A stretch of DNA of 64,000 nt, from contig CALXDC010000005.1 of the NCBI GenBank assembly GCA_944386975.1, forward strand, positions 12,959 through 76,958, in the 5' to 3' direction. The notes beneath the pieces were generated by a model. That model was given only the letters and a program-made list of their open reading frames with translations. It made no database searches and had not been told where the DNA came from. Below are positions 1 through 64,000 of this stretch, in pieces (the first letter of the stretch is position 1; each line of letters begins with the position of its first letter). This stretch comes from an uncultured Oscillospiraceae bacterium (GTDB taxonomy: Bacteria > Bacillota > Clostridia > Oscillospirales > Oscillospiraceae). Made by a program: the position numbers and the translations under genes.

Positions 1-143
1 AATACGGCAACACCTCCTCCGCCAGCATCCCCATCGCCTTGGACGAGATGCTGGAGAAGGGCGCCGCCCGTCCGGGGGACACCGCCATTCTGGTGGGCTT
101 CGGCGGCGGCTTGACCTGGGGCGGCTTGCTGCTGCAGCTTTAA
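1..143 (+). CDS. fabH: 3-oxoacyl-ACP synthase III (FabH), C-terminal end; 5' part lies outside the window
   Basis: Frame-3 translation [46 protein letters not shown] is the conserved FabH C-terminus. fabK starts 16 nt downstream. Confidence 0.85.
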
Positions 144-158
144 GGGAGGAAAGATACA

Positions 159-1106
159 ATGCGTCTTAACGAAATGCTGGGGATTGAGTTTCCCCTGATC
201 CAGGGCGGCATGGCCAACATCGCCACCGGCGAGTTCGCCGCCGCCGTGTCCAACGCCGGCGCGCTGGGCCTCATCGGCGGCGGCGGCATGAGCGCCGAGA
301 TGTTCCGCCAGCAGATCCAGCTGTGCCGGACTCTCACCGACAAGCCCTTCGGCGTGAACATCATGCTCATGCATCCCCAGGCCGGGGAGATGGCCAAGAT
401 CGCCGCCGAAGAGAAGGTTCAGGTGATTACCACCGGCGCGGGCAACCCCGGCGCCTACGTGGCCATGTGGAAAGAGGCGGGCTGCAAGGTGTTCCCCGTG
501 GTGCCCGCCGTGGCCCTGGCCAAGCGTCTGGCCGGGCAGGGCGTAGACGGCGTCATCGCCGAGGGCACCGAGTCCGGCGGCCATGTGGGCGAGATGACCA
601 CCATGGCCCTTGTCCCCCAGGTGGTGGACGCCATGGCGGAGTACAACCTCCCTGTCATCGCCGCCGGCGGCATTGCCGACGGCCGCCAGCTCACCGCCGC
701 CTTCGCGTTGGGCGCCGTGGGCGCCCAGGTGGGTACCTGCCTGTTGGGCAGCGTGGAGTGCCCCATCCATGACAACTACAAGGCTGCCATTCTGAAGGCC
801 AAGGACAGCGACACCATCGTCACCGGCCGCTTCGGCGGCACCCCCGTCCGGGTGCTGAAGAACAAGATGTCCCGGGAGTACGTCCGCCAGGAGAAGGCCG
901 GCGCCACCAAGGACGAGCTGGAGCACCTGACCCTGGGCGGCCTGCGCCGGGCCGTCTTTGACGGCGACACCGACACCGGCAGTGTCATGGCCGGTCAGGT
1001 GGCGGGCATGGTGAAGGAGATCCGTCCCCTGCGGGCCATCTTCGAGGAGATGATGGCCGGGGCCCAGGACTGCCTTTCCAAGCTGGAGAAGGAGAGCGGC
1101 AGATGA
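159..1106 (+). CDS. fabK: enoyl-ACP reductase II (FabK, FMN-dependent, NPD-like)
   Basis: 315 aa. N-terminus MRLNEMLGIEFPLIQGGMANIATGEFAAAVSNAGALG and the ESGGHVG motif are typical of FabK. GGAGG RBS. ATGA overlap with fabD. Confidence 0.9.
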   Translation: MRLNEMLGIEFPLIQGGMANIATGEFAAAVSNAGALGLIGGGGMSAEMFRQQIQLCRTLTDKPFGVNIMLMHPQAGEMAKIAAEEKVQVITTGAGNPGAYVAMWKEAGCKVFPVVPAVALAKRLAGQGVDGVIAEGTESGGHVGEMTTMALVPQVVDAMAEYNLPVIAAGGIADGRQLTAAFALGAVGAQVGTCLLGSVECPIHDNYKAAILKAKDSDTIVTGRFGGTPVRVLKNKMSREYVRQEKAGATKDELEHLTLGGLRRAVFDGDTDTGSVMAGQVAGMVKEIRPLRAIFEEMMAGAQDCLSKLEKESGR

Positions 1107-2041
1107 AGCTGGCCTTTTTATACGCCGGGCAGGGCAGCCAGAAGGTGGGCATGGGCAAGGACCTCTACGAGGCCTGCCCTGCCTTCCGACAGGTGCTGGA
1201 CAGTGCACCGGTGGATTTTGACCTGAAGAAGCTCTGCTTCGAGGGTCCCGAGGAGCAGCTGGGGGACACCCGGTACACCCAGCCCTGCATGGTGGCCTTC
1301 GCCGTGGGCGTCACCGCCCTCCTCCGGGAGAAGGGCATTGTCCCTGAGGCCGCCGCCGGGCTGTCTCTCGGCGAGTACTCCGCCCTCCAGGCCGCCGGGG
1401 TCTTTGCCCCGGAGCAGGCCATCGCCCTGGCCGCCTTCCGTGGCGCCGCCATGGCCGACGCCGTGGCGGGCCGTCCCTGCGGCATGGTCGCCGTTCTGGG
1501 TATGGAGCGGGAGCCCCTCCAGGCGTGCTGCGACGCCGTGAAGGAGCAGGGCGTCTGCGAGATCGCCAACTACAACTGCCCCGGCCAGCTGGTCATCGGC
1601 GGAGATCAGCAGGCGGTGGACGCCGCCGCCGCCCTGGCCAAGGAGAAGGGGGCCCGCCGCTGCGTGCCCCTGAAGGTCAGCGGCCCCTTCCACACCAGTT
1701 TGATGAAGCCCGCCGGAGACGCCCTCCGGGAGCGGTTCCAGTCCGAGCAATTCGGCGAGATGGCTTTCCCGGTGGTGTTCAACTGCCTGGGCCGGGCCAA
1801 GACGGCGGAGGAGACCGTGCCGGCGCTTCTGGAGCGGCAGGTCCAGTCCAGCGTCTACTTCGAGGATTCCATCCGGTGGCTGGAGCAGAACGGCTTCGAT
1901 ACCGTGGTGGAGATCGGGCCGGGGAAGGCCCTCAGCGCCTTTGTGAAGAAAACTGCCAAGAGCATCCGGATCCTCAACGTGGAGGATCTGGCCTCTCTGG
2001 AGGCCACGGTGGAGGCTCTGAAAGGAGATACCCATGAGTGA
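1103..2041 (+). CDS. fabD: malonyl-CoA:ACP transacylase
   Basis: 312 aa. FLYAGQGSQKVGMG and the GLSLGEYSAL active-site serine motif. Overlaps both neighbours. Confidence 0.93.
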   Translation: MKLAFLYAGQGSQKVGMGKDLYEACPAFRQVLDSAPVDFDLKKLCFEGPEEQLGDTRYTQPCMVAFAVGVTALLREKGIVPEAAAGLSLGEYSALQAAGVFAPEQAIALAAFRGAAMADAVAGRPCGMVAVLGMEREPLQACCDAVKEQGVCEIANYNCPGQLVIGGDQQAVDAAAALAKEKGARRCVPLKVSGPFHTSLMKPAGDALRERFQSEQFGEMAFPVVFNCLGRAKTAEETVPALLERQVQSSVYFEDSIRWLEQNGFDTVVEIGPGKALSAFVKKTAKSIRILNVEDLASLEATVEALKGDTHE

Positions 2042-2777
2042 GACCAAGCGGGCCGCCATTGTCACCGGCGGCAGCCGGGGCATCGGACGGGCCGTGTGCC
2101 TGGCCCTGGCGGAGCAGGGGGTCAACGTGGTGGTGAACTACGCCGGCAGCGCCGCTGCCGCCGAGGAGACCGCCGCCCTCTGCCGGGAGAAGGGCGTGGA
2201 GGCCATTGCCGTTCAGGCAAGCGTGGCCGACGCCGCTCAGGTGGACGCCCTTTTTGAGAAGGCCGTGGAGGCCTTCGGCCGGGTGGACATCCTGGTGAAC
2301 AACGCAGGCATCACCAAGGACAACCTCATCGTCCGCATCAGCGAGGAGGACTTCGACGCGGTGATCGACACCAATCTGAAGGGGGCTTTCCTCTGCTGCA
2401 AGAAGGCGGCCCGCCTGATGATGCGCCAGAAGTGGGGACGGATCGTCAACGTCTCCAGCGTGGTGGCCCTCCGGGGCAACCCCGGTCAGGCCAACTACTG
2501 CGCCAGCAAGGCCGGCGTCATCGGCCTGACCAAGAGTCTCGCCAAGGAGCTCAGCAGCCGCCACATCACCGTCAACGCCGTGGCCCCCGGCTTCATCGAC
2601 ACCGATATGACCCGGGTGCTGTCGGAGAACGCACGCACCGCCATTTTGACTCAGGTGCCCCTGGGTACCTTCGGCCAGCCGGAGGACGTGGCCCGTACCG
2701 TGGCCTTCTTCGCCTCGGAGAACGCCGGTTACATCACCGGCCAGGTGCTGTGCGTGGACGGCGGCATGGCCATGTAA
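2034..2777 (+). CDS. fabG: 3-oxoacyl-ACP reductase (SDR)
   Basis: 247 aa. TGGSRGIGRA cofactor motif, NNAG, YCASKAG catalytic motif. Position within the fab operon. Confidence 0.92.
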   Translation: MSETKRAAIVTGGSRGIGRAVCLALAEQGVNVVVNYAGSAAAAEETAALCREKGVEAIAVQASVADAAQVDALFEKAVEAFGRVDILVNNAGITKDNLIVRISEEDFDAVIDTNLKGAFLCCKKAARLMMRQKWGRIVNVSSVVALRGNPGQANYCASKAGVIGLTKSLAKELSSRHITVNAVAPGFIDTDMTRVLSENARTAILTQVPLGTFGQPEDVARTVAFFASENAGYITGQVLCVDGGMAM

Positions 2778-2789
2778 AGGAGAGAGCAC

Positions 2790-4031
2790 ATGGATAGAAG
2801 AAGAGTGGTAATTACCGGCATGGGGGCCGTGACCCCCGTGGGCAATACCGTGGAGGACAGCTGGCAGGCCATCCGCCAGGGCATCTGCGGCATTGCCCCC
2901 ATCACCGCCTACGACACCTCCGCCCAGAAGGTAAAGCTGGCCGGTGAGGTGAAGAATTTCGACCCCACCCCCTACATCGACAAGCGGGAGCTGCGGCATT
3001 TGGACCGCTTCTCCCAGCTGGCCCTGGTGGCCGCCCTCCAGGCCTATGAGCAGAGCGGCCTCAACATGGACAGCGAGGACGCGGGCCGCTGCGGCGTGTT
3101 CTTCGGCAGCGGCATCGGCGGCTTCCAGACCCTCCGCAGCGAGTGCCTCAAGGGAGCGGAAAAGGGCTACGACCGGGTGTCCCCCTACTTTATCCCCATG
3201 GTCATCGGCAATATGGCCGCCGGTCATATCGCCATCCGTCTCGGGTTCAAGGGCACCTGCACCTGTCCCGTCACCGCCTGCGCCTCCGGCGCCTACGCCG
3301 TGGGCGACGCCTTCCGGTACGTCCGGGACGGCTACGGCGAGGTGGCCATGTGCGGCGGCGCCGAGGCGGCGGTGGACCCTCTGGCCATCGGCGGCTTCAC
3401 CAGCCTGCGGGCGGTGACCACCACCGACGACCCCAATCGGGCCTCCATTCCCTTTGACGCCGAGCGCTCCGGCTTTGTGCTGGGCGAGGGCTCCGGCGCT
3501 CTGCTGCTGGAGAGCTACGATCACGCTGTGGCCCGTGGGGCCAGAATCCTGGGCGAGATTGTGGGCTACGGCGCCTCCTGCGACGCCTACCACATCACCG
3601 CCCCCACCCCCGGCGGAGAGGGCCCCGCGGCGGCCATGACCAATGCCCTGAAGGACGCCGGCATTGCCCCGGAGGAGGTGGGCTACATCAACGCCCACGG
3701 TACCTCCACCCCCATGAACGATTCCGGCGAGACCAAGGCGGTGAAGCTGGCCTTCGGCGACCATGCCTATCACCTGGCCATCAGCTCCACCAAGTCCATG
3801 ACCGGCCATCTGCTGGGGGCCGCCGGGGCCATTGAGGCAGTGTTCTGCGCCAAGGCTCTGGCCGACGGCTACCTGCCCGCCACCATCCACCACCAGGTGA
3901 AGGACCCCGAGTGCGATCTGGACGTGGTGCCCAACGAGGGCCGCCAGGCGGACATCCGCTATGCCATGAGCAATTCCCTGGGCTTCGGCGGCCACAACGC
4001 CAGTTTGATTTTGAAGAAGTGGGAGGACTGA
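2790..4031 (+). CDS. fabF: 3-oxoacyl-ACP synthase II
   Basis: 413 aa. VVITGMGAVTPVGN start, ACASG active-site Cys, HGTSTP and GHLLGAAG motifs. Confidence 0.93.
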   Translation: MDRRRVVITGMGAVTPVGNTVEDSWQAIRQGICGIAPITAYDTSAQKVKLAGEVKNFDPTPYIDKRELRHLDRFSQLALVAALQAYEQSGLNMDSEDAGRCGVFFGSGIGGFQTLRSECLKGAEKGYDRVSPYFIPMVIGNMAAGHIAIRLGFKGTCTCPVTACASGAYAVGDAFRYVRDGYGEVAMCGGAEAAVDPLAIGGFTSLRAVTTTDDPNRASIPFDAERSGFVLGEGSGALLLESYDHAVARGARILGEIVGYGASCDAYHITAPTPGGEGPAAAMTNALKDAGIAPEEVGYINAHGTSTPMNDSGETKAVKLAFGDHAYHLAISSTKSMTGHLLGAAGAIEAVFCAKALADGYLPATIHHQVKDPECDLDVVPNEGRQADIRYAMSNSLGFGGHNASLILKKWED

Positions 4032-4034
4032 ACC

Positions 4035-4460
4035 ATGGAGCTTGACGCCAATCAGATTCAGGAGATCCTGCCTCACCGCTACCCCTTTTTGCTGGTGGAC
4101 CGGATCACAAGCTACGAGCCGGGCAAAATGGCGGAGGGCCGCAAGTGCGTCACCGTCAACGAGCCCTTCTTCTGCGGCCATTTCCCCCAGTACCATGTGA
4201 TGCCCGGCGTGCTGATCCTGGAGGCCCTGGCCCAGGTAGGTGCGGTGGCCATCCTCAGCGAGGAGGAGAACCGGGGAAAGATCGCCCTGTTCGGCGGGGT
4301 GAAGAACGCCCGGTTCAAGCGGCAGGTCCGTCCCGGGGACGTGCTGGAGCTGCGCTGTGAGCTGACCAACCGCCGGGGTCCCGTAGGCTTCGGCGTGGCG
4401 GAGGCCAAGGTGGACGGCCAGCTGGCCTGCCGGGCCGAGCTGACCTTTGCTATCCAGTAA
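4035..4460 (+). CDS. fabZ: 3-hydroxyacyl-ACP dehydratase
   Basis: 141 aa. [14 protein letters not shown] and [16 protein letters not shown] hotdog-fold motifs. Confidence 0.93.
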
Positions 4461-4533
4461 CGCAGCCCGGACCGTTTTTCCGCATCGGGAGCGGACCAGT
4501 CGCCGGAGGGAAGAGAACAGGAGACTATTTTCC

Positions 4534-5013
4534 ATGCTGGAGAAGGAATTTTCAAGCGTGTATACCAAATTCAAGCTGCACTTCTATCAAAAGGTGTTCA
4601 GCCGCATCCAGGACCGGGAGGCCAGCCTCACCACGGTGGAGACCTTCTGCATGGAGATCATCCACGCCCTGGGGAAGCCCACCATCAATGAATTTGCCAG
4701 CTTCGTCAATATCTCTCCACCCAATGCCGCCTATAAGGTGAACAGCCTGGTGAAGAAGGGGTATCTGATTCGGGAGCAGTCTGACGATGACAAGCGGGAG
4801 TACCACCTGTGCGTGACACAGAAGTACCGGGACTACTACAACATCAGCTATCAGTATCTGGCCACGGTGATGCACCGCATTGAGGAGCGGTTTCCCCCTG
4901 AGGAGGTAGCCCAGTTGGAGCAGATTCTCCACGTGATCTCCCGGGAGCTGATGCCGGAGATCCCCATCCGGGAGCCGGGCGAGGTGCTGCCGGATCAGGA
5001 GCGTCCCTCGTAA
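4534..5013 (+). CDS. MarR-family transcriptional regulator, FabT-like by context
   Basis: The track ORF starts at a TTG at 4447. The ATG at 4534 has an AGGAG RBS about 10 nt upstream. Winged-helix segment INEFASFVNISPPNAAYKVNSLVKKGYLIREQSDDDKREYHL. Last gene of the fab operon. Confidence 0.7.
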   Translation: MLEKEFSSVYTKFKLHFYQKVFSRIQDREASLTTVETFCMEIIHALGKPTINEFASFVNISPPNAAYKVNSLVKKGYLIREQSDDDKREYHLCVTQKYRDYYNISYQYLATVMHRIEERFPPEEVAQLEQILHVISRELMPEIPIREPGEVLPDQERPS

Positions 5014-5035
5014 GGCGCCCCAAAACAGGACAACA

Positions 5036-5074
5036 GGCCCCGGAGGACAACGGCGTCCTCCGGGGCCCTTTTGT
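5036..5074 (+). terminator. intrinsic terminator of the fab operon
   Basis: 13-bp GC stem ggccccggaggac/gtcctccggggcc followed by cttttgt. Confidence 0.8.
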
Positions 5075-5283
5075 CTGCCGCAGTGCGTGGAGAAGACTGA
5101 CGCCTGGCGCGCTTTATTTGGTTCCCCGCAGGGACCCTTCCTTTTTGGAAGCAGGTATGGTATAATAACAAAATATGACAAAGCACTGCAAATATTACCT
5201 GACCCGCCCCCTCTTTCTTTTTGATAAAAAACGTGTTATAATGGCCCAAAAAAGAGGGAAATGGTGATAAAAGGAGTGAAAAA

Positions 5284-6441
5284 ATGCCAAGGATCCTGTT
5301 TACCGCATCCACCTGCTCCCATATTCTCCAATTTCATCGGCCCTATCTGGCCGCCTTCCGGGACCTTGGCTGGACGGTGGATGTGGCCTGCGGCAGTCCG
5401 GCCGGAGACATTCCCGAGGCCTGCCGGACGGTGGAGATTCCCTTTGAAAAGCAAATGTTTTCCCTCCGCAACGGTGCGGCTCTGGTAAAGCTGCGGCGGC
5501 TGATGGCGGCGTCCTGCTATGATGTAGTCAGTTGTCACACCTCGCTGGCCTCCTTTTTCACCCGGATGGCCGTGGTGGGGCTGCCCAGGCGGCCCAAGGT
5601 GGTCTGTACTGCCCACGGCTACCTTTTCGGGGAGGAGAATCCCGCTGCCAAAGGGGTCCTTTTGGCAGCGGCGGAGAAGATGTGCGCCCCGGTGACCGAC
5701 CTGCTGATGACCATGAACGGATGGGATACCCGCTACGCCGTAGACCACAAGCTGGGCAGGCGGATTGCGGAGATTCCGGGAATCGGCCTGGACGCCCACC
5801 GGCTGGACGCCGCCGGCGGGGAAACCCGGGAGGCGGTGCGGCAGTCCCTCGGTGTCGGGGCGGAGGATGTTCTTCTCCTCTACGCTGCAGAGTTCTCCCA
5901 GCGCAAGAGCCAGCAGGTGCTGGTGCGGGCCATGACGCTGCTTCCCCACCGGGTGAAGCTGGCTCTTCCCGGGCAGGGCGCCCTGTGGGAGGAGACCATG
6001 GCCCTGGCCAAGTCGTTGGGGCTGGAGGACCGGGTGTTCTTCCCCGGCCAGGTGAGCCGGATCTGGGAGTGGTTCGGCGCGGCGGACATTGCCGTGTCCG
6101 CCAGCCGCAGCGAGGGGCTGCCCTTCAATCTGATGGAGGCTATGTATTGCGGCCTGCCCGTGGTGGCCAGCCGGGTGAAGGGTCACACCGACCTGCTGGA
6201 CCGGTCCGGCGCCGGGCTTCTCTATCCTTATGGTGACTGGCGGGCCTGTGCAGAGCAGGTCCAGCGTCTGATTTTGAACCCCGGGGAGAAGGGGAAGATG
6301 GGCCGGCGGGGCAGGGAGGCCGTGAGACCCTACTGCCTGGACAGTGTGCTGCCCCAGGTGATGGCCCAATATGCGGCCCTGATTCCTCTGGGCGGAGACA
6401 TCTCTCAGGCATCCCAATCAGACAGGAGAAGCGAGCTATGA
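5284..6441 (+). CDS. glycosyltransferase (GT4/GT1-type)
   Basis: 385 aa. C-terminal half has the E(x7)E-type region SEGLPFNLMEAMYCGLPVVAS. Stop overlaps the next gene's start. Confidence 0.8.
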   Translation: MPRILFTASTCSHILQFHRPYLAAFRDLGWTVDVACGSPAGDIPEACRTVEIPFEKQMFSLRNGAALVKLRRLMAASCYDVVSCHTSLASFFTRMAVVGLPRRPKVVCTAHGYLFGEENPAAKGVLLAAAEKMCAPVTDLLMTMNGWDTRYAVDHKLGRRIAEIPGIGLDAHRLDAAGGETREAVRQSLGVGAEDVLLLYAAEFSQRKSQQVLVRAMTLLPHRVKLALPGQGALWEETMALAKSLGLEDRVFFPGQVSRIWEWFGAADIAVSASRSEGLPFNLMEAMYCGLPVVASRVKGHTDLLDRSGAGLLYPYGDWRACAEQVQRLILNPGEKGKMGRRGREAVRPYCLDSVLPQVMAQYAALIPLGGDISQASQSDRRSEL

Positions 6442-7865
6442 TCAAAGAAAACCAACGCACTCTTAATGTCGTGAATGTCCTGCTGGACGCGGTCATTCTC
6501 CTGGCGGCCATGCCGGTAGCCTTCTGGATCCGTTTTTTTTGGCTGGAAAACGGTGTGATTTCCGTGCCGCTGGAGCACTATTTCCTGTTGCTGGTTTTTC
6601 TGATTCCGGTGCACCTGGTGGTGTTCGCCACCATGGGACTCTATGAATCTCTTCGAAAAAAGCGGTTATACTGGGAGATTGCCCGGGTGTTCTGGGGGTG
6701 TACCCTGAATTTCATCCTGGTGCAGATGGCCCTCTTCCTCTACAAGCAGGTGAACTTTTCCCGGGCTGTTCTGGTGCTCTTTTTCCTTCTCTCCTTCCTG
6801 GGGATGTGTGCCAAGCGGGTTTGTCTGCGCCTGATTTTGCGCCACTTCCGGCAGAAGGGCTTCAACCAGAAGCACGTGCTGCTGGTGGGGGACAGCCATA
6901 TGGCCCTGCGGTACGCCCAGGTGGTGCGCCGCCAGCGGGCGTACGGCTATGAGATCGACGGGTATCTGGCGGAGCACGACTCCATCTCCGGCATTCCCTA
7001 CCTGGGGACGGTGGAGGCCCTGGACCGGGTGCTGGAGCGCAGGTATCTGGATGAGGTGGTGGCCGCTCTCCCGGCGGAGGAGTTCCGCTTTACCCAGAGA
7101 ATTATTGAAGCCTGTGAGAAAAACGGCGTGAAGCTGTCCATTATTCCCTTCTACGCCGAGTACATCCCCTCCAATCCTCAGTTTGACAACATCGAGGGGA
7201 TCCCCCTGATGAACATCCGGCACATCCCCCTGGACAACTGGGTCCACGGGGCGGCCAAACGGACCTTCGATATTGTGGGGTCACTGGTGCTGCTGGTATG
7301 CACCTCCCCTATTATGCTGTTTGCCGCTATAGGCGTGCGGCTGTCCTCTCCGGGACCGGTGATTTTCCGGCAGGAGCGGGTGGGACGGAACAAGAAGCTT
7401 TTTACCATGTACAAGTTCCGGTCTATGAGGGTCAACGCGGACCAGGCAACCGCCTGGAGCCGGAATGTGGACCCCAGAAAGACAAAATTCGGGGCTTTTC
7501 TCCGCAAGTGCTCCATTGACGAGCTGCCCCAGCTGTTCAATGTGCTGCGGGGGGACATGAGTCTGGTGGGACCGCGTCCGGAGCTGCCTCACTTTGTCCA
7601 GCAGTTCAAGGAGGAAATCCCCCTCTACATGGTCAAGCATCAGGTCCGACCGGGCATTACCGGCTGGGCCCAGGTCAACGGCCTGCGGGGCGACACCTCC
7701 ATCGAGGAGCGTATTCGCTACGACATCTATTACATCGAAAATTGGAATTTCTTTTTTGATCTCAAGATTCTGCTGATGACGCTTACCCGTGGTATCATCA
7801 ATCAGGAGCAGCTGGGGCAGAAGGGCGCCGGAGCGGAGGAGAAGACCGTCGGCGTGCCGCGATAA
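6438..7865 (+). CDS. undecaprenyl-phosphate sugar phosphotransferase (WbaP/EpsE-like priming transferase)
   Basis: 475 aa. N-terminal TM helices. C-terminal bacterial sugar transferase signature KFRSMR...DELPQLFNVLRGDMSLVGPRP...YIENWNFFFDLKIL. Confidence 0.9.
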   Translation: MIKENQRTLNVVNVLLDAVILLAAMPVAFWIRFFWLENGVISVPLEHYFLLLVFLIPVHLVVFATMGLYESLRKKRLYWEIARVFWGCTLNFILVQMALFLYKQVNFSRAVLVLFFLLSFLGMCAKRVCLRLILRHFRQKGFNQKHVLLVGDSHMALRYAQVVRRQRAYGYEIDGYLAEHDSISGIPYLGTVEALDRVLERRYLDEVVAALPAEEFRFTQRIIEACEKNGVKLSIIPFYAEYIPSNPQFDNIEGIPLMNIRHIPLDNWVHGAAKRTFDIVGSLVLLVCTSPIMLFAAIGVRLSSPGPVIFRQERVGRNKKLFTMYKFRSMRVNADQATAWSRNVDPRKTKFGAFLRKCSIDELPQLFNVLRGDMSLVGPRPELPHFVQQFKEEIPLYMVKHQVRPGITGWAQVNGLRGDTSIEERIRYDIYYIENWNFFFDLKILLMTLTRGIINQEQLGQKGAGAEEKTVGVPR

Positions 7866-7908
7866 ACCTTGGGCCGGAATCGGTCTATCACATGTTGGGA
7901 GGAACACT

Positions 7909-10272
7909 ATGGCAAGGCATAAAACAGGCAGAGGCGTCCTCGCCGGAGGACGCGGCAGAGAAACGTGGAAGGCGGCGGGGCTGACGGCGGCGTTTTTCCT
8001 GCTGATCTGTCTTTGCAGCAACTCCACTGCGAAATGGGTCGCGCTGCTGGTGACTTTGTGCGCCGCCGCCGCACTGCTGCTCCGGCAGGAGCAGGTCCGG
8101 GAGCGGCTCACCATCCCCTTTGCAGCGCTGAGTCTGTGGGTGGTGGCCAACGGCGTCTCCACCCTGTACGCCATCTCCGGAAAATTTGCCCTGACAGCCT
8201 TTGTGGTGATGCTGGCCTCCTTCGGGGTGGTGGTATTGCTGCTGGCTCTCGCCAATGGGAAGGGCAAGGAAGCGGGACGTGGCTTCGCCACCGTACTGGA
8301 GGGCGCCGCTGCTGTGGCGGGCCTGGTGAGCATCGACCTGCTCTCCACCCGCTTCATCAGCACCCCGGTGCTGTGGATCCTGGAGCGATTCACCCCGGAT
8401 TACACCGTGCTGACCCCGGTGGAAGCGGGCATCCGCATGAATTCCATGTTTACAAACCCCAACGTCTTTGCCGGGTGCATGGGCATCGGGGTCTTCCTTT
8501 CCCTGGGACTGGCCCGCTCCACAGAGCGGGCCGGGCACCGGTACTACCACCTGGTCTGCCTCTATATCAACGCCCTGGCCTTTGTCCTGGCCTTCAGTAT
8601 GGGCGGCAGCGGCACCATCGCCCTGGGTTTTCTGGTCTACCTGCTGCTGGAGCGCAAGCAGCGTCGGGGCGGCCTGCTGGTGCTGATGGTGGAGACTCTG
8701 GTGCTCACCGGTGCGGCGGGCTTCCTGGTATCCGCCACCTCCCTGGAGGAGTGGACGGGTTTCCGGCCCGTGCCCCTGTTGTGCGTGGTTCTGGGCGCCG
8801 CGGCGCTGTGCGCCGCCGACCGGTTTGCCGGTCAGCGGCTGGGGAAGGTGTTGGAGCAGCGGACCCGGGTGGTGCCCATCCTGGTGGGCACGGTGATTGT
8901 GGTGATCGGCGGCTTTGCGGTGGTGGCCATGCAGCTGACCGGTCCCGCCGCCCTTGGCGACGGGGAGACCCTCCGCCGGGCGGTCTATCCCGAGGCCGGA
9001 ACCTACACCCTCTCGGTGACGGGAACGGGGACGGTAAACGTCACCCTGGAGAGCCAGAACCGGGAGGACACCATGATGCATACCAGCACGGTGCTCTACT
9101 CCGGTCCGGCGGACGGCGCGTCCGTGACGGTGCCGGAGGACAGCCTGGTGGTCTATGCCAACTTCTCCGCCCAGGGGGACGCGGTGCTGGAGACGGCGGT
9201 ACTGGAGGGGGAGAGCGGTACGGTCAGCTTCCCTCTGGGCTACACCCTGCTGCCCAGCTTCATCGCCAACCGTATGCAGGGTCTCTGGGCCAACCAGAAC
9301 GCCATCCAGCGCGTGGTGTTTTTTGAGGACGGCCTGAAGCTCTTTCGCCGCAGCCCCGTGGTGGGTCTCGGCATCGGCGCCTATCAAAACGGCATCATCA
9401 GCGTCCAGTCCTTCTTCTACGAGACCAAATATGCTCATAACCACTATATTGAGACCCTGGTGGAAACCGGCGTGGTGGGTCTGATCCTCTTCCTGGGCGT
9501 GTTGGTGACGGCCTTCTGGGCGGTAATCCGCTCCCGCCGCCTGGAGGAGGAGCAATCCCACCCCCTGACGGCGGCCCTGGGAGGCGCCCTCATCTTCATG
9601 GCGGGCCACGGGGCGGTGGAGGTGGTGTTCTCCTCCTATCCCTACCTGCCTCTGGCCTTTGGCGTGTTCGGCCTCATCTCCCTGTGCTGCGGGCAGACCA
9701 TGCCTCTGGCCGGAGTGAAGTCCCAGGTGCGCCGGTGGACCGTGTGGGTGCTGGCGGCGCTTCTGGCGGTGTACGCCGTGCTGATCGGCTGCAATCTCTA
9801 TGCCCGGTCCCTGGTGGATCGGGAGAAGAGCTTTTCGGCTTTGGAGCGGGCGATTTCTCTGGACCGCTTTGAGTGGGCCGACTATATGCTCTCCTATGTG
9901 ATCAGCAGCCTGGACATGGAGGAGAGCGAGACCCAGATCCATCAGAAGGCGGAGGACTACGCCCAGCGGCTGGCGGAGGTGGACTCCAATACCGTGCCCC
10001 TCTATCTGGCCCAGTACTACTTCGGTCGGGAGGATCCCGCCCAGGGTTTTGTCATGCTGAACAAGTATGTGGACTATGTCGTTGCGGATCCGGAGACCTG
10101 GGAGAACGCCTTTGCACTGGTTCTGTCGTACTATCAGGAGACGGCGGAGTATCGCGATGGCGTTGAGGCGCTCTATCAGAAGATGACGGCTTGGAGTGAG
10201 GAGAATATGGGCAGCATCGCCTTGTCGGAGAACACCATGCGTCAATTGACGGCGCTGGGGATTATCGCGTAG
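7909..10272 (+). CDS. O-antigen ligase/polymerase-family (Wzy_C) polytopic membrane protein
   Basis: ATG at 7909 follows GGGAGGAA; the track start at 7789 overlaps the previous gene. Many TM helices. The motif HNHYIETLVETGVVGL is typical of the O-antigen ligase family. Confidence 0.75.
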   Translation: MARHKTGRGVLAGGRGRETWKAAGLTAAFFLLICLCSNSTAKWVALLVTLCAAAALLLRQEQVRERLTIPFAALSLWVVANGVSTLYAISGKFALTAFVVMLASFGVVVLLLALANGKGKEAGRGFATVLEGAAAVAGLVSIDLLSTRFISTPVLWILERFTPDYTVLTPVEAGIRMNSMFTNPNVFAGCMGIGVFLSLGLARSTERAGHRYYHLVCLYINALAFVLAFSMGGSGTIALGFLVYLLLERKQRRGGLLVLMVETLVLTGAAGFLVSATSLEEWTGFRPVPLLCVVLGAAALCAADRFAGQRLGKVLEQRTRVVPILVGTVIVVIGGFAVVAMQLTGPAALGDGETLRRAVYPEAGTYTLSVTGTGTVNVTLESQNREDTMMHTSTVLYSGPADGASVTVPEDSLVVYANFSAQGDAVLETAVLEGESGTVSFPLGYTLLPSFIANRMQGLWANQNAIQRVVFFEDGLKLFRRSPVVGLGIGAYQNGIISVQSFFYETKYAHNHYIETLVETGVVGLILFLGVLVTAFWAVIRSRRLEEEQSHPLTAALGGALIFMAGHGAVEVVFSSYPYLPLAFGVFGLISLCCGQTMPLAGVKSQVRRWTVWVLAALLAVYAVLIGCNLYARSLVDREKSFSALERAISLDRFEWADYMLSYVISSLDMEESETQIHQKAEDYAQRLAEVDSNTVPLYLAQYYFGREDPAQGFVMLNKYVDYVVADPETWENAFALVLSYYQETAEYRDGVEALYQKMTAWSEENMGSIALSENTMRQLTALGIIA

Positions 10273-10292
10273 GGCTGCTGCGGGAAATGAGA

Positions 10293-10335
10293 ACGCCCCC
10301 GGAGGCCGGACCACTGGTCCGGCCTCCGGGGGCGT
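10293..10335. terminator. bidirectional hairpin between convergent genes
   Basis: About 20-bp GC-rich inverted repeat acgcccccggaggccggacc/ggtccggcctccgggggcgt. Confidence 0.6.
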
Positions 10336-10396
10336 CCCTTATGCGTCCGGTTCCGGCAATGGGACTGCTCCGGGCGGTTCCGGGAGCGGCAGAATG

Positions 10397-10974
10397 TTAC
10401 TCCGCCGGGCACTGGCGGCCGGTGTGGTCCATGTAATACTCACAGGTGAGAAGGAGCTGGGAGATGGGTACCACCTCATACCCCTGGCCCAGCATGTACT
10501 CTAAAATACCCGGCAGAGCCTCGGGGGTGTGGAGGGCGGCGTTATGGAAAAGGACAATGGAGCCGTTCTGGATTTTCTCCGTTACCCGCTGCGTGATTTC
10601 GGAAGCGGAGATCTCCTTCCAGTCCAGGCTGTCCACGTCCCACTGGATAGGCTCCATGCCGATGGAGCGGATGGCGGAGATCACGTGGTCGTCATACTCG
10701 CCGTAAGGGCAGCGGATCAGGGTGGGACGCACGCCGGTAACCGCCTCGATCTTGTCGTTGCAGGCCTCCACGTCGGCGGTGATCTCCTCGGCGGAGAGAC
10801 TGTTGAAATGGGCGTGGGTATTGGAGTGATTCATCACCTCGTGGCCGGCCTCATGGAGGGCCAGCACCGATTCCGGATATTTCTCCACCCAATCCCCCAC
10901 CACGAAGAAGGTGGCTTTCACGCCGTAGCAGTCCAGAATGTCGATGAGCTGCTGGGTGTCCTCGTTCCCCCAGG
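10397..10974 (-). pseudogene. polysaccharide deacetylase (NodB family, PdaB-like), 3' segment of a split gene
   Basis: Host-derived translation WGNEDTQQLIDILDCYGVKATFFVVGDW...NHSNTH... has NodB motifs 2 onward but lacks the signal peptide and motif 1. The first 23 residues of the track ORF (MPAGRFFAGV...) are encoded by the element. Confidence 0.85.
10968..10974. repeat. junction core CCCCAGG (left end of the inserted element)
   Basis: The identical 7-mer is found at 19639-19645, exactly where the two deacetylase fragments lose colinearity. Confidence 0.75.
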
Positions 10975-11068
10975 GGAATGCCGGTTTGCGCCATGGGCGT
11001 GTCGGCCCGGGAACGCCGGCAAAAAAGCGCCCCGCAGGCATCTGCCTGCGGGGGGCACATATGGGCGG

Positions 11069-12610
11069 CTATGGGGGAGAATCCTGGATATCGGAGAAGG
11101 CGTAGTGAATCTCCAGACGTCCGTCCTCGTAGACCCGAATCTCCCGGAGAGTCTCCGCCGCTGTGATCCGGTCCAGCTCCGTCAGCCGGCCGTGGCGGAG
11201 AAGGGCGTCTATCCACGGGTGGGAGCGGGGCTCCGCCTGGGCCTCCAGCAGATGCAGCTGGGCCTGGAGAGCCGCCTCCTGCCGGTCATAGTCCTCCCGG
11301 TAGCGCAGATACTCCTCCCGGCGGATGATCCCCTCCCGCTGATCCTCATAGGCGCCCTTCTTCAGCCGGTAGAGGCGGTCCAGGCCCGCCTGCAGCCTCC
11401 GGCGGTCCGCCTGCCGCTCCTGCCGCGGCGCCGTGTCCGCCTCTCGGGCCAGCGCCTCCAGATCCCCGGCCGCGGCAACGACCCGGTTCAGGTCCGCCAG
11501 AACGATCCTCTCCAGCTCAGCGTGAGAGACGGGGTGCCGGGTGCACACCGATGCGCCGTAGCGCTTGTAGGAGCCGCAGACGTAGAACAGGCCGCCGCTC
11601 TGCCGGGTTTTTACCATGGCCCGTCCGCAGTCGCCGCAGCGGAGAAGTCCGGCGAAGGGACCGACAGCTCCAGAGAAGTCCGGCTCCCGGCCCCGGGCAT
11701 TCAGCAGGGCCTGGACCCGGTCCCACTGTTCCCGGCTGATGATGGCCTCGTGGGTGTTTTCCACTACCACCCAATCCTCCCGGGCCTGCTTTTTCGCTTT
11801 ACCGTGGAGGGTGGGGCGGGCGCAGCGCCCCTGCTCCATGCTGCCCAGGTACATCCGGTTTTGCAGGATGCGGTGGATGGTGGCGTAGGTCCAGTAGGTG
11901 GTGCCCTCCAGCCGGCGGCCGTTGTTATACCGCTCTCCAAGGGCACGTTTGTACTGACTGGGGCAGGGGACCCCCTCCTGATTGAGAAGCTTGGCGATGC
12001 GGACCTTTCCCGTGCCGCTTTCAAAGAGAGAGAAGATCTGCCGGACCACCTGGGCCGCCGGCGGATCCACCAGCAGATGACCCCGGCGGTCCGGATCCTT
12101 CCGATAGCCGTAGCTGGGAAAGGCCCCGATGAACTCCCCACGCCGCTGCTTGGCGCGGATGGCCGAGCGGACCTTGTCCGAAATGTCCCGAGCGTATTGG
12201 GTGTTGAAGAGGTTCTTCATGGGCAGCAGGAGGTCGTATTTTCCCCGGCCGCTGTCCACGTGGTCGTTGACGGCGATGAACCGAACGGACAGGGCTGGGA
12301 ACACCCGCTCCAGATACCGGCCCATCTCGATGTAGTCCCTGCCGAACCGGGACAGGTCCTTCACCAGCACGCAATCCACCCGGCCCGCCCGGATGTCCTC
12401 CTCCATGCGGCGGAAGGCGGGGCGGTCGAAGTTGGTGCCGGTGTAGCCGTCGTCCTGATAGAAGTCCACCAGGCGCAGCTCCGGATGGTCCTCCAGGTAC
12501 TGGACCAGAAGCTTGCGCTGGTTGGCGATGCTGTCGCTCTCCGACTTGTCGCCGTCCTCCCGGGACAGACGGAGATACCCGGCAGTGTTCCAGTATTCCG
12601 CGGCAGTTCC
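11069..12610 (-). CDS. large serine recombinase (resolvase domain, recombinase domain, zinc ribbon, coiled coil); start codon unresolved
   Basis: The track ORF (11069-12469) starts at a GTG inside the catalytic domain (VDFYQDDGYTGTNFDRP). The same frame stays open upstream and encodes EYWNTAGYLRLSREDGDKSESDSIANQRKLL with the catalytic Ser, preceded by GGAAAGGAGGGG. There is no ATG, GTG or TTG in between. Confidence 0.85.
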   Translation of the reverse strand, partial: GTAAEYWNTAGYLRLSREDGDKSESDSIANQRKLLVQYLEDHPELRLVDFYQDDGYTGTNFDRPAFRRMEEDIRAGRVDCVLVKDLSRFGRDYIEMGRYLERVFPALSVRFIAVNDHVDSGRGKYDLLLPMKNLFNTQYARDISDKVRSAIRAKQRRGEFIGAFPSYGYRKDPDRRGHLLVDPPAAQVVRQIFSLFESGTGKVRIAKLLNQEGVPCPSQYKRALGERYNNGRRLEGTTYWTYATIHRILQNRMYLGSMEQGRCARPTLHGKAKKQAREDWVVVENTHEAIISREQWDRVQALLNARGREPDFSGAVGPFAGLLRCGDCGRAMVKTRQSGGLFYVCGSYKRYGASVCTRHPVSHAELERIVLADLNRVVAAAGDLEALAREADTAPRQERQADRRRLQAGLDRLYRLKKGAYEDQREGIIRREEYLRYREDYDRQEAALQAQLHLLEAQAEPRSHPWIDALLRHGRLTELDRITAAETLREIRVYEDGRLEIHYAFSDIQDSPP

Positions 12611-12662
12611 CCTCCTTTCCGTGGGAGTTCGGAAGATCAGGTCCGGTGGGCCCGGATCAGTG

Positions 12663-12689
12663 CCCGGAGGAGCTCCTCCGGGGTTTTTT
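12663..12689 (+). terminator. perfect 20-bp palindrome plus T6, terminator-like on the strand antisense to the recombinase
   Basis: cccggaggagctcctccggg followed by gttttttg. Lies about 50 nt upstream of the recombinase RBS. Could instead be an operator. Confidence 0.4.
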
Positions 12690-12869
12690 GACCGGTAAAA
12701 ATGCGGATAATCTGCCGTTTTCGGACCGGCGGGGCCGGGGGGCGCTCCGCTGCAGGCATGGCTGATCCCTCCCCTCTCGGCGTCGCTGCGTGGCTCTTTT
12801 GTCGTCTCCTTCAGTCTATGCGCTGTGGGACAAAAAAAGTCCGCTGGGAAAAATCCATGGAGAGGGGGA

Positions 12870-12905
12870 AAGGGGCGCTGATTTCAACGGAAATCAGCGC
12901 CCCTT
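12870..12905 (-). terminator. hairpin downstream of the LUD/HAD/FGGY operon
   Basis: 16-bp stem aaggggcgctgatttc/gaaatcagcgcccctt. The T-tract on the minus strand is weak. Confidence 0.5.
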
Positions 12906-12952
12906 CCGAGGGATGAGAGGGATTTGTCAAAAGCGTTGCGGCGAAAGCGGTC

Positions 12953-13555
12953 TCAATAGCCCAGATCCTCGTCGATGAGCACCACCTCCATCTCCATGGA
13001 GAGCATGCACTGGGTGAGGATGACCAGCCCTCTGCAGATACGGTCGGGGCTGCTGCAGTCATAGCAGCGGTCCCCCTTGGCGGCACAGGGGGTCTTGCGG
13101 CCGAGCCGCTGGGCGTTCTTGGGCGCCGCGATGTTGCGCGTCCGGTCCAGAGCTCCGGGGAGGTCCGGTGCGATTTTGTTCCGGCCCACCACGAAATAGA
13201 CCTTGCGGTGTCCGAACAGCGAGGCGGATACCCGGTTCCCGATGCCGTCCAGGTTGACGATGGCGCCGGTGTCCTCGGCGACGCCGTTGGCGGAGAGCAG
13301 GTAGACCTCCGCCTGGGCGGCCAAGCGCTGGACCTCCTGGGGGTCACCCGGGGTAAAGCCGTGGCGGTAGAGGGTGTTGTGCCGGCTCAGGCTCTCCCGC
13401 AGCCCAAGCTCCACCAGCGTCATGGAGCCGCCCATCCCCACGGTGACGCCGTCGATCTCCCGGTTGAGGTAGTCGGCGGCCTCGCTGCCGCCGGCAAAGA
13501 CAGAGACGGTGAATCCGTTTCGCTCCAAGGCGCTGCGCAGCTTCTCAAAGGGCAT
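12953..13555 (-). CDS. LUD-domain (LutC/YkgG-like, DUF162) protein
   Basis: 200 aa. The pattern VGMGGSMTLVELGL...YLLSANGVAEDTGAIVNLDGIGNRV matches the lactate-utilisation C family. Confidence 0.65.
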   Translation of the reverse strand: MPFEKLRSALERNGFTVSVFAGGSEAADYLNREIDGVTVGMGGSMTLVELGLRESLSRHNTLYRHGFTPGDPQEVQRLAAQAEVYLLSANGVAEDTGAIVNLDGIGNRVSASLFGHRKVYFVVGRNKIAPDLPGALDRTRNIAAPKNAQRLGRKTPCAAKGDRCYDCSSPDRICRGLVILTQCMLSMEMEVVLIDEDLGY

Positions 13556-14231
13556 GGTGTTCCCTCCTTTCCTTTGCAGGTAAGATGTAGTCGGCCAGGG
13601 CCTCCGCCGTATGGACCACTGCCGCCGCTCCTGCGGCGATCGTCTCCCCCTCCGGGGCGAAGCCGCAGAAATTTACGCCCAGACAGGCGATGCCGCAGGA
13701 GGCTGCCCCCTCTGCGTCATACCGGCGGTCGCCTACCATGAGGACCTGCTCCCGCTGGGCGGGAGAAATGCCGAACCGCTCCATCGCCATTCCAATGACA
13801 GCCGCCTTGGGATTTTCCTCCCGGGCGTGGGTGGTGCCCACCACATGGGTAAAGTAGGACGCCAGCCCCAGGTTCTGCAGCACCTGGCGGCAGGCCTCCG
13901 TCTCCTTGTTGGAGGCCACCGCCAGCTCCAGCCCCGCCTCCCGCAGACGCCGCAGCGTCTGGGGAAGGCCGGGAATGTTGCGGACCATCCGGTTTCCCAC
14001 GATGTGGTAGTAGGTCATATAGAGGGCGGCGGCGCGCTCAGCCTCCTGGTCGGGGAGACCGCAGAGAACGGTGAAGCTCTCTATCAGAGGCGGACCGATG
14101 GCCTTCCTGGCGATCTGCCTTGTCGCCTTCGGCCTGCCCAGCTTCTCCAGGGCGTAATCCATGCAGGCATAGTGCCCCTCGCTGGAGTCGGTGAGCGTCC
14201 CATCCAGATCAAACAGAATATAGCGGTACAT
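13545..14231 (-). CDS. HAD-superfamily phosphatase (phosphoglycolate phosphatase-like)
   Basis: ATG at 14231 with an AGGAGG RBS. MYRYILFDLDGTLTDS is HAD motif I; VGDRRYD is motif IV. The longer track ORF is a spurious extension. Confidence 0.85.
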   Translation of the reverse strand: MYRYILFDLDGTLTDSSEGHYACMDYALEKLGRPKATRQIARKAIGPPLIESFTVLCGLPDQEAERAAALYMTYYHIVGNRMVRNIPGLPQTLRRLREAGLELAVASNKETEACRQVLQNLGLASYFTHVVGTTHAREENPKAAVIGMAMERFGISPAQREQVLMVGDRRYDAEGAASCGIACLGVNFCGFAPEGETIAAGAAAVVHTAEALADYILPAKERREHHAL

Positions 14232-14289
14232 CGGATTCCTCCTGTCGTACGGGTCCTCTCCGGGAGGAACCGCCGCAGCCCGCGGGGCG

Positions 14290-15837
14290 CTACCGGGAGA
14301 CATGCTGCACGGTCTTGTGGACAATCTCGGACATCTGGGGCCAGGTTTCGATGTAGCGGTCCAGGAAGAAGGCGTATGTTTCGTGGTTTTCCATGTTGGG
14401 GGAGAACACACGGTCGAAGCGCACCATGTTGTCCGCCGCCTCCTTCAGATTCTTGTAGGTTCCGGCGGCCACTGCGGCGATCATGGCGTCGCCCAGGCAG
14501 CCGGTGTTCTGGGTGTCGCTGGTGATGCAGATCTCCACGCCGGTGACGTCCGCGTGAATCTGCATCCACAGGTCGGACTGGGCCATACCGCCGCAGGCGT
14601 AGATGCGGCTGACCTTGTAGCCGCCGTCCGCCAGGGCACGCAGGCAGTGGGCGGTGCCGTAGGCCACGCCCTCCAGAATGGCTCTGGCCATGTGGGCGGT
14701 GGTGTGGACCAGGGAGAGGCCCCAGAAGATGCCCCGCGCAAAGGAATCGGCGTAGGGAACCCGGTTGCCCTGGAAGTAATCCACCATCACCAGACCGTCG
14801 CTGCCGATGGGCACGGAGCCCGCCTGCTCGTCCAGATAGTGGTACATGCTGACGCCCTTTGCCTTGGCGTCATCCTGCCACTGCTGGGGAATCAGATTCT
14901 GCTTGAACCAGGCCAGAATGGAGCCGCTGGAGGCCTGACCGCCCTCAATGAGGCTGGTCCCCTCCGTTACGGCATTGGGATAGGCGCCGTTGACGCCGTC
15001 CACGTGGAACTCCACCGGGGAGAGACCCAGCAGCACGGAGGAGGTGCCGCCGATGAGGGCCATATCGCCCGACTCCACCACGCCGGTGCCGATCATGCAG
15101 GTGATGGCGTCGATGCCGCCCTCGGCCACCAGGGTGCCCTCCGCCAGACCGAAGGCCTCCGCCGCCTGGGCGGATACATAGCCCACCACGCCCGCCAGGG
15201 GCACCACGTTCTGGCAGAGCATGTCCGCCAGCTCCTCCACGCCCATCTCCGCCAGGAAGTCCCGCTGCCAGCCCCCGTTGACGTCGTCATAGAGGCCCCG
15301 CACCGTGGCGGCGGATTTGTTGGCGCATTTGACGCCGGTCAGCTGGAAGTTGAGCCAGTCCGTGAACTCCATCACGGTGGCCACCTTGGCCCACACCTCC
15401 GGCTCATTTTCCTTGACCCACATGCTCTTGGGAATGAGACTTTCGGCGGGGACGCCGGAGGGGTAGAAGCGGGTCACATTGTGGTCGCAGCGGAAAATCC
15501 GCTCCGCCTGGGCCGCCGCGCGCACGTCCATCCACAGAATGGGCTTGCGGACGCACCGGTCCTCCCGGTCCAGAAACACCGCGGTGCTGGTGGTGCCGTC
15601 GCAGGCCAGGGCGGCGATCTCCTCCGGGGCGGTTCCGGCGGCCTCAATGGCGCCGGGGATGGCGATTTTCATGGCGGCCAGCCATTCGCTGTCGTCCTGC
15701 TCTGCCCAGCCGCTCTTGGGAAACTCCGTGTTGTATCCTGCCGTCTTGGTGCCGAGGCACCGGCCCGTTTTGTCAAAAATCGAGATCCGGAAGCCGCTGG
15801 TTCCGGCGTCGATTCCCATAAAATACTTCTTCTCCAT
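14290..15837 (-). CDS. FGGY-family carbohydrate kinase
   Basis: 515 aa. MGIDAGTSGFR start and the C-terminal GG...D motifs of the FGGY family. Confidence 0.85.
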   Translation of the reverse strand: MEKKYFMGIDAGTSGFRISIFDKTGRCLGTKTAGYNTEFPKSGWAEQDDSEWLAAMKIAIPGAIEAAGTAPEEIAALACDGTTSTAVFLDREDRCVRKPILWMDVRAAAQAERIFRCDHNVTRFYPSGVPAESLIPKSMWVKENEPEVWAKVATVMEFTDWLNFQLTGVKCANKSAATVRGLYDDVNGGWQRDFLAEMGVEELADMLCQNVVPLAGVVGYVSAQAAEAFGLAEGTLVAEGGIDAITCMIGTGVVESGDMALIGGTSSVLLGLSPVEFHVDGVNGAYPNAVTEGTSLIEGGQASSGSILAWFKQNLIPQQWQDDAKAKGVSMYHYLDEQAGSVPIGSDGLVMVDYFQGNRVPYADSFARGIFWGLSLVHTTAHMARAILEGVAYGTAHCLRALADGGYKVSRIYACGGMAQSDLWMQIHADVTGVEICITSDTQNTGCLGDAMIAAVAAGTYKNLKEAADNMVRFDRVFSPNMENHETYAFFLDRYIETWPQMSEIVHKTVQHVSR

Positions 15838-15924
15838 CGCGTTCTCCTATTCAAGTAGGTGGTTGAGGTGGTTGATGTGACTGGGAAAGCGCTGCCGCGG
15901 TCTGCAGTGGTAGGGAGGACGGCG

Positions 15925-16101
15925 TCAGGTGTTCACCACGGAGCCGCCGTTGATGGGTATCACCTGGCCGGTGACGTAGCTGGCGTCGTCGGAGAGCAGG
16001 AAGGCAATGACGTTGGCAATCTCGCTGGGCTCGCCGAACCGCTTCATGGGAATGTACTGTATTTTTGACGGGGTGTCAAGGCGGGCGGAGCCTATGTTCC
16101 C
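15925..16101 (-). pseudogene. 3' remnant of a short-chain dehydrogenase/reductase gene
   Basis: Only the last ~58 codons remain: ...IPMKRFGEPSEIANVIAFLLSDDASYVTGQVIPINGGSVVNT*. The frame is closed by a stop near 16104, and there is no room for the N-terminal ~190 aa. Confidence 0.75.
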
Positions 16102-16248
16102 GCTTCAGAGAAAATAAAAAAGCCGCTGCAGAAAGAGAAGCTCTGCGGCGGATGTCAGAGTATTTGCAGCGGCAGCCAGGCCGCCCCGTGCAACAAGACA
16201 ATTGATTTTACGGAGAAAATAGTCTAATATTTTTCTATTGAACCGGGG

Positions 16249-17172
16249 ATGGACGAAGATGGTCCAGCCTGTTGGAAAGAGAATGGATGGAAGAGAAAGG
16301 TCAGGACGATTCCTATGAGGAAGGAAAAAAAGCGCAGGAGAGCAGGCAAGGCCGCCCGGTGGAGGGGAATCAAAGGGTCGGTGATGATTTTCGCGGTGTT
16401 CTGTCTGGTGACAGTTATCTCCACCATATTATATGAGGTGCTTCCGCTGCCGAAAATCCCCTTCCTATGGGGAGAGGACGCCTTTTACCAGACCATTGTA
16501 ATGGGGATGTACAACAGCCTTCTGGACTTTGCCGTTTTTAGTATTTTATTGACCGTCCTACTGAAGCGGCAGGAGAGGGCGGACACGGTGCAGCGGTACC
16601 TGGATGATCTGGATGCGTGCAGATTCTGGTTCAGCGATCAGGCGGCCCACAGGCTGCGATCTCTGATTCAGCTGCTTCAGGATGAGGGGGAGTATTCCCT
16701 TGATCTGACCAAATGCTATATATCGGAGATCATCTTGAAAAAACTCCGATATGAAAAGTGCAGAATGATGGGCGCGGTCTTCAGCGGCTCAAACTTAGAG
16801 CAGTCCACATTTGTTGCATGCAATTTCCAAGGGGCGTATTGTGAAAAAAGCCTTCTCAGGAAATGTACGTTTCAGGCGTGCAGTCTCCGGCTTTTGAAGG
16901 GCAGGGAGGTGGACATGAGAAGCAGTTCTCTCCAGGACTGTGACCTGGAATTGTGTGATTTCACCGATGCGGATCTGCGCTTTGCCATAATAAAAAATTG
17001 CAGCCTGAAGAAAGTCACTTTCTCGGGCTGCAATCTGGAGCGGACCAATTTGCTGGGTTGTACCAATCTCTGTGTTGAAGAGCTGGTGAAGTGCAGATCT
17101 CTGCGGTATGCAAAGCTGGATCCGGAAATTCGTGCCGCCGTACAGGCGGCTGCGCCTCACCTGCTGAACTGA
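16249..17172 (+). CDS. membrane-anchored pentapeptide-repeat protein
   Basis: Two TM helices, then pentapeptide repeats (FSGSNLEQSTFVACNFQGAYCEKSLLRKCTFQACSL...). Visibly lower GC than its flanks. The start may be the ATG at 16315. Confidence 0.7.
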   Translation: MDEDGPACWKENGWKRKVRTIPMRKEKKRRRAGKAARWRGIKGSVMIFAVFCLVTVISTILYEVLPLPKIPFLWGEDAFYQTIVMGMYNSLLDFAVFSILLTVLLKRQERADTVQRYLDDLDACRFWFSDQAAHRLRSLIQLLQDEGEYSLDLTKCYISEIILKKLRYEKCRMMGAVFSGSNLEQSTFVACNFQGAYCEKSLLRKCTFQACSLRLLKGREVDMRSSSLQDCDLELCDFTDADLRFAIIKNCSLKKVTFSGCNLERTNLLGCTNLCVEELVKCRSLRYAKLDPEIRAAVQAAAPHLLN

Positions 17173-17181
17173 CGTGTATTT

Positions 17182-17228
17182 CCCCCTGGACCAACGGTAC
17201 AAGAGACTTGTGCAGTTGGTCCAGGGGG
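17182..17228. terminator. long hairpin between the convergent pentapeptide gene and the RR/HK operon
   Basis: 14-bp arms ccccctggaccaac/gttggtccaggggg, with an inner stem acaag/cttgt. Confidence 0.6.
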
Positions 17229-17281
17229 GAATCGAACCCGCCGATGGCGCCGAAGCGCCATGCCAACCATGGCACTGGACT
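17218..17281 (-). other. tRNA-like cloverleaf fragment with no anticodon loop
   Basis: The minus strand carries GGTTCGATTCC (T-loop consensus) in a T-arm-like stem, a 6-bp acceptor-like pairing GTCCAG/CTGGAC, and two tetraloop hairpins (TGCCA-TGGT-TGGCA and TGGCGC-TTCG-GCGCCA). No 7-nt anticodon loop and no CCA end. Confidence 0.3.
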
Positions 17282-17411
17282 GCCTTTATTATATCGCGAA
17301 AAAGAAAAACCGCAACCATAAAATGGAGGTTCCCGTGAAATTTTCGCCTGCGGGGCCTCTATAGCAGCGCCGTCCCGGTCTGGGACGGCGCTTTTTGGAA
17401 GCGGCAGCGAT

Positions 17412-18017
17412 TCACGGTTTGGATGGTTCTGTGATTTCCGGAAAGTAGGCGGCGAACACATGGCGCAGCTGCTGTTTGCTGACAAGCCCCAGCTTGCGCA
17501 GCACGCTGGTTTGCTGGTTGGCGATGGTCTTGGAGGAGGAGTGGAGGGCCACAGGCATTCCCAGCATGTGTTGAAAAACCGCCAATTCCGCCGAGGTCAG
17601 GCGCTGCAAAAGGGCCGAGCAAATCAGGTGCGATTGGGGCGTGACCCCCCGTGCGGTTTCCAGAATGGTGGGCACCAGGAGGGAAAATTGGCTTTTCATC
17701 ACGTAGGCGGAGGCGAAGGCCTCCATGCTGGCCTGGATCACTGTGGCAGGGGCGTCATAGGAGGTCAGGAGAATCACCTTGGCCTGGGACTCCAGACGGA
17801 TTCGGCGGGCCGCAGGTACGCCCGCCATGGGACCTTCAGTCAGCGCCAGATCCATCAGCACCACGTCCGGCCTCTCTCGGACGGCAGCCCGGAGGGCCGG
17901 TTCCCCCTCTGAAAAAATGCCTGTCAATGTCAACTCCTTTTGGGCAGCTAAAGTCTGCTGGATCAAATACTGAAAATCGGGATCATCCTCCACCACCATG
18001 ATACGGGTCAATTCCAT
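17412..18017 (-). CDS. response regulator, NarL/LuxR family (REC plus HTH)
   Basis: 201 aa. IMVVEDDPDF...VVLMDLAL receiver motifs and a C-terminal LuxR-type HTH (LTSAELAVFQHMLGM...IANQQTSVLRKLG). Overlaps the kinase stop codon. Confidence 0.85.
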   Translation of the reverse strand: MELTRIMVVEDDPDFQYLIQQTLAAQKELTLTGIFSEGEPALRAAVRERPDVVLMDLALTEGPMAGVPAARRIRLESQAKVILLTSYDAPATVIQASMEAFASAYVMKSQFSLLVPTILETARGVTPQSHLICSALLQRLTSAELAVFQHMLGMPVALHSSSKTIANQQTSVLRKLGLVSKQQLRHVFAAYFPEITEPSKP

Positions 18018-19459
18018 GCCACGTTCTCCTTTCTGGGTATCTGACGTTTGATGGGGAACTGCAGGGAAAAGACGCTGCCTGTGCCAGGCGAGGAGGAAAC
18101 CTCTATGCGGCCGCCGTGGGCAATCATGACATTCCAGCAGTAGTAGAGCCCCAGACCCAAGTTTTGTTCCCCGTTCTTGGTAGTATAGTAGGGCTCAAAG
18201 ATGTGCTTGACCATCCCTGCATCCATGCCGCAGCCATTGTCGGACACGGTGAGGGTAGCGCAGCGCCTGTGGGGGGCGGTCCGGTAGGCGAGCGTCACCC
18301 GGCCGTCCTTTCCGGCGGCCTCCAGGGCATTGGCAATCAGATTGCGCAGCGCTTCCTCCACATGGGCCTCGTCACACGGTAGCGGCTCGTTGTCGCAAAA
18401 AGAGACCGTTACGGCGGCTCCTGCTCCGGGGGCGCCGTTGAACTCCTCTGCCAGATTCCGCAGAAGCGTTCCTACGTCGCAAGGTGCCGGAGTCAGGTCG
18501 ATTTTCTGAGAATAGAGCTGGGTGCGGCTGATAAACTGCTTCAGGTGGGCTGCCGAGCGGCGGAGAATCTCCACCTCCCGGGCGGGAGCTCCCTGGGCGG
18601 CCAAAAACTCGGTGCACCACTCAATTTTGGCCAGGTCATTTTTCAGGGCATGGCCCACATATTGGGCATTTTTCTCCAGCACCAGACCACCGCTGCTCCA
18701 ATCATAGGTCTCCCGCCGGAAGCGGATGCCCCAGATTCCCTCTCGGAAGGCATGATAGAGGAAGTAGATCAGGACGAACAGGACCACGATGAGGTTGAAC
18801 TGCCACAGCTTGCTGAGATTGGGAATTCCAAGGGCATGGTAGGGGAAGGCGGAAACCAGCCAGAACCACAACGGCGCCAGGAGGCTGGCCGCAGCCAGGC
18901 GGCGCTGGCGGGAATTGGCGCTCAGTCGCTCTTCCATCAGAACGTGAAGGAGAATCCCTGTTCCGATGAGACCGTAGCACCAGTTGTATAGTCCTATTGC
19001 CAGACAGAAGGCGGGGTCTCTTTGGAGTGCAAGCGTCTGGGTGCAGGGAAAGATCAGCGCCAGCAGCAGGCTGGGCAGATATACCAGCGTCCGCATGCGG
19101 CGGAACAGACGGGGGCGGGTCTGATCCATCCGATGAAAGTACAGGCAGAAGACCACCACCGCCGGCATGGAGAGGTAATAGAATGCGGCGCTGAGCAGGG
19201 AGTAGAGGAGCTCTGAAAAGGCGGGCGACCAGAGTCCCCGGCGGATCAATGCCGGTCCCAGAGTGTAAAACAGATACTCCTTCAGCGTGCCGACGCTGAA
19301 CATTATACCACTGCCAAAGCACCAGAGATTCAGCGGATTTCTGGGGTTGGAGACCAGAATGAGGGTGAAGACGGTCCAGATCAAAAAGGTGAATAGCAGC
19401 ATCAGTTCCCCGGGGAACCCGTCCATTACAACATTGATTTCTGTCAAAACGCGGCCCAT
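18008..19459 (-). CDS. sensor histidine kinase with a polytopic N-terminal membrane domain
   Basis: ATG at 19459 after AAGGGGGG. About six TM helices, then an HATPase_c region (DNGCGM...GLGLYYC). Confidence 0.8.
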   Translation of the reverse strand: MGRVLTEINVVMDGFPGELMLLFTFLIWTVFTLILVSNPRNPLNLWCFGSGIMFSVGTLKEYLFYTLGPALIRRGLWSPAFSELLYSLLSAAFYYLSMPAVVVFCLYFHRMDQTRPRLFRRMRTLVYLPSLLLALIFPCTQTLALQRDPAFCLAIGLYNWCYGLIGTGILLHVLMEERLSANSRQRRLAAASLLAPLWFWLVSAFPYHALGIPNLSKLWQFNLIVVLFVLIYFLYHAFREGIWGIRFRRETYDWSSGGLVLEKNAQYVGHALKNDLAKIEWCTEFLAAQGAPAREVEILRRSAAHLKQFISRTQLYSQKIDLTPAPCDVGTLLRNLAEEFNGAPGAGAAVTVSFCDNEPLPCDEAHVEEALRNLIANALEAAGKDGRVTLAYRTAPHRRCATLTVSDNGCGMDAGMVKHIFEPYYTTKNGEQNLGLGLYYCWNVMIAHGGRIEVSSSPGTGSVFSLQFPIKRQIPRKENVAWN

Positions 19460-19628
19460 GGGATCCCCCCTTGCGATACAGGTAAAAGCATTATAACACA
19501 AAGAGCGGAACATTTTCAAATAGAAAGAAATCTAATAGAGGACAGGAGGAGCTTCCTTTCCCGGTTCGGCTGCAGGGAGGGACGGCCCGGAATGGGGCCG
19601 CGGCAGGGTCTCGGCTCCCGGGGCGCAT

Positions 19629-19826
19629 TTACACATCACCCCAGGCGGCGTCGAAAGAAATAGAGACCATTTTCTGATCCCGCTCCACGCAGTAGATGGG
19701 CAGCTGACGGGTGGCGGCGGAGGTCATCACCGCGCTGGGAAAATTGACCACCGCCGCCATAGCCGCCACTGCGGCCACTGCGGCAGCGGCGGCCAGAATG
19801 CGGCGTTTGATGAAAAACAGTTTCAT
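19629..19826 (-). pseudogene. polysaccharide deacetylase (PdaB-like), 5' segment of the split gene
   Basis: MKLFFIKRRILAAAAAVAAVAAMAAVV (signal/TM) ...KMVSISFDAAWG, then two junction-encoded residues (DV) and a stop. AAAAGGAGG RBS. FDAAWG is NodB motif 1 in the PdaB-like form. Confidence 0.85.
19639..19645. repeat. junction core CCCCAGG (right end of the inserted element)
   Basis: Identical to 10968-10974. Confidence 0.75.
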
Positions 19827-19854
19827 AAGAGAGCCTCCTTTTTATTTTTTTCCC

Positions 19855-19882
19855 AGTCTATGCCCGGGACGTGTCCTGTTAT
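19855..19882 (-). promoter_or_regulatory. candidate mother-cell (sigma-E-like) promoter of the deacetylase gene
   Basis: The minus strand reads ATA, 17 nt, CATAGACT, against the Bacillus sigma-E consensus ATA, 16-18 nt, CATACAnT. It lies 28 nt upstream of the ATG. Motif matched by eye only. Confidence 0.35.
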
Positions 19883-19991
19883 GTTGTTTCTGTGTCCCCG
19901 TGACCTACTGGACAACCATCGTGAAATCTGCTACACTGCAGATACCATACCCCTACCGTGTTCCCGGTGCCGGGAGAAAGGAAGCAAACAG

Positions 19992-21239
19992 ATGAAAAGG
20001 ACCCGTATTCTGGCGGCCGCACTCCTGGCGGTCCTGCTGATGACGACCACAGCCTTCGCCTCCGTCAAGTCCGCCAAGGACGTTCCCACTTCCAGCTGGG
20101 CATACAAGCCCGTGTCCTATGTGCTGGAGAAGGGCATCATGGAGACGGATGCTCAGGGCAATTTCCGCCTTCAAGAGGAGATGAGCCGGGGGGAATTTGT
20201 CTATAGTCTTTGGTGCGCCGCCGGCCGTCCCACCCCGGCGGCGGCCTCCCCCTTCCGGGATGTGAGCGCCTCCAGCCGGTACTATAAGGCCGTCAGCTGG
20301 GCGGCGGCGGAGAAGGTGGCCTCCGGCACCTCAGCTACTACCTTCTCGCCCAACACCACCCTCACCCGGGAGCAGGCCTTTACCTTCCTCTGGAAGGCCC
20401 TGCCGGTGCTGGGGCTCACCCAGGGCAGCGGCGGCGCCCTCACCGTGTTCCGGGACGGGGACACCGTCAGCAGTTGGGCCCAGACGGCGGTAAAGGCCCT
20501 CTACGTCCAGGGAATTGTCACCGGTACCAACGAGAACAAGCTGGAGCCCAAGCGGACGGTGAAGCGGGGGGAGGCGGCATCCCTTCTCTACGAAACCATT
20601 GGGCAGAAGCAGACCACCGCAGCCTGGAGCTGGTTTGACGACGCGGTGTTTATCGGGGATTCTGTCTCCCTGAAACTGAATTACTATGTGACCAAGCAGC
20701 GCCAGAGCGACAGCGGCTATATGGGGACGGCCCAGTTCCTCACCTCCGGGAGCCTGGGCAGCGGAAACGCCCTCTGGGACGTGAGCAGCCAGTCGGTGCA
20801 TCCCACCTATCAGGGGGAGAAGATGAAGCTGGAGGAGTCCATCCCCCTCACCGGAGCCAAGAAGGTGTACATCATGCTGGGGATGAACGACGTGGGCATG
20901 TACGGGCCGGAGAAGTCCGCGGAAAATCTGGAGACCCTGCTGGACAAAATCCAGGCAAAGGCACCCGGCGTTTCCTTCTACGTCCAGTCCGCCACGCCCA
21001 TGTGCAAGGGGGCGGAGAAGAAGGCATTGAACAACGACACGCTGACGGCGTATAACCGGCTGGTGAAGGAGCTGTGCATCCGCCGGGGCTGGCACTATGT
21101 GGACGTGGCCTCGGTGCTTCAGGACGGAGAGGGCTATCTGCCCACGGCTTACTGCAGCGATCCCCAGGGGATGGGGATTCACTTTACCGACACGGCCTGT
21201 CAGGTGTGGATCGACTACCTGCGGACCCACACGGACTGA
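19992..21239 (+). CDS. secreted protein with three SLH repeats and an SGNH/GDSL hydrolase domain
   Basis: ATG at 19992. Signal peptide MKRTRILAAALLAVLLMTTTAFA. Three SLH-like repeats (SSWAYKPVSYV.., FRDVSASSRYYKAV.., FRDGDTVSSWAQTAV..). C-terminal FIGDSVS ... GMND motifs. Confidence 0.8.
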   Translation: MKRTRILAAALLAVLLMTTTAFASVKSAKDVPTSSWAYKPVSYVLEKGIMETDAQGNFRLQEEMSRGEFVYSLWCAAGRPTPAAASPFRDVSASSRYYKAVSWAAAEKVASGTSATTFSPNTTLTREQAFTFLWKALPVLGLTQGSGGALTVFRDGDTVSSWAQTAVKALYVQGIVTGTNENKLEPKRTVKRGEAASLLYETIGQKQTTAAWSWFDDAVFIGDSVSLKLNYYVTKQRQSDSGYMGTAQFLTSGSLGSGNALWDVSSQSVHPTYQGEKMKLEESIPLTGAKKVYIMLGMNDVGMYGPEKSAENLETLLDKIQAKAPGVSFYVQSATPMCKGAEKKALNNDTLTAYNRLVKELCIRRGWHYVDVASVLQDGEGYLPTAYCSDPQGMGIHFTDTACQVWIDYLRTHTD

Positions 21240-21251
21240 GGAGGGACGGCA

Positions 21252-21725
21252 ATGAAAAGAGCAATTTGGCTTGTTGGCCTTTTGGCGGCGTTGTGCCTGT
21301 GCCTGACCGCCTGCGGCGGGGAGGAGAAGACGGCGGACCTGGACGTGCACGAGGCGCTGGCGGCCATGCTGGAGGAAGCTCCCATTGAGGAGGCCATGGA
21401 GCTGACGGAAGCGGATATGCTGAATTTCTACGGCATTGAGGCCGACCAGATGGACGACTTTGCGGCGGCCCTCTGCGCCGTAGGTATCAAGGCCGATGAA
21501 CTTGTGATTGTGAAAGCGGCGGACGAGGACAGCGCCGCAGCGGTGGAGGCGCTGCTGCAGCAGCGTATCGAAAACCGGAAGAGTGAGTTCCAAAACTACA
21601 TCCCGGAGGAGTACGAGGTGCTGACCCACGGCACGGTGGCTCGGAACGGCGTCTATGTGCGGCTGATCGTCTCCCCCCAGTACGAGGCGCTGGAGGCGCT
21701 CTACGACGGCCTCCTGGCGGGGTAA
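21252..21725 (+). CDS. DUF4358-like lipoprotein
   Basis: 157 aa. Lipobox LCLTAC. Family assignment is from memory of similar Clostridial lipoproteins. Confidence 0.5.
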   Translation: MKRAIWLVGLLAALCLCLTACGGEEKTADLDVHEALAAMLEEAPIEEAMELTEADMLNFYGIEADQMDDFAAALCAVGIKADELVIVKAADEDSAAAVEALLQQRIENRKSEFQNYIPEEYEVLTHGTVARNGVYVRLIVSPQYEALEALYDGLLAG

Positions 21726-21733
21726 CAACGGAA

Positions 21734-21772
21734 AAAGAGAAGGGACCTTCAATGAAGGTCCCTTCTCTTTTC
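21734..21772 (+). terminator. intrinsic terminator
   Basis: Stem aaagagaagggacc/ggtcccttctcttt followed by a T-rich tail. Confidence 0.7.
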
Positions 21773-21835
21773 GCTCGTTGCCGGGGCAAAAAGATCCGCC
21801 CTTCGGATGAAGGGCGGATCTGCCGGAAGGTTTCC

Positions 21836-22525
21836 TCACGCATCCTCGCGGCAGGGAGGATACTCATTGCATAGCAGCCGGTAGGGAGGCTCATCCTCCT
21901 CAATGGCCGGGAACCGTCCCAGCGGTTCATAAAACCGGTTGTCTGTGTTGTCATCATTGCACATACTTACCTCGCCGATCAAGGCGGGACCTCCGCCGGC
22001 TCGGACGGTAAACTGGTGGTAACACCGGGGGAAGAGGGTCAGACTTTCCCCCGGGCGAAGCACTACCTCGCTGCCCGCGGGAACCAGCAGCCGGCAGCCG
22101 TCCCGGCACACGGACACCTCCGTCTCCGCCAGTCTCTCGTCCTCTGTGGCGTTCCACAGACGGAACACCACGTCGCCGCCGCCCCGGTTGATGATGTCCT
22201 CCATCTTGTACCAGTGGAAATGATTGGGGGACAGCTGCCCCTCCCGGAGATACATGATCTTCTCCGCGTAGGGCTTGGGATACCGGCTGTCCTTGACGCT
22301 GCCGTTGCGCAGGGTGATGAGCGCCAGTCCCAGCTGGTCATAGCGGCCCATTCCGTAGTCCGTCACATCCCAGCCCAGGGCATTGTCCCGAATCTCATCA
22401 TAGGCACGGCCCTTCTGGGCCCACTCCGCCGGCGAGAAGCGGAGAAAGGGAGGCAGGGCGAAGCGATAGGCCTCCAGCATGGCCTCAAACTCCCGGATGA
22501 CGGCGTTGATTTCCGAACGCTTCAT
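21836..22525 (-). CDS. D-lyxose/D-mannose ketol-isomerase family (cupin)
   Basis: MKRSEINAVIREFEAML..., WDVTDYG, and HFHWYKMEDIINRGGG are typical of the YdaE-type lyxose isomerases. Confidence 0.75.
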   Translation of the reverse strand: MKRSEINAVIREFEAMLEAYRFALPPFLRFSPAEWAQKGRAYDEIRDNALGWDVTDYGMGRYDQLGLALITLRNGSVKDSRYPKPYAEKIMYLREGQLSPNHFHWYKMEDIINRGGGDVVFRLWNATEDERLAETEVSVCRDGCRLLVPAGSEVVLRPGESLTLFPRCYHQFTVRAGGGPALIGEVSMCNDDNTDNRFYEPLGRFPAIEEDEPPYRLLCNEYPPCREDA

Positions 22526-22676
22526 AACAGATTCCCTCATTTCTGTTCAAATTCTTTCTGCCCTCAGTGTAAAAGTTCCCTATCCGTTTGTCAAGGGCAG
22601 AGCGTGAAAACAGCCGTCCGATCTCCCGGAAAGGGAGTCGGGCGGCTGTTTCTCATATGGAACAGGGGAGGTGGAT

Positions 22677-24590
22677 TTATTCCAGCTCCAACGCACCGGT
22701 GTACAACTGGTAGTAAGTGCCCTTCAGCGCCAGCAGCTCCTCGTGGGTGCCCCGCTCGATGATCCGGCCATGGTCCAGCACCATGATGGCGTTGGAGTTC
22801 TGGACGGTGGAGAGCCGGTGGGCGATGACGAATACCGTCCGTCCGGTCATTAGGGCGTCCATACCCTGTTGGACAATGGCCTCGGTCCGGGTGTCGATGG
22901 AGGAGGTGGCTTCGTCCAGAATCATCACCGGCGGATCCGCCACAGCGGCCCGGGCAATAGCCAGCAGCTGCCGCTGGCCCTGGGAGAGATTGGCGCCGTT
23001 GCCGGACAGCATGGTGTTGTATCCCTCCGGCAGACGGGTGATGAAGTCGTGGGCGCCGGCCAGTTGGGCGGCCACTACGCACTCCTCGTCACTGGCGTCC
23101 AAGCGGCCGTAACGGATGTTATCCATTACGGTGCCGGTGAAGAGATTGGTGTCCTGAAGCACGATGCCGAGAGACCGCCGCAGGTCCGCCTTCTTGATCT
23201 TGTTGATGTTGATGCCGTCGTAGCGGATTTTGCCGTCGGCAATGTCGTAGAAGCGGTTGATAAGGTTGGTGATGGTGGTCTTGCCTGCGCCGGTGGAGCC
23301 CACGAAGGCGATTTTCTGGCCGGGTTTGGCGTAGAGACTCACGTCGTGCAGCACCGTCTTCCCCTCCACATAGGCGAAGTCCACGCCGAAGAACCGCACG
23401 TCGCCGGCCAGCCGGGTGTAGGTGGTGGTGCCGTCGTGGTGGGGATGCTTCCAAGCCCACACGTTGGTCCGCTCCTCGCACTCGATGAGATTGCCGTCGG
23501 GCCCCTCCTTGGCGTTGACCAGGGTAACGTAGCCGTTGTCGTCTTCCGGCTGCTGGTCGATGAGCTCAAAAATCCGCTTGGCGCCGGCGAGGCCCATGAC
23601 CACGGAGTTGATCTGGTTGGACACCTGGCCGATATTGCCGGTGAACTGCTTGGTCATGTTGAGGAAAGGTACCACGATGCTGATGCTGAAGGCAAGGCCC
23701 GAGAAGCTGACGTTGGGGGCGCCGGTGAGCAGCAGGGTGCCGCCTACCAGGGCCACGATCACATAGAGCACGTTGCCGATATTGTGGAGGATGGGCATAA
23801 GGGTATTGGCGTAGCGGTGGGCCCGGCGGGCGTTTTCAAAGAGGTCGTCGTTGACGGCGTCAAAGCCGGCCATTGCCTCCTCCTCGTGGCAGAAGACCTT
23901 GATAACCTTCTGGCCGTTCATCATCTCCTCCACGAAGCCCTCGGTGCGGCCCAGGGCCTCCTGCTGGCGGATGAAGTACCGGGCGGAGCCGCCGCCCACC
24001 TTCCGCACTACCAGCAGCATCACAAAGGTGCCCAGCAGTACCACAAGAGTCATCCACAGGCTATAGTAGAGCATGATACACAAAACCGTCAGCGTTACCA
24101 CGCCGGTGATCATCAGCTGGGGAAAGCTCTGGGAGATCATCTGGCGCAGAGTGTCGATATCATTGGTGTAGTAGCTCATGATATCGCCGTGGTTGTGGGT
24201 GTCAAAGTAGCGGATGGGCAGGTCCTGCATGCCGTCGAACATCTTCTCCCGCAGCTTGGCCAGAGACCCTTGAGTGATGACGGCCATCATCTGACCAAAA
24301 GCGAAGCCGGCCAGCAGGCTGATGAGATAGAAGGCGGCCAGCAGGCCCACCAGGGGGAGAATCCGACCGGCGGCGGCGGACCAGTCGCCGCTTTTCCAGC
24401 ACTCCTCCACCACTGCCAGTACGTTCTGAAGGAAGAGGGAGGGGAGGGAGCTGACGATGGCGTTGACCAGAATGCAGGCGATGGCCACCGGCAGCAGCAC
24501 CGGGTAGAAACTGAAGAGGGTTCGGATCAGACGACCGATGATTCCCTTGGTCTGGGGACGGGAGGAGGGGTTACGCGACATCGTGCTCAC
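22677..24590 (-). CDS. ABC transporter, fused permease/ATPase (multidrug-exporter type, heterodimer partner)
   Basis: 637 aa. Six TM helices, Walker A GSTGAGKTT, signature LSQGQRQ, Walker B ILDEATS. Confidence 0.9.
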   Translation of the reverse strand: MSTMSRNPSSRPQTKGIIGRLIRTLFSFYPVLLPVAIACILVNAIVSSLPSLFLQNVLAVVEECWKSGDWSAAAGRILPLVGLLAAFYLISLLAGFAFGQMMAVITQGSLAKLREKMFDGMQDLPIRYFDTHNHGDIMSYYTNDIDTLRQMISQSFPQLMITGVVTLTVLCIMLYYSLWMTLVVLLGTFVMLLVVRKVGGGSARYFIRQQEALGRTEGFVEEMMNGQKVIKVFCHEEEAMAGFDAVNDDLFENARRAHRYANTLMPILHNIGNVLYVIVALVGGTLLLTGAPNVSFSGLAFSISIVVPFLNMTKQFTGNIGQVSNQINSVVMGLAGAKRIFELIDQQPEDDNGYVTLVNAKEGPDGNLIECEERTNVWAWKHPHHDGTTTYTRLAGDVRFFGVDFAYVEGKTVLHDVSLYAKPGQKIAFVGSTGAGKTTITNLINRFYDIADGKIRYDGININKIKKADLRRSLGIVLQDTNLFTGTVMDNIRYGRLDASDEECVVAAQLAGAHDFITRLPEGYNTMLSGNGANLSQGQRQLLAIARAAVADPPVMILDEATSSIDTRTEAIVQQGMDALMTGRTVFVIAHRLSTVQNSNAIMVLDHGRIIERGTHEELLALKGTYYQLYTGALELE

Positions 24591-26319
24591 CTGCCTTGTT
24601 CTGAGAGGTATAGACCTCCCGGTAGATTTCGTTGGTTTTCAGCAGCTCCTCGTGGGTGCCCACGGCGTTGATCTTACCGCCGTCCATCACAATGATCCGG
24701 TCGGCGTCCTGCACGGAGGCCACCCGCTGGGCGATGATGATCTTGGTGGTTTCCGGAATAAACTCCCGGAAACCCTGGCGGATGAGGGCATCGGTACGGG
24801 TGTCCACGGCGGAGGTGGAGTCATCCAGAATCAAAATCTTTGGCTTTTTCAGAAGGGCGCGGGCGATGCACAGCCGCTGCTTCTGGCCGCCGGAGACGTT
24901 GGTGCCGCCCTGTTCGATGTGGGTGTCGTAGCCGTCGGGGAACTGGAGAATGAACTCCTCCGCCTGGGCCAGACGGCAGGCGTGCTGGATCTCCTCGTCG
25001 GTGGCGTCCTTGTTGCCCCAACGGAGGTTCTCCTTGATGGTGCCGGAGAAGAGCTCATTTTTCTGCAGCACCACCGACACCTGGTTGCGCAGCACCTCCA
25101 GATCGTACTGCCGCACGTCCACGCCGCCCACCTTCACTGTACCCTCGGTGACATCGTAGAGCCGGGAGATCAGCTGGATGAGGGTGGACTTGGAGGAGCC
25201 GGTGCCGCCGATGACGCCGATGACCTCCCCGGAGCGGATGTGAAGGTTCACGTGGGACAGGGCCATCCGTTCGGCGGTCTTGGAGTATTTGAAGCTGACG
25301 TCGTCAAAGTCGATGGAGCCGTCCTTTACGTCCATTACCGCGCCCTCAGGGCTGTGGAGGGTGCTCTCCTCGGTGAGAACCTCCACGATTCGCTTGGAGG
25401 ACTCACCGGCCAGGGTGACCATGACGAACATCATGGACAGCATCATCAGGCTGCTGAGGATCTGGAAGCTATAGGTCAGCATGGCGGACATCTGGCCCAC
25501 GTCCAGCTCCAGGCCCTGGGTGGAGATGACCAGATAGGACCCGAAGGACAGCACGAACACCATCACCAGATACATGCAGAACTGCATCAGGGGCATGTTG
25601 AGGGCCAGAATCCGCTCAGCCCGGGTGAAGTCGGTCTTCACGTCCTCGGCGGCATGGCCGAACTTCTGCTTCTCAAAGTCCTCCCGGACGTAGGACTTCA
25701 CCACCCGCATACCCTTCACGTTCTCCTGGATGGAGCTGTTGAGGGCGTCGTACTTCTTGAACACCCGGCGGAACAGGGGCAGGGTTTTGCGGATCACCAG
25801 GGCCAGACCGAAGCCCAAAATGGGAATGGTCACCAGGAAGATGGCGGCCATCTTTCCGCCCATGACGAAGGCCATGACGAAGGAGAAGACCAGCATCAGG
25901 GGACTGCGCACGGCGGCCCGGATGATCATCATGTAGGCCAGCTGCACGTTGGTCACGTCGGTGGTCATACGGGTGACCAGACTGGATACGGAGAAGCGGT
26001 CTATGTTCTCAAAGGAGTAGGTCTGAATCTTGTAGAACATGTCTTTCCGGAGGTTTTTGGCCAAGCCGCAGCTGGCGGTGGCGCAGGTGGAGCCGGCCAG
26101 GGTGCCGAACAGAAGGGAGAAGACGGCCATGACGGCCAGGATCACGCCGTACCGGGCGATGACGTCCAGACCGCAGCCGGCCTTGATCTCGTTGACCAGG
26201 TTGGCGGTGAGGAAGGGGATGATGCACTCCAGCACCACCTCCAGGGATACGAAGATGGGGGTGAGAATCGTAACGGTTTTGTACTCCCGTATGCTTTTCA
26301 TCAGCGTTTTCACGATCAT
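24571..26319 (-). CDS. ABC transporter, fused permease/ATPase (heterodimer partner)
   Basis: ATG at 26319 with a GGAGG RBS. Walker A GGTGSSKST, signature VSGGQKQR, Walker B ILDDSTS. ATGA overlap with the upstream MarR gene. Confidence 0.9.
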   Translation of the reverse strand: MIVKTLMKSIREYKTVTILTPIFVSLEVVLECIIPFLTANLVNEIKAGCGLDVIARYGVILAVMAVFSLLFGTLAGSTCATASCGLAKNLRKDMFYKIQTYSFENIDRFSVSSLVTRMTTDVTNVQLAYMMIIRAAVRSPLMLVFSFVMAFVMGGKMAAIFLVTIPILGFGLALVIRKTLPLFRRVFKKYDALNSSIQENVKGMRVVKSYVREDFEKQKFGHAAEDVKTDFTRAERILALNMPLMQFCMYLVMVFVLSFGSYLVISTQGLELDVGQMSAMLTYSFQILSSLMMLSMMFVMVTLAGESSKRIVEVLTEESTLHSPEGAVMDVKDGSIDFDDVSFKYSKTAERMALSHVNLHIRSGEVIGVIGGTGSSKSTLIQLISRLYDVTEGTVKVGGVDVRQYDLEVLRNQVSVVLQKNELFSGTIKENLRWGNKDATDEEIQHACRLAQAEEFILQFPDGYDTHIEQGGTNVSGGQKQRLCIARALLKKPKILILDDSTSAVDTRTDALIRQGFREFIPETTKIIIAQRVASVQDADRIIVMDGGKINAVGTHEELLKTNEIYREVYTSQNKAGEHDVA

Positions 26320-26798
26320 AGATGATCCTCCTTCACTTGACAGGATGGACATTGCTCCTCACAGGAGAGGAAGTCCTCGTCGGTGTCCAGGGCGGTCCAG
26401 TGCTCCGCCAGCAGATTCAGGGTGTCCAGCAGGTCCCTGCGCCGCTGGGGGGAGAGACAGGAGAGCATCTTCTCCACCTGCCGCTCGTACCGGCGGCAGC
26501 TCTGCTCCGCCTGTCTGCGGCCCTCCTCCGTCAGCTGCAGCACCAGATGCCGGCCGTCCCGGCGGCTGCGGACCTTTTCAATGAGGCCGTCGGACTCCAT
26601 TTTGATGATGATTTCACTGAGGGAGCCGGACTGGACGCCCAGCAGGTCCTGCAGTTCCCGCTGCAGCAGCTCCTCCCGCTGCAGTAAAATGTAAAAAATT
26701 TGCCGCCGGCCCGTTTTTCCGCCGGTTTTAAAGTATAAAAAATGGCCGCATCGCCTGAGATGCCGAATGATCTCATAGGAAATGTGGTCGTCTTCCAT
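26316..26798 (-). CDS. MarR-family regulator with a C-terminal Cys cluster
   Basis: Winged-helix segment LGVQSGSLSEIIIKMESDGLIEKVRSRRDGRHLVL. C-terminus ...SCEEQCPSCQ. The start at 26798 (MEDDHISYE) is an estimate. Confidence 0.7.
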   Translation of the reverse strand: MEDDHISYEIIRHLRRCGHFLYFKTGGKTGRRQIFYILLQREELLQRELQDLLGVQSGSLSEIIIKMESDGLIEKVRSRRDGRHLVLQLTEEGRRQAEQSCRRYERQVEKMLSCLSPQRRRDLLDTLNLLAEHWTALDTDEDFLSCEEQCPSCQVKEDHL

Positions 26799-26956
26799 GT
26801 GCAGTCCCCCTGTTTGCAGGAAATTCAGTAGCACTATCTTACAGCGGTGTATTTTAATTGTCAAGGTACCTTGTTATTAAAAGTCGCATTCTGTAAAACC
26901 GGGTAGAAGAAAGAACGGAGAAGAGGCGAACCTCTTCTCCGTGGAGCAGGGGACGG

Positions 26957-28318
26957 TCACTCCGGTTGGAGAAGAGACCGGTCCCGGCGGCGCAGATAGA
27001 AAAAGTAGAGAAGGCATGCGGTCAGACTTACCGCCGCTGAAGCGGGAACAGCCAGACTGATGGTGAACATGCCGGTGTCCGGCAGGCGGCTGAGGTAGTA
27101 GGAGAGGGGAATACGGACCAGAAAGGAGGACAACAAGCCCTGGGCCATGACAAAGGTGGTGCGCTGGCGGCCGTTAAAGTAGCCGAGAAAACAGAAAGTG
27201 AGGGGGACCATCAGGTATTCGAAGGCACTGCCCCGCATATAGTCGGCGGTGGCGGCGATGACGGCCGGGTCCTTGTCGAAAAGAGCGGCCAGGAATCCGC
27301 CCCGAAGGAAGGCGGCAAGAAAGATGATGGCGCCAAAGAGGAAGGAAATCCCCTGGGCGGTCATCAGGGCCTGCACCGCCCGACGGGGCTGGCGAGCGCC
27401 CATATTTTGGGAAACAAAAGCGGAGAGAGCGGAGAGAAAGGCGGAGGGAACGATGGAGAGGACGGCAAAGTACTTCTCCGAGATGCCGATGCTGGCGGAA
27501 GCCACCACCCCCAGGGTGTTGACAATGCTGGTGATCAGGAGGAAGGATACATGGACCAACGCATCCTGAAGGGCGATGGGAAGCCCCACCCGCAGAATGT
27601 TCCGTGCGGTTTTTCTGGCGGCAGCGCCGGGGCGGGTGACGGCGAAGGGGAGAGGATGGCGGCGCAGGTAGAGAAGGGAGAAGAGGACGCTGGCGGCCTG
27701 GGCGATGACGGTGGCCAGGGCAGCTCCGGCGGCGGCCATGTGGAAGCCTGCCACGAAGAGAAGATCCAGCGCCACGTTGACGGCGCAGGCCACCAGCACA
27801 AAGAGGAGGGGAGAGCGGGAATTGCCCACCCCGCGGAATACGCCGCTGACGGCATTGTAAGCGGTGACAAACACCATACCGCCTCCACAGATGCGGACAT
27901 ATCGCACCGTCTCGCTCATGGCCTCCGCCGGCACATTCATCCACAGGGCGGCCTGGGGCGCCAGAGCGATCACCGCGACGGTGAGGAGCAGGGCCACCAC
28001 AGCAAACAGGCGGATCATGGTAGCCGTCACAATTCCGGCGGTTTCTTTGTCTCCGGCGCCCACTGCCTGTCCAACCAGAACGGTGACCCCCATGGTGAGT
28101 CCCGCCGCCACCACGGTGGCGGTCTGCATCATCTGGCTGCCGGTGGCCACGGCCGCCACGCTGGCGGTGGAGGAGAACTGCCCCACCACCGCCAGATCCA
28201 CGGCGCCATAGAGGGCCTGGAGCACCAGGGAGAGCATGAGAGGGAGGGCAAAGCGGAGCAAGGCAGGTACGATGGGGCCGGAGAGAAAGGCGTTTTCCGG
28301 TGCGTTGGACTGGGACAT
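26957..28318 (-). CDS. MATE-family efflux transporter
   Basis: ATG at 28318 (MSQSNAPENAF...). Twelve-TM profile. PALLRFALPLMLSLVLQALYGAVDLAVVGQ is the typical MATE N-terminus. Confidence 0.85.
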   Translation of the reverse strand: MSQSNAPENAFLSGPIVPALLRFALPLMLSLVLQALYGAVDLAVVGQFSSTASVAAVATGSQMMQTATVVAAGLTMGVTVLVGQAVGAGDKETAGIVTATMIRLFAVVALLLTVAVIALAPQAALWMNVPAEAMSETVRYVRICGGGMVFVTAYNAVSGVFRGVGNSRSPLLFVLVACAVNVALDLLFVAGFHMAAAGAALATVIAQAASVLFSLLYLRRHPLPFAVTRPGAAARKTARNILRVGLPIALQDALVHVSFLLITSIVNTLGVVASASIGISEKYFAVLSIVPSAFLSALSAFVSQNMGARQPRRAVQALMTAQGISFLFGAIIFLAAFLRGGFLAALFDKDPAVIAATADYMRGSAFEYLMVPLTFCFLGYFNGRQRTTFVMAQGLLSSFLVRIPLSYYLSRLPDTGMFTISLAVPASAAVSLTACLLYFFYLRRRDRSLLQPE

Positions 28319-28501
28319 GGCGGTATTCCTCCTGCAAATTTTGTGAGAAATGAAAAATCGCCAACAAGCATACACTTGTTAGCGATAATGTACCAAACGA
28401 AGCGTCCTCGACGCGCTTTCAGCATATCACGGTCCGCAGCGGATGTCAAATCCTTTCTGACCGCCGCCGGAATCCCTCCGGGTTCCGGCGGCGGTTGGCC
28501 G

Positions 28502-30574
28502 CTATTCGGTATCGCTGAGAATCTCCCGGTGCTTGTCCACCACGCTGATGGTCAGCTCCGCCGGGTTGTCGGTGCCCGGGTCCTCCAGCACCCGCAGCAC
28601 GTGGGAGGAAATGTAGGAGGTCTCCAGAAGGTCGCCGTCCGTATTCCGCGCCTCACAGTAGGGGCTGAAATTGTCGCCGATGATGAGCCAGGCCTCCTCG
28701 GTCTGCACGATGCGCGTCACCTCGATGGGAGCCACCCCCATCTGCATGTCCGTGGGGGTGTAGGGAGAGCTGCCGCCCCAGGCGTAGCGCTGTCCGTAGA
28801 GCATGTCGTATTGCAGGGTCTGCAGGCCGGAACGGTAGGTATTTTCCTCCGCGCACTGCTGGTGGTAAGCGTTGAGGATGCCGTCGCTGATTCCCAACCG
28901 CTCCAGCACCGCGGCCGATAGCTGGTAAGCCGCCAGATCCTGGTCCACCCTGGCGAGACCCAGGTTGTCCCAGATCACATACTCTGTGCGGTAGAGGGTG
29001 GAGGACACCATATCCTCCGCCCTCAGGTTCAGGGCGGGCAGATGGTCGCCGTAGAGCACCAGCGCCGTCTTCTCCTCCCGCTTGGCGAGGGTATTCACCA
29101 GATTTCCGACGAACAAATCCATTTCCCGGATCTGGTTGACGTAATACTCTATGGCGTAGCGGTAGTCCTCGTCGGGACAGTCCACCACGGTGATGGCCGG
29201 GTCCTCCAGCACCTGGGAGACAGGGTACTTGCCGTGGCCCTGAACGGAAACAGTGAAGACGAAGTCCGTCTGATTTTCTGTGGCGTCCAGGGCCTTGAGA
29301 ATCTGGCTGGTGAGGATGCTGTCCTTGGCCCAGTTTTTGGGGGTCATGGAGGCCTGGGGCATGTACTCCAGAGCGGTGAAGTCGTCAAAGCCCAGGTTGG
29401 CATAGACCTGGTTGCGGCTATAGAAGGTGGCACGGTGGTTGTGGATGGCGTGGGTGCCGTAGCCAAGATCTTTCAGAATGTAGGCGGTGGACTCCGCAGT
29501 TTGATCCATGAGGCAGGTCTCGTAGGGGTATTCCCCAGGGCCGAAGAGCCGGGTGCTCATACCGGTGAGCACCTCGCACTCCGTGTTGGCGGTGCCGGCC
29601 CCCACCACGGGCACCGTCAGATAGCCGGTGGAATATTCGGCCTGGAGAGCCTCCCAGTTGGGGGCCGCCGGGACGGACAGAGTGAGGCCCTGAATCTGAG
29701 CAGGGTTGATGAAGGACTCCAGCTGGACGTAAATGACGTTCACGTCGGTGAGAGCGGGGCCGGAGGAGGGAACCAGCTGATCCGTCACATGGAGGACCAG
29801 AGACTCGTCATAGCCGGCAGGCCGCCGGATTCCCTTGTTCAGCCAGGTCTGGAGAAAGCAGTAGGAGAAGCCGTAGTCCTCATAGGCGAAGGCCAGGTTG
29901 GCGAAGGTGGTGGACAGCTGTCCGGCGGCAAAGGAGACGGTCGCGGCCCCGCCCAGAAGCGCGCCGGAGAGGAGAAGGCCCAGAGCGCCCGCCTTCAGCC
30001 GCCGCCGGAGGGGAACGGTGCTGCGGGGACCTCTCCAGAAGAGCACCGCCAGCCCCAGCACCGCCGCTGCCAGACAGATGACCAGCAGCACGATATAGCC
30101 GGTGGAGAGGTAGTTGGGAAGGGTATCCAGCCCCGTGTTCAGCACGGTCAGATCGGAGGTGGTGAAGGGGGTCATCCGGTTGAGAAGAATGAAGCCGTTG
30201 ACGCCGCCGGCCACCAGCCAGATGAGGGATACCATGATGCACCAGAAAAACCGCCGCCGGAAAAACAGGGCGGGGGACAGGGTGACCAGCACAATCAGCA
30301 CGTTGACCAGAAGGGCAAGCGGCTGGTGGAGGATAAAGTCGAAGAGAGAGGCGGGGCCGTTGGTGAAGGTCTTGTGATTGAAAAGTTCCGCCACCAGCGT
30401 GACCACCAGGGCCGTCAGCGGAAGGGCCGTAAAGGCGGTGCGCTCCTTGGTATACCAACCGTGACCCGATTTCTTTGGCGTAAGGGTGACTTGATCCATA
30501 ACAGACATATCCTTTTCCATGATTCCGAGATTATAGCTTGTTTTCTCTCCAATTTCTACTGCCTTTTTGCACAA
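28502..30574 (-). CDS. LTA synthase-family (LtaS-like) sulfatase-domain membrane protein
   Basis: Five N-terminal TM helices plus an extracellular alkaline-phosphatase-superfamily domain (ESF...TANTE...HGDH). The start codon is uncertain. Confidence 0.75.
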   Translation of the reverse strand: MCKKAVEIGEKTSYNLGIMEKDMSVMDQVTLTPKKSGHGWYTKERTAFTALPLTALVVTLVAELFNHKTFTNGPASLFDFILHQPLALLVNVLIVLVTLSPALFFRRRFFWCIMVSLIWLVAGGVNGFILLNRMTPFTTSDLTVLNTGLDTLPNYLSTGYIVLLVICLAAAVLGLAVLFWRGPRSTVPLRRRLKAGALGLLLSGALLGGAATVSFAAGQLSTTFANLAFAYEDYGFSYCFLQTWLNKGIRRPAGYDESLVLHVTDQLVPSSGPALTDVNVIYVQLESFINPAQIQGLTLSVPAAPNWEALQAEYSTGYLTVPVVGAGTANTECEVLTGMSTRLFGPGEYPYETCLMDQTAESTAYILKDLGYGTHAIHNHRATFYSRNQVYANLGFDDFTALEYMPQASMTPKNWAKDSILTSQILKALDATENQTDFVFTVSVQGHGKYPVSQVLEDPAITVVDCPDEDYRYAIEYYVNQIREMDLFVGNLVNTLAKREEKTALVLYGDHLPALNLRAEDMVSSTLYRTEYVIWDNLGLARVDQDLAAYQLSAAVLERLGISDGILNAYHQQCAEENTYRSGLQTLQYDMLYGQRYAWGGSSPYTPTDMQMGVAPIEVTRIVQTEEAWLIIGDNFSPYCEARNTDGDLLETSYISSHVLRVLEDPGTDNPAELTISVVDKHREILSDTE

Positions 30575-30680
30575 GAATTTCCTTGCAGATGTAGGAATTT
30601 GAATAATTGAGGGGAATAAAGAGTGAAAAAGCGCCGCGCCGGCTCTTTGTGAAGAGAGAGCCGGCGCGGCAGAGCAGAAA

Positions 30681-31802
30681 TCAAAGAAAAGAGGCCAGGG
30701 TCAGAAGGATGAAAAGTCCCCCGAAATTCACCAGGGAAAAGCGCAGCAGAAAGGGACCGGCTTTAGCGCCTTCGGAATTGAGGTAGAACTTCATAGCGAT
30801 GAGGCTGGCCAGGGAGGCAATGGGGGTGCCGAGACCTCCCAGGTCCACCCCTAAGAGAAGGCCCCGCCAATCGCTGGTAAAGCCGGCCAGCAGTACAGAG
30901 GCGGGCACGTTGCTGATGAACTGGCTGGCCAGGGCGGAGGTGAGGAGGGCACTGCGGTCCATCCAGCTCGCCAGCAGCTGCCGCAGAGCGGGGATTTCTC
31001 CCATGTTGCCGGCGAAAATGAAGAAGAAAATAAAAGTAAAGAGGAGACCATAGTCCACCCGGGCCAGCAGCTGCCACTTCATCACCAGCAAAACGATCAC
31101 CACTACGGCGGTGAGAATCCCGTAGTGGAGCACCCGGAATACAGACAGGAGGCACAGGAGAAATAGCCCCGTCAGTACCATCAGCAGCCGAAGATCCCGG
31201 ATAGACGCCCGTTGGGGGAAAGACACCTGCACCGTGCGGCTGGGGCCGATCAGCGCTCCAGCGGACAGGGCCAGCAGGCTCAGAAGGGTGAAGGGCAGCA
31301 GAGTGCCGAAAAAGTCTCCGGCGGAGAGGCCGAAGGCGCCGCAGAGGAAGAGGTTCTGGGGATTGCCCACAGGGGTGGCCATGCTGCCGAGATTTGCCGC
31401 CACGGTCTGAAGGATCACCACCGGGATGATCCGGTCCTTCTGTCCCGCCATCTCCAGAATCAGGATGGTGAAGGGGACGAAGGTGATGAGGGCCACATCG
31501 TTGGTAATGAGCATAGAGCTGAAAAAGGGCAGCAATACCAGCAGCAGGGACAGCACCCGCAGCGGTTTTCGCCCTGCCAGCAGCCGCTGGGCCAGCACCA
31601 CAAACACGCCGCAGTACTGAAAGCCCGCCACCACCGCCATCAGACACAGCAGCAGGCACAGCACCCGCAGGTCTATGTAGGAGAGATAGGCGGAGGAGGG
31701 GGGAACGAACAGAGCGGACACCGCCGCGCAGAAGGCTGCCGTCAGCGTCACCGCCTCCGATTTGCACCAGATGATGAAATTTTCCTTCCGGGTCATATCC
31801 AA
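30681..31802 (-). CDS. anion permease of the ArsB/NhaD (citrate-transporter-like) superfamily
   Basis: 373 aa. Polytopic, with NDVALITFVP and GNPQNL motifs. Confidence 0.65.
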   Translation of the reverse strand: MDMTRKENFIIWCKSEAVTLTAAFCAAVSALFVPPSSAYLSYIDLRVLCLLLCLMAVVAGFQYCGVFVVLAQRLLAGRKPLRVLSLLLVLLPFFSSMLITNDVALITFVPFTILILEMAGQKDRIIPVVILQTVAANLGSMATPVGNPQNLFLCGAFGLSAGDFFGTLLPFTLLSLLALSAGALIGPSRTVQVSFPQRASIRDLRLLMVLTGLFLLCLLSVFRVLHYGILTAVVVIVLLVMKWQLLARVDYGLLFTFIFFFIFAGNMGEIPALRQLLASWMDRSALLTSALASQFISNVPASVLLAGFTSDWRGLLLGVDLGGLGTPIASLASLIAMKFYLNSEGAKAGPFLLRFSLVNFGGLFILLTLASFL

Positions 31803-31882
31803 CCATTCCCTCCCGGCCGAAGGCCTTCGATGTCAATGCAGTATCATACCACGGCGGAAGGGAAAAGAAAAGGGCAGTTTTA

Positions 31883-32515
31883 TCAGAAAATTTCCCGGGA
31901 ACGGGGGGATAAAAGCTGCATAATGCTCACCTCAAAGGCAGTGCGGACCTGGGTGCAGCCCTCGGTGACCTTGTTGTACTCCCGGCTTTGGAATCGGCCC
32001 TCCAGGTCGAGGCGGTCCCCCACCCCCAGGGCCCCCACCTGGGCGGCCACCTGGCCCCAGGCAATGCAGGGGAGATAGTCCGCTCGGCCATACCGGCGGT
32101 TTACCGCCAGCATCACGTCGCAGATGCAGCGCCCCAGGGGGGTACGGCGGACTACCGGGGGCTTGCAGAGCACCCCGGAGAGGCGGACCAGGTTGCAGTC
32201 CTCCCCGTCTCCCGGCTCCCGAGGGGAGAGGGTCCGGGCCAGAACGCTGATCACCAGTCGGCTGCCCTGGCCGCTGCGGTTGTTGAAGGAGCGCAGCTCC
32301 CCCTCCACCGCCGCCGGACGGCCCGGCAGGGGGCTGAGGGGGGCGAGCTGGTCCCGGGTGGCCAGCACCCATAGCTGGTCCCGGCGCTGGGACAGGCGGC
32401 ACACCGCCAGCGGGAAACGATAGAACCGCTGGCCGTGGCTCTCGTGGGAGAAGAGGGCCTCCCCCGCCGCCGTTCCCCGTAGGATCACTTGATTGGTCCA
32501 CTGAGTTCCTTCCAT
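31883..32515 (-). CDS. SSB-like protein with two OB-fold-like halves
   Basis: Two similar halves: ..NQVILRGTA...FPLAV..LWVLA...VEGELRSF and ..NLVRLSGVL...DVMLAVNRRYGRADYLPCIAWGQVA...LDLEGRFQSREY. Confidence 0.4.
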   Translation of the reverse strand: MEGTQWTNQVILRGTAAGEALFSHESHGQRFYRFPLAVCRLSQRRDQLWVLATRDQLAPLSPLPGRPAAVEGELRSFNNRSGQGSRLVISVLARTLSPREPGDGEDCNLVRLSGVLCKPPVVRRTPLGRCICDVMLAVNRRYGRADYLPCIAWGQVAAQVGALGVGDRLDLEGRFQSREYNKVTEGCTQVRTAFEVSIMQLLSPRSREIF

Positions 32516-32692
32516 GTTTGTCCTTCCTCTCGTTGGTATGGATGCCGCCGGAGAAGCTCCTGGGGCGGCTGGTAGTGGAACTTATGCGGCGGCGGGAAAA
32601 AATATGTCCCTCCGCCCCATTGACAAAGGGGGAAGGGATGGGCATAGTATAGGCAGTGACCGCCTGCGGGGCGGAGAAAGGCTGGAGAAACC

Positions 32693-33844
32693 ATGGGCAC
32701 CATTTTGGACTACTTGGATTGGCGGGGGGATTTGACCTTGGAGCAGTCCCCCTTCAACGAGGTGGACAACCTGCTGCTGGCGGAGCTGAGCTTTCTGGAG
32801 CTGACGGATATTGTGCCGGACGTGGGCGAGGGCCGCGGCGTGAAGCTCCACCGGGCGGTGGAGGCCTATTTTGCCCAGCGGGAGGGGGAAGCGCTGTCCA
32901 TGGGAGTGCTGGTGCCGGACCAGATCCTCACTATGGCGCGGAAAATGGCGGAGGTTCCCCGGTTCCGGGATATGCGCCTCACGGGGTTTCGCTCCATTCT
33001 GGACAAGGAGCTGGAAATTCAGTTCGCGGCGCTGACCATTGATCTGGGGGACGGCAGCCTCTACCTCTCCTTCCGAGGCACCGACGACACCCTGGTGGGC
33101 TGGAAGGAGGATTTCAATATGACCTTCCTTCCCACGGTGCCCAGCCAGAAGCTGGCGGTGGACTACGTTCAGGAGACCGTCCGCCGCAGCCGGGGAAAAA
33201 CGCTGCGGCTGGGGGGCCACTCCAAAGGGGGCAATCTGGCGGTATACGCCGCGGTCCATTGCGGCGGGGCAGTGCAGAAGCGGCTGGCGGCGGTGTACAA
33301 CAACGACGGTCCCGGCTTCAAGGAGTCCCTGCTGGACCGGGAGGAGTACCGGGCGGTGCGGGAGCGGATCGTCACCATCGTACCCCAGTCCTCGGTGGTG
33401 GGGATGCTGCTGGAGCATGACGACAATTACCACGTGGTGAAGAGCAGCCAGCAGGGGCTCAATCAGCACGACGGTTTCAGCTGGGAGGTGCTGGGTCCCG
33501 GCTTTGTGCCGGCGGAGGACCGGTCCCAGGAGGGGCGGGTGAACGAGGAGGCCATCCGGGGCTTTTTCGCCAATTTGGACGACGGCCAGCGGCGGCTGTT
33601 TGTGGACGCCATGTTTGAGGTGCTGGGCAGTACCAACGCCCAGACCCTGACGGAGCTGGACAACGACCGGTTCAAGAGTCTGACGGCTATGGTGAAGACC
33701 TTCAAGGAGCTGAACCGGGAGTCCCGACAGGTTTTGGGGGAAGCCCTGCGGACGATTTTGAAGGCGTCCACCGACAATCTGAAGGAGGGATTGGAGGAGA
33801 AGGGCCAGGAGCTGCGGCGGCTGTGGGAGAGCAAGAAGCAGTAA
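32693..33844 (+). CDS. DUF2974 (Mbeg1-like) alpha/beta-hydrolase-fold protein
   Basis: MGTILDYLDWRGDLTLEQSPFNEVDNLLLAELSF... and the nucleophile-elbow-like GHSKGGNLA. Confidence 0.7.
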   Translation: MGTILDYLDWRGDLTLEQSPFNEVDNLLLAELSFLELTDIVPDVGEGRGVKLHRAVEAYFAQREGEALSMGVLVPDQILTMARKMAEVPRFRDMRLTGFRSILDKELEIQFAALTIDLGDGSLYLSFRGTDDTLVGWKEDFNMTFLPTVPSQKLAVDYVQETVRRSRGKTLRLGGHSKGGNLAVYAAVHCGGAVQKRLAAVYNNDGPGFKESLLDREEYRAVRERIVTIVPQSSVVGMLLEHDDNYHVVKSSQQGLNQHDGFSWEVLGPGFVPAEDRSQEGRVNEEAIRGFFANLDDGQRRLFVDAMFEVLGSTNAQTLTELDNDRFKSLTAMVKTFKELNRESRQVLGEALRTILKASTDNLKEGLEEKGQELRRLWESKKQ

Positions 33845-33907
33845 AAAAATGCGGGGCGGAAGGGGAAACACCCTTCCGCCCCGCGGCGTGTCTGCAGAGG
33901 GGGAAAC

Positions 33908-34708
33908 TCAGTGGACGTGGCTATGAGCGCCGGTGAGGAGAAGCATGACCCCCAGGGCGAAGCCCACCACAGTGAAAAGAATGGCCCACTTGGACTGCCA
34001 CTGGCGGTAGGCCTCCGGCAGCAGCTCGAAAAAGACCACATAGAGCATGGCGCCGCCGGCGATGCCAAGGGCCACGGCCAGGGCGATGGGAGCGGCGTTG
34101 CCCACGTAGAAGCCCAGCAGAGCCCCCAGGATGGTGGGTACGCCGCTGAGGGCGGCCACGGCCACGGCGGAGAAGGCCTTGGAACCATCGTGGAGGAGAG
34201 GGATGGAGATGCTCATGCCCTCGGGGATGTTGTGCATGCCGATGGTGACGGCGGCCAGGATGCTGGTGTAGCAGATGCCGTGGGCGGCTACGGTGGTGCC
34301 GATGGCCATGCCAACGGGCATGTTGTGGAGGGCCACGGCGGCAGCCAGGATAATGCCGGCGGTGTGGAGATCGTGGTGGCCGCAGGCGCAGGCGTGGGGG
34401 TGATCGTGGTCCTCATGGTGAACACTTTTGTCGATCCAGCAGTTGAGAAGGTAGGTGACGCCGAAGCCCAGCACCAGGCAGACGGGGGTCAGCAGCAGGT
34501 GAGGGGAGGCCTCGAAGGACTCCGGGGCCATGTCCAGGGAGACGATACAAAGCATGAGACCGGCGGTGAAGGAGAGGAGAAGGCTGGTGGTCTTGGGAGA
34601 TTCCCGCTTGAAGAGGGTGGCCAGCACGCCCCCCAGGGCCAGACCGCCCACACCGGTGATGGTGGTCAAAAGGATGATGAAAAGAATCAAATGGGACATA
34701 TAAAACAC
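33908..34708 (-). CDS. ZIP-family divalent metal transporter
   Basis: 266 aa. His-rich loop HHEDHDHPHACACGHHDLH. HNIPEGM and HNMPVGM motifs. Confidence 0.85.
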   Translation of the reverse strand: MFYMSHLILFIILLTTITGVGGLALGGVLATLFKRESPKTTSLLLSFTAGLMLCIVSLDMAPESFEASPHLLLTPVCLVLGFGVTYLLNCWIDKSVHHEDHDHPHACACGHHDLHTAGIILAAAVALHNMPVGMAIGTTVAAHGICYTSILAAVTIGMHNIPEGMSISIPLLHDGSKAFSAVAVAALSGVPTILGALLGFYVGNAAPIALAVALGIAGGAMLYVVFFELLPEAYRQWQSKWAILFTVVGFALGVMLLLTGAHSHVH

Positions 34709-34796
34709 CTGTTTCTTAAAAAATCGCTATTTGTCATGATAGCACGGAAAGGGCGGGACTGTCAATGAAAAAGCCGGGACGTTGCGGAAAAAGTGG

Positions 34797-34825
34797 TTGA
34801 CGGAGGGGCAAAACTGTGGTAAAAT
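34797..34825 (+). promoter_or_regulatory. sigma-A-type promoter of tRNA-Thr
   Basis: TTGACG, 17 nt, TAAAAT with a TG extension. Lies 33 nt upstream of the tRNA 5' end. Confidence 0.6.
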
Positions 34826-34857
34826 CAACGACGCTGGCATGTTGCTGGAAGAAAAGC

Positions 34858-34933
34858 GCTGGAATAGCTCAGTCGGTAGAGCAGCTGATTCGTAATCAGC
34901 AGGTCGCGTGTTCGAGTCACGTTTCCAGCTCCA
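34858..34933 (+). tRNA. tRNA-Thr (anticodon CGT)
   Basis: Folded by hand: acceptor GCTGGAA/TTCCAGC, D arm GCTC/GAGC, anticodon stem GCTGA/TCAGC with loop TTCGTAA, T arm GCGTG-TTCGAGT-CACGT, encoded CCA. Confidence 0.92.
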
Positions 34934-34935
34934 AA

Positions 34936-34971
34936 ACAAAAGGTCATCCGAAAGGATGACCTTTTGTTTTT
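34936..34971 (+). terminator. intrinsic terminator after tRNA-Thr
   Basis: Stem acaaaaggtcatcc/ggatgaccttttgt, GAAA loop, T-run. Confidence 0.85.
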
Positions 34972-35244
34972 GGCTCTGTACAATATGCATTGTTGTGAAT
35001 CCTCCAGCAGGCGGCAAACAGAGTATTGGCATGTGTCCGGTAAAAAGTCTCGACGACAGGTAAGTGGAATAGCCGGAACAGAAAAAACAAAGAAACCATG
35101 GACAGAAACACGTTGCCGGACTTTACTTTGGGCCGCTGCAGAAGCCCTGCATACCGGTAACCGGCTCTTTTGCCATCATTATAGTGAATGGGGCGTGCCG
35201 AATCGGGCGGTTGCAGGTATCTCCTCTGGAGAGAATTTCACAGA

Positions 35245-35299
35245 GTCTTAATACGGTCTTAATGCCCCCAAAGCCACCTTAATACCCTCTTATTATAAA
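35245..35299 (+). promoter_or_regulatory. phased direct repeats (GTCTTAAT-like) upstream of a TATAAA -10 box
   Basis: gtcttaat at 35245 and at 35256 (11-bp spacing). accttaat at 35276 and tcttatta at about 35288. tataaa at 35294-35299. Confidence 0.4.
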
Positions 35300-35355
35300 A
35301 TGTGGATAATAAAAGTAGAAAGAGAAGGGGTGGACGGAAGAAAGGAGGGGCAACA

Positions 35356-35523
35356 ATGGGAGACCTGATGTTACTGGCGTGCTTTTTGGCACTGGTGGGA
35401 TTCGGCTATTATGTGATGGTGCGGTTGGACCGCTTTCTGGCAGGGCTGCGGGGGGATGGACGCCCTTTCCTTTCCAGACGGCTCTGGAGCCGCGGCAGAT
35501 TCTGCAGAGGCTGGCGTCGCTGA
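35356..35523 (+). CDS. small single-TM protein upstream of kdpD (hypothetical)
   Basis: ATG at 35356 lies 6 nt after AAAGGAGGGG. MGDLMLLACFLALVGFGYYVMV is a TM helix, followed by an Arg-rich tail. Confidence 0.45.
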   Translation: MGDLMLLACFLALVGFGYYVMVRLDRFLAGLRGDGRPFLSRRLWSRGRFCRGWRR

Positions 35524-35652
35524 AGCGGCGGGAGAAAAAATAGTGTACGGCGTCGATGCCGTTGTGGTATACTGAAAAAGAGCTTTGGCGCAACAGACAT
35601 TTTGCATGCAAAATGCCTGTTGTCGCCGTTTTGTGAAAAGGGAGGGAGCGAC

Positions 35653-38232
35653 ATGTCCGCTGGGGCGGGGAGAACAGAACCGGCCGTCCGGGGCGGGCGG
35701 CTGACCATTTTTGCCGGCTGTGCCCCGGGGACGGGGAAGACCTACGCCATGCTGCAGGCGGCCCTCCGGGCCCAGGCGGCAGGGGTGGATGTGGTGACCG
35801 GTACCGACGGCGGCCGGTGGCCGGAGACTCGGGCTCTGGCGGAGACGCTGGAGCGGCTGCCGGGGCGGGCGGAGGCGGGAGAGCTGGATCTGGATGCTGC
35901 ATTGGAGCGGGGCCCTGCCCTTCTGCTGGTAGACGATCTGGGGCGGCACAACGGTCCGGCATGCCGCCACAGAAAACGGTCGCAGGATGTGGAGGAGCTG
36001 CTGAAGGCGGGGGTGGACGTATACGCCACTTTGAATGTGACCTGTATTGAGAGCCTTCAGGACGCTGTTCAGTCCATTCTGGGCGAAAACCTGCCGGACC
36101 GGGTGCCGGACGGCGTGTTTGACGGTGCCTTCCAGGTGGTGTTGGCGGACTGGGATCCGTCGGGCCTTCCGGCACGGTTGGAGGGAAGGTTCACCTCCGC
36201 CCAGCTTACCGCTCTGCGGGAGCTGGCGCTCCGCCGCTGCGCCGACCGGCTGGCCCGGGAAAGCCGGGGAGAGCCGGAGGGATACCGGGCCGCCGAGCAC
36301 ATCCTGGTCTGCCTCTCATCCGCCCCCTCCAACGCCCGGATTATCCGCACCGCCGGGCGCATGGCCGACGCCTTCCACGGGGCGCTCACCGCGCTTTTTG
36401 TGGAGACGGGAGAGTTTCAGCACGTCTCTGGGGCGGACAGGGCCCGGTTGGAGGAGCACATCCGGCTGGCCCGGCAGCTGGGGGCCTCCATTGAGACGGT
36501 ATACGGGGACGATATTCCCTACCAGATTGCAGAATTTGCCCGCCTGTCGGGCGTGACGAAGATTGTCATCGGCCGCAGCGCCGTATCTCGTCGCACCCCC
36601 TGGGGAAAGCCTGTTCTGACGGAGCGGCTCATTGCGCTGGCGCCGGAGCTGGACATCCACATCATCCCCGACCAGGGGACGCTGACCGCCCCCCGCCGTC
36701 CCCGTCCTCTGGCGGCTTTTCTGGCTCCTCCGCCCCTGCGGGATCTGGCCAAGAGCGCCCTGCTGCTGGCGGCGGCCACCTTGACAGGTTTCATCTTCTA
36801 TTATTTTGGTCTGACAGAAGCCAACATCATCACCGTCTATCTTCTCAGCGTCATGCTCATTGCTGTGGTGACCAAAAGTTCGGTGTGCAGTTTTGTGGCC
36901 TCGGCAGGCAGCGTGCTGATTTTCAACTTCCTGTTCACCGATCCCCGATTTTCCCTTCACGCCTATGACAGCAGCTATCCCGTTACCTTTCTGGTGATGT
37001 TTCTGGCCGCCCTGCTCACCGGATCGCTGGCCACCAAGCTGAAGTCCCACGCCCAGCGATCCGCACAGCTGGCCTGGCGGACGGGGGTGCTCTTCGAGAC
37101 CAACCAGAGTCTTCAGAAGGCCGCCGACGCAGGGGAGATTCTGGCGGTGGCTGCCGGACAGCTGGTGAAGCTCTTCGGACGGGACGTGGCGGTCTACGAG
37201 GCCCGGCAGGGGGCGCTGGAGTCCCCGCGGATCTTTCCGGCAGGCGGCCAGAAGGGGGACTATCCCTGGGAGCGGCGGGTAGCGGAGTGGGTACTGAAGA
37301 ACAACCGACGGGCCGGAGCCGGGACAGAGACCTTTTCCGAGGCGCCCTGTCTCTATCTGGCGGTGCGGGCGGGGGACCGGGTCTACGGGGTGATCGGTCT
37401 GGCTGCCGGGGACCGCCCACTGGAGGCCTTTGAAAACAGCATCCTCCTCTCCATCCTGGGGGAGTGTGCCCTGGCCCTGGAGAGCCGGAGGAACGCCCGG
37501 GAAAAGGAGGAGGCCGCAGTGCTGGCCAAAAACGAGCAGCTGCGGGCCAATCTCCTCCGAGCCATTTCCCACGATCTTCGGACTCCCCTTACCTCCATCT
37601 CCGGCAACGCCGGCAACCTCCTCTCCCACGGTGCGCTTTTCGATGAGGAGACCAAGCGGCAGATGTACGAGGATATCTACGACGACGCCATGTGGCTGAT
37701 TAATCTGGTGGAGAATCTCCTGTCGGTCAGCCGGCTGGAGGAGGGACGCATGACGCTGCGGCTGTCCACGGAATTGATGGAGGAGGTGGTGGGAGAGGCC
37801 TTGCGCCATGTGGACAGGCGGAGCAAGGACTACCATCTGACGGTGGAGAGCGGACCGGAGTACCTGCTGGCCCGGATTGACGCACGACTCATCGTTCAGG
37901 TGCTCATCAACCTCATTGATAACGCCGTGAAGTATACCCCACCCGGCTCCCATATCACCATCACGTTGGGAAGAATGGGGGAGCAGGTGCGTGTGTCGGT
38001 AGCGGACGACGGTCCGGGAATTCCGAGAGAGATGCAGCAGCGGGTCTTCGACATGTTTTTTACCGGGGCCAACCGCATCGGGGACAGCCGCCGGAGCCTG
38101 GGGCTGGGGCTGGCCCTGTGCAAATCCATCGTCAGCGCCCACGGCGGGGAGATCTCCGTAGCGGACAACAAGCCCCACGGGGCGGTTTTTACATTTACGG
38201 TGCCATCCGGGGAGGTAGAGCTGCATGAATAA
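35653..38232 (+). CDS. kdpD: KdpD-type sensor histidine kinase
   Basis: ATG at 35653 after GGGAGGGAG. N-terminal KdpD P-loop GCAPGTGKTYAML, Usp-like region, four TM helices, GAF-like region, H-box ISHDLRTPL, HATPase (DDGPGI, GLGLALC). Confidence 0.88.
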   Translation: MSAGAGRTEPAVRGGRLTIFAGCAPGTGKTYAMLQAALRAQAAGVDVVTGTDGGRWPETRALAETLERLPGRAEAGELDLDAALERGPALLLVDDLGRHNGPACRHRKRSQDVEELLKAGVDVYATLNVTCIESLQDAVQSILGENLPDRVPDGVFDGAFQVVLADWDPSGLPARLEGRFTSAQLTALRELALRRCADRLARESRGEPEGYRAAEHILVCLSSAPSNARIIRTAGRMADAFHGALTALFVETGEFQHVSGADRARLEEHIRLARQLGASIETVYGDDIPYQIAEFARLSGVTKIVIGRSAVSRRTPWGKPVLTERLIALAPELDIHIIPDQGTLTAPRRPRPLAAFLAPPPLRDLAKSALLLAAATLTGFIFYYFGLTEANIITVYLLSVMLIAVVTKSSVCSFVASAGSVLIFNFLFTDPRFSLHAYDSSYPVTFLVMFLAALLTGSLATKLKSHAQRSAQLAWRTGVLFETNQSLQKAADAGEILAVAAGQLVKLFGRDVAVYEARQGALESPRIFPAGGQKGDYPWERRVAEWVLKNNRRAGAGTETFSEAPCLYLAVRAGDRVYGVIGLAAGDRPLEAFENSILLSILGECALALESRRNAREKEEAAVLAKNEQLRANLLRAISHDLRTPLTSISGNAGNLLSHGALFDEETKRQMYEDIYDDAMWLINLVENLLSVSRLEEGRMTLRLSTELMEEVVGEALRHVDRRSKDYHLTVESGPEYLLARIDARLIVQVLINLIDNAVKYTPPGSHITITLGRMGEQVRVSVADDGPGIPREMQQRVFDMFFTGANRIGDSRRSLGLGLALCKSIVSAHGGEISVADNKPHGAVFTFTVPSGEVELHE

Positions 38233-38923
38233 ACCCATGATCCTGGTGGTGGAGGACGACGCCCCCATCCGCAATCTCATTACCACCACTCTGCGGGCCC
38301 ATGACTACCGCTACCTCACCGCTGCCAATGGGGAGGGAGCCATTCTGGAGGCATCCTCCCACAATCCGGAGATCATGCTGCTGGATCTGGGCCTTCCGGA
38401 TATGGACGGGGTGGAGGTGATCCGGCGGGTTCGAACCTGGTCGGATCTGCCCATCATCGTCATCAGTGCCCGCAGCGAGGATGCGGATAAAATCGAGGCC
38501 TTGGACGCCGGAGCGGACGACTATCTCACCAAGCCCTTCTCGGTGGAGGAGCTGCTGGCCCGGCTGCGGGTGACGCAACGGCGGCTGGCGGCCCAGCGGC
38601 CCGGCGGCACGGTGGAGGCGGTGTTTACCAATGGTCGGCTGCGGGTGGACTACGCGGCGGGGTGTGCTTTCCTGGGGGAACAGGAGCTCCATCTCACCCC
38701 CAGCGAGTACAAGCTCCTGTGTCTGCTGTCCCGGAATGTGGGGAAGGTGCTGACTCACACCTACATCACCCAGCAGCTCTGGGGCCGCAGCTGGGACAAT
38801 GACGTGGCGTCCCTGCGGGTGTTCATGGCCACGCTTCGGAAAAAGCTGGAGCAGGAGCCCGGCTCGCCCCAGTATATCCAGACCCACATCGGCATCGGCT
38901 ATCGGATGCTCCGGGTAGAATAG
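38225..38923 (+). CDS. kdpE: OmpR-family response regulator (KdpE-like)
   Basis: 232 aa. ILVVEDDAPIRNL...LLDLGLPDMDG receiver domain and a winged-helix C-terminus. Overlaps the kdpD stop codon. Confidence 0.85.
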   Translation: MNKPMILVVEDDAPIRNLITTTLRAHDYRYLTAANGEGAILEASSHNPEIMLLDLGLPDMDGVEVIRRVRTWSDLPIIVISARSEDADKIEALDAGADDYLTKPFSVEELLARLRVTQRRLAAQRPGGTVEAVFTNGRLRVDYAAGCAFLGEQELHLTPSEYKLLCLLSRNVGKVLTHTYITQQLWGRSWDNDVASLRVFMATLRKKLEQEPGSPQYIQTHIGIGYRMLRVE

Positions 38924-39108
38924 GGAACCGCCGCTTCGGAGAGGACGCTCTCCCAAGCGGCGGCTCTTTTTGTGTTCTTCCAAGTGGAGATTTTGCGGTC
39001 TCTGGTGTGGGAACCCATCGGAAGAGGCATTCCCGGTCACAGAGATTCTCATCAGGGATGGAACATAGTTGGTTTACGATCAGTCCCCCATCATGCGCAT
39101 ATCAGGCG

Positions 39109-39480
39109 TCATTGCAGATGCCGCCCGACAAAAGTCCGAATGGCGTCAAAGCTCTCTGGACTGATGACATGCTCCATGCGGCAGGCATCCTCCGCCGCAA
39201 CCTTGGGGTCCACCCCCAGGGCCGATAACCAGTCGGTGAGAAAGGTGTGCCGCTCGTAGATCCGCCGGGCAATCTCCAGCCCTGCCGCGGTGAGAGAGAT
39301 GCGTCCGCCGCTGTCCACCTCCACATAGCCGTTTTCCCGGAGGTTTTTCATGGCAATGCTGACGCTGGGCTTGGAGAACGACAGTTCGGCGGCGATGTCG
39401 ATGGCCCGGGCGTAGCCGTTGCGTTGGGTGAGTACCAGGATGGTCTCCAGATAGTTTTCCGCAGATTCCTGTATTTTCAT
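39109..39480 (-). CDS. DtxR/MntR-family metal-dependent transcriptional regulator
   Basis: ATG at 39480. MKIQESAENYLETILVL...ARAIDIAAELSFSKPSVSIAMKNLRENGYV is the typical DtxR N-terminal HTH. Confidence 0.85.
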   Translation of the reverse strand: MKIQESAENYLETILVLTQRNGYARAIDIAAELSFSKPSVSIAMKNLRENGYVEVDSGGRISLTAAGLEIARRIYERHTFLTDWLSALGVDPKVAAEDACRMEHVISPESFDAIRTFVGRHLQ

Positions 39481-39888
39481 GTGGTCGCCTCCCCTTTGTC
39501 CCGGTAGAATGGATTCGATGCGTATCATAACGTTATCATTGTACCATGTCTCATCTGCTCGCGCAAGCAGATGACATTTTTCACCTTGAAATGTGTATCA
39601 TTAAAAAATGTTATTTATATGAAACACAAACGCAAAAACGGAAAGAGGGAAAGCAGTACCCCGGTTCCGAAAACTGGAAAGAACAGATCTGACAACTGAA
39701 AAATGGAACACATACACAAAAAAAGGAGGGAGATTTGTATATATCTCATAATGGTAAGCCGGTTGTAATCCCATCAGCAATATGGTACAATACCAGTAAA
39801 AATAGTTGCATTTTGTTTTTGTTTTTTACAAAAGTGTTGGAATAATCGCAAAAAGATATTCCAACACGAACCAGAGAGGAAGAGGGAA

Positions 39889-40815
39889 GTGGCCGGTGCC
39901 TACAGGATCTATATGGATGGCCGGGACGAGTGCCTGGGGTGGGAGGACCATCTCCTGCGGGAGCGGCAGGGGTCCTTCCTTCTGGCGTTTCTGGACCAGG
40001 ACTGGGAGGCGCTGGCCGATCAGGCCCAGGCGCTGCGGCGGCAGGCCTTCCACCTGGAGCAAATGTACGCGGGTTACCGCCGCTTGCGGGAAGAGTTTCA
40101 GGAGGCCCATCCCCTCTTCCGCCAGGAGCTGGACCGGATGGCGGACAGCGCCGACAGCCTTTATGCCGCCGGACAGTGGGCGGGGGAGATGGGACGCTTT
40201 CGCCGCCTGATGGCAGCGGCAGTGGAGCGGGTGCTGGACCGGGATACCGGGGCCGGCGGAGCCGGCGGCCGGTACCGCCAGCTGTTGGAGGAGGTCAGCG
40301 AGCTGTCCCGGCTGGCAGACCGTCTCCACGAGGGAGTGGGCGTTCAGTACGCCTTCGACAGCGGCCAGGGCCAGCTGTGCCTCACCGCCAGGGACCTTCG
40401 GGCACTGCTCTTTTTGTCCTTTGAATACCTGGTGTCCCAGGGGTACGCGCTGGGCCGCTGCCTCAACTGCGGGCGGTACTTTGTGCCCTTTTCGGTGAAC
40501 ACCTGTTACTGTGACCGGCCTGTGGGAGAAGGCCGAATCTGCAAGACCGCAGCGGCCAAGGTAAACTATACGAAAAAACTCCGGCAGGATCAGGCCCGGA
40601 GTCTCTACGCCAAGCAGAACAACACCTACCAGATGCGGGTCCGCCGGTCTCCGGAGCGGTATCCCGAGGAGGAGTACCGTCTCTGGCGGCAGCAGGCCAA
40701 AGAGCTGCTGGCCGCCACGGAGCGGGGCGAGCTGAGCTGGGAGGAATTTCAGCGCAAGATGGAGCTGCCCCGGCGGCGGGGCGGAGAAGAGAGGGATGTA
40801 TGGAACGGCAAGTGA
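39889..40815 (+). CDS. hypothetical Cys-rich protein, first gene of the BMC operon
   Basis: GTG start after GAGAGGAAGAGGGAA. Zinc-ribbon-like CLNCGRYFVPFSVNTCYCDRPVGEGRIC. Overlaps the ADH start by 16 nt. Confidence 0.55.
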   Translation: MAGAYRIYMDGRDECLGWEDHLLRERQGSFLLAFLDQDWEALADQAQALRRQAFHLEQMYAGYRRLREEFQEAHPLFRQELDRMADSADSLYAAGQWAGEMGRFRRLMAAAVERVLDRDTGAGGAGGRYRQLLEEVSELSRLADRLHEGVGVQYAFDSGQGQLCLTARDLRALLFLSFEYLVSQGYALGRCLNCGRYFVPFSVNTCYCDRPVGEGRICKTAAAKVNYTKKLRQDQARSLYAKQNNTYQMRVRRSPERYPEEEYRLWRQQAKELLAATERGELSWEEFQRKMELPRRRGGEERDVWNGK

Positions 40816-42014
40816 TCGAGCTGATGCAGCCCCGGCACACCCTCATCGGGGAGGGAAGCATTCGGGAGATTCCCCGGTATCTCCGGCGGCTTCAGGAGAA
40901 TATGAAGGCCCTGGTGGTGACGGACAAGGGCCTCGTGAAGATCGGAACCGCTCAAAAGGTCACCGGTGAACTGGACCGGGCGGGGGTGCGCTGGTGCCTC
41001 TATGACGGGGTGGAGCCAAACCCCACCGTGTCCATTGTGAACGAGGCCATGGACTGCTATCGCCGGGAGGGCTGCGGCTGCATCATTGCCATCGGCGGCG
41101 GTTCTCCCATTGACGTGGCCAAGGCGGTGAGCATCCTGGCAGAAAACGGCGGCAGGATCCAGGACTATCACGGGGTGAACAAGTCCCGGCGGCCCGGGGC
41201 CCCCATCGTGGCGGTGAACACCACTGCGGGTACCGGCAGCGAGGTGACCTGCGTTTATGTGATCACCGACGAAAAAGAAAATGTGAAAATGGTGATGATG
41301 GACCCCAACTGTCTGGCCTATCTGGCCATCGACGATCCCAGCCTTATGGTGGGGATGCCCCCGGCTCTGACGGCGGCCACCGGTATGGACGCTCTCACCC
41401 ACGCGGTGGAGTGCTACGTTTGCCGGGAGGCCACTCCCTATACCGACGGGCTGGCCCTGGAGGCCATCCGTCTGGTGGGCACGGCCCTGCGCCGGGCGGT
41501 GCGGGACGGCGGGGACATGAAGGCCCGGACAGACATGTGCTGGGCGGAGTATCTGGCGGGGCTGGCCTTCTCCAACGCAGGCCTCGGCCTTGGTCACAGC
41601 ATTGCCCACCAGCTGGGAGCCCAATACCACACCCCCCACGGGGAGGCCTGCGCCCAGATTCTGCCCCGGGTGATGGAGTATAACGCCCCCGCCTGCCTCG
41701 GGCGGATGGGGGATATTGCCAAGGCTTTGGGGGCGGATCTCCAGGGGCTCACGGAGGAGGAGGCCGCCCATCTGGCGGCGGACTGTGTCCGGGACCTCTG
41801 CGACGATATCGGCATCCGTCCCCTCCACGCCTGCGGCTTCTCCATGGATGATATCGGTCTTCTCTCCCGGCATGCCATGGAGGACACCTGTGTACCTTCC
41901 AACCCCGTGACTCCCACGGAGGAGGAAGTGGGCCGTATTCTGGCCAAAGCCTACTGTGAGGGGCTGGTGGTGGAGGCTATCCGCCAGCGCGCTGCGGGAA
42001 AGGAGAACCCATGA
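40800..42014 (+). CDS. iron-containing alcohol dehydrogenase (PduQ/EutG-like)
   Basis: 404 aa. GGGSPIDVAKA, TTAGTGSEVT, and the His cluster HAVECY...GHSIAHQLG...HGEA. Confidence 0.88.
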   Translation: MERQVIELMQPRHTLIGEGSIREIPRYLRRLQENMKALVVTDKGLVKIGTAQKVTGELDRAGVRWCLYDGVEPNPTVSIVNEAMDCYRREGCGCIIAIGGGSPIDVAKAVSILAENGGRIQDYHGVNKSRRPGAPIVAVNTTAGTGSEVTCVYVITDEKENVKMVMMDPNCLAYLAIDDPSLMVGMPPALTAATGMDALTHAVECYVCREATPYTDGLALEAIRLVGTALRRAVRDGGDMKARTDMCWAEYLAGLAFSNAGLGLGHSIAHQLGAQYHTPHGEACAQILPRVMEYNAPACLGRMGDIAKALGADLQGLTEEEAAHLAADCVRDLCDDIGIRPLHACGFSMDDIGLLSRHAMEDTCVPSNPVTPTEEEVGRILAKAYCEGLVVEAIRQRAAGKENP

Positions 42015-42658
42015 GCGGCAATAAGATCATCATTCAAGACCGGCAGCAGCAGCAGATCACCACCTATGTGATCTATCGGGAGACGGGACGGATTTTCGTT
42101 CCTGCCGCCGCCTCCAACCGCCATGTCCATCTCACCACGGCAACCCTGGAGCGGCTCTTCGGCCCCGGCTACCAGCTGACTCCCATCAAGGATCTCTCCC
42201 AGCCCGGCCAGTACGCCGCCGCAGAGACAGTGACGGTGGCGGGACCCAAGGGGGAGCTGAAGAAGGTCCGGGTGCTGGGGCCGGTGCGGAAGGAAGATCA
42301 GGTGGAGATCTCCCGTACCGATTCCTTCCAGCTGGGGGTGAAGCCGGTGGTGCGGATGTCCGGCGATGTGGCCGGAACCCCGGGGTGCCGGCTCATCGGC
42401 CCGGTGGGGGAGGCGGAGCTTCCCCAGGGGGTTATCGTGGCTGCGCGGCATCTCCATCTCTCGAAGGAGCAGTGTGAGACCTATGGCCTTCACGACGGGG
42501 AAGTGATCGCCCTGCGCAGCGCCGGGGAGCGGTCCGCTGTGCTGGAGAATGTGGTGGTCCGGTCTGGGCCGGGCCACGACATGGAGGTCCATTTAGATAC
42601 CGACGAGGCCAACGCCATGGCCATGCCCAACGGCGAGATGCTGGAGGTTATCCGATAG
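42011..42658 (+). CDS. pduL: phosphate acyltransferase PduL
   Basis: 215 aa. Two PduL repeats with SNRHVHLT and ARHLHLS. ATGA overlap with the ADH gene. Confidence 0.85.
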   Translation: MSGNKIIIQDRQQQQITTYVIYRETGRIFVPAAASNRHVHLTTATLERLFGPGYQLTPIKDLSQPGQYAAAETVTVAGPKGELKKVRVLGPVRKEDQVEISRTDSFQLGVKPVVRMSGDVAGTPGCRLIGPVGEAELPQGVIVAARHLHLSKEQCETYGLHDGEVIALRSAGERSAVLENVVVRSGPGHDMEVHLDTDEANAMAMPNGEMLEVIR

Positions 42659-42673
42659 AATAGGACGAGTGCA

Positions 42674-43309
42674 ATGGACAGAGAACAGCTGCACAAGTTG
42701 ATCGAAGAGGTCACCGGCGAGGTGGAGGCCCGTCTGGCCCGGAAAAACGGCAGCAAACCCCAGGGAAAACGGGTGCTGCTGCTGGCGGGGCCTCCGGCCT
42801 TCCCTCAGGACCTGGAGGCCTGCCTTCTCTCCCGGGGCGGCGGGTGGACCACGGCAGATCTCAGCGCCGAGAACGCTCCGGACCGGAATACCCTCCAGGA
42901 GCTGGTGAGCCGGGCGGAGGAGGTGGCCCTGGCCGCGCCCCCCATTGCCCTTCTGCGGGAAATTGCCGACGGGGAGGATGGTTCGGACCTGGCTTATCTG
43001 ATGATCCGGGCCATTTTGTGGGGAAAGCGGACCGCGCTTCTCCTGGACTTTGACCCGCCCCGGTTCCGGCGCAACAGCCTTCTCGGCCAGGTGGCCGAGG
43101 CGGTGGAGGCTCTTCAGTCCATGGAGGTGGAGGTGGTGAACTACCGCCGCAGCCGTCCTCGGACGGAGCCTTTGGAGTTGGTGACGGAGGAGGCGGTGCG
43201 CCGGGCGGCCAAGAGTCGGGAACGGACCCTTCGCTGCGCCGTGAACGCCATCATCACCCCCTCCGCCCGGGACGCCATCCGGGAACTGGGGGTGGAGATC
43301 CAATATTAA
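42674..43309 (+). CDS. BMC-associated protein, PduM-like (tentative)
   Basis: 211 aa. N-terminal amphipathic helix DREQLHKLIEEVTGEVEARL. The C-terminus LVTEEAVRRAAKSRERTLRCAVNAIITPSARDAIRELGVEI resembles the PduM C-terminus as I remember it. Sits between pduL and a pduN-like gene. Confidence 0.45.
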   Translation: MDREQLHKLIEEVTGEVEARLARKNGSKPQGKRVLLLAGPPAFPQDLEACLLSRGGGWTTADLSAENAPDRNTLQELVSRAEEVALAAPPIALLREIADGEDGSDLAYLMIRAILWGKRTALLLDFDPPRFRRNSLLGQVAEAVEALQSMEVEVVNYRRSRPRTEPLELVTEEAVRRAAKSRERTLRCAVNAIITPSARDAIRELGVEIQY

Positions 43310-43321
43310 AGGAGTGACGCT

Positions 43322-43639
43322 ATGCAGTTGGCGAGAGTAAAGGGGACGGTGGTGAGCACCAACAAGGCGGAGACCCTGCTGGGGATGAAACTTTTGCTGG
43401 TGAAGCCCATCGATATCGAGACCTGGGAGGAGAAGGGCGACGTGCTGGTAGCCATTGACGCCGTGGGCGCCGGAGAGGGCGAGGTGGTGATGGTGGTCAG
43501 CGGCAGCTCCTCCCGTCAGACGGAAGTCACCGTCAACCGCCCCACAGACCTCACCATCGCCGCCATTGTGGATACGGTGGACGTGGGAGGACGCCGGGTC
43601 TTTGAGAAGTTTGTGAAGGAGGCCGGGGAGACCCGGTAA
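43322..43639 (+). CDS. BMC vertex pentamer (BMC-P, EutN/PduN/CcmL family), paralog 1
   Basis: MQLARVKGTVVSTNK... is the typical EutN-fold N-terminus. 105 aa. Confidence 0.85.
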   Translation: MQLARVKGTVVSTNKAETLLGMKLLLVKPIDIETWEEKGDVLVAIDAVGAGEGEVVMVVSGSSSRQTEVTVNRPTDLTIAAIVDTVDVGGRRVFEKFVKEAGETR

Positions 43640-43673
43640 GGCATTGCAGGCAGAAAGCCGAGGTGGCACGAGA

Positions 43674-44987
43674 ATGGACCTGAAGGAACTGGTAAAGAAC
43701 GCGGGGATCTTGGGTGCGGGCGGCGCGGGCTTCCCCACCCATGTGAAGATCAGCTGTCAGGCGGAGGTGGTCATCGTCAACGGGGCCGAGTGCGAGCCCC
43801 TGCTGCGGGTGGACCAGCAGATAATGGAGTTGTACGCCCGGGAAGTGGTGGAAGGCCTCCGGCTGGTGGTGGAGCACACCGGCGCCAAAGAAGGGGTTAT
43901 CGCTCTGAAGGCACACTACAAAGGGGCGGTGGCGGCGCTTACGGAGGTTGTCCAGGGAATGGGCAACATCCGGCTGCACCTCCTTCGGGCCTACTATCCC
44001 GCCGGAGATGAGCAGCAGATCGTCTATGAGGTTACCGGAAAGGTGGTGCCAACCGGGGGATTGCCGTTAGACGTAGGGGCGGTGGTGTGCAACGCCAGTA
44101 CGCTTCTCAACGTGGCTCGGGCCGCCGAGGGAAAGAAAGTGGTGGAGAAGTACGTTACCATAGGCGGCGCGGTAGGCCAGCCCAAGACGGTGAAGGTGCC
44201 GGTGGGCATGTCCTGCAGGGAGCTTCTGGAGGCCGCCGGCGGGGTGACGGAGCCCTGTCGGTATCTCATGGGCGGGCCCTGTATGGGCCGGGTGTTAAAG
44301 GACCTGGATGAGCCGGTGACCAAGACCACCGGGGGCCTTCTGGCCATTCCGGAGGACCACCCCTACTGGCAGCTTCGGGAGGAGAAGCTGAACCTGCAGC
44401 GCATCCAGGCGGTGTGCTGCCAGTGCTCCATGTGCACTCAGATGTGTCCCCGCAACGCATTGGGCCTCAATGTCCAGCCTCACAAGGCCATGCGGACCAT
44501 TGCCCAGGGGGTGGACCTTCTGGGGGATGTGAACGGTATCTTCTCCTGCTGCAACTGCGGTTTGTGTACTTACTACGCCTGTAACTTCGGTCTCCATCCT
44601 TCTCAGGTGATGCAGCAGCTGAAGGGGGCGCTCATGGCCAAGGGGGTACGCCCCCGGAAGGAGGTGTTTACCTCTGCAGACCGGGGCCTGGAGAACAAGA
44701 AAGTGCCGGTGAAGCGGCTTGTAGCGCGGTTGGGACTGACGGACTACGACGTGGCCGCCCCCCTGGAGGACCGGCTCCTCCAGACGGACCGGGTACGGAT
44801 TTTGCTCCGCATGGGTGTGGGAGCCCCCAGCGTGCCGGTGGTCTCTGTGGGAGACAAGGTGCGGAAGAACACACTGGTGGCCGATATTGCTCCGGATAAA
44901 TTGGGGGTCAAGATGCACGCCAGCATCTCCGGCACGGTGACCGCCGTGACGGATGGGTATATTGAGATAAGGAAGGCGACGGTATGA
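43674..44987 (+). CDS. pduS: PduS-like Fe-S flavoprotein (RnfC/NuoF-like with SLBB domain and two 4Fe-4S motifs)
   Basis: ATG at 43674 after GAGGTGG. GAGGAGFPTHVK. Cys clusters CQCSMCTQMCP and CNCGLCTYYAC. Confidence 0.8.
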   Translation: MDLKELVKNAGILGAGGAGFPTHVKISCQAEVVIVNGAECEPLLRVDQQIMELYAREVVEGLRLVVEHTGAKEGVIALKAHYKGAVAALTEVVQGMGNIRLHLLRAYYPAGDEQQIVYEVTGKVVPTGGLPLDVGAVVCNASTLLNVARAAEGKKVVEKYVTIGGAVGQPKTVKVPVGMSCRELLEAAGGVTEPCRYLMGGPCMGRVLKDLDEPVTKTTGGLLAIPEDHPYWQLREEKLNLQRIQAVCCQCSMCTQMCPRNALGLNVQPHKAMRTIAQGVDLLGDVNGIFSCCNCGLCTYYACNFGLHPSQVMQQLKGALMAKGVRPRKEVFTSADRGLENKKVPVKRLVARLGLTDYDVAAPLEDRLLQTDRVRILLRMGVGAPSVPVVSVGDKVRKNTLVADIAPDKLGVKMHASISGTVTAVTDGYIEIRKATV

Positions 44988-45529
44988 ACGCATTAGGGAT
45001 GATCGAGGTGACCAGCATCCCCGCCGGTGTGGAGGCGGGAGATGCCATGCTGAAAGCCGCCGCTGTGGAGCTGGTAACGGCCCAGAGCGTCTGCGCGGGA
45101 AAATACATTGTCCTCATCACCGGCGAGGTGGCGGCGGTGCGGGAGAGCGTGGCGGCAGGAAAGGCTGCTGCGGGAATGAAGCTGGTGGACAGCATGGTCA
45201 TTCCCCGGGTCCACCCCCAGGTGCCCAAGGCCATCAATGCCTGCACGGAGATCGGCCGGGTGGCCGCCGTGGGGGTGATGGAGGCCTTCTCCCTGTGCGC
45301 AGCGGTTCAAGCGGCAGACGCGGCGGTGAAGGCTGCCGATGTGGCGCTGATGGAGGTCCGGTTGGGCCGGGGCCTTGGGGGCAAGTCCTTCATCCTCCTC
45401 ACCGGGGAGGTGGCGGCGGTGAAGGCCGCTGTGGAGGCGGCGGAGAGCCGGGAGGAGACGGCGGGGCTGATGAACGACAGCGCCGTGATCCCCGCTCCCC
45501 ATCCGGATATGATCCGGGCCCTGTATTAA
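44984..45529 (+). CDS. pduT: tandem-domain BMC shell protein (BMC-T, PduT-like)
   Basis: 181 aa with two BMC domains. SVCAGKY (Cys37) aligns with the KTICPGKF pore cysteine of PduT. Confidence 0.8.
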   Translation: MNALGMIEVTSIPAGVEAGDAMLKAAAVELVTAQSVCAGKYIVLITGEVAAVRESVAAGKAAAGMKLVDSMVIPRVHPQVPKAINACTEIGRVAAVGVMEAFSLCAAVQAADAAVKAADVALMEVRLGRGLGGKSFILLTGEVAAVKAAVEAAESREETAGLMNDSAVIPAPHPDMIRALY

Positions 45530-45608
45530 GTCAGGTTTCTGCCCGGGGAACTTCCCTGGAGAACATACAACGAATACGATTTGAGACGATCATCAGGAGG
45601 ATACGACT

Positions 45609-45884
45609 ATGAAATTAGCGCTGGGTATGGTGGAGACCAGAGGACTCATCGGCGCCATTGAGGCGGCAGACGCCATGGTGAAGGCGGCCAATGTGAAGCT
45701 CATCGGCAAGGAGCAGATCGGCTCCGGTCTGGTGACGGTGATGGTCCGCGGGGACGTGGGTGCGGTGAAGGCCGCTGTGGAGGCCGGTTCCTCCGCCGCC
45801 AAGGCGGTGGGCGAGCTCTACGGCGTCCATGTGATCCCCTCTCCCCACGACGACGTGGAGGCCATCCTGCCGAACATCGGCTGA
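45609..45884 (+). CDS. BMC hexamer shell protein (BMC-H, PduA/EutM-like), copy 1
   Basis: [57 protein letters not shown] is the canonical BMC-H sequence. Confidence 0.93.
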
Positions 45885-45889
45885 GTCCC

Positions 45890-46168
45890 ATGTACGTGGG
45901 CGAGGTAGTGGGCTGCGTGGTGGCTACCGCCAAGGCGGAGGGCCTTCGCAACGTGCCCCTTCTGGTGGTGCAGCGGATGGAGGACGGACAGCGGGGGGAA
46001 CTGCTGGTGGCGGCGGACGCCACCGGTCAGGCAGGCCGGGGAGACCGGGTCTACCTGGTGGGAGCCCGGGAGGCCTCCCGGATCTTCCGGCGGCCCCTGG
46101 TCCCTTCCGACGCCTCCATCGTGGGCTTTATTGATTCCTACAACCGATCCATTCAACAAGACAGATAA
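45890..46168 (+). CDS. BMC vertex pentamer (BMC-P), paralog 2
   Basis: 92 aa. MYVGEVVGCVVATAKAEGLRNVPLLVV... has the EutN-fold pattern. Confidence 0.8.
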   Translation: MYVGEVVGCVVATAKAEGLRNVPLLVVQRMEDGQRGELLVAADATGQAGRGDRVYLVGAREASRIFRRPLVPSDASIVGFIDSYNRSIQQDR

Positions 46169-46180
46169 GGAGAAACAGGT

Positions 46181-46459
46181 ATGAAGTTAGCACTTGGTAT
46201 GGTAGAGACCCGGGGCCTCGTGGGGGCCATTGAGGCGGCGGACGCCATGGTGAAGGCCGCCAACGTGAAGCTCATCGGCAAGGAGCAGATCGGTTCCGGT
46301 CTGGTGACGGTGATGGTCCGCGGGGACGTGGGCGCGGTGAAAGCCTCCGTGGAGGCCGGCGCCTCCGCCGCCAAGCGGGTGGGCGAACTTTACGGCGTCC
46401 ATGTGATTCCCTCTCCCCACGACGATGTGGAGGCCATTTTGCCCACGGTGAAGGACTGA
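46181..46459 (+). CDS. BMC hexamer shell protein (BMC-H), copy 2
   Basis: Differs from copy 1 at 4 of the first 88 residues. Confidence 0.93.
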
Positions 46460-46463
46460 TTCC

Positions 46464-46751
46464 ATGCGGATGGCGCGGGTGGCGGGGAACGTGGTGTCCA
46501 CCGTCAAGGACAGGGATTACGCCGGACAGAAGCTGCTGATCGTGGATTTTCTGGACGAGACGGGCCGCCCCACCGGTGAGACCGCCATTGCCTTCGACGC
46601 GGCCCAGGCCGGCGTGGGGGACGTGGTGCTGGTGTGCATCGACGGCGGTGCTTCCGCCATCCTGCTGGGTCAGAAGGTAATTGCCGATGTGACCATCTGC
46701 GGCGTGGTGGATAGCGTGACCCTGGAGGGGGACACCAAAAACTATCTGTAG
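46464..46751 (+). CDS. BMC vertex pentamer (BMC-P), paralog 3
   Basis: 95 aa. MRMARVAGNVVSTVKDRDYAGQKLLIV... has the EutN-fold pattern. Confidence 0.8.
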   Translation: MRMARVAGNVVSTVKDRDYAGQKLLIVDFLDETGRPTGETAIAFDAAQAGVGDVVLVCIDGGASAILLGQKVIADVTICGVVDSVTLEGDTKNYL

Positions 46752-46809
46752 AAAGCAAGACCGTCCCGCCGGACAATAATGTGCCGGCGGGACGGCGAAG
46801 CATACCCAA

Positions 46810-47541
46810 ATGGGGGGAGAGGGGGAGACCATGGACCGGGGAGAGATTATTTCGGAGGTGGAGCGGCAGATGCTTCGCTCTGCCAGGCGGCGTCCCGGCC
46901 GGGGGACCTTCCTCTGGACGCCCGCCGACGCCGACGGAGCCCTGGCGGCAGAGATACTGTGTCCCCTCTGCACCCCGGAGCGGGTGGAACGGGTGTGCCG
47001 GACGGCCCGGCGGCGTGGGGCGGCGTCGGTGACGCTGCTGCCCCACTTTGTTCTCCAGGGCCGCCGGCTCCTGGCCGGCAGCGCCACGGCCCTGACGGCG
47101 GCGGTGGGCTACCCGTGGGGGTCCCTCACTTCCGCTGCCCGCACCGCTCTGGCCAAGGACTGTCTTGCCGCCGGGGCGGACGAGCTGGAGATCTCTCTGG
47201 ATCTGGCGGCGGTGAAGTCCGGGGCCCTGGCGGGGGAGCAGGAGGCCCTTGCGGAGCTGGTGCGGCTGGCCCGGTCCGCCGGGCGGGCCCTCTCCGTGCG
47301 GGTGCCCCTTCGAAAGCTCACTGAGGCCGAGCAGGTGGCGGTGCTGACGGCTCTCCGCCGCTGCGGGGCGGATCTGGCGGTGCTGGACAGATGCGCCGAT
47401 CCGGCGGACGTGGCTCTGGCTCGGGAGCTGCTGGGGGGCCAGATGGCGGCGGCCGCCTCTACCGGGGAGGAGGAGGACTTCACTTTGGCCCGGGCGCTCT
47501 TGGAGGCGGGAGCCATGCGGGTGGGCGTGTCCGCCCCCTGA
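46810..47541 (+). CDS. DeoC/DERA-family aldolase-like protein lacking the catalytic lysines
   Basis: Aligns by eye with DERA: ...GAASVTLLPHFV..AAVGYPWGS..GADELEISLDLAAVKSG..GAMRVGVSA. The likelier start is the ATG at 46831, after GGGGGAGAGGGGGAG. There is no Lys in the last 74 residues. Confidence 0.6.
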   Translation: MGGEGETMDRGEIISEVERQMLRSARRRPGRGTFLWTPADADGALAAEILCPLCTPERVERVCRTARRRGAASVTLLPHFVLQGRRLLAGSATALTAAVGYPWGSLTSAARTALAKDCLAAGADELEISLDLAAVKSGALAGEQEALAELVRLARSAGRALSVRVPLRKLTEAEQVAVLTALRRCGADLAVLDRCADPADVALARELLGGQMAAAASTGEEEDFTLARALLEAGAMRVGVSAP

Positions 47542-47586
47542 GGCGGTGATTTTTTGTCCCCTCGGTTGCCGGGACCGGCGCTTGTC

Positions 47587-47761
47587 TGCCCGCTGACGGG
47601 GCCGTGCGTTTTTGTCGGTACCCGACGGCGTACTGTCTGGTGTTTTGCCTCCGGCGGCCTACTTTTCTTTGAGAAGAAAAGTAGGCCGCCGGAGGCAAAA
47701 ACACCTGCCGACGTGCGTCGGCCATCGACAAAACAACCCCGCCCCGCCCGGTCAGCGGGCA
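47587..47761. repeat. 175-bp nested imperfect palindrome with a perfect 27-bp-arm central hairpin
   Basis: Central arms 47643-47669 and 47674-47700 (ttttgcctccggcggcctacttttctt and its complement). Outer arms tgcccgctgac (47587) and gtcagcgggca (47751). Each flank has its own small hairpin. Confidence 0.8.
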
Positions 47762-47872
47762 AAAACCGTTGTGCGGCGGAGTTTCCGGAAAATTAACCCT
47801 GCCGCCTCTTGCAATGGCGGAGCCTTTGGTGCAAACTATAGGGGAGAACGGATCAAATGAGGAGGAACCGTT

Positions 47873-48676
47873 ATGCCATCCCACTATGCCCACTGGTACT
47901 TTGGCCATCTGGTCCGCAAGGCCCTGCCCGTGCCGCTGCGGACCATGCTCCGCAGCGATCCCGCCGCCTATCTGGCGGGGCTTCAGGGGCCGGACGTACT
48001 GTTTCACTACCATCCCCTGCTGCCAAACTCCGTGCGGAGAGAGGGGACTGCCATCCACCGCCGGTCGGGAATGTACTTCTTTGTAGCGGCCCGGGAGGCG
48101 CTGCTCCAGCAGGACAGCTCCTCCGCCCGGAGCTATCTGGCCGGGGCACTGTGCCACTACATGCTGGACTCCGCCTGCCACCCCCTGGTGGCCCAGGCCA
48201 TGGAGGACACAGGCTTTACCCACAGCGAGGTGGAGACGGAGCTGGACCGGGCGCTTATGGCGGCGGCGGGAATGGACCCCTATGAACGGCCCTCTATGGA
48301 CCTGCTGCCCGCCTCCCGTGCCTTGGGGCGGATCATGGCCCCCTTCTACCGGCCGGTAACGGCGGCTCAGATCGAGGCGGCCCTCCACGGCATGCGCCGG
48401 GACATCCGGCTCACCCGGGTCCGCAGCGACAGCATTCGGGAGGCCATTTTTTGGATTCTTCGCCGCACCGGTACCTACGCCGGATACCGCGGAATCTTCT
48501 TCTCCCCCACGGCAGCCCCGGGCTGCGGGGAGGCGGTGGAGGTGCTGGCGGCCCGGCTGCGGGAGACCGTGAGCCCTGCCGTGGAGGAGATGCAGGCCTT
48601 TTTCGATTCAGTGGACGGGGAAGCGCCGCTGAGGCCGCGGCTGAAACTGAACTTTGGAGGGACCGATGAAGGGTAA
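47873..48676 (+). CDS. zinc-dependent phospholipase C-family protein
   Basis: 267 aa. MPSHYAHWYFGH start and further His/Asp positions typical of the Zn-PLC fold. No signal peptide. Confidence 0.6.
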   Translation: MPSHYAHWYFGHLVRKALPVPLRTMLRSDPAAYLAGLQGPDVLFHYHPLLPNSVRREGTAIHRRSGMYFFVAAREALLQQDSSSARSYLAGALCHYMLDSACHPLVAQAMEDTGFTHSEVETELDRALMAAAGMDPYERPSMDLLPASRALGRIMAPFYRPVTAAQIEAALHGMRRDIRLTRVRSDSIREAIFWILRRTGTYAGYRGIFFSPTAAPGCGEAVEVLAARLRETVSPAVEEMQAFFDSVDGEAPLRPRLKLNFGGTDEG

Positions 48677-49901
48677 ACTGACGGCGCTGGAGCGCAGCTG
48701 GGTTCTCTACGATGTGGGGAACTCCGCCTTTGTGATGATGACATCCACCATCATGCCAATTTTCTTCAAGAATCTCACCGCCGCCCAGGGGGTGGCGGAC
48801 CACACCTCCACCGCCTGGTGGAGCTACGCCACGGCGGTGTGTACCCTGACGGTGGCGGTGCTGGGTCCCCTGCTGGGAGGCGTGGCGGACCGCCGGGGGT
48901 GGAAACGGCAGATTTTTATGGTGTTTCTGGCTCTGGGGTGCCTCTGCTGTGCCCTTTTGGGCTGGTCCGGGAGCTGGATGGTGTATCTGGCGCTTTTTGT
49001 TTTGGCCAAGATCGGCTTTTCCGGCAGCCTGGTGTTCTACGACGCCATGCTGCCGGATGTGACGGAGGACGACCGGGTGGATATGGTGTCCTCCCAGGGC
49101 TACGCCTGGGGCTACATCGGCTCCTGCGTGCCCTTTGTGGCCTCCCTGGGGCTGGTGCTGACGGCGGAGCAGACCGGCATCGGCACCGCCCGGGCCACCG
49201 CCTTCGCCTTCCTTCTGACGGCGGTGTGGTGGCTGGGGGCCACCACACCTCTTCTCCGGCGGTACCGGCAGACCCGCTTTGCCGAGGGTACTGCCGCCAC
49301 GGCAGCCCGACAGCTGCGGGAGACCGTGAGGGAGCTGTGGCGCATCCGCCGCATCCGCCTCTTCCTTCTGGCCTTTTTCTTCTATATCGACGGGGTCTAC
49401 ACCATCATCGACATGGCCACCTCCTATGGCAAGGACGTGGGCATCGGGGATACGGATCTGGTGCTGGCCCTGCTGCTGACCCAGGTGGTGGCCTTCCCCT
49501 TCGCCCTCCTCTTCGGCCGCATGGCCGGCCGGTTCCGGACGGAGAGCCTCCTCCAGGTGTGTATTCTGGGCTACTTCTTCGTGGCCCTCTTTGCCCTGCA
49601 GCTGGATAAGGCCTGGGAGTTCTGGTTTCTGGCGGTGTGTGTGGCGGTGTTCCAGGGAGCCATCCAGGCCCTGTCCCGGTCCTGCTTTGCCAAAATCATC
49701 CCCAAGGACAAGGCGGGGGAGTATTTCGGGTTTTACGACATCTTCGGCAAGGGGGCGTCCTTCTTCGGTGCGGTGCTCATGGGCGTCTCCACCCAGCTCT
49801 TTGAGACCTCCAAGGCAGGGGTGGTGGCTCTGGCGCTGCTGTTTCCCCTGGGACTTTTCCTGCTGCGCCGGTCCATGGCTCTGGACGGCGAAAAGATGTA
49901 A
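48666..49901 (+). CDS. MFS transporter (UMF1/Atg22-like family)
   Basis: ATG at 48666 after GGAGGGA. MKGKLTALERSWVLYDVGNSAF is the typical UMF1 N-terminus. Twelve-TM profile. Confidence 0.8.
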   Translation: MKGKLTALERSWVLYDVGNSAFVMMTSTIMPIFFKNLTAAQGVADHTSTAWWSYATAVCTLTVAVLGPLLGGVADRRGWKRQIFMVFLALGCLCCALLGWSGSWMVYLALFVLAKIGFSGSLVFYDAMLPDVTEDDRVDMVSSQGYAWGYIGSCVPFVASLGLVLTAEQTGIGTARATAFAFLLTAVWWLGATTPLLRRYRQTRFAEGTAATAARQLRETVRELWRIRRIRLFLLAFFFYIDGVYTIIDMATSYGKDVGIGDTDLVLALLLTQVVAFPFALLFGRMAGRFRTESLLQVCILGYFFVALFALQLDKAWEFWFLAVCVAVFQGAIQALSRSCFAKIIPKDKAGEYFGFYDIFGKGASFFGAVLMGVSTQLFETSKAGVVALALLFPLGLFLLRRSMALDGEKM

Positions 49902-49917
49902 CGAGAAAAAAGCGAGA

Positions 49918-50107
49918 CTGTCGAAAAAGCCTCGCAGAGTTTGCGCCGAATGGCGCAAAGCAAATAAAACCTATTTTCTCCGGCGACATGTGCGGCGGAG
50001 AAAATACTTTGCAGCCCGCAAGTGTGGGATTTGTCCGCTATAAGCGGACAAATCCTGCGCGCGGCGGGCTGTGTCTCTGCCGAAAAAGCGGCACACTTTT
50101 TCGACAG
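49918..50107. repeat. cluster of four or five hairpins enclosed by a 12-bp inverted repeat
   Basis: Outer inverted repeat ctgtcgaaaaag (49918) and ctttttcgacag (50096). Inner hairpins at 49940-49959, 49973-50005, 50027-50055 and 50078-50093. Confidence 0.7.
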
Positions 50108-50112
50108 ATTAA

Positions 50113-50143
50113 GGAGAGGCTGGCCAAGTTGGCCAGCCTCTCC
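50113..50143. terminator. hairpin terminator downstream of the SASP gene
   Basis: 14-bp stem ggagaggctggcca/tggccagcctctcc. Confidence 0.65.
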
Positions 50144-50158
50144 GCTGCGTTGGGGCAG

Positions 50159-50353
50159 TTACAGGCTCTTCTCGTAGCTCTCGATCATCTTCTTGACCAT
50201 CTGGCCGCCGATGGAGCCGGCCTCACGGCTGGACAGCTCGCCGTTGTAGCCGTCCTTCAGATTGACGCCCACCTCGCTGGCGGCCTCCATCTTGAACTTG
50301 TCCATAGCGGCACGGGCCTCGGGAACATTGATACGATTGCTCTTCTTAGACAT
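50159..50353 (-). CDS. alpha/beta-type small acid-soluble spore protein
   Basis: 64 aa. MSKKSNRINVPEARAAMDKFKMEAASEVGVNLKDGYNGELSSREAGSIGGQMVKKMIE matches both conserved SASP blocks. GGAGAAGGAG RBS. Confidence 0.9.
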   Translation of the reverse strand: MSKKSNRINVPEARAAMDKFKMEAASEVGVNLKDGYNGELSSREAGSIGGQMVKKMIESYEKSL

Positions 50354-50436
50354 AACTTGGTTTCTCCTTCTCCATTGTTTCTGCGGCGAAGTCGAGGGAA
50401 AAACCGTGGGGCTTTTTCTTCGTCCCCGCCGCAACC

Positions 50437-50465
50437 ATAGCATGACCAAAAGGCAATCGAATATC
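50437..50465 (-). promoter_or_regulatory. candidate forespore (sigma-G/F-type) promoter of the SASP gene
   Basis: The minus strand reads GGATA, 17 nt, CATGCTA, against the consensus GnATR, 17-18 nt, CATnnTA. Confidence 0.45.
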
Positions 50466-50597
50466 CCGACATCCTGTCGGTAAATTTTTGCAGACAATCC
50501 TGTGACCAAATCACTTGACGGGCCGGGTTGCGCCCTGCTATAGTATCCCCACAAGATCCGCCGCGGTCTTTCCGCCGCGGCAGCAAGGAGGCGACGG

Positions 50598-51911
50598 ATG
50601 GGTTTTGACCTTGAAATCAGTATTTCCGCATTGACGGTGTTCCTGCAGGGGATTCTCAGCTTTTTCTCCCCCTGTGTGCTGCCTCTGGTGCCCCTCTATA
50701 TCGGCTATCTCTCCGGCGGCGCCAAGACGGTGGATGAAAACGGACTCATCCGCTACCGCCGGGGAAAGGTGATGGGGAATACGGTGGGCTTTGTGCTGGG
50801 CGTGTCCTTTGCCTTTTTCCTACTGGGCTTCGGCTTCACCGCTGCTGGACAGTTTTTCTCCCGCAATCAGGCTGTTTTTACGAAAATCGGCGGTGTTTTG
50901 ATTATTTTGTTCGGCCTCTACCAGCTGGGGGTGTTCGGCGCGTCCCGCTTTCTCTCCACGGAGCGGCGGCTGCCTGTGCGGCTGGACCGGATGACCATGA
51001 GCCCTCTGACGGCTCTGGTGCTGGGCTTCACCTTCTCCTTTGCCTGGACGCCCTGTGTGGGGCCGGCCCTGGCCTCGGTGCTGCTGATGGCCTCCTCCGC
51101 CTCCACGGCGGGAAAGGGCTTTCTCCTCATTGCCCTCTACACCCTGGGCTTTGTTTTGCCCTTCCTGGCGGTGGGACTCTTCACCGGGGCCCTGCTGGAT
51201 TTTTTCAAAAAACACCAGAAGGTGGTGCGCTATACCGTAAAGGTGGGAGGCGTCCTCATGATCCTCATGGGCGTGATGATGCTCACCGGATGGCTTAATG
51301 GGATCTCCTCCTACCTCTCCAAAATCACCGCTTCCGACGTGGGGGCCAGTCAGTCCCAGCAGCAGGAGGAGCGGGAGGAAGAAGCTGGTTCCGAACCGGA
51401 GGAGCCTTCCGGCGAGTCTGCGGAGGACCAAGAGGAAGAGAATGCCGGCGCCATCCTGGCTCCGGACTTCGCTCTGACGGATCAGTACGGAGAGGTCCAC
51501 ACCCTGGCGGACTATGAGGGAAAGACCATCTTCCTCAACTTCTGGGCCACCTGGTGTGGTCCCTGCCGTTCGGAGATGCCGGATATCCAGGCACTCTATG
51601 AGGACTGGGAGGAGAACACCGGCGATGTGGTGGTGCTGGGGGTGGCCAATCCCAGCAGCGATGAGAACCCCTACGGCCAGGACGGCACCCAGGAGGAGAT
51701 TGCCGCCTTCCTGGAGGAGAACGGCTACACCTACCCGGTGCTCATGGACACCGACGGCAGCCTTTTTTCCCAGTATGGCATCACCGCCTTCCCCACCACC
51801 TTCATGATCGCCGCCGATGGTACTGTGTTCGGCTACGTGCCCGGCGCCATCGACCGCTCCGTCATGGACAGCATCGTGGAACAGACCATGACAGGGGAGC
51901 GAACCCAATAG
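50598..51911 (+). CDS. CcdA-type thiol-disulfide transporter fused to a TlpA/ResA-like thioredoxin domain
   Basis: N-terminal CcdA/DsbD membrane core (FFSPCVLPLVP, AWTPCVGP), an acidic linker, then a C-terminal thioredoxin fold with WATWCGPC. Confidence 0.85.
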   Translation: MGFDLEISISALTVFLQGILSFFSPCVLPLVPLYIGYLSGGAKTVDENGLIRYRRGKVMGNTVGFVLGVSFAFFLLGFGFTAAGQFFSRNQAVFTKIGGVLIILFGLYQLGVFGASRFLSTERRLPVRLDRMTMSPLTALVLGFTFSFAWTPCVGPALASVLLMASSASTAGKGFLLIALYTLGFVLPFLAVGLFTGALLDFFKKHQKVVRYTVKVGGVLMILMGVMMLTGWLNGISSYLSKITASDVGASQSQQQEEREEEAGSEPEEPSGESAEDQEEENAGAILAPDFALTDQYGEVHTLADYEGKTIFLNFWATWCGPCRSEMPDIQALYEDWEENTGDVVVLGVANPSSDENPYGQDGTQEEIAAFLEENGYTYPVLMDTDGSLFSQYGITAFPTTFMIAADGTVFGYVPGAIDRSVMDSIVEQTMTGERTQ

Positions 51912-51956
51912 TTTCATGAAAAAGGGAGGGAGGCGTTTTGCCTCCCTCCCTTTGCC

Positions 51957-53285
51957 TTATGGGAGATCGGTTTGGAGATAAACCTCCCGTTCCGCCTCCG
52001 GAACCATGCTGCCGCCGGTGGCCCAGGCCACGTGGCAGGCATTTTGCAGCCGCTCCTCCGTCAATCCCCACTTCTGCAGAAGACCGCCCAATGCCCGGAG
52101 CTTCACCGGCCCCTGGAAGGCGGCGCAGGCGGAGGGCTCGATGAAGATGCCCTCCCGGCGGAGCAGGGCCCGCATATAGTCGAAGAGAACGGCGTCCCGG
52201 ACGGTGAACATACCTGCCACCATCTGTTCCACCGTCCTGCCCACAAACCGGGAAGGGCGGCCCACTGCCAGTCCGTCGGCGCAGGTGAGGCCGGTGAGGC
52301 CCACGTCCTGGACGCAGATGTCGCTATGGAGGCCGGTGGCCACCCCCAGCAGCATGCAGGGGGCCTGAACCGGCTCCACAAAGAAACAGAACACGTGGTC
52401 GCCGAAGCACTCCTTCAGCCCGAAGGAGATCCCGCCGGGGGCGCCTCCCACGCCGCAGGGGAGGTAGACCAGCAGGGGATGGTCCTCGTCCACGGCAATG
52501 CCCCGCTCCTTCAGCTGGCGCTCCAACCTCCGGGCGGCCACCGCGTACCCTAAAAACAGGTCCGCCGAGTTCTCATCGTCTACAAAATAGCTATAGGGGT
52601 CCCGCTCCGCCAGCCTGCGGCCCTCCTCCACGGCTTTGCTGTAGTCGGAGGCGTACTCCACCACCTCTACGCCCTTGGAGCGGAGGAGGTCCTTCTTCCA
52701 CTGCTTGGCGTCGGCGGACATGTGGACGGTGACCCGGTAGCCGATGGCGGCGCTGATGACGCCGATGCTGAGCCCCAGGTTGCCGGTGGAGCCCACATGG
52801 ACGGCGTATTGCCGGAAAAAGTCCCGGAAGGCCGGAGAGGCGAAGGCCTCATAGGAGTCGCCGGGCCGGAGAAGACCCTTCTCCAGCGCCAGATCCTCGG
52901 AGTGCTTCAGAATCTCATAGATCCCGCCCCGGGCCTTCACGGAGCCCGCGATGGGGAGGTGACTGTCCTCCTTGAGAAGCAGCCGCCCGGTAAGACCGGC
53001 CCCGCACTCCCCATTGAGAAACTCCGCCATGGAGGGAATCTCCGCCAGGGGCGACTCGATCAGCCCGCCCTGGGGGGCCGTCTCCGGATAGGCGGTTTGG
53101 AGGAAGGGGGCGAAGCGGAGGAGCCGGGCCTCCGCATCGTCAATGTCCGCTCCCGTGAGGGGCAGGGTGGGACGCACCTGCCGGTAAGGCGCGTACCCGG
53201 GATTTTCCCACGCCGTCTCCTGTGCCCGGCAGAGCTCCGCCACCACAGGGGCGGTCCGGATCAGCGTTTGCATGTCGTAGCCCAT
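51957..53285 (-). CDS. dsdA: D-serine ammonia-lyase
   Basis: 442 aa, colinear with E. coli DsdA: LLLKEDSHLPIAGSVKARGGIYE, VGSTGNLGLSIG, YLPCGVGGAPGG. Confidence 0.9.
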   Translation of the reverse strand: MGYDMQTLIRTAPVVAELCRAQETAWENPGYAPYRQVRPTLPLTGADIDDAEARLLRFAPFLQTAYPETAPQGGLIESPLAEIPSMAEFLNGECGAGLTGRLLLKEDSHLPIAGSVKARGGIYEILKHSEDLALEKGLLRPGDSYEAFASPAFRDFFRQYAVHVGSTGNLGLSIGVISAAIGYRVTVHMSADAKQWKKDLLRSKGVEVVEYASDYSKAVEEGRRLAERDPYSYFVDDENSADLFLGYAVAARRLERQLKERGIAVDEDHPLLVYLPCGVGGAPGGISFGLKECFGDHVFCFFVEPVQAPCMLLGVATGLHSDICVQDVGLTGLTCADGLAVGRPSRFVGRTVEQMVAGMFTVRDAVLFDYMRALLRREGIFIEPSACAAFQGPVKLRALGGLLQKWGLTEERLQNACHVAWATGGSMVPEAEREVYLQTDLP

Positions 53286-53451
53286 GGCTCGTCTCCGTCC
53301 TTTCCAAAATTCTGCGCACGAAAAGCTTCTGTGGATACTCTACCACAGATTGACCGGAGGGGAAATACGAAACATTCGTCGTCAGGGATTTTTTCGGCTA
53401 TAGAGGGGCAAAAGCGGCCTGCAAAGCCAAGGCTTTGCGGACCGCTTTTTC

Positions 53452-54732
53452 TCAGTGCTGATACTCAAATTCCAGATCGTACATGCTGACCAAATCGCCG
53501 TCGCGGATGCCTCGCTCCTCCAGCTGGGCGAAGACCCCGGCCTCCCGGAGCATCTTGTCAAACCACATCCGGCTCTCGTAGTCGCCGAAGTTGGTGTTGG
53601 AGATAAGCCGCTGGAGCCAGGGACCCTCCACCAGGTACACCCCGTCCTCCACGGTGATCTCCACCGGGGAGGAGGTGTCGATCTGGGGAGGCCGCTTCAC
53701 ATACTCCGGCTCGTACACCGTCACCGGCGGCAGCTCCTTCAGCCGGTTTGCGATGGCAAATACCAGCTCCTTCACCCCCTGGTGGGCGGCGGCGGAGATG
53801 GTGAAGAGAGGATAGCCCAGGGCTTCCACGTGCCGCCGGAGGTTCTCCAGAAGCGCCGGGTCTGTGAGGATGTCGGTCTTGTTGGCCACCACGATCTGGG
53901 GACGCTTGGCGAGATCGGGACTATACTGACTCAGCTCCTCGTTGATGGCGTCGAAGTCGGCCACCGGGTCCCGGCCCTCGCTGCCGGAGGCGTCCACCAC
54001 GTGGACCAGAAGGCGGCAGCGGTCGATGTGCCGGAGAAAGTCGTGGCCGAGGCCTGCCCCGTCGGCGGCCCCCTCGATGATGCCGGGGATGTCGGCCATG
54101 ACGAAGCTGACGCCCTCCTCCACATAGACTACGCCTAAATTGGGGAAGAGGGTGGTGAAGTGGTAGTTGGCGATCTTGGGCCGGGCCTTGCTGACCACGC
54201 TCAGGAGGGTGGATTTGCCCACGTTGGGGAAGCCCACCAGCCCCACGTCCGCCAGCAGCTTCAGCTCCAGCACCACGTCGTGGCTCTCGCCGGGCAGGCC
54301 GCTTTTGGCGAAGCGGGGGGCCTGGCGGGTGGGAGTGGCGAAGTGGGTGTTGCCCCAGCCTCCCTTGCCGCCCCGGCAGAGGATGTAGGGCTCGCTGTCG
54401 GACATGTCCTTGATGATCTCGTTGGTCTCAGCGTCCCGGACCAAAGTGCCCCGGGGGACCCGGATGACAAGGCTCTGGCCGTCCTTGCCGGTCTTCCGCT
54501 GGCCCTGTCCGTCCACGCCGCTCTCCGCCACGTACTTGCGCTTGTAGCGGAAGTCCATGAGGGTGGAGAGGTTGTCGTCCACCTGGAGGATGATGTGGCC
54601 GCCGTTGCCGCCGTCGCCGCCGTCGGGCCCGCCGGCGGCAATATATTTTTCACGGTGGAAGGATACGCAGCCGTTGCCGCCGTTGCCGGCCTTTACGGTG
54701 ATGCGGGCCTTGTCCACAAAAGATGTCGCCAT
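53452..54732 (-). CDS. obg: GTPase Obg/CgtA
   Basis: 426 aa. FVDKARITVKAGNGGNGCVSFHREKY, GKGGWGN, G1 motif GFPNVGKST, C-terminal OCT domain. Confidence 0.95.
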   Translation of the reverse strand: MATSFVDKARITVKAGNGGNGCVSFHREKYIAAGGPDGGDGGNGGHIILQVDDNLSTLMDFRYKRKYVAESGVDGQGQRKTGKDGQSLVIRVPRGTLVRDAETNEIIKDMSDSEPYILCRGGKGGWGNTHFATPTRQAPRFAKSGLPGESHDVVLELKLLADVGLVGFPNVGKSTLLSVVSKARPKIANYHFTTLFPNLGVVYVEEGVSFVMADIPGIIEGAADGAGLGHDFLRHIDRCRLLVHVVDASGSEGRDPVADFDAINEELSQYSPDLAKRPQIVVANKTDILTDPALLENLRRHVEALGYPLFTISAAAHQGVKELVFAIANRLKELPPVTVYEPEYVKRPPQIDTSSPVEITVEDGVYLVEGPWLQRLISNTNFGDYESRMWFDKMLREAGVFAQLEERGIRDGDLVSMYDLEFEYQH

Positions 54733-54882
54733 TGTGCAGCACCTCCTTGATGCGTTAGTTTGATCCGTTTAAGCTGATATATTGTATCGGAAACAGAAGA
54801 AAAAATCAAGAGGAAGCGGCGTTGGAGGCCTGGAGGCGCCGCAGAAAGCGCGATCCCCGGCAGATGCCGGGGATCGTCGTTG

Positions 54883-57018
54883 TTACCACTGCTTCCAGGA
54901 GAGGTTCATGTCCACGCCTCCGGAGATACCGGCCACCGTACCGCTGCTGCTGTACTGCCAGATCTGGTAGTTGTAGTACATGGCGGGAATCATGGCGTCC
55001 TTCTTGGGGTACTGGGCATACCAGAAGTCGTAATCTGTCAGGCGGTCCAGCTGGAATTTCGTGTAACCCACGCTCTGGTTGAAATACACCATGGGGGTGT
55101 AGCCGTCCGCCAGCACCCGCTCACAGAAGGCGATGGCGCAGTCGGTGAGGGTGCTGCTGTCCAGATTGTTGGTGCGGGCGCTGCTGGAGCTTACCGTCTC
55201 CCAGTCAAACACCACCGGGTAGGTGATGTTGTAGTCCCGGATGGCGTCCAGCACCAGCTCCGCCTCCGCAATGGCCTCCTCCACGGTGATGGCCTGGGAG
55301 AAGAAATAGACGCCGACATCCAGTCCCGCGTCGATGGCCCCCTGGAGGTTCTGCTCGTAATAGCGGTCGTAGTTGAGGCTGCCGGTGGCATAGCCCCGGA
55401 AGCCCACCCGGACAAAGGCATATTCGATGCCGTCGGCGGCCACCGCCTCCCAGTCGATGTCTCCCTGGTAGCTGGACACGTCGATGCCGAGGTAGGTGTC
55501 CACGGCGGGGTCGTCGTAGTGGAGGACGCTGCCCTCCAGGCGGAAAAGACTCTTGTCATACTCGCACACCGGTACGCCGGCTAAAATGGGAATTTTCTTG
55601 TTGCCGTAGGTGATGTAGCCCGTCTCCTCCGGATCCGGCTCCGCGGGACGGTCGCTGCCGCCGCCATCCCCGCTGTTGTCCGGCTGTTCCGGCTCCACCG
55701 GTGTCTCCACCGGCGGCTCGTACTGGTGCATCCGCCACACCAGAGCGCTGATCTCCGAGCGGACGATGCCCTGGTCCGGCCGGTAGACCAGTTGGTCCTG
55801 GGTGTTGTAGCTGCCGGTGACCAGTCCTGCGTCGTATAGCCGCAGCACATACTGGTCGCTGGTGTCGGCAAAGGGGCTCGTCGTGGTGCTCTCCGGCAGC
55901 TCCATCACCAGGGCCATCAGCTGGGCCACCACGCCGCGGGTGATTACCGCGTCCAGATCGGCTGCCTGCTCCGCCGTCAGATACCCCTTCTGCACTGCCA
56001 GATCCCGGTAGCCGCTGGCCCAGTGGGTGTCGGTCATGGCCTGCTCCGTCTCGCCGGCGGCCAGCAGCACCATCTTCAGGGCCTCGCCCACGGTGATCTC
56101 CCGGGTGGGCTTGAAGGTGCCGTCGGGATAGCCCTCCACTGCGCCGGTGAGAGACAGATTTTTCACATAGGCGTAAAACCAGTCGCTTTCCTTTACGTCG
56201 CTATAGGGGTTGGTCCAGCTGACAGAGGTGGTGCCGTCCCCGCCGGCGGGGGCGGTTCCCCAATGGGCGGTCACGTCGGTATTGCTCACCGCCACGTCGT
56301 CCGCCGTCAGCAGAGTGCCCCCGGCGGTGTACCACCCCTGGAAGATCTGGCTGCCGCCGGTGGGGACCGGCAGGGAACCGTAGGCGTGGTTGATGGGGTA
56401 GAACAGGGTGCTGTGGGGCACCTCCGCCCCGTCGCCGGGGATAAAATGGAGGTACACATAGGACTGTGCCCCGTTGTTTTCATACTCCCCATAGAGAAAG
56501 AGGTAGGCCTCCGTCAGCCGCCGCTGGGCCAGAGCGGGCTGGGGCTCCGTGCCCACATGACACCAGGTGGCGATGGCGTTGACCATCTCGTCGGTGGTGT
56601 GGGTGTCCCAGCCGTCAATAAGATAGGCTCCCAGGCGGTAGGAGGGATTCAGCCAGCCGGTGCCCAGGTTGTAGGTAAGGCTCATGAGGGCGTCGAACTG
56701 GGTTTGGCTGAGGGTAATTTGGTATTGGGTCAAAAAGGCGTTGACCTCGACCTCCTTCTCTGCCAGCTCCTCCTGAAGCAGGCGCAGGGCCTCCTCCTCG
56801 GTGACGCCGTTGGGATAGTCGTTCTGGCCGCAGGCGGTGCCGTAGCCGATATACCACTTGCCGCCGTCGCTGTAGGCGTACTGGCGGTAGCCCTCGAATC
56901 CGGCGATGAAGGCCACCCCCTGGTCGCTGGTGGTCATCTCCGACGCCGCAAGGATTCCGGCGGGCAGCAGCTGGAGCGCCAGAAGGGCGCACAGGAACAG
57001 GGAACACAGTTTCTTCAT
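54883..57018 (-). CDS. secreted cell-wall hydrolase with a GH24 lysozyme domain, SLH repeats and a GH25 muramidase domain
   Basis: ATG at 57018 (signal peptide MKKLCSLFLCALLALQLL). GH24: FIAGFEGYRQYAYSDGGKWYIGYGT. SLH-like: DVKESDWFYAYV, FADTSDQYVLRL. GH25: GIDVSSYQGDIDWEAVAADGIEYAFVRVG...DWE. Confidence 0.8.
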   Translation of the reverse strand: MKKLCSLFLCALLALQLLPAGILAASEMTTSDQGVAFIAGFEGYRQYAYSDGGKWYIGYGTACGQNDYPNGVTEEEALRLLQEELAEKEVEVNAFLTQYQITLSQTQFDALMSLTYNLGTGWLNPSYRLGAYLIDGWDTHTTDEMVNAIATWCHVGTEPQPALAQRRLTEAYLFLYGEYENNGAQSYVYLHFIPGDGAEVPHSTLFYPINHAYGSLPVPTGGSQIFQGWYTAGGTLLTADDVAVSNTDVTAHWGTAPAGGDGTTSVSWTNPYSDVKESDWFYAYVKNLSLTGAVEGYPDGTFKPTREITVGEALKMVLLAAGETEQAMTDTHWASGYRDLAVQKGYLTAEQAADLDAVITRGVVAQLMALVMELPESTTTSPFADTSDQYVLRLYDAGLVTGSYNTQDQLVYRPDQGIVRSEISALVWRMHQYEPPVETPVEPEQPDNSGDGGGSDRPAEPDPEETGYITYGNKKIPILAGVPVCEYDKSLFRLEGSVLHYDDPAVDTYLGIDVSSYQGDIDWEAVAADGIEYAFVRVGFRGYATGSLNYDRYYEQNLQGAIDAGLDVGVYFFSQAITVEEAIAEAELVLDAIRDYNITYPVVFDWETVSSSSARTNNLDSSTLTDCAIAFCERVLADGYTPMVYFNQSVGYTKFQLDRLTDYDFWYAQYPKKDAMIPAMYYNYQIWQYSSSGTVAGISGGVDMNLSWKQW

Positions 57019-57222
57019 GGGTACACTCTCTTTCCGCAGACTCGGCATCGCAGAGAGGGTGGAAAAGGAAATCTTTCCCTTTTTCCGACCGTTTTCTACA
57101 AAAACCAAGGGCATTATACCACATCCCACCGATGGATGGAAGAGGGTGTTATGTAACGTAACACAATTGTAAAAAAGAGGAAGGAAGTGGGGAGAGGAGG
57201 GCGGGGAAGGGGAAGTTTCCCT

Positions 57223-57274
57223 TTACGTGTGGCGAAGGAGTGTGGTATAATAGCCGCAAAGCGGCTATTATACC
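57223..57274 (+). promoter_or_regulatory. promoter (extended -10) overlapped by a perfect 14-bp-arm palindrome, upstream of mtnN-luxS
   Basis: TTACGT, 17 nt, TGgTATAAT. The palindrome ggtataatagccgc-aaa-gcggctattatacc (57244-57274) includes the -10 box. Confidence 0.45.
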
Positions 57275-57430
57275 GAGATTTTAAGTCCTTTTTCTCGCCC
57301 CTGCCGGGGCAACCAAAAAAGTTGGCCCATGATTCCATAACGACTGTGCCGTCATGGGATCATATCATCCACAGACGCCGCCCCCGGGGCGGCAGATCGT
57401 CCGAACAAAAGAAAGAGAGGGAATTTTCCC

Positions 57431-58120
57431 ATGACCATTGGATTGGCCTACGCCATGGACGCAGAGCTGGAGAGCCTGTTGGCCCAGGCCGGTAAGAAGC
57501 CCTTGGAGACAGTGAGCGGCGTCTCCTTCTACGAGATCGAGCCGGGGATCGTCGCCTGCGCCGGCGGCATCGGCAAGGTGAACGCCGCCATGGCCGCCCA
57601 GCTGTTTCTGGACCGCTACCATCCCGATTGGGTGCTCAACGCCGGAGTGGCGGGCAGCTTTCGAAACCTGCCCATCGGCACGATTGTGGCGGTCGACGCC
57701 TTCCTCCAGCACGACGTGGACACCTCCGCCATCGGCGACCCGGTGGGCCTGGTGTCCACGGTGAACACCATCCGATTCCCCACCGTCCTCCAGCCCGTCT
57801 GCCGGTGTCTGGACGCCCTGGGGGTGGCCTACCACACCGGCACTGTGGCCACCGGCGACGCCTTTATGGTGAAGGGGGAGCGGGCGGACTGGATCGCTCG
57901 GACCTTCGACCCGGTGTTGTGCGAAATGGAGGGCGGCGCCATTGCCCAGGTGTGCCTGAGAAACGGCGTGCCCTTCTCCGCCCTCAAGTCGGTGTCCGAC
58001 CGTCTGTGCAGTGAGAACAGCCCCCAGGAATACTTCAATTTCGGCGAGGCCATGGCCCATCTCAACACCGTGGTACTGCCGGTGGCCCGGATGCTCCGGG
58101 ACGGAAAGGAGAGACTGTGA
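57431..58120 (+). CDS. mtnN: 5'-methylthioadenosine/S-adenosylhomocysteine nucleosidase
   Basis: 229 aa. GIGKVNAAMAAQ, GVAGS and EMEGGAIAQV motifs. ATGA-type overlap with luxS. Confidence 0.9.
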   Translation: MTIGLAYAMDAELESLLAQAGKKPLETVSGVSFYEIEPGIVACAGGIGKVNAAMAAQLFLDRYHPDWVLNAGVAGSFRNLPIGTIVAVDAFLQHDVDTSAIGDPVGLVSTVNTIRFPTVLQPVCRCLDALGVAYHTGTVATGDAFMVKGERADWIARTFDPVLCEMEGGAIAQVCLRNGVPFSALKSVSDRLCSENSPQEYFNFGEAMAHLNTVVLPVARMLRDGKERL

Positions 58121-58581
58121 CTATGGAACGGATCGCCAGCTTTCAGGTGGACCACACCAAGCTCAAGCCGGGGATGTACCTGTCCCGCCGGGACGGAGAC
58201 GTGAGCACCTTCGATCTCCGCTTCAAGGTACCCAACACCAGAGACCTGCTCACCAACGCGGAGATGCACTCGGTGGAGCATATCATCGCCACCCTCCTGC
58301 GCAACTCCCCCCAGAAGGATGCGGTGATCTACTTCGGCCCCATGGGCTGCCAGACCGGATTCTATGTCCTGCTGGACAGCCGGCAGCTCACCGACCAGCA
58401 GGCCGTGGAGCTGGTGCAGACCGTCTTCGCCCAGGGGGCGGCCTACGACGGGGAGATGCCCGGCAAGAGCGCCGCGGAATGCGGAAATTATGGTAACCTG
58501 GAGGTCTCCCTGGCCAACGCCCAGTGTGCCTACTTCAGCGGCGTCATCGCCGGCTGGACGGCGGACAAGCTGGCCTATTGA
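58117..58581 (+). CDS. luxS: S-ribosylhomocysteine lyase
   Basis: 154 aa. SFQVDHTKLKPG, HSVEHIIA (HxxEH metal site), GPMGCQTGFY. Confidence 0.93.
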   Translation: MTMERIASFQVDHTKLKPGMYLSRRDGDVSTFDLRFKVPNTRDLLTNAEMHSVEHIIATLLRNSPQKDAVIYFGPMGCQTGFYVLLDSRQLTDQQAVELVQTVFAQGAAYDGEMPGKSAAECGNYGNLEVSLANAQCAYFSGVIAGWTADKLAY

Positions 58582-58692
58582 GAATCCCCGCTCCGTCCTT
58601 CCCCCTATAAATCTCCTCCTTCCACAAGGAACGGGGGAGATTTTTTCTGTTTTCTTCCGGGCTTCTGCAACCATCGGCCCCTTTTTCGCATC

Positions 58693-59274
58693 TTGGTAAG
58701 TGAGGGGACCCCTTTGGAGGTGAAACATATTTTGACAAACGAGCAATTGATGGACCTGCTGGAACAGCGCTCCCAGCAGGCCCTCCATGAGCTGGACTGC
58801 GCCTACGGCCCCTACTGCCGGGCCATCGCCGGGAACATTTTAGGCTGCCCGGAGGACGCGGAGGAGTGCGTCAGCGACGCGTATCTTGCGGTGTGGAACG
58901 CCATCCCTCCCGCCCGGCCCGTCTCCTTCAAGGCGTGGCTGGGAGCCGTGGTCCGCAACAAGGCCCTGGGCCGCCGGCCGCAGAACGTCCGGACGGAGGC
59001 TTTGAAGGCGGAGCTGACGGAGGGCCTGCCCGACGGCGCCAGCGTGGCCGCCGACTGCGAGGCCAGGGCGGTGGGAGAGGCCGTCTCCGCCTTCCTCCGG
59101 CAGCAGAGCGCCCCGGCGCGGACCGCCTTTGTTCGCCGGTACTGGTACTGCGACAGCGTGGAGGCGGTGGCGCTGCGGATGGGCTGGAGCGTCAGCAAGA
59201 CGAAAAGCGTGTTGTTTCGCACGCGGAACAAGCTGAAGATCTACCTCAAAAAGGAGGAGTTGTGGCATGAATAG
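58693..59274 (+). CDS. ECF-type sigma-70 family sigma factor
   Basis: Region 2 (DAEECVSDAYLAVW) and region 4 (VEAVALRMGWSVSKTKSVLFRTRNKL). The true start is uncertain; it may be an internal TTG or ATG. Confidence 0.75.
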   Translation: MVSEGTPLEVKHILTNEQLMDLLEQRSQQALHELDCAYGPYCRAIAGNILGCPEDAEECVSDAYLAVWNAIPPARPVSFKAWLGAVVRNKALGRRPQNVRTEALKAELTEGLPDGASVAADCEARAVGEAVSAFLRQQSAPARTAFVRRYWYCDSVEAVALRMGWSVSKTKSVLFRTRNKLKIYLKKEELWHE

Positions 59275-60058
59275 GGATACAGTATGGGAGGCCATGGCCC
59301 ATCTGGAGCCGGACCTCATCGAGGAGGCAGATCAGCAGCCCCGGCGGCGGCTGTCTGTGGGGAAGGTGCTGGTTATCGCGGCGGCGGCCTGTCTGGTGCT
59401 GGCGGCGGGGGTCTGGGCGGTGGAGTCCCGCTTCGGCTTCCGGATCCTGGGGGTGCACAGCGACGGAGAGGACCAGTACTACGAGCTGCTGGCGGAGGGG
59501 ATGACCCAGTTCCCCATCTCCCAGTTTGGGGAGACAGTGCAGGACTACATCCAAAACGGCATGCCCGTTCTGGAGGAGGACCCGGTGGCGTCCGACGGCG
59601 CCGGTGAGGGGGAGGTGTCCGGGGTCACCTTTGACGCCCCCACCTTCGCCACTTGGGAGGAGGCGGCGGAATTTGTGGGTCCCGATATCCCGCTGGCGGA
59701 GGAAAATCCGGTCCTTGCCGGCGGCTTTCACCGGGATTTTTCCGTCTATGCGAACAGCAACAGCGTAGACATCCTGACGGTATACTACGTGGGGACCACT
59801 ACGATCCACTTCTACGCCAGCGCCACCGTCGAGGGCGGCGAGACGTATCGAACCGGTGCGCATTTCCTGGGGGCAGATGACCTGACCATCACGCGCCGGG
59901 AAACCGTCACCGGCAGCGGCACGGATGTGCTCCTCTACATCACCACCGGGGAGCGCTCCGCCTGCGACGCCCGCTTCATTCAGAACGGGATCCTCTACAG
60001 CTTCTTCATCACCGACGGCAATATGGACCTGATGGAGGAGATTCTGGCGGCCTTCTAA
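59267..60058 (+). CDS. single-pass membrane protein, putative anti-sigma factor
   Basis: Overlaps the sigma gene's stop codon. Short cytoplasmic N-terminus, a TM helix (VLVIAAAACLVLAAGVWAV), then an extracytoplasmic domain. Confidence 0.55.
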   Translation: MNRDTVWEAMAHLEPDLIEEADQQPRRRLSVGKVLVIAAAACLVLAAGVWAVESRFGFRILGVHSDGEDQYYELLAEGMTQFPISQFGETVQDYIQNGMPVLEEDPVASDGAGEGEVSGVTFDAPTFATWEEAAEFVGPDIPLAEENPVLAGGFHRDFSVYANSNSVDILTVYYVGTTTIHFYASATVEGGETYRTGAHFLGADDLTITRRETVTGSGTDVLLYITTGERSACDARFIQNGILYSFFITDGNMDLMEEILAAF

Positions 60059-60065
60059 CGCAATC

Positions 60066-60099
60066 TCCCGGCGGAGGATCCTCTCCGCCGGGATTTTTT
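60066..60099 (+). terminator. intrinsic terminator
   Basis: 11-bp stem tcccggcggag/ctccgccggga followed by T6. Confidence 0.85.
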
Positions 60100-60160
60100 G
60101 TAAAAAGGGTGTGCGGCGGCAATCCGATCCTGCACCTGTTTTTCGCGGAGAAGCCTGAAA

Positions 60161-60207
60161 ACAAAAAGGCAGACCGGGCAGCCCCTTTCAGGCTGTCCGG
60201 TCTGTCC
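60161..60207 (-). terminator. intrinsic terminator of the ffh-rpsP-KH operon
   Basis: Imperfect 16-bp stem followed by a T-run on the minus strand (acaaaaa on plus). Confidence 0.65.
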
Positions 60208-60242
60208 TTATACTGGCCTATTCTGCGACAGGCCCTTTTCGA

Positions 60243-60473
60243 TTAGTCTACAATATCCACCGTAACCTTCTGGCCGGTGCGCTGGGCGTAGGAGCGGATC
60301 AAGGTCCGGATCTCCTTGGCGATGCGGCCCTGGCGGCCGATCACCTTCCCCATGTCCTCAGGGGCAACCCGCAGCTCCAGCGTCAGTTCCCCGTCGCTCT
60401 CGATCTCCGTAACGGAGACGGCGTCAGGGTTCTCTACAAGGTTTTGGGCGATGTAGAGCAGCAAGTCCTTCAT
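60243..60473 (-). CDS. KH-domain RNA-binding protein (YlqC family)
   Basis: 76 aa. MKDLLLYIAQNLVENPDAV...VIGRQGRIAKEIRTL contains the GxxG KH motif. Confidence 0.88.
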   Translation of the reverse strand: MKDLLLYIAQNLVENPDAVSVTEIESDGELTLELRVAPEDMGKVIGRQGRIAKEIRTLIRSYAQRTGQKVTVDIVD

Positions 60474-60493
60474 GCCGGTCTCCTCCCAGCGGA

Positions 60494-60733
60494 TTAAAGA
60501 ACGTCGACCTTCTTCAGCAGAGCCCGCACGGTGTCGGTGGGCTGGGCGCCGCTCTTGATCCACTCCTTGGCGCGGTCGGCGTCGATCTTGATCTCGGCGG
60601 GAGACACGCAGGGATTGTAAGTGCCGATTTCCTCGATGAAGCGGCCGTCACGGGGGAAGCGGCTATCGGCCACCACAACGCGGTAGAAAGGAGCCTTCTT
60701 GGCGCCCATGCGGCGCAGTCTGATCTTAACCAT
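60494..60733 (-). CDS. rpsP: 30S ribosomal protein S16
   Basis: [41 protein letters not shown]. Confidence 0.96.
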
Positions 60734-60819
60734 GATTCAATTCCTCCAACATGTGAAATAATAAAATAATTTTTATGCAATTGACAATTGAAAAGGCCAA
60801 TTGACAATGATAAATAAAG

Positions 60820-62205
60820 TTACTTCAGGCGCTTTTTCCGGCCGAAGCCGTGCATCTTGCTCATGCCGCCCATTTTTCCGAAACCGCCCATACCGCCGAA
60901 GCTCGGCATCCGGCCCTTGGAGAGCTGTTTCGTCAGCTGCTGCATCATCTCAAACTGCTTGAGCAGGCGGTTGACGTCCACCACCTCCAGCCCGCAGCCC
61001 GCGGCCACCCGGCGCTTGCGGCTGGCATTGAGGAGGCCGGGGTTCTCCCGCTCCTTGGGAGTCATGGAGAGGATAATGGCCTCGGTGCGGCTGAGCATCT
61101 TCTCGTCGATCTGAGCGTTTTGCATCTGCTTGCCCAGCTGGCCGGGCATCATGCCGGCGATCTGGCTGAGATCGCCCATCTTCCGCAGCTGCTGCATCTG
61201 CTCCAGATAGTCGGTGAGGGTGAAGCGGTTCTTCCGCAGCTTTTCCTCCAGCTTGGCGGCCTGCTTCTCGTCGAAGCTCTGCTCCGCCTTCTCAATGAGG
61301 GAGAGCATGTCCCCCATGCCGAGAATCCGGGAGGCCATCCGGTCGGGGTGGAACAGGTCGATCATGTCCAGCTTCTCGCCGGTGCCGATGAACTTGATGG
61401 GCTTGCCGGTGACGGCTCGGATGCTGAGGGCCGCGCCGCCCCGGGCGTCGCCGTCCAGCTTGGTGAGGATCACGCCATCGATGCCCAAGGCCTCGTCAAA
61501 GGCGGAGGCGGCGTTCACCGCGTCCTGACCGGTCATGGCATCCACCACCAGGAGAATCTCGTTGGGGTGGACGGCGGCCTTGATGTTCTTCAGCTCGTTC
61601 ATGAGCTGCTCGTCCACGTGGAGACGGCCGGCGGTATCCAGCAAAATGGTGTCGAACCCGTTGTCCTTGGCGTAGCGCAGAGCGTGCTGGGCGATCTGCA
61701 CCGGGTTGACCTGCCCGAGAGCGAACACGGGGATCCCCAGCTGCTCGCCCACCACCTGCAATTGGGTGATGGCGGCGGGGCGGTATACGTCGCAGGCCAC
61801 CAGCAGGGGACGCTTGCCCATCCGGGACTTCAGGTACCCGGCCAGCTTGGCGCCGTTGGTGGTCTTACCGGCGCCCTGGAGGCCCACCATCATGAGAATG
61901 GTGGGGCCGCTGGAGGCGAAGGCAATTTTGGCGTTGGTGCCGCCCATGAGGGCGGTCAGCTCCTCGTTGACGATCTTGACGATCTGCTGGGCGGGGGTCA
62001 GGCTCTCCAGCACGTCGGAGCCCACCACCCGCTCGGTGACGGAGGCCACGAAGTCCTTGACCACCTTGAAGTTCACGTCGGCCTCCAGAAGAGCCAGGCG
62101 GACCTCCCGCATGGTCTCCCGCACGTCGGCCTCAGTGAGACGGCCCTTGCCCCGCAGGCGCTTGAATACTGCGTTTAATTTTTCGGAAAGGCCCTCAAAA
62201 GCCAT
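60820..62205 (-). CDS. ffh: signal recognition particle protein Ffh
   Basis: 461 aa. MAFEGLSEKLNAVFKRLRGKG, GLQGAGKTT, DTAGR, and a Met-rich M domain. Confidence 0.96.
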   Translation of the reverse strand: MAFEGLSEKLNAVFKRLRGKGRLTEADVRETMREVRLALLEADVNFKVVKDFVASVTERVVGSDVLESLTPAQQIVKIVNEELTALMGGTNAKIAFASSGPTILMMVGLQGAGKTTNGAKLAGYLKSRMGKRPLLVACDVYRPAAITQLQVVGEQLGIPVFALGQVNPVQIAQHALRYAKDNGFDTILLDTAGRLHVDEQLMNELKNIKAAVHPNEILLVVDAMTGQDAVNAASAFDEALGIDGVILTKLDGDARGGAALSIRAVTGKPIKFIGTGEKLDMIDLFHPDRMASRILGMGDMLSLIEKAEQSFDEKQAAKLEEKLRKNRFTLTDYLEQMQQLRKMGDLSQIAGMMPGQLGKQMQNAQIDEKMLSRTEAIILSMTPKERENPGLLNASRKRRVAAGCGLEVVDVNRLLKQFEMMQQLTKQLSKGRMPSFGGMGGFGKMGGMSKMHGFGRKKRLK

Positions 62206-62220
62206 GGATGTCTCTCCTTT

Positions 62221-62586
62221 TTATTCCTTCAGCGCCGCCACCGCATTGGTAATCTGCTCCAGGCAGCTGTCGATGGTAGGATTTTCGTATTGGCGGTAGT
62301 TGATGGTCTTGATCTGCTGGGCCGCCGCCAGGATCCTGTCCAGATCTCCCTGCATGGCGAGAAAGCGGCGGATCAGACCGGTCTTGTCCTCGATCTCCTG
62401 CATGATCCCCTCCGCCCGGACGATCACGTCCCGGACGCCCTGGCGGGAGATGCCGTTGTTCTCGGCGATCTCGGACAGGCTCAGGTCCTCATTATAATAG
62501 AGGTCGAAGAATTCCTTCTGCCGCTCGGTCAGAAGTTCCCCGTAAAAGTCATAGAGCATGGTCATGCGGTACGTCTGGTTCTTCAC
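62221..62586 (-). CDS. ylxM: YlxM/p13-like putative DNA-binding protein (UPF0122)
   Basis: 121 aa. YDFYGELLTERQKEFFDLYYNEDLSLSEIAENNGISRQGVRD. Sits directly upstream of ffh. Confidence 0.9.
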   Translation of the reverse strand: MKNQTYRMTMLYDFYGELLTERQKEFFDLYYNEDLSLSEIAENNGISRQGVRDVIVRAEGIMQEIEDKTGLIRRFLAMQGDLDRILAAAQQIKTINYRQYENPTIDSCLEQITNAVAALKE

Positions 62587-62728
62587 GGGTATTCCTCCTT
62601 TGTGTAAAGTGTAGCCGCTTTACAACTTCAACTATGATACACGATCGCTCGCGAAAAGTCAAGGGGAATTTTCGGAGAAAGACGGAAAAATCCCCCCAAA
62701 GCGGTCTGCTTTGGGAGGAAATATCCTC

Positions 62729-63214
62729 TCACAGGGGGATGCGGCGGACCAGCACGGCCCCGGCGAGACCCACGCAGATGCCGGCCACGGTTCCGGAGAG
62801 GAGGAGGGCAGGGTAGTAATAGGCCACGGCGGCGCTGCGGAGGACCGCCATGGCCACCAGAATCTGTCCCAGGTTGTGGCACACCGCCCCCGCCACGCTG
62901 ACGCCGGTGACGGAGAACTTTCCGGTGGCCTTCAGGGCCATCATCACCAAAAGGCTCAAAATCGCCCCTGCCAGGCTATACCAGAGGCTGAAGGCGTTGC
63001 CGAAGGTGAAGGCCACCAGCAGTACCCGGAGGATGGAAAGACACCAGGCAGACCGGGTTTCCAGGCGGTAGAGGGCGAAGAGGACTACCAGATTGGTGAG
63101 GCCCAGCTTTACCCCGGGGATGATGGTGGGCAGGGGCAGAAGGACCTCCACCCAGGACAACACCATGGCCAGGGCCGTCAACAGGGCGAAGCGGGCGACG
63201 GTGCGGGCGCTCAT
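62729..63214 (-). CDS. Gx-transporter family membrane protein (heptaprenyl diphosphate synthase component I-like)
   Basis: 161 aa, five TM helices. Motif GVKLGLTNLVVL. Paired with the upstream NusG-II-domain gene, as is usual for this family. Confidence 0.7.
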   Translation of the reverse strand: MSARTVARFALLTALAMVLSWVEVLLPLPTIIPGVKLGLTNLVVLFALYRLETRSAWCLSILRVLLVAFTFGNAFSLWYSLAGAILSLLVMMALKATGKFSVTGVSVAGAVCHNLGQILVAMAVLRSAAVAYYYPALLLSGTVAGICVGLAGAVLVRRIPL

Positions 63215-63588
63215 GCGATTCCTCCTCCGCTCACCGCGTCCACGGTCCCCTCGCCGCCGCCGATGATCTTCACCACCAGGCGGTGGGGCAGGCAGATGAT
63301 GGTCTCCCCGGCTCGGCGGATCTGACCGGTACGCACGCAGGTGTGGTCGCCGCAGTTGGCGTCGGTGACGGCGGCGGAGCCGTCCCGGATCTCCAGAATG
63401 TTGTAATCCGCCTCCCCGATGGTAACGGTACGGTCCTCGTGGAGAGGGTAGCGGCCCACCTCCGCCCCATCCACCGTCACCAGCACATACTGTCCCGCGC
63501 CGCTGGGACGGAGGAGGAGAAAGAGAAGACCTGCCGCCAGCAGCGGCAGGAGAATGACAAGCAGATCGCAGCGGTGTTTCATGGGCAC
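63211..63588 (-). CDS. NusG domain II-containing (DUF1312) membrane-anchored protein
   Basis: 125 aa. N-terminal TM helix. ...YNILEIRDGSAAVTDANCGDHTCV...ETIICLPHRLVV. Confidence 0.7.
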   Translation of the reverse strand: MPMKHRCDLLVILLPLLAAGLLFLLLRPSGAGQYVLVTVDGAEVGRYPLHEDRTVTIGEADYNILEIRDGSAAVTDANCGDHTCVRTGQIRRAGETIICLPHRLVVKIIGGGEGTVDAVSGGGIA

Positions 63589-63665
63589 CTCCCGCCGGGA
63601 AAAGACCCGGCTTTGTTTCCTGGAAAGAGTATACCAGACAATTCCCCTCCTGGCAAGGCGGGCAA

Positions 63666-63694
63666 TTGACAGAGGGCTGCCGGATGGGTATAAT
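63666..63694 (+). promoter_or_regulatory. consensus sigma-A promoter
   Basis: TTGACA, exactly 17 nt, TATAAT. Confidence 0.7.
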
Positions 63695-63755
63695 AGAAAA
63701 AGTTGGCGGCCTTTCTGGGCCGCCGGCCCATGGGCGCGGAAGGCCCTGTGGGAAA

Positions 63756-63791
63756 GCCGCCGCCGGTCGCGGACCGGAGGACGGCTTTTTT
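63756..63791 (+). terminator. intrinsic terminator or attenuator about 90 nt downstream of the consensus promoter
   Basis: Imperfect GC hairpin gccgccgccggtc-gcg-gaccggaggacggc followed by T6. Confidence 0.55.
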
Positions 63792-64000
63792 CGGACCCTT
63801 TTTCCGCCCGCCCCGAGGCTCCTGCCGCCTGGGAAGCCAGGCGAAGGTAGGAATTTTGTTGCTTCTTCTGTTACCTTTTGACACTTTTGTTTCCCTCCGG
63901 CCTGATGGGAAACCGCCGGAAACGCCCCGGCGAAGCCGGTTCTATTGGGGGATTTGTAGAAATTTGGCAGAAAATTGTAGTAAATCTGCCATTGACAGCC

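Follow-up and report, generated by a model that had tools for sequence, protein, structure and literature searches.

A candidate skin-type intervening element with a large serine recombinase in a pdaB-like gene of Oscillospiraceae

The skin element splits sigK, a mother-cell gene, inside its coding sequence in B. subtilis, C. difficile and other species, and encodes the recombinase SpoIVCA. Expression of spoIVCA is sigmaE-dependent. Skin elements range from 2.6 to 48 kb and have only the recombinase in common between species (10.1101/2022.02.25.481979). The gin element interrupts gerE in Bacillus cereus ATCC 10987, encodes GirC and GirX and is excised in sporulation (PMC5595907). SPbeta, located in spsM, uses SprA and the directionality factor (RDF) SprB, whose sporulation-specific promoter leads to excision of the element in the mother cell (PMC4191935, PMC5499854). 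Other interrupted sporulation genes are yabG (yin), spoVFB (vfbin) and spoVR (vrin), and skin-like elements are also found in cotJC and spoIIID (PMC10747680, PMC4191935, 10.1101/2022.02.25.481979). TnpX of Tn4451/Tn4453, a large serine recombinase (LSR) of clostridia, excises a circular intermediate; Tn4451, which has many GA-centred insertion sites, bears the mobilisation gene tnpZ together with resistance genes.

In the 64,000-nucleotide stretch analysed here (the window), a pdaB-like gene is split in two. Its fragments and their attachment sites are as follows.
19629..19826, minus strand: pdaB 5' fragment, a 65-aa ORF reading MKLFF...KMVSISFDAAWG-DV-stop
19639..19645: attL core, CCCCAGG on the plus strand and CCTGGGG on the gene strand
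19622..19638, minus strand: P' arm of the att site, TGATGTGTAAATGCGCC, an inverted copy of the P arm
10397..10974, minus strand: pdaB 3' fragment, 2 nt followed by codons 62-252 and a stop, with the remaining NodB motifs
10968..10974: attR core, CCCCAGG on the plus strand
10975..10992, minus strand: P arm of the att site, GGCGCAAACCGGCATTCC

In the 5' fragment, codons 1-60 and one further nucleotide (19646-19826) derive from pdaB and the DV-stop tail comes from the element. Read from 10974 downward, the minus strand gives ...PWGNEDTQQLIDIL... as far as the stop at 10397. When 19646-19826 and 10397-10974 (minus strand) are joined across the common 7-mer, the resulting 759 nt form an open 252-aa frame that spans the junction as ...FDAAWGNEDTQQ.... 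A sequence-only reading of this DNA had claimed that the two minus-strand fragments fit together exactly, that the same 7-mer lies at both junctions, that joining restores an uninterrupted 252-aa ORF and that an LSR gene ends 95 bp from one junction (stop at 11069, core at 10974); all of this was confirmed, at every coordinate. The alignment with intact 252-aa homologs that it had proposed as a check is colinear (90-93% identity, 100% coverage), with no gap over the join. The insertion point is at codon 61/62 (FDAAW|GNED), in NodB motif 1. The joined protein has the conserved domain PF01522 (E-value: 3.8e-36). Its best NCBIfam match is the PdaB model TIGR02764, covered in one stretch from 1 to 191 of 191 at 200.5 bits; the score is below the curated cut-off of 237.4, a point against the PdaB assignment. 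The exact 65-aa product of the 5' fragment is found on 34 contigs from independent samples, so the split junction is not an assembly artefact.

The attL site agrees with attB of intact relatives as far as ...GCCGCCTGGGG and diverges after it. The P' arm is kept in attL of Flavonifractor hominis as TGATGATAGAAAGCGG. The P arm is conserved in seven lineages as G[CG]CGCA-N5-6-CAT[CT][AC]CC, and is looser in lineages L210/L211 (ATCACC) and L212 (CATTACC). In the window and in F. hominis alike, the reconstructed attP is a dyad about the core, GCGCA-N5-6-CATyMCCC-TG-GGGTGATG-N-TGCGC, with its midpoint at the TG of CC-TG-GGG. An unrecombined attP-like palindrome adjoins an LSR remnant in lineage L177, and a sister species has an empty site with matching upstream synteny. 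The attB join predicted after excision reads ...GACGCCGCCTGGGGGAACGAGGA....

The recombinase operon and the promoter-like sites are as follows.
11030..11053, minus strand: intrinsic terminator between the LSR stop and attR, with a 10-bp stem (nine GC pairs) and a T-run
11069..12607, minus strand: LSR, 512 codons and a stop, with the catalytic motif YLRLSRED
12637..12759, minus strand: conserved small ORF, 40 aa, ...RKRQIIRIFTGQKTPEELLRALIRAHRT, a candidate accessory or directionality factor
12811..12842, minus strand: promoter-like site of the operon (small ORF and LSR), GGACTTTTTTTGTCCCACAGCG-CATAGACT, 51 nt before the small ORF
19855..19884, minus strand: pdaB promoter-like site, ACATAAC-N15-CATAGACT, of putative mother-cell sigmaE/K type, 28 nt before the ATG

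The LSR has the domains Resolvase, Recombinase and Zn_ribbon_recom. Among solved structures it is closest to TnpX, the nearest homolog of the catalytic domain (2mhc; 3.2e-26); a more distant structural relationship to SprA is also detectable (9dxh; 6e-15). At the position of the ATG or TTG start in relatives, the window LSR has ACT (12607-12605), preceded at 4 nt by a strong AAGGAGG. All six contigs of the species have this ACT, and they contain no ATG, GTG or TTG ahead of the catalytic serine. In each of the nine LSR contexts read, the LSR is immediately preceded by a homolog of the small ORF (35-47 aa); the ORF has no match in Pfam or PHROG.

CATAnnnT is present in 51 of 61 regions upstream of pdaB orthologs, in the same architecture as the window site, and the model built from such regions reads CATnA-N14-CATAGnaTG. 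By similarity to the consensus, the pdaB and LSR-operon sites are candidate mother-cell sigmaE/K-type promoters. The strict pattern has two matches in the window (0.19 expected), one at the pdaB site and the only other ahead of an SSB paralog; in C. difficile, sigmaE controls ssb CD3235 and three deacetylases. The 10-mer GCATAGACTG occurs in the 64 kb only upstream of pdaB and of the LSR operon (0.03 expected). With a PWM whose training set consisted solely of 68 regions upstream of pdaB, the window operon site scores 15.1 bits (empirical p 0.004). All six operons of the first test have a match, located 26-51 nt before the small ORF, with 10.5-21.2 bits and an empirical p of 0.0015-0.01 each. 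The L208 operon scores 17.6 bits and that of L210, which reads GCATATT-N15-CATACAAT, scores 9.8 bits; the L212 operon gives no hit (-0.8) yet retains a CATAGAAT box. No sigma70-like site was found within 10300-13000.

The element extends from 10975 to 19638 (8.7 kb) and has the following cargo.
18008..19459, minus strand: membrane histidine kinase (HATPase_c)
17412..18017, minus strand: response regulator (receiver domain)
16315..17172, plus strand: pentapeptide-repeat protein, within a 49-54% GC patch
16051..16054: internal deletion junction (blastn against ERZ16268138 scaffold_178)
15925..16047, minus strand: 40-aa remnant of a truncated SDR gene left by the deletion (PF13561 called in L013 and L014; coordinates mapped by blastn comparison with the 17.3-kb form)
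14290..15837, minus strand: FGGY-family sugar kinase
13545..14231, minus strand: HAD-family phosphatase (228 aa as called in relatives)
12953..13555, minus strand: LUD-domain protein

This element is a deletion derivative of a 17.3-kb element. The 8,633 bp missing at 16051..16054 encode an ABC transporter, a GntR-type regulator, a RuBisCO-like protein, an SDR, an FGGY kinase, DUF7973 and AP_endonuc_2 proteins and most of a second SDR. The element has no mobilisation, conjugation or phage genes, and phage and plasmid LSRs share at most 46% identity with the window LSR. The cargo is chromosomal and non-phage, in agreement with the earlier description of metabolic and signalling genes. Absent from that description were the missing canonical LSR start, the small ORF, the shared promoter motif and the 17.3-kb parent form.

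At least eight other Oscillospiraceae lineages (at least nine with the window), among them the isolate F. hominis, have the split at the same pdaB codon. The junction is identical to the base in L033, L089 (the F. hominis isolate), L092, L099, L101-103, L106, L210/211 and L212. Where the LSR is in range, it is 61-80% identical and accompanied by the small ORF and conserved att arms, and the cargo is unrelated and non-phage. Split copies of pdaB are under purifying selection equal to that on intact ones, both between species (dN/dS 0.04-0.20 for split and 0.06-0.24 for intact copies, at dS ~1) and within the species: five other contigs encode a 3'-fragment product with 100% identity, all four nucleotide polymorphisms being synonymous (P=0.002). 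The LSR has 10 synonymous and 6 non-synonymous polymorphisms within the species (P=0.002). LSR and PdaB distances are correlated (Mantel r=0.77, p=0.0014) and LSR dS is similar to host-gene dS; because intact and split species are interleaved, this co-divergence might stem from transfer among close relatives.

The layout matches that of skin: the recombinase lies at one end of the element, immediately ahead of the C-terminal fragment, and no other genes are shared (10.1101/2022.02.25.481979). As in skin, a mother-cell gene is split and the recombinase lies behind a mother-cell promoter, here a promoter-like site. Differences from skin are the target, which is a cortex-type deacetylase rather than a sigma factor, the host family, Oscillospiraceae, and the cargo of metabolic and signalling genes where skin has prophage remnants. 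Like gin, the element interrupts a gene, is not a prophage and combines a serine recombinase with a small accessory factor, here a candidate one (PMC5595907); however, gin has three recombinase genes and is known from one species group, whereas the pdaB family has a single LSR with an apparently co-transcribed 35-47-aa ORF and occupies one conserved codon in many species. SPbeta also pairs an LSR with a small factor (a candidate here), but is an active prophage in which sprA is expressed apart from sprB; in the pdaB element, which lacks phage genes, both genes apparently form one operon with one promoter-like site. The yin, vfbin, vrin, cotJC and spoIIID elements are of the same kind, with other target genes and host taxa. 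Unlike Tn4451, the present LSR clade is found only at one pdaB codon and without a mobilisation gene.

The element is probably a pdaB-intervening element of the skin type that is excised in the mother cell during sporulation, with pdaB rebuilt. This was also the proposal of the sequence-only reading, and it is backed by the LSR clade at one codon, the shared promoter motif, the selection and the non-phage cargo; because excision is inferred, the designation stays that of a candidate. It is unlikely, although worth keeping in mind, that the family is excision-competent elsewhere and that here the LSR start has been lost, leaving the island immobile and pdaB permanently split, heading to decay or replaced by a paralog. 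The ACT codon in all six contigs and the 8.6-kb internal deletion fit such a relic. So does the split, which appears fixed in the species: no assembly of it has an empty site, and the exact joined 252-aa protein was not found among 15 billion public proteins. In L212 the pdaB 3' fragment is truncated, so a split gene of this family can decay. The sequence-only reading had named a fixed pseudogene in related strains as evidence against itself; the split appears fixed, but the fragments show no pseudogene-like decay, and within the species purifying selection acts on the LSR and the 3' fragment. The 512-codon frame, Shine-Dalgarno sequence, small ORF and promoter box are also all intact, and weak non-canonical initiation could suffice, since one event per cell would take very little recombinase.

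LSR elements in general target conserved coding motifs. An ordinary integrative island, using a conserved stretch of pdaB as attB and inactivating a dispensable gene with no developmental excision, would fit this habit, the metabolic and signalling cargo and the relationship to TnpX of the mobilisable Tn4451. Sporulation of the host is also presumed: the window has a SASP gene, as noted earlier (50159-50353, minus strand; PF00269, 7.6e-30), and that of the host lineage is of alpha/beta type, but Flavonifractor plautii is listed as non-spore-forming (10.1101/2022.02.25.481979). Such an island is nevertheless distinctly unlikely, in view of the missing mobilisation, conjugation and phage genes, the sporulation-type promoter common to the target gene and the LSR operon (eight of nine operons scanned), the constraint on split genes and the co-divergence of the LSR with the host gene. 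TnpX-type LSRs can carry out both excision and insertion without an RDF. The likeness to TnpX might therefore point to a reversible switch in growing cells, unrelated to sporulation and producing population heterogeneity in a cell-wall deacetylase, and the C. botulinum yin element is excised at all growth phases (PMC10747680). With no sigma70-like promoter upstream of the operon, no assembly of the species with an empty site and a promoter type indicative of the mother cell, this is very improbable.

The proposed model for the skin-type candidate is as follows. A non-phage, non-conjugative island was put by the LSR into codon 61/62 of a PdaB-like sporulation deacetylase gene, the window island being one of a family across Flavonifractor/Pseudoflavonifractor-type Oscillospiraceae. 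In vegetative cells and the forespore the element would be retained, leaving pdaB silent and in two pieces. Transcription of the two-gene operon would take place in the mother cell, from a sigmaE/K-type promoter like that of pdaB, and would yield the conserved protein of 40 aa, which is a candidate directionality factor, together with the ACT-initiated LSR. The LSR would recombine attL with attR at the CC-TG-GGG core, freeing the island as a circle and restoring the 252-aa pdaB behind its own promoter. As the mother cell lyses, the germline would retain the island and its vegetative cargo. Among the papers searched, neither pdaB nor any other NodB deacetylase is named as a target, in keeping with the earlier impression that a pdaB-type target had not been described. 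The element family at this pdaB codon, in at least nine lineages, is previously undescribed, and pdaB is a candidate new target, and Oscillospiraceae a candidate new host family, among the known skin-type intervening elements.

The pdaB gene, which encodes a PdaB-like polysaccharide deacetylase, is split by an 8.7-kb insert, and the original observation of a split gene is confirmed in full. The principal features, by window position, are these:

10397-10974, minus strand: 3' fragment of pdaB, which from 10974 downward reads ...PWGNEDTQQLIDIL..., with its stop at 10397
10968-10974: CCCCAGG, core of attR (element-gene junction)
10975-19638: the insert (element, or island)
11030-11053: strong terminator
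12811-12842, minus strand: promoter-like site of the operon of a small ORF and the large serine recombinase (LSR)
19629-19826, minus strand: ORF of the 5' fragment of pdaB, encoding a signal peptide and ...QKMVSISFDAAWG, then DV-stop
19639-19645: CCCCAGG, core of attL (the other junction)
19855-19884, minus strand: promoter-like site of pdaB
50159-50353, minus strand: gene for a small acid-soluble spore protein (SASP)

The two minus-strand fragments fit together exactly, as the sequence-only reading had proposed, and the same 7-mer stands at both junctions. Joining 19646-19826 to 10397-10974 gives an open 759-nt frame encoding 252 aa. The in-silico sequence of this join (the empty site, attB) is TTTCTTTCGACGCCGCCTGGGGGAACGAGGACACCCAGCAG and that of the circular join of the element (attP) is GGCGCAAACCGGCATTCCCCTGGGGTGATGTGTAAATGCGCC. 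Intact homologs were drawn from a search of 5.8 billion protein clusters, and the joined protein aligns to them without a gap across the join (252-253 aa, 90-93% identity, 100% coverage). As in skin-type elements, removing exactly the stretch between the two short direct repeats gives back an ORF that is colinear with uninterrupted homologs. An assembly artefact or chimera is ruled out because identical junctions recur in at least 34 contigs from independent samples and in isolate genomes.

The joined protein clearly belongs to the NodB fold family, with the conserved domain PF01522 (Polysacc_deac_1; 3.8e-36). Its earlier description as PdaB-like stands as a likeness: TIGR02764 (PdaB) is the best NCBIfam match, outranks the YlxY and PdaA models and is covered whole in one stretch (1-191 of 191), and the score of 200.5 bits falls below the curated cut-off of 237.4 that marks PdaB equivalogs. 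Among solved structures its closest relative, a "putative polysaccharide deacetylase" (6hm9, 6hpa), has the same xDxAWGNE motif. The split explains "pseudogene" annotations of pdaB as well as spurious gene models of 220 and 591 aa. Several public gene calls in and around the element mislead in this way (L002 and L003, 8215; database proteins P0047 and P0121), among them the 220-aa "deacetylase", which starts inside the element, and two recombinase models (466 and 591 aa) described below. A second type of 5' fragment (P0242, 71 aa, 27 contigs; ...FDAAWGDARLRQPA) comes from a different split species and falls in the same 90% cluster as intact genes. P0244 and P0245 are single-residue variants of the window's 65-aa 5' fragment.

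In gene orientation, the insert encodes a membrane histidine kinase and a response regulator, followed by a divergently oriented pentapeptide-repeat gene in a low-GC patch, a 40-aa SDR remnant, an FGGY sugar kinase, a HAD phosphatase and a LUD-domain protein, and finally the small ORF (40 aa), the LSR and the terminator before attR. The Pfam content of the element bears out that its cargo is metabolic and signalling rather than phage-derived. Over the pentapeptide-repeat gene (15800-17300) the GC content dips to 49-54%, compared with ~62% elsewhere, and this patch may be a piece acquired separately within the island; the best PHROG match of the gene is a family of unknown function (phrog_12514). 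Rfam and sigma70 scans of the element found nothing, and the only Rfam match in the window is a single tRNA gene (34858-34930). Elsewhere in the window, a run of short ORFs (~40800-47600) has N-termini that by eye resemble bacterial microcompartment shell and associated proteins.

Further contigs from the window's species hold either the 8.7-kb form or a 17.3-kb form. The latter has an extra 8,633 bp at window position ~16051-16054 (L008 and L001, ERZ16268138 scaffold_178), encoding an ABC transporter, a GntR-type regulator, a RuBisCO-like protein, an SDR, a second FGGY kinase, DUF7973, AP_endonuc_2 and most of a second SDR; a second SDR-FGGY pair is part of this segment. The truncated SDR remnant left behind shows that the window form is the deletion derivative.

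The LSR has the domain set of large serine recombinases (PF00239, Resolvase; PF07508, Recombinase; PF13408, Zn-ribbon) and the catalytic motif YLRLSRED (Y-x-R-x-S) near its N-terminus. Its nearest solved structures are the TnpX catalytic domain and SprA. The gene does end 95 bp from attR, as had been read, placing the element's own recombinase at its edge. The sole named phage function among the PHROG matches is the integrase family phrog_95; phage structural, packaging and lysis genes are absent from the element. Relaxase, mobilisation and conjugation genes are missing from the ORFs of both the window element and the 3.7-kb element of Flavonifractor hominis, and the element has the characters of neither a prophage or its remnant nor a Tn4451-like mobilisable or conjugative element. 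Origin from a phage or plasmid is rejected on LSR identity, which reaches at best 44-46% in IMG/VR, 39% in GenBank phage records and 39% in plasmids, with none above 46%.

The start codon position of the window LSR, 4 nt after a strong Shine-Dalgarno sequence (AAGGAGG), is ACT (12607-12605) in all six contigs of the species, whereas ATG or TTG stands there in four relatives. In none of the six is there a canonical start (ATG, GTG or TTG) from the Shine-Dalgarno sequence to the catalytic serine codon. The first GTG (12469) gives a 466-aa model lacking the catalytic serine and active site, and no slippery site for a frameshift from the small ORF was found by reading the sequence. The 591-aa model of L002 and L003 is an artefact, because its GTG is created by a SNP within the promoter region. 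Polymorphisms in the LSR within the window species (10 synonymous, 6 non-synonymous; P=0.002) argue that the gene is still constrained. The ACT could reflect either non-canonical initiation or a very recent loss of the start.

In a sister species (91-92% PdaB identity) the gene is intact and the genes upstream of it are those of the window (sulfatase, MatE, MarR, two ABC genes, DUF4358 and SLH-GDSL); its attB is TTCGAyGCCGCCTGGGGCAACGAGGATACC. The window attL is identical to attB up to ...GCCGCCTGGGG and continues with TGATGTGTAAATGCGCC, and attR reads GGCGCAAACCGGCATTCC, followed by CCTGGGGGAACGAGGA. Reconstruction of attP gives a dyad, GCGCA-N5-6-CATyMCCC-TG-GGGTGATG-N-TGCGC, with a 7-bp core; both in the window and in F. 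hominis the symmetry is best when centred on the core TG (14/25 and 13/25 matching positions in the two species). A short attL/attR core flanked by imperfect inverted repeats is again as in skin-type elements. Downstream of pdaB, gene order differs per species with upstream synteny kept (synteny break at window 10300-10396 vs L016 and L033). An additional rearrangement was considered here and rejected; divergence of the flanks starts immediately after the stop codon in all the species compared, and so the difference is unrelated to the element. A search of assemblies for excised forms with a degenerate attP 18-mer gave 4 viral and 95 metagenome matches, compatible with chance except for one contig (L177, Ga0316604_10005152). 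There, a near-perfect attP-type palindrome, GCCGCAATATGACATCACCCTGGGGTGATGTCATCATACGGCGG, lies at 1164-1181, 135 nt past the last ~50 LSR codons, and the 5' part of the LSR is replaced by IS-like transposase fragments; the palindrome may belong to a relative that is unintegrated or has re-circularised.

One genome per GTDB species was scanned and LSR homologs were looked up. The same gene is broken at the same base in eight further lineages:

Lineages with a split pdaB gene (L-numbers are loci or contigs of relatives)
L033: sister MAG; split gene
L089: Flavonifractor hominis CLA-AP-H34, a cultured isolate; 3.7-kb element with DUF5104, MtnA-like isomerase, small ORF and LSR
L092: split lineage
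L099: split lineage
L101-103: LSR cluster with 801 members; cargo of histidine-utilisation genes
L106: LSR shared with a Pseudoflavonifractor gallinarum protein; 3' fragment runs off the contig
L210/211: split lineage
L212 (11708-12124): LSR 61% identical; pdaB 3' fragment truncated after WDVD (about residue 175), with unrelated genes beyond

The LSRs of the split lineages are 61-80% identical to the window LSR. At least seven lineages have a conserved element-side arm (P arm), and the elements differ in cargo, in size, in the orientation of the LSR and in its distance from attR. L089, L210/211 and L212 had been candidates for intact or duplicated genes (tblastn from residues 34-43); they have the same split, the translation of the P arm resembling the gene by chance. 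The best 120 LSR clusters (90% identity grouping), the 801-member one among them, are all at least 61% identical to the query. All readable neighbourhoods of LSRs of this clade are tied to a pdaB fragment except L104, L105, L208 and L209, which have none within 10 kb of the LSR. Every LSR read is preceded by a homolog of the small ORF (35-47 aa), which matches no Pfam or PHROG family and is plausibly a new small accessory protein, a candidate recombination directionality factor (RDF).

Full-length split 3' fragments are all open to the normal stop, the exceptions being L212 (truncated) and L106 (contig end). At dS ~1, dN/dS between split genes (0.04-0.20) is the same as between intact genes (0.06-0.24), and the polymorphisms of the pdaB 3' fragment within the window species are all synonymous (4, against 0 non-synonymous; P=0.002). 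Decay of a split copy is possible, as the truncation in L212 shows. Distances among the LSRs are correlated with those among the PdaB proteins (Mantel r=0.77, p=0.0014) and the clades match; LSR dS is about that of host genes. Because 15 billion public proteins do not include the exact repaired protein and the exact 5' fragment is present on 34 contigs, the island appears to be fixed in the germline of the species. Species with split and with intact genes are interleaved at 91-93% identity, a pattern that calls either for precise losses from the germline or for gains on more than one occasion.

In many species the pdaB orthologs have a common upstream motif, CATnA-N14-gCATAGnaTG, about 30-50 nt ahead of the ATG. 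This motif has a CATA-type -10 box, of the kind common to sigmaE and sigmaK, and many copies also show the ATA-type -35 that distinguishes sigmaE in C. difficile, a species with three polysaccharide deacetylases under sigmaE control (PMC3789822). The 200 nt upstream of the small ORF were scanned with a weight matrix whose training set was limited to 68 pdaB upstream regions. It scores 10.5-21.2 bits in six of six operons, always 26-51 nt from the small-ORF ATG (empirical p 0.0015-0.01 for each operon, by comparison with random stretches of 200 nt from the same loci). Three further operons comprise L208 (17.6), L210 (9.8, reading GCATATT-N15-CATACAAT) and L212, which does not score (-0.8) yet retains a CATAGAAT box. 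The exact 10-mer GCATAGACTG occurs only twice in the window, at the pdaB and LSR-operon promoters (0.03 expected), and no sigma70-like site was found upstream of the small-ORF/LSR operon. The only other strict sigmaE-type match in the window, ACATATT-N14-CATAAGTT, lies 63 nt upstream of an SSB-family paralog (PF00436; 31883-32607, minus strand); the C. difficile ssb gene CD3235 is sigmaE-controlled (PMC3789822).

The element is rated as a candidate skin-type element with a new target in a new host family. As here, the recombinase of skin-type elements stands at the edge beside the C-terminal fragment, and nothing else is conserved; exactly this layout was described when 15 skin elements were surveyed together with skin-like elements in cotJC and spoIIID (10.1101/2022.02.25.481979). 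Non-phage content is shared with gin in gerE (PMC5595907), and the pairing of an LSR with a small ORF parallels SprA/SprB, GirC/GirX and CD1231/CD1234. A literature search across 8 million papers found no report of pdaB or any NodB deacetylase as the target of an intervening element, in agreement with the earlier impression that the target is new, and no report of such elements in Oscillospiraceae. The SASP gene named by the sequence-only reading is confirmed, and it is of the alpha/beta type (PF00269, 7.6e-30). Flavonifractor plautii is listed as non-spore-forming (10.1101/2022.02.25.481979), and Flavonifractor-type sporulation is disputed in the literature. Excision linked to sporulation, on which the promoter motif and the pattern of selection bear indirectly, is somewhat probable for the family, and the chances that the window copy is still active are evenly balanced.

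A more far-reaching model, tentative and rather unlikely, is as follows. In abundant gut Oscillospiraceae, an ancient, vertically inherited rearrangement would have been domesticated for development. A new mini-RDF (35-47 aa) and the LSR, in one sigmaE-driven operon, would free the mother cell of the island and so unlock the cortex deacetylase. The island would hold "germline-only" vegetative metabolic genes, removed from the terminally differentiating mother cell. As the RDF would be obligatorily co-transcribed, the system would be an excision-only developmental device of the host rather than a mobile element, and translation from a non-canonical codon would keep the recombinase minimal in the window species.

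The family is widespread, and F. hominis and a P. gallinarum-type isolate are cultured carriers in which it can be tested directly; its compact set of LSR, att sites and candidate RDF is usable in recombinase work. It also presents a case in which host and element have diverged together over a long time and cargo has been exchanged freely. Should excision be confirmed, pdaB would join sigK, spoVFB, spoVR, spsM, gerE, yabG, cotJC and spoIIID as an excision-gated sporulation gene, the first cortex or cell-wall enzyme among such targets and the first such system in Oscillospiraceae. These bacteria are dominant, poorly characterised commensals of the human and animal gut whose ability to sporulate is itself debated, and the system would offer a ready marker of an active mother-cell programme in them.

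Follow-up and report, generated by a model that had tools for sequence, protein, structure and literature searches.

A microcompartment operon without an aldehyde dehydrogenase gene in an uncultured Oscillospiraceae bacterium, very probably a reduced descendant of the SPU4 metabolosome

The window analysed here is a 64 kb stretch of DNA from an uncultured Oscillospiraceae bacterium, and it carries twelve microcompartment genes (g1 to g12) at positions 39889–47541. All twelve lie on the plus strand with coding-type GC3, and their spacing ranges from a 16-nt overlap to a gap of 79 nt. Gene identities were assigned by Pfam, NCBIfam and PDB searches. A preliminary description had reported twelve co-directional, tightly packed microcompartment genes, which is borne out by coordinates, GC3 and domain matches; they form a single operon and a real bacterial microcompartment locus. 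The neighbouring genes likewise agree with the first description (DtxR, Zn-PLC-like and MFS); KdpD/KdpE lie farther upstream. A sigma-70-like promoter-like site (39763–39791, plus strand; TTGTAA-17-TACAAT with an extended -10 TG) lies about 100 nt 5′ of g1. Its position is suggestive only, because just two such sites occur in 38900–48700, which equals chance expectation. A terminator-like GC hairpin with a T-run (47531–47556, plus strand) overlaps the stop codon of g12. Two genes have alternative starts, and the later ones (43674 rather than 43644 for g6; 46831 rather than 46810 for g12) are probably correct and are those that public assemblies call.

The first gene, g1 (39889–40815), encodes a DUF6076 protein of 308 aa (PF19553, 2.9e-14) with four invariant Cys in the C-terminal domain and a dN/dS of 0.15. 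It is the first cassette gene in 4/4 lineages lacking an acylating aldehyde dehydrogenase (AldDH), and also in complete SPU4 loci (L023/L024 and L048). The AF2 model of g1 is confident (pLDDT 94) and has no fold neighbour in the PDB. Wide conservation of DUF6076, over 1150 clusters, is limited to residues 165–297 with variable N-termini, and the sole structural match is a Zn-ribbon-type phage protein. One generic DUF6076 member is located among integrases.

The second gene, g2 (40800–42014), encodes an iron-containing (group III) alcohol dehydrogenase (Fe-ADH; 4e-63 and 3e-52) that ends in a conserved tail of ~17 aa. Its counterpart in Anaerotruncus colihominis shares 79% identity with it, and the Fe-ADH of L023, a complete SPU4 locus, shares 63%; the dN/dS of g2 is 0.095. 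Next, g3 (42011–42658) encodes a PduL-type phosphotransacylase (PTAC; PF06130, 5.7e-73; NF011652, 252 bits with a cut-off of 209) with 67% identity to the L023 PTAC, a dN/dS of 0.06 and an N-terminus unlike that of PduL in complete SPU4 loci. No encapsulation peptide is evident in the sequences of g2 and g3. The oxidoreductase gene g6 (43674–44987) is of the PduS type (NADH/FMN/2x[4Fe-4S]), with Complex1_51K (8e-46), SLBB, Fer4_17 and RnfC_N domains; it shares 72–80% identity with PduS of SPU4 loci and has a dN/dS of 0.09.

Between these lies g4 (42674–43309), which has no Pfam match and only weak matches to PduM (E 0.0075, 16 bits), eut_hyp (TIGR02536, E 0.01) and TIGR04493. The PduM-like label that it was first given is weakly founded; the PduM cut-off is 50 bits. 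Its AF2 model (pLDDT 82.6) has a helix at residues 3–24 followed by a disordered linker, and the fold neighbours of the model are HFCD/UbiX/EpiD flavoproteins (E 2.6e-4). Orthologs of g4 hold the same slot in SPU4 loci, and it is best described as an SPU4 eut_hyp-type protein with a flavoprotein fold and a putative N-terminal encapsulation peptide.

Six genes encode shell proteins. The three BMC-P paralogs are g5 (P1; 43322–43639; PF03319, 5e-27), g9 (P2; 45890–46168; 2e-18) and g11 (P3; 46464–46751; 9e-21), with 77, 63 and 60% identity to P1, P2 and P3 of L023, respectively; in L023 the AldDH gene comes directly after P1. A PduT-like tandem BMC-T(s) is encoded by g7 (44984–45529; two BMC domains, 2.8e-46; TIGR02526, 4.9e-36), which is 78–82% identical to SPU4 T proteins, and its pore cysteine (SVCAGKY) is present in all lineages. 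The BMC-H genes g8 (45609–45884; PF00936, 5e-29) and g10 (46181–46459; 1.4e-29) are near-duplicates with 89.9% nucleotide identity, and g8 is 90–93% identical to SPU4 BMC-H with the IGSG pore motif present. As judged from these predicted proteins, the shell gene set is complete, with two BMC-H, one Fe-S-type BMC-T and three BMC-P.

The last gene, g12 (46831–47541), encodes a DeoC/DERA paralog (PDB DERA 5dbu, 1.7e-17) that scores 60 bits against TIGR00126, for which the cut-off is 117. At the positions of E. coli DERA D102/K137/K167/K201/C47 it has E/S/V/A/T. The protein is predicted to be catalytically dead because it has lost catalytic residues, the Schiff-base lysine among them, in agreement with the apparent inactivity noticed at first. 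It scores 105 bits against the second SPU4 DeoC paralog and 74 bits against canonical DeoC, and is identified on sequence as an ortholog of that second paralog, which is present in every SPU4 locus examined. The DeoC catalytic residues are lost in 5/5 AldDH-less lineages, whereas both paralogs keep them in 13 SPU4 loci; the dN/dS of g12 is 0.27–0.38 compared with 0.07–0.15 for the catalytic-looking SPU4 ortholog. Many invariant residues are nevertheless kept, and a CxxC motif is exclusive to the window clade. The N-terminal helix of g12 is amphipathic (muH 0.83) and, like that of g4, is read as an encapsulation peptide.

The reported absence of an acylating AldDH was upheld throughout the 64 kb. 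No Aldedh domain was found among the other ORFs, tblastn of SPU4 AldDH gave nothing at E<=0.1, and the best match of an AldDH profile to all six-frame ORFs had an E value of 1.8. The claim that no recognisable signature enzyme is encoded in cis is also supported. AldDH has been treated as universal and used as a curation criterion (Dwyer et al., 2024, PMC11585597).

Complete SPU4 loci, among them L023/L024, are collinear with the operon and share 40–95% protein identity with it. In these loci the AldDH gene separates the first BMC-P gene from that of PduS, and genes for a catalytic DERA and triose-phosphate isomerase (TPI) come 3′ of the last gene. The twelve-gene AldDH-less cassette was found in four lineages (61–100% identity), one of which differs in both flanks, and in modified form in A. 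colihominis. A neighbour-joining tree of PduS and PduT places all five AldDH-less lineages in one clade within the SPU4 loci, a pattern that points to one loss event. The operon very probably descends, in reduced form, from the SPU4 sugar-phosphate metabolosome. The common ancestor with A. colihominis would have deleted the acylating AldDH between BMC-P1 and PduS, as well as the catalytic DERA and TPI after the last gene, and the retained second DeoC paralog would then have lost its Schiff-base lysine.

The published description of SPU4 includes a PTAC, a eut_hyp-type protein tagged for encapsulation at its N-terminus, a triplet of BMC-P, two BMC-H that resemble each other, and PduS together with BMC-T (Sutter et al., 2021, PMC8217296; Dwyer et al., 2024, PMC11585597). 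The window has all of these in common with SPU4, the two BMC-H being near-identical and the BMC-T(s) associated with PduS, as well as a pfam01791-family protein that also bears an N-terminal encapsulation peptide, and gene order and orthology (L023/L024, L048, Faecousia and Christensenella loci). Fe-ADH is present in the window and in some SPU4 loci. However, the window lacks AldDH, catalytic DERA (the SPU4 signature enzyme), TPI and RpiB, and its sole DeoC-family protein is without the Schiff-base lysine. The locus is thus collinear with SPU4 but does not match it one-to-one, as AldDH, catalytic DERA and TPI are missing. The claim of the preliminary description that the locus fits no type it could name was overstated, given this collinearity and a closest sister in a catalogued SPU4 species; its comparison with the SPU class was the correct lead. 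There is no support for taking the pdu-like L-M-N...S-T order, which it pointed out, as the informative resemblance; orthology is with SPU4 rather than PDU. Homologues of PduQ, PduL, PduN, PduS, PduT and PduA occur in similar relative order in PDU loci, but PduCDE, PduGH, PduO and PduP are absent from the window and g4 matches PduM only marginally. Under the catalogue naming rule, BMC loci that lack AldDh are called BUF (Sutter et al., 2021, PMC8217296). However, BUF2 (methyltransferase, Cys-motif protein, BMC-Tdp) and BUF3 (aminotransferase, deamidase, PFOR domains, BMC-Tdp) have no enzymes in common with the operon and have other shell sets.

The closest sister, A. colihominis, groups with the window in one clade of the PduS and PduT tree and shares the AldDH-less series Fe-ADH, g4, P, PduS, T, H, P, H, P and dead DERA (59–90% identity). 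Published catalogues count this species among the SPU4 holders (Sutter et al., 2021, PMC8217296; Asija, 2021), and its catalogued locus is most likely the AldDH-less one seen here. Directly upstream of the module, A. colihominis has APH/MtnK-like and IF-2B/MtnA-like genes and a class II aldolase that carries an encapsulation peptide at its C-terminus. It lacks PduL, DUF6076 and AldDH, whereas the window lineage has DUF6076 and PduL without the aldolase. The sister lineage follows the same principle as PVM, PVM-like, ACI and the DHAP shunt (MtnK-MtnA-Ald2). In class II aldolase metabolosomes, a C-terminally encapsulation-tagged aldolase frees DHAP and a short aldehyde inside a BMC-P-triplet shell; in the DHAP shunt, an alcohol dehydrogenase reduces the aldehyde product (PMC10986504). 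PVM and ACI have AldDH (in ACI at a satellite locus), whereas no class II aldolase, kinase or isomerase of the DHAP-shunt type was found in the window.

There is about an even chance that the operon encodes an SPU4-derived shell together with Fe-ADH, PduL, a PduS/PduT electron relay and dead DERA as a cargo protein, and that the aldehyde source is encoded outside it. A mechanism of aldehyde reduction with a trans-encoded source is put forward more tentatively. A short-chain aldehyde would still be confined by the compartment, and the sole cis-encoded aldehyde chemistry would be reduction or oxidation by Fe-ADH. The NAD(H) balance would involve electrons moving, in one direction or the other, between PduS and the cytosol via the Fe-S pore of PduT. 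As for g4 and the dead DERA, they would be cargo-organising or tagging proteins rather than enzymes. The aldehyde-generating enzyme would be supplied from outside the operon, a principle illustrated by the A. colihominis aldolase locus. Against this reading, its central step is hypothetical: neither the 64 kb nor, in the sister contigs, the 10 kb on either side of the cassette yielded an enzyme that would generate the aldehyde. Furthermore, PduL has no obvious role absent an acyl-CoA source; its strong conservation suggests that this source acts in trans or that PduL is the general phosphotransacylase of the cell.

An ETU-like oxidative compartment is unlikely. Here Fe-ADH would oxidise an alcohol, another AldDH encoded elsewhere would form acyl-CoA, PduL would convert it to acyl-phosphate, and PduS/PduT would export electrons. 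Fe-ADH, PduL and PduS/PduT are indeed the most constrained enzymes (dN/dS 0.06–0.1), an electron outlet is needed most if both steps yield NADH, and a PduS homologue has been proposed in the literature as an NAD+ recycler in SPU compartments. However, this scheme requires an AldDH, of which none was found in the 64 kb, no alcohol-related transporter or regulator adjoins the operon, and the sister lineage lost PduL and gained an aldolase, which argues for internal aldehyde production rather than alcohol intake.

It is rather improbable that SPU4 is split but complete, with AldDH, catalytic DERA and TPI moved to a satellite and deoxyribose 5-phosphate still degraded, although the ACI type is known to have AldDH in a satellite and the strong PduL conservation fits ongoing acetyl-CoA production. 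When an SPU4 AldDH profile was scanned against one genome per GTDB species, AldDH adjoined microcompartment genes of its own locus (PTAC, BMC-P and/or PduS) in all of the best 80 loci (62–100% identity), none of which came from the window MAG, the L020 MAG or Anaerotruncus. In addition, SPU4 is described as generally without satellites, A. colihominis swapped the chemistry for a class II aldolase, and the loss of DeoC catalytic residues in every AldDH-less lineage fits a chemistry abandoned, not relocated.

There is little to recommend a hidden signature enzyme, that is, a new catalytic activity of DUF6076 or of the remodelled DeoC barrel. Such an enzyme would suit the conserved first position, confident model without a PDB fold neighbour and invariant Cys of DUF6076, and the invariant residues and clade-specific CxxC of g12. 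However, DUF6076 is also the first gene of complete SPU4 loci, in which DERA is already present, and the evolutionary rate of g12 is two to four times that of its catalytic-looking ortholog. The conserved part of DUF6076 is a widespread Cys4 module with variable N-termini, and together with the integrase neighbours of one member and the Zn-ribbon-type match this fits a DNA-binding or regulatory protein; g1 is possibly a regulator.

The twelve genes have dN/dS values of 0.04–0.33 (NG86; approximate, as the genome is GC-rich and codon-biased), which argues that the operon is not a relic. By this measure it appears to be under purifying selection and maintained in several gut bacteria, and it is likely to be still functional. 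A decaying, non-functional remnant heading for loss is very unlikely: three core genes are lost and another encodes a catalytically dead protein, one MAG has a disrupted DUF6076 gene and constraint is relaxed on g12, g4 and P2, but the twelve ORFs are complete both in the window and in contigs of four lineages at dS distances of 0.2–0.8 with dN/dS of 0.04–0.38, the clade includes A. colihominis, in which the module recombined with new enzymes, and the promoter-like and terminator-like signals are in place.

Twelve same-strand open reading frames (ORFs) occupy 39889-47541, as the preliminary description had stated, and each combines high GC3 with low GC2, which is the signature of real genes in a sequence of 63% GC. 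Most of the gene names proposed there stand on strong domain matches: Fe-ADH (4e-63), PduL/PTAC (5.7e-73), a PduS-like protein (Complex1_51K at 8e-46, with SLBB, a 2x[4Fe-4S] domain and RnfC_N), a PduT-like tandem BMC protein (2.8e-46), two BMC-H (~1e-29) and three BMC-P (5e-27, 2e-18 and 9e-21). The exception is the fourth gene (g4), for which 'PduM-like' is a weakly founded label at a PduM score of 16 bits (E 0.0075), the match to the eut_hyp family TIGR02536 being equally weak. The first gene (39889-40815), listed before as a Cys-rich unknown, encodes a DUF6076 protein (2.9e-14), and the last (g12) matches solved DERAs at 1.7e-17 and lies under both the Pfam threshold and the TIGR00126 cut-off (60 vs 117 bits). 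Public exact matches to g12 were found for its 236-aa form and not for the longer form from an upstream start. Neighbouring genes overlap by up to 16 nt or lie up to 79 nt apart. The first gene has a sigma-70-like site on its 5' side (39763-39791), and the stop codon of g12 is overlapped by a GC hairpin plus T-run. An Rfam search of the whole window returned a single match, a tRNA (34858-34930), and no riboswitch 5' of the operon, so Rfam gives no hint of an inducer.

The DtxR, Zn-PLC-like and MFS transporter genes reported earlier were seen at the operon flanks, together with a KdpD/KdpE pair (35602-38923) to which kdpABC is not adjacent. Further 5', a large serine recombinase with Resolvase, Recombinase and Zn-ribbon domains is encoded at 11069-12469. 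A perfect palindromic hairpin (TTTTGCCTCCGGCGGCCTACTTTTC...) lies 3' of g12 at 47645-47700; in a strain that shares 99.6% identity with the window, its loop holds a ~505-bp element with long terminal inverted repeats (comparison contig L006, 10840-11360), which looks like a MITE-like insertion targeting the hairpin.

The kinship of the operon lies with SPU4, a sugar-phosphate microcompartment type. Every gene of the operon has an ortholog, in conserved order, in L023, a human-gut MAG contig (identical to L024) that carries a complete SPU4 locus and the most distant g4 relative (40% identity). This locus reads DUF6076, Fe-ADH, PTAC, g4, BMC-P, AldDH, PduS, BMC-T, and then BMC-H, BMC-H, BMC-P, BMC-H, BMC-P, a weak-scoring DeoC, a canonical DeoC and triose-phosphate isomerase (TIM, or TPI). 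Identities to it are 40% for DUF6076, 63% for Fe-ADH, 67% for PTAC and 72% for PduS, and among shell proteins 77% for the first BMC-P (P1), 78% for BMC-T, 90-95% for BMC-H, 63% for P2 and 60% for P3; g12 scores higher against the weak-scoring DeoC than against the canonical one (105 vs 74 bits). Relative to a complete SPU4 locus three genes are missing, the AldDH slot being the 4-34 nt gap between the fifth and sixth genes and the slot of canonical DeoC and TIM falling after g12.

An AldDH-profile scan in which each GTDB species was represented by one genome returned 80 best loci, and about fifty of these have much of the same architecture; they come from Faecousia and further Oscillospiraceae, and from Christensenella hongkongensis, Synergistales, Pseudoflavonifractor and Treponema. 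Among contigs extending to the end of the locus, those of Oscillospiraceae, Christensenellaceae and Synergistales have both DeoC paralogs followed by TIM; more distant loci deviate. Published SPU4 loci comprise AldDh, pfam01791, PTAC, pfam00121 and a eut_hyp-type protein whose N-terminus bears an encapsulation peptide (EP), with a shell of a BMC-P triplet plus a pair of similar BMC-H and, in part of the loci, a PduS-associated BMC-T. The window operon has the BMC-P triplet, the two similar BMC-H and the PduS-associated BMC-T (60-95% identity to SPU4 orthologs), as well as PTAC and the eut_hyp-type protein with its N-terminal encapsulation peptide, represented by g4, whose orthologs hold the equal position in SPU4 loci. 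It is collinear with bona fide SPU4 loci, and a neighbour-joining tree of PduS+T (no bootstrap) nests it among them. This tree unites five AldDH-less lineages in one clade, whose sister group is the SPU4 loci of Oscillospiraceae; those of Christensenella, Synergistales and Pseudoflavonifractor branch outside. Parsimony favours AldDH, DERA and TPI having been lost once.

The lack of AldDH claimed in the preliminary description holds for all 64 kb: neither Pfam searches of the ORFs nor tblastn with SPU4 AldDH found one, and a profile built from 20 SPU4 AldDHs reached no better than E 1.8 against all six-frame ORFs; sister contigs likewise have none within 10 kb of the cassette. Of the functional components of SPU4, the locus contains neither an AldDH (pfam00171), nor a catalytically competent DERA (pfam01791) as signature enzyme, nor triose-phosphate isomerase (pfam00121) with RpiB (pfam02502). 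No second DeoC gene was found in the window by tblastn, and nothing relevant for TIM or RpiB (queries from L023 and from L020, a contig of the most divergent cassette-bearing MAG lineage). RpiB is optional in SPU4 (18/29 loci); a housekeeping RpiB query matched no RpiB in the fetched SPU4 loci, a weak negative as SPU RpiB may be too divergent. From the general metabolosome core of AldDH, PTAC, AlcDH and signature enzyme, only PTAC and AlcDH are present.

On this sequence evidence, the operon is assigned to SPU4 by descent and architecture; it is not an SPU locus by the functional definition (DERA and AldDH). The catalogue names loci without AldDh BUF, a rule that covers the operon, and the BUF classes compared (BUF2 and BUF3) have enzyme sets unlike its own. 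PduCDE, reactivase and PduP domains are absent from all window ORFs, as had been noted for the diol dehydratase set, which separates the operon from PDU, of which it is a relative in no specific sense. The earlier view that the locus fits no nameable type does not survive these collinear orthologs: it is SPU4 by descent and BUF by naming rule. The synteny comparison proposed for related Oscillospiraceae showed both collinear SPU4 loci and the cassette in further lineages. Neither AldDH-less SPU4 derivatives nor dead DERA paralogs were found described in open-access papers and preprints.

The families involved are small, with eight clusters at 90% identity for g12 and ten for g4. Contigs 99.6% identical to the window come from several metagenome assemblies and from MAG GCA_949293875.1, and the twelve-gene cassette recurs in three more lineages with g12 identities of 85%, 74% and 61%, the last and most distant having a different neighbourhood on both sides of the cassette. 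On L020, the stretch at 12434-15656, 2.7 kb 3' of the cassette, encodes RpiB as well as a GntR regulator and a split transketolase; this RpiB could be a remnant of a sugar-phosphate context, given that DERA is usually accompanied by RpiB in SPU loci, or a coincidence.

The fifth AldDH-less lineage is Anaerotruncus colihominis, whose clusters have 59% identity to g12. Its locus begins with an ABC permease, an APH/MtnK-like kinase, an IF-2B/MtnA-like isomerase, DeoR, a class II aldolase and a 367-aa membrane-anchored protein, and continues with Fe-ADH, g4, BMC-P, PduS, BMC-T, BMC-H, BMC-P, BMC-H, BMC-P and a DERA-like gene; no AldDH, PTAC, TPI or catalytic DERA is present in it (A. colihominis-type loci L001-L004 and L106). 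The aldolase has a C-terminal extension of ~90 aa ending in an amphipathic helix (...MEDIVDIVRQVMARAKR), which is read as a putative C-terminal encapsulation peptide. In the catalogue trees the Anaerotruncus PduT is labelled Ts_strawberry/SPU4 and that of Christensenella ('Catabacter ABBA15k') SPU4 (Sutter et al., 2021; PMC8217296), and a human-microbiome survey names A. colihominis as an SPU4 holder. The seventh gene of the window operon is 82% identical to the A. colihominis BMC-T protein. Given a locus that lacks those four enzymes and has MtnK-like, MtnA-like and EP-tagged class II aldolase genes instead, the published SPU4 label (deoxyribose/DNA degradation) for A. colihominis is probably wrong.

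The apparent inactivity of the DERA-like protein was borne out in an alignment of 30 DeoC-family proteins under E. coli DERA numbering, placed with what we take to be the E. coli sequence and verified both with a PDB alignment and with the canonical motifs FVKTSTGF and GVKASGG. D102, K137, K167 (Schiff base) and K201 are kept in both DeoC paralogs of 13 SPU4 loci. The same positions read E, S, V and A in the window and the 85% lineage (with C47 changed to T), E, S, T and K in the 74% lineage, E, S, S and K in the 61% lineage, and E, S, A and K in A. colihominis. With catalytic residues replaced in all five lineages, the class I aldolase mechanism is predicted to be lost across the AldDH-less clade.

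The two DeoC paralogs stand side by side in 13/13 complete SPU4 loci aligned (e.g., L024, 14684-16411). One has the canonical motifs FVKTSTGF and GVKASGG, and the second type has YVKIQN, IKIDGG and D16 changed to E, with the catalytic lysines kept and a constraint equal to that of the canonical type (dN/dS 0.07-0.15); in the parts of the SPU literature consulted, no discussion of a role for it was found. In the Christensenella hongkongensis SPU4 locus (L050, 15019-17303), a SorC/DeoR-type sugar-binding regulator (PF04198) and a zinc ADH lie between the paralogs; this regulator is absent from the locus in DUF6076 lineages.

The operon is very probably functional, since all twelve ORFs are intact in four lineages, dN/dS is low, EP-like helices are kept and pore residues are unchanged. 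Between the window and the 85% lineage dN/dS spans 0.04-0.33 over the operon genes (Nei-Gojobori): PduL 0.06, Fe-ADH 0.095, PduS 0.09, shell proteins 0.04-0.07, g4 0.125, DUF6076 0.15, dead DERA 0.27 and P2 0.33. Values for deeper pairs are similar. The dead DERA evolves 2-4 times faster than its catalytic-looking SPU4 ortholog (0.07-0.15), and constraint remains. The N-terminal amphipathic helix and linker are kept in g4 and g12, as are the PduT pore cysteine and the BMC-H pore motif. On PduL and Fe-ADH, hydrophobic-moment analysis gave no evident encapsulation peptide.

The AF2 model of g4 (pLDDT 82.6) contains a helix at residues 3-24, then a low-confidence stretch, and a Rossmann-like domain. 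Its nearest PDB folds are the HFCD-type flavoproteins TvaF, EpiD, UbiX and PPC decarboxylase (E from 2.6e-4, TM 0.4-0.5), in line with the catalogue, which notes a relationship between the SPU4 eut_hyp-type protein and pfam02441 (Sutter et al., 2021; PMC8217296); a PDB sequence search gave no match for g4. The DUF6076 protein was modelled at pLDDT 94 and pTM 0.83 (AlphaFold) and is without a neighbouring fold in the PDB (best E 0.28); its one weak match is to a phage protein that carries the annotation TFIIB-type zinc ribbon. Neither it nor g4 matched PHROGs. What is widespread in DUF6076 is a C-terminal stretch of 130 residues that holds four invariant Cys (1150 clusters at 50% identity), and full-length relatives make up three clusters. 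One generic member lies between phage-type integrases, another on an uninformative 1.9-kb contig. DUF6076 also heads complete SPU4 loci that already have a DERA (L023/L024 and L048). The spread of the Cys module, the integrase context and the presence in DERA-bearing loci hint that a regulatory or DNA-binding role may be likelier than a hidden signature enzyme. In MAG GCA_949293875.1 the gene is split into two ORFs (comparison contigs L007, 3059-3985, and L015, 7216-8142), which could be an assembly error or strain-level inactivation; it is intact in the window and six other same-species contigs.

An aldehyde-handling enzyme might also be encoded at a distance. It could be a class II aldolase, or an AldDH unlike the SPU4 kind, in some other part of the genome; the AldDH-profile scan speaks to the SPU4 kind of AldDH. 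For that kind, the scan argues against relocation. In all of the best 80 loci (62-100% identity) the AldDH adjoins microcompartment genes of its own locus (PTAC, BMC-P and/or PduS), with no orphan among them, and the window MAG, the L020 MAG and Anaerotruncus do not appear among these loci. SPU4 AldDHs are so conserved (72% identity between Oscillospiraceae and Christensenella) that a vertically retained satellite copy should rank among the best 80, assuming that the species is in the collection. SPU4 is also generally without satellites (Sutter et al., 2021; PMC8217296). As suppliers within the window, an FGGY kinase (14290-15837), a LUD-domain gene, D-lyxose isomerase and D-serine ammonia-lyase were rejected because they are ordinary genes 5-25 kb away, in other orientation and with no aldolase alongside.

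The operon itself encodes PduL, the PduS/PduT pair and an Fe-ADH that belongs to the FucO/ADH2/DhaT/MDH group. In the favoured, though fairly uncertain, mechanism the shell would still confine a short aldehyde, which Fe-ADH would interconvert with the alcohol; PduS and PduT would move electrons across the shell and so balance NAD(H), and g4 and the dead DERA would serve as tagged organising cargo. This mechanism draws support from sister A. colihominis, where the AldDH-less module is preceded by the MtnK-like, MtnA-like and EP-tagged class II aldolase genes, assigned by homology as a DHAP-shunt trio. The DHAP shunt yields DHAP and acetaldehyde or 2-methylthioacetaldehyde, aldehydes that are reduced by alcohol dehydrogenases (PMC10986504; PMC6079011). 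The A. colihominis class II aldolase, IF-2B protein and 367-aa protein have no tblastn match in the window. A more far-reaching reading, possible but rather doubtful, is a microcompartment that works free of any acylating AldDH, with an SPU4-derived shell in which aldehyde is only reduced by Fe-ADH, reducing power entering through the Fe-S pore of PduT and PduS, and a dead DERA retained as EP-tagged scaffold. Different gut lineages would re-arm this platform with different aldehyde-generating enzymes, the shunt aldolase in Anaerotruncus and another enzyme in the window lineage. Loss of PTAC in A. colihominis is expected if no acyl-CoA is made. In the window lineage PduL is retained under strong constraint, which might reflect an acyl-CoA source in trans or a role as the cell's general phosphotransacylase; PduL-type enzymes are the cell's phosphotransacylase in some Clostridia.

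MtnN and LuxS genes (57431-58581), 10 kb 3' of the operon, were rejected as a DHAP shunt and belong to the housekeeping activated-methyl cycle. The MTA/SAH nucleosidase (TIGR01704, 89 bits vs cut-off 74) would yield 5-deoxyribose and methylthioribose, and DHAP-shunt genes are absent from the window.

Acylating AldDH counts as what defines the core of catabolic microcompartments, and in recent SPU curation loci without it are removed. Yet in a whole clade of gut Clostridia, the cultivable A. colihominis among them, purifying selection has maintained an SPU4-derived shell operon from which AldDH, DERA and TPI were lost. The interest lies in the fact that the metabolosome core was lost, under selection, across a clade, and in a compartment of A. 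colihominis that is probably mislabelled, rather than in an unclassifiable locus. If the compartment is functional, metabolosome shells could be put to new use as modular platforms around a minimal redox core, persistence of a dead enzyme as compartment cargo would be possible, and the 'DNA/deoxyribose degradation' label given to A. colihominis in human-microbiome surveys would probably be wrong. A. colihominis offers a tractable test system, being growable and open to feeding with 5-deoxyribose, methylthioribose and deoxyribose.

The AldDH scan also returned a second set of loci (L055, L060, L061, L064, L070, L074, L080, L085, L091 and others) with class II aldolase, MtnK (TIGR01767, 415 bits vs cut-off 275) and MtnA (TIGR00512, 405 vs 279). 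No link between microcompartments and the DHAP shunt was found in open-access papers and preprints. In this second set the three genes adjoin PTAC, AldDH, PduS and BMC-T/H/P, which looks like a metabolosome that houses the DHAP shunt acting on 5-deoxyribose and methylthioribose, and L070 (2780-18795) additionally carries CoA transferase, Dak1/Dak2 and LacI.
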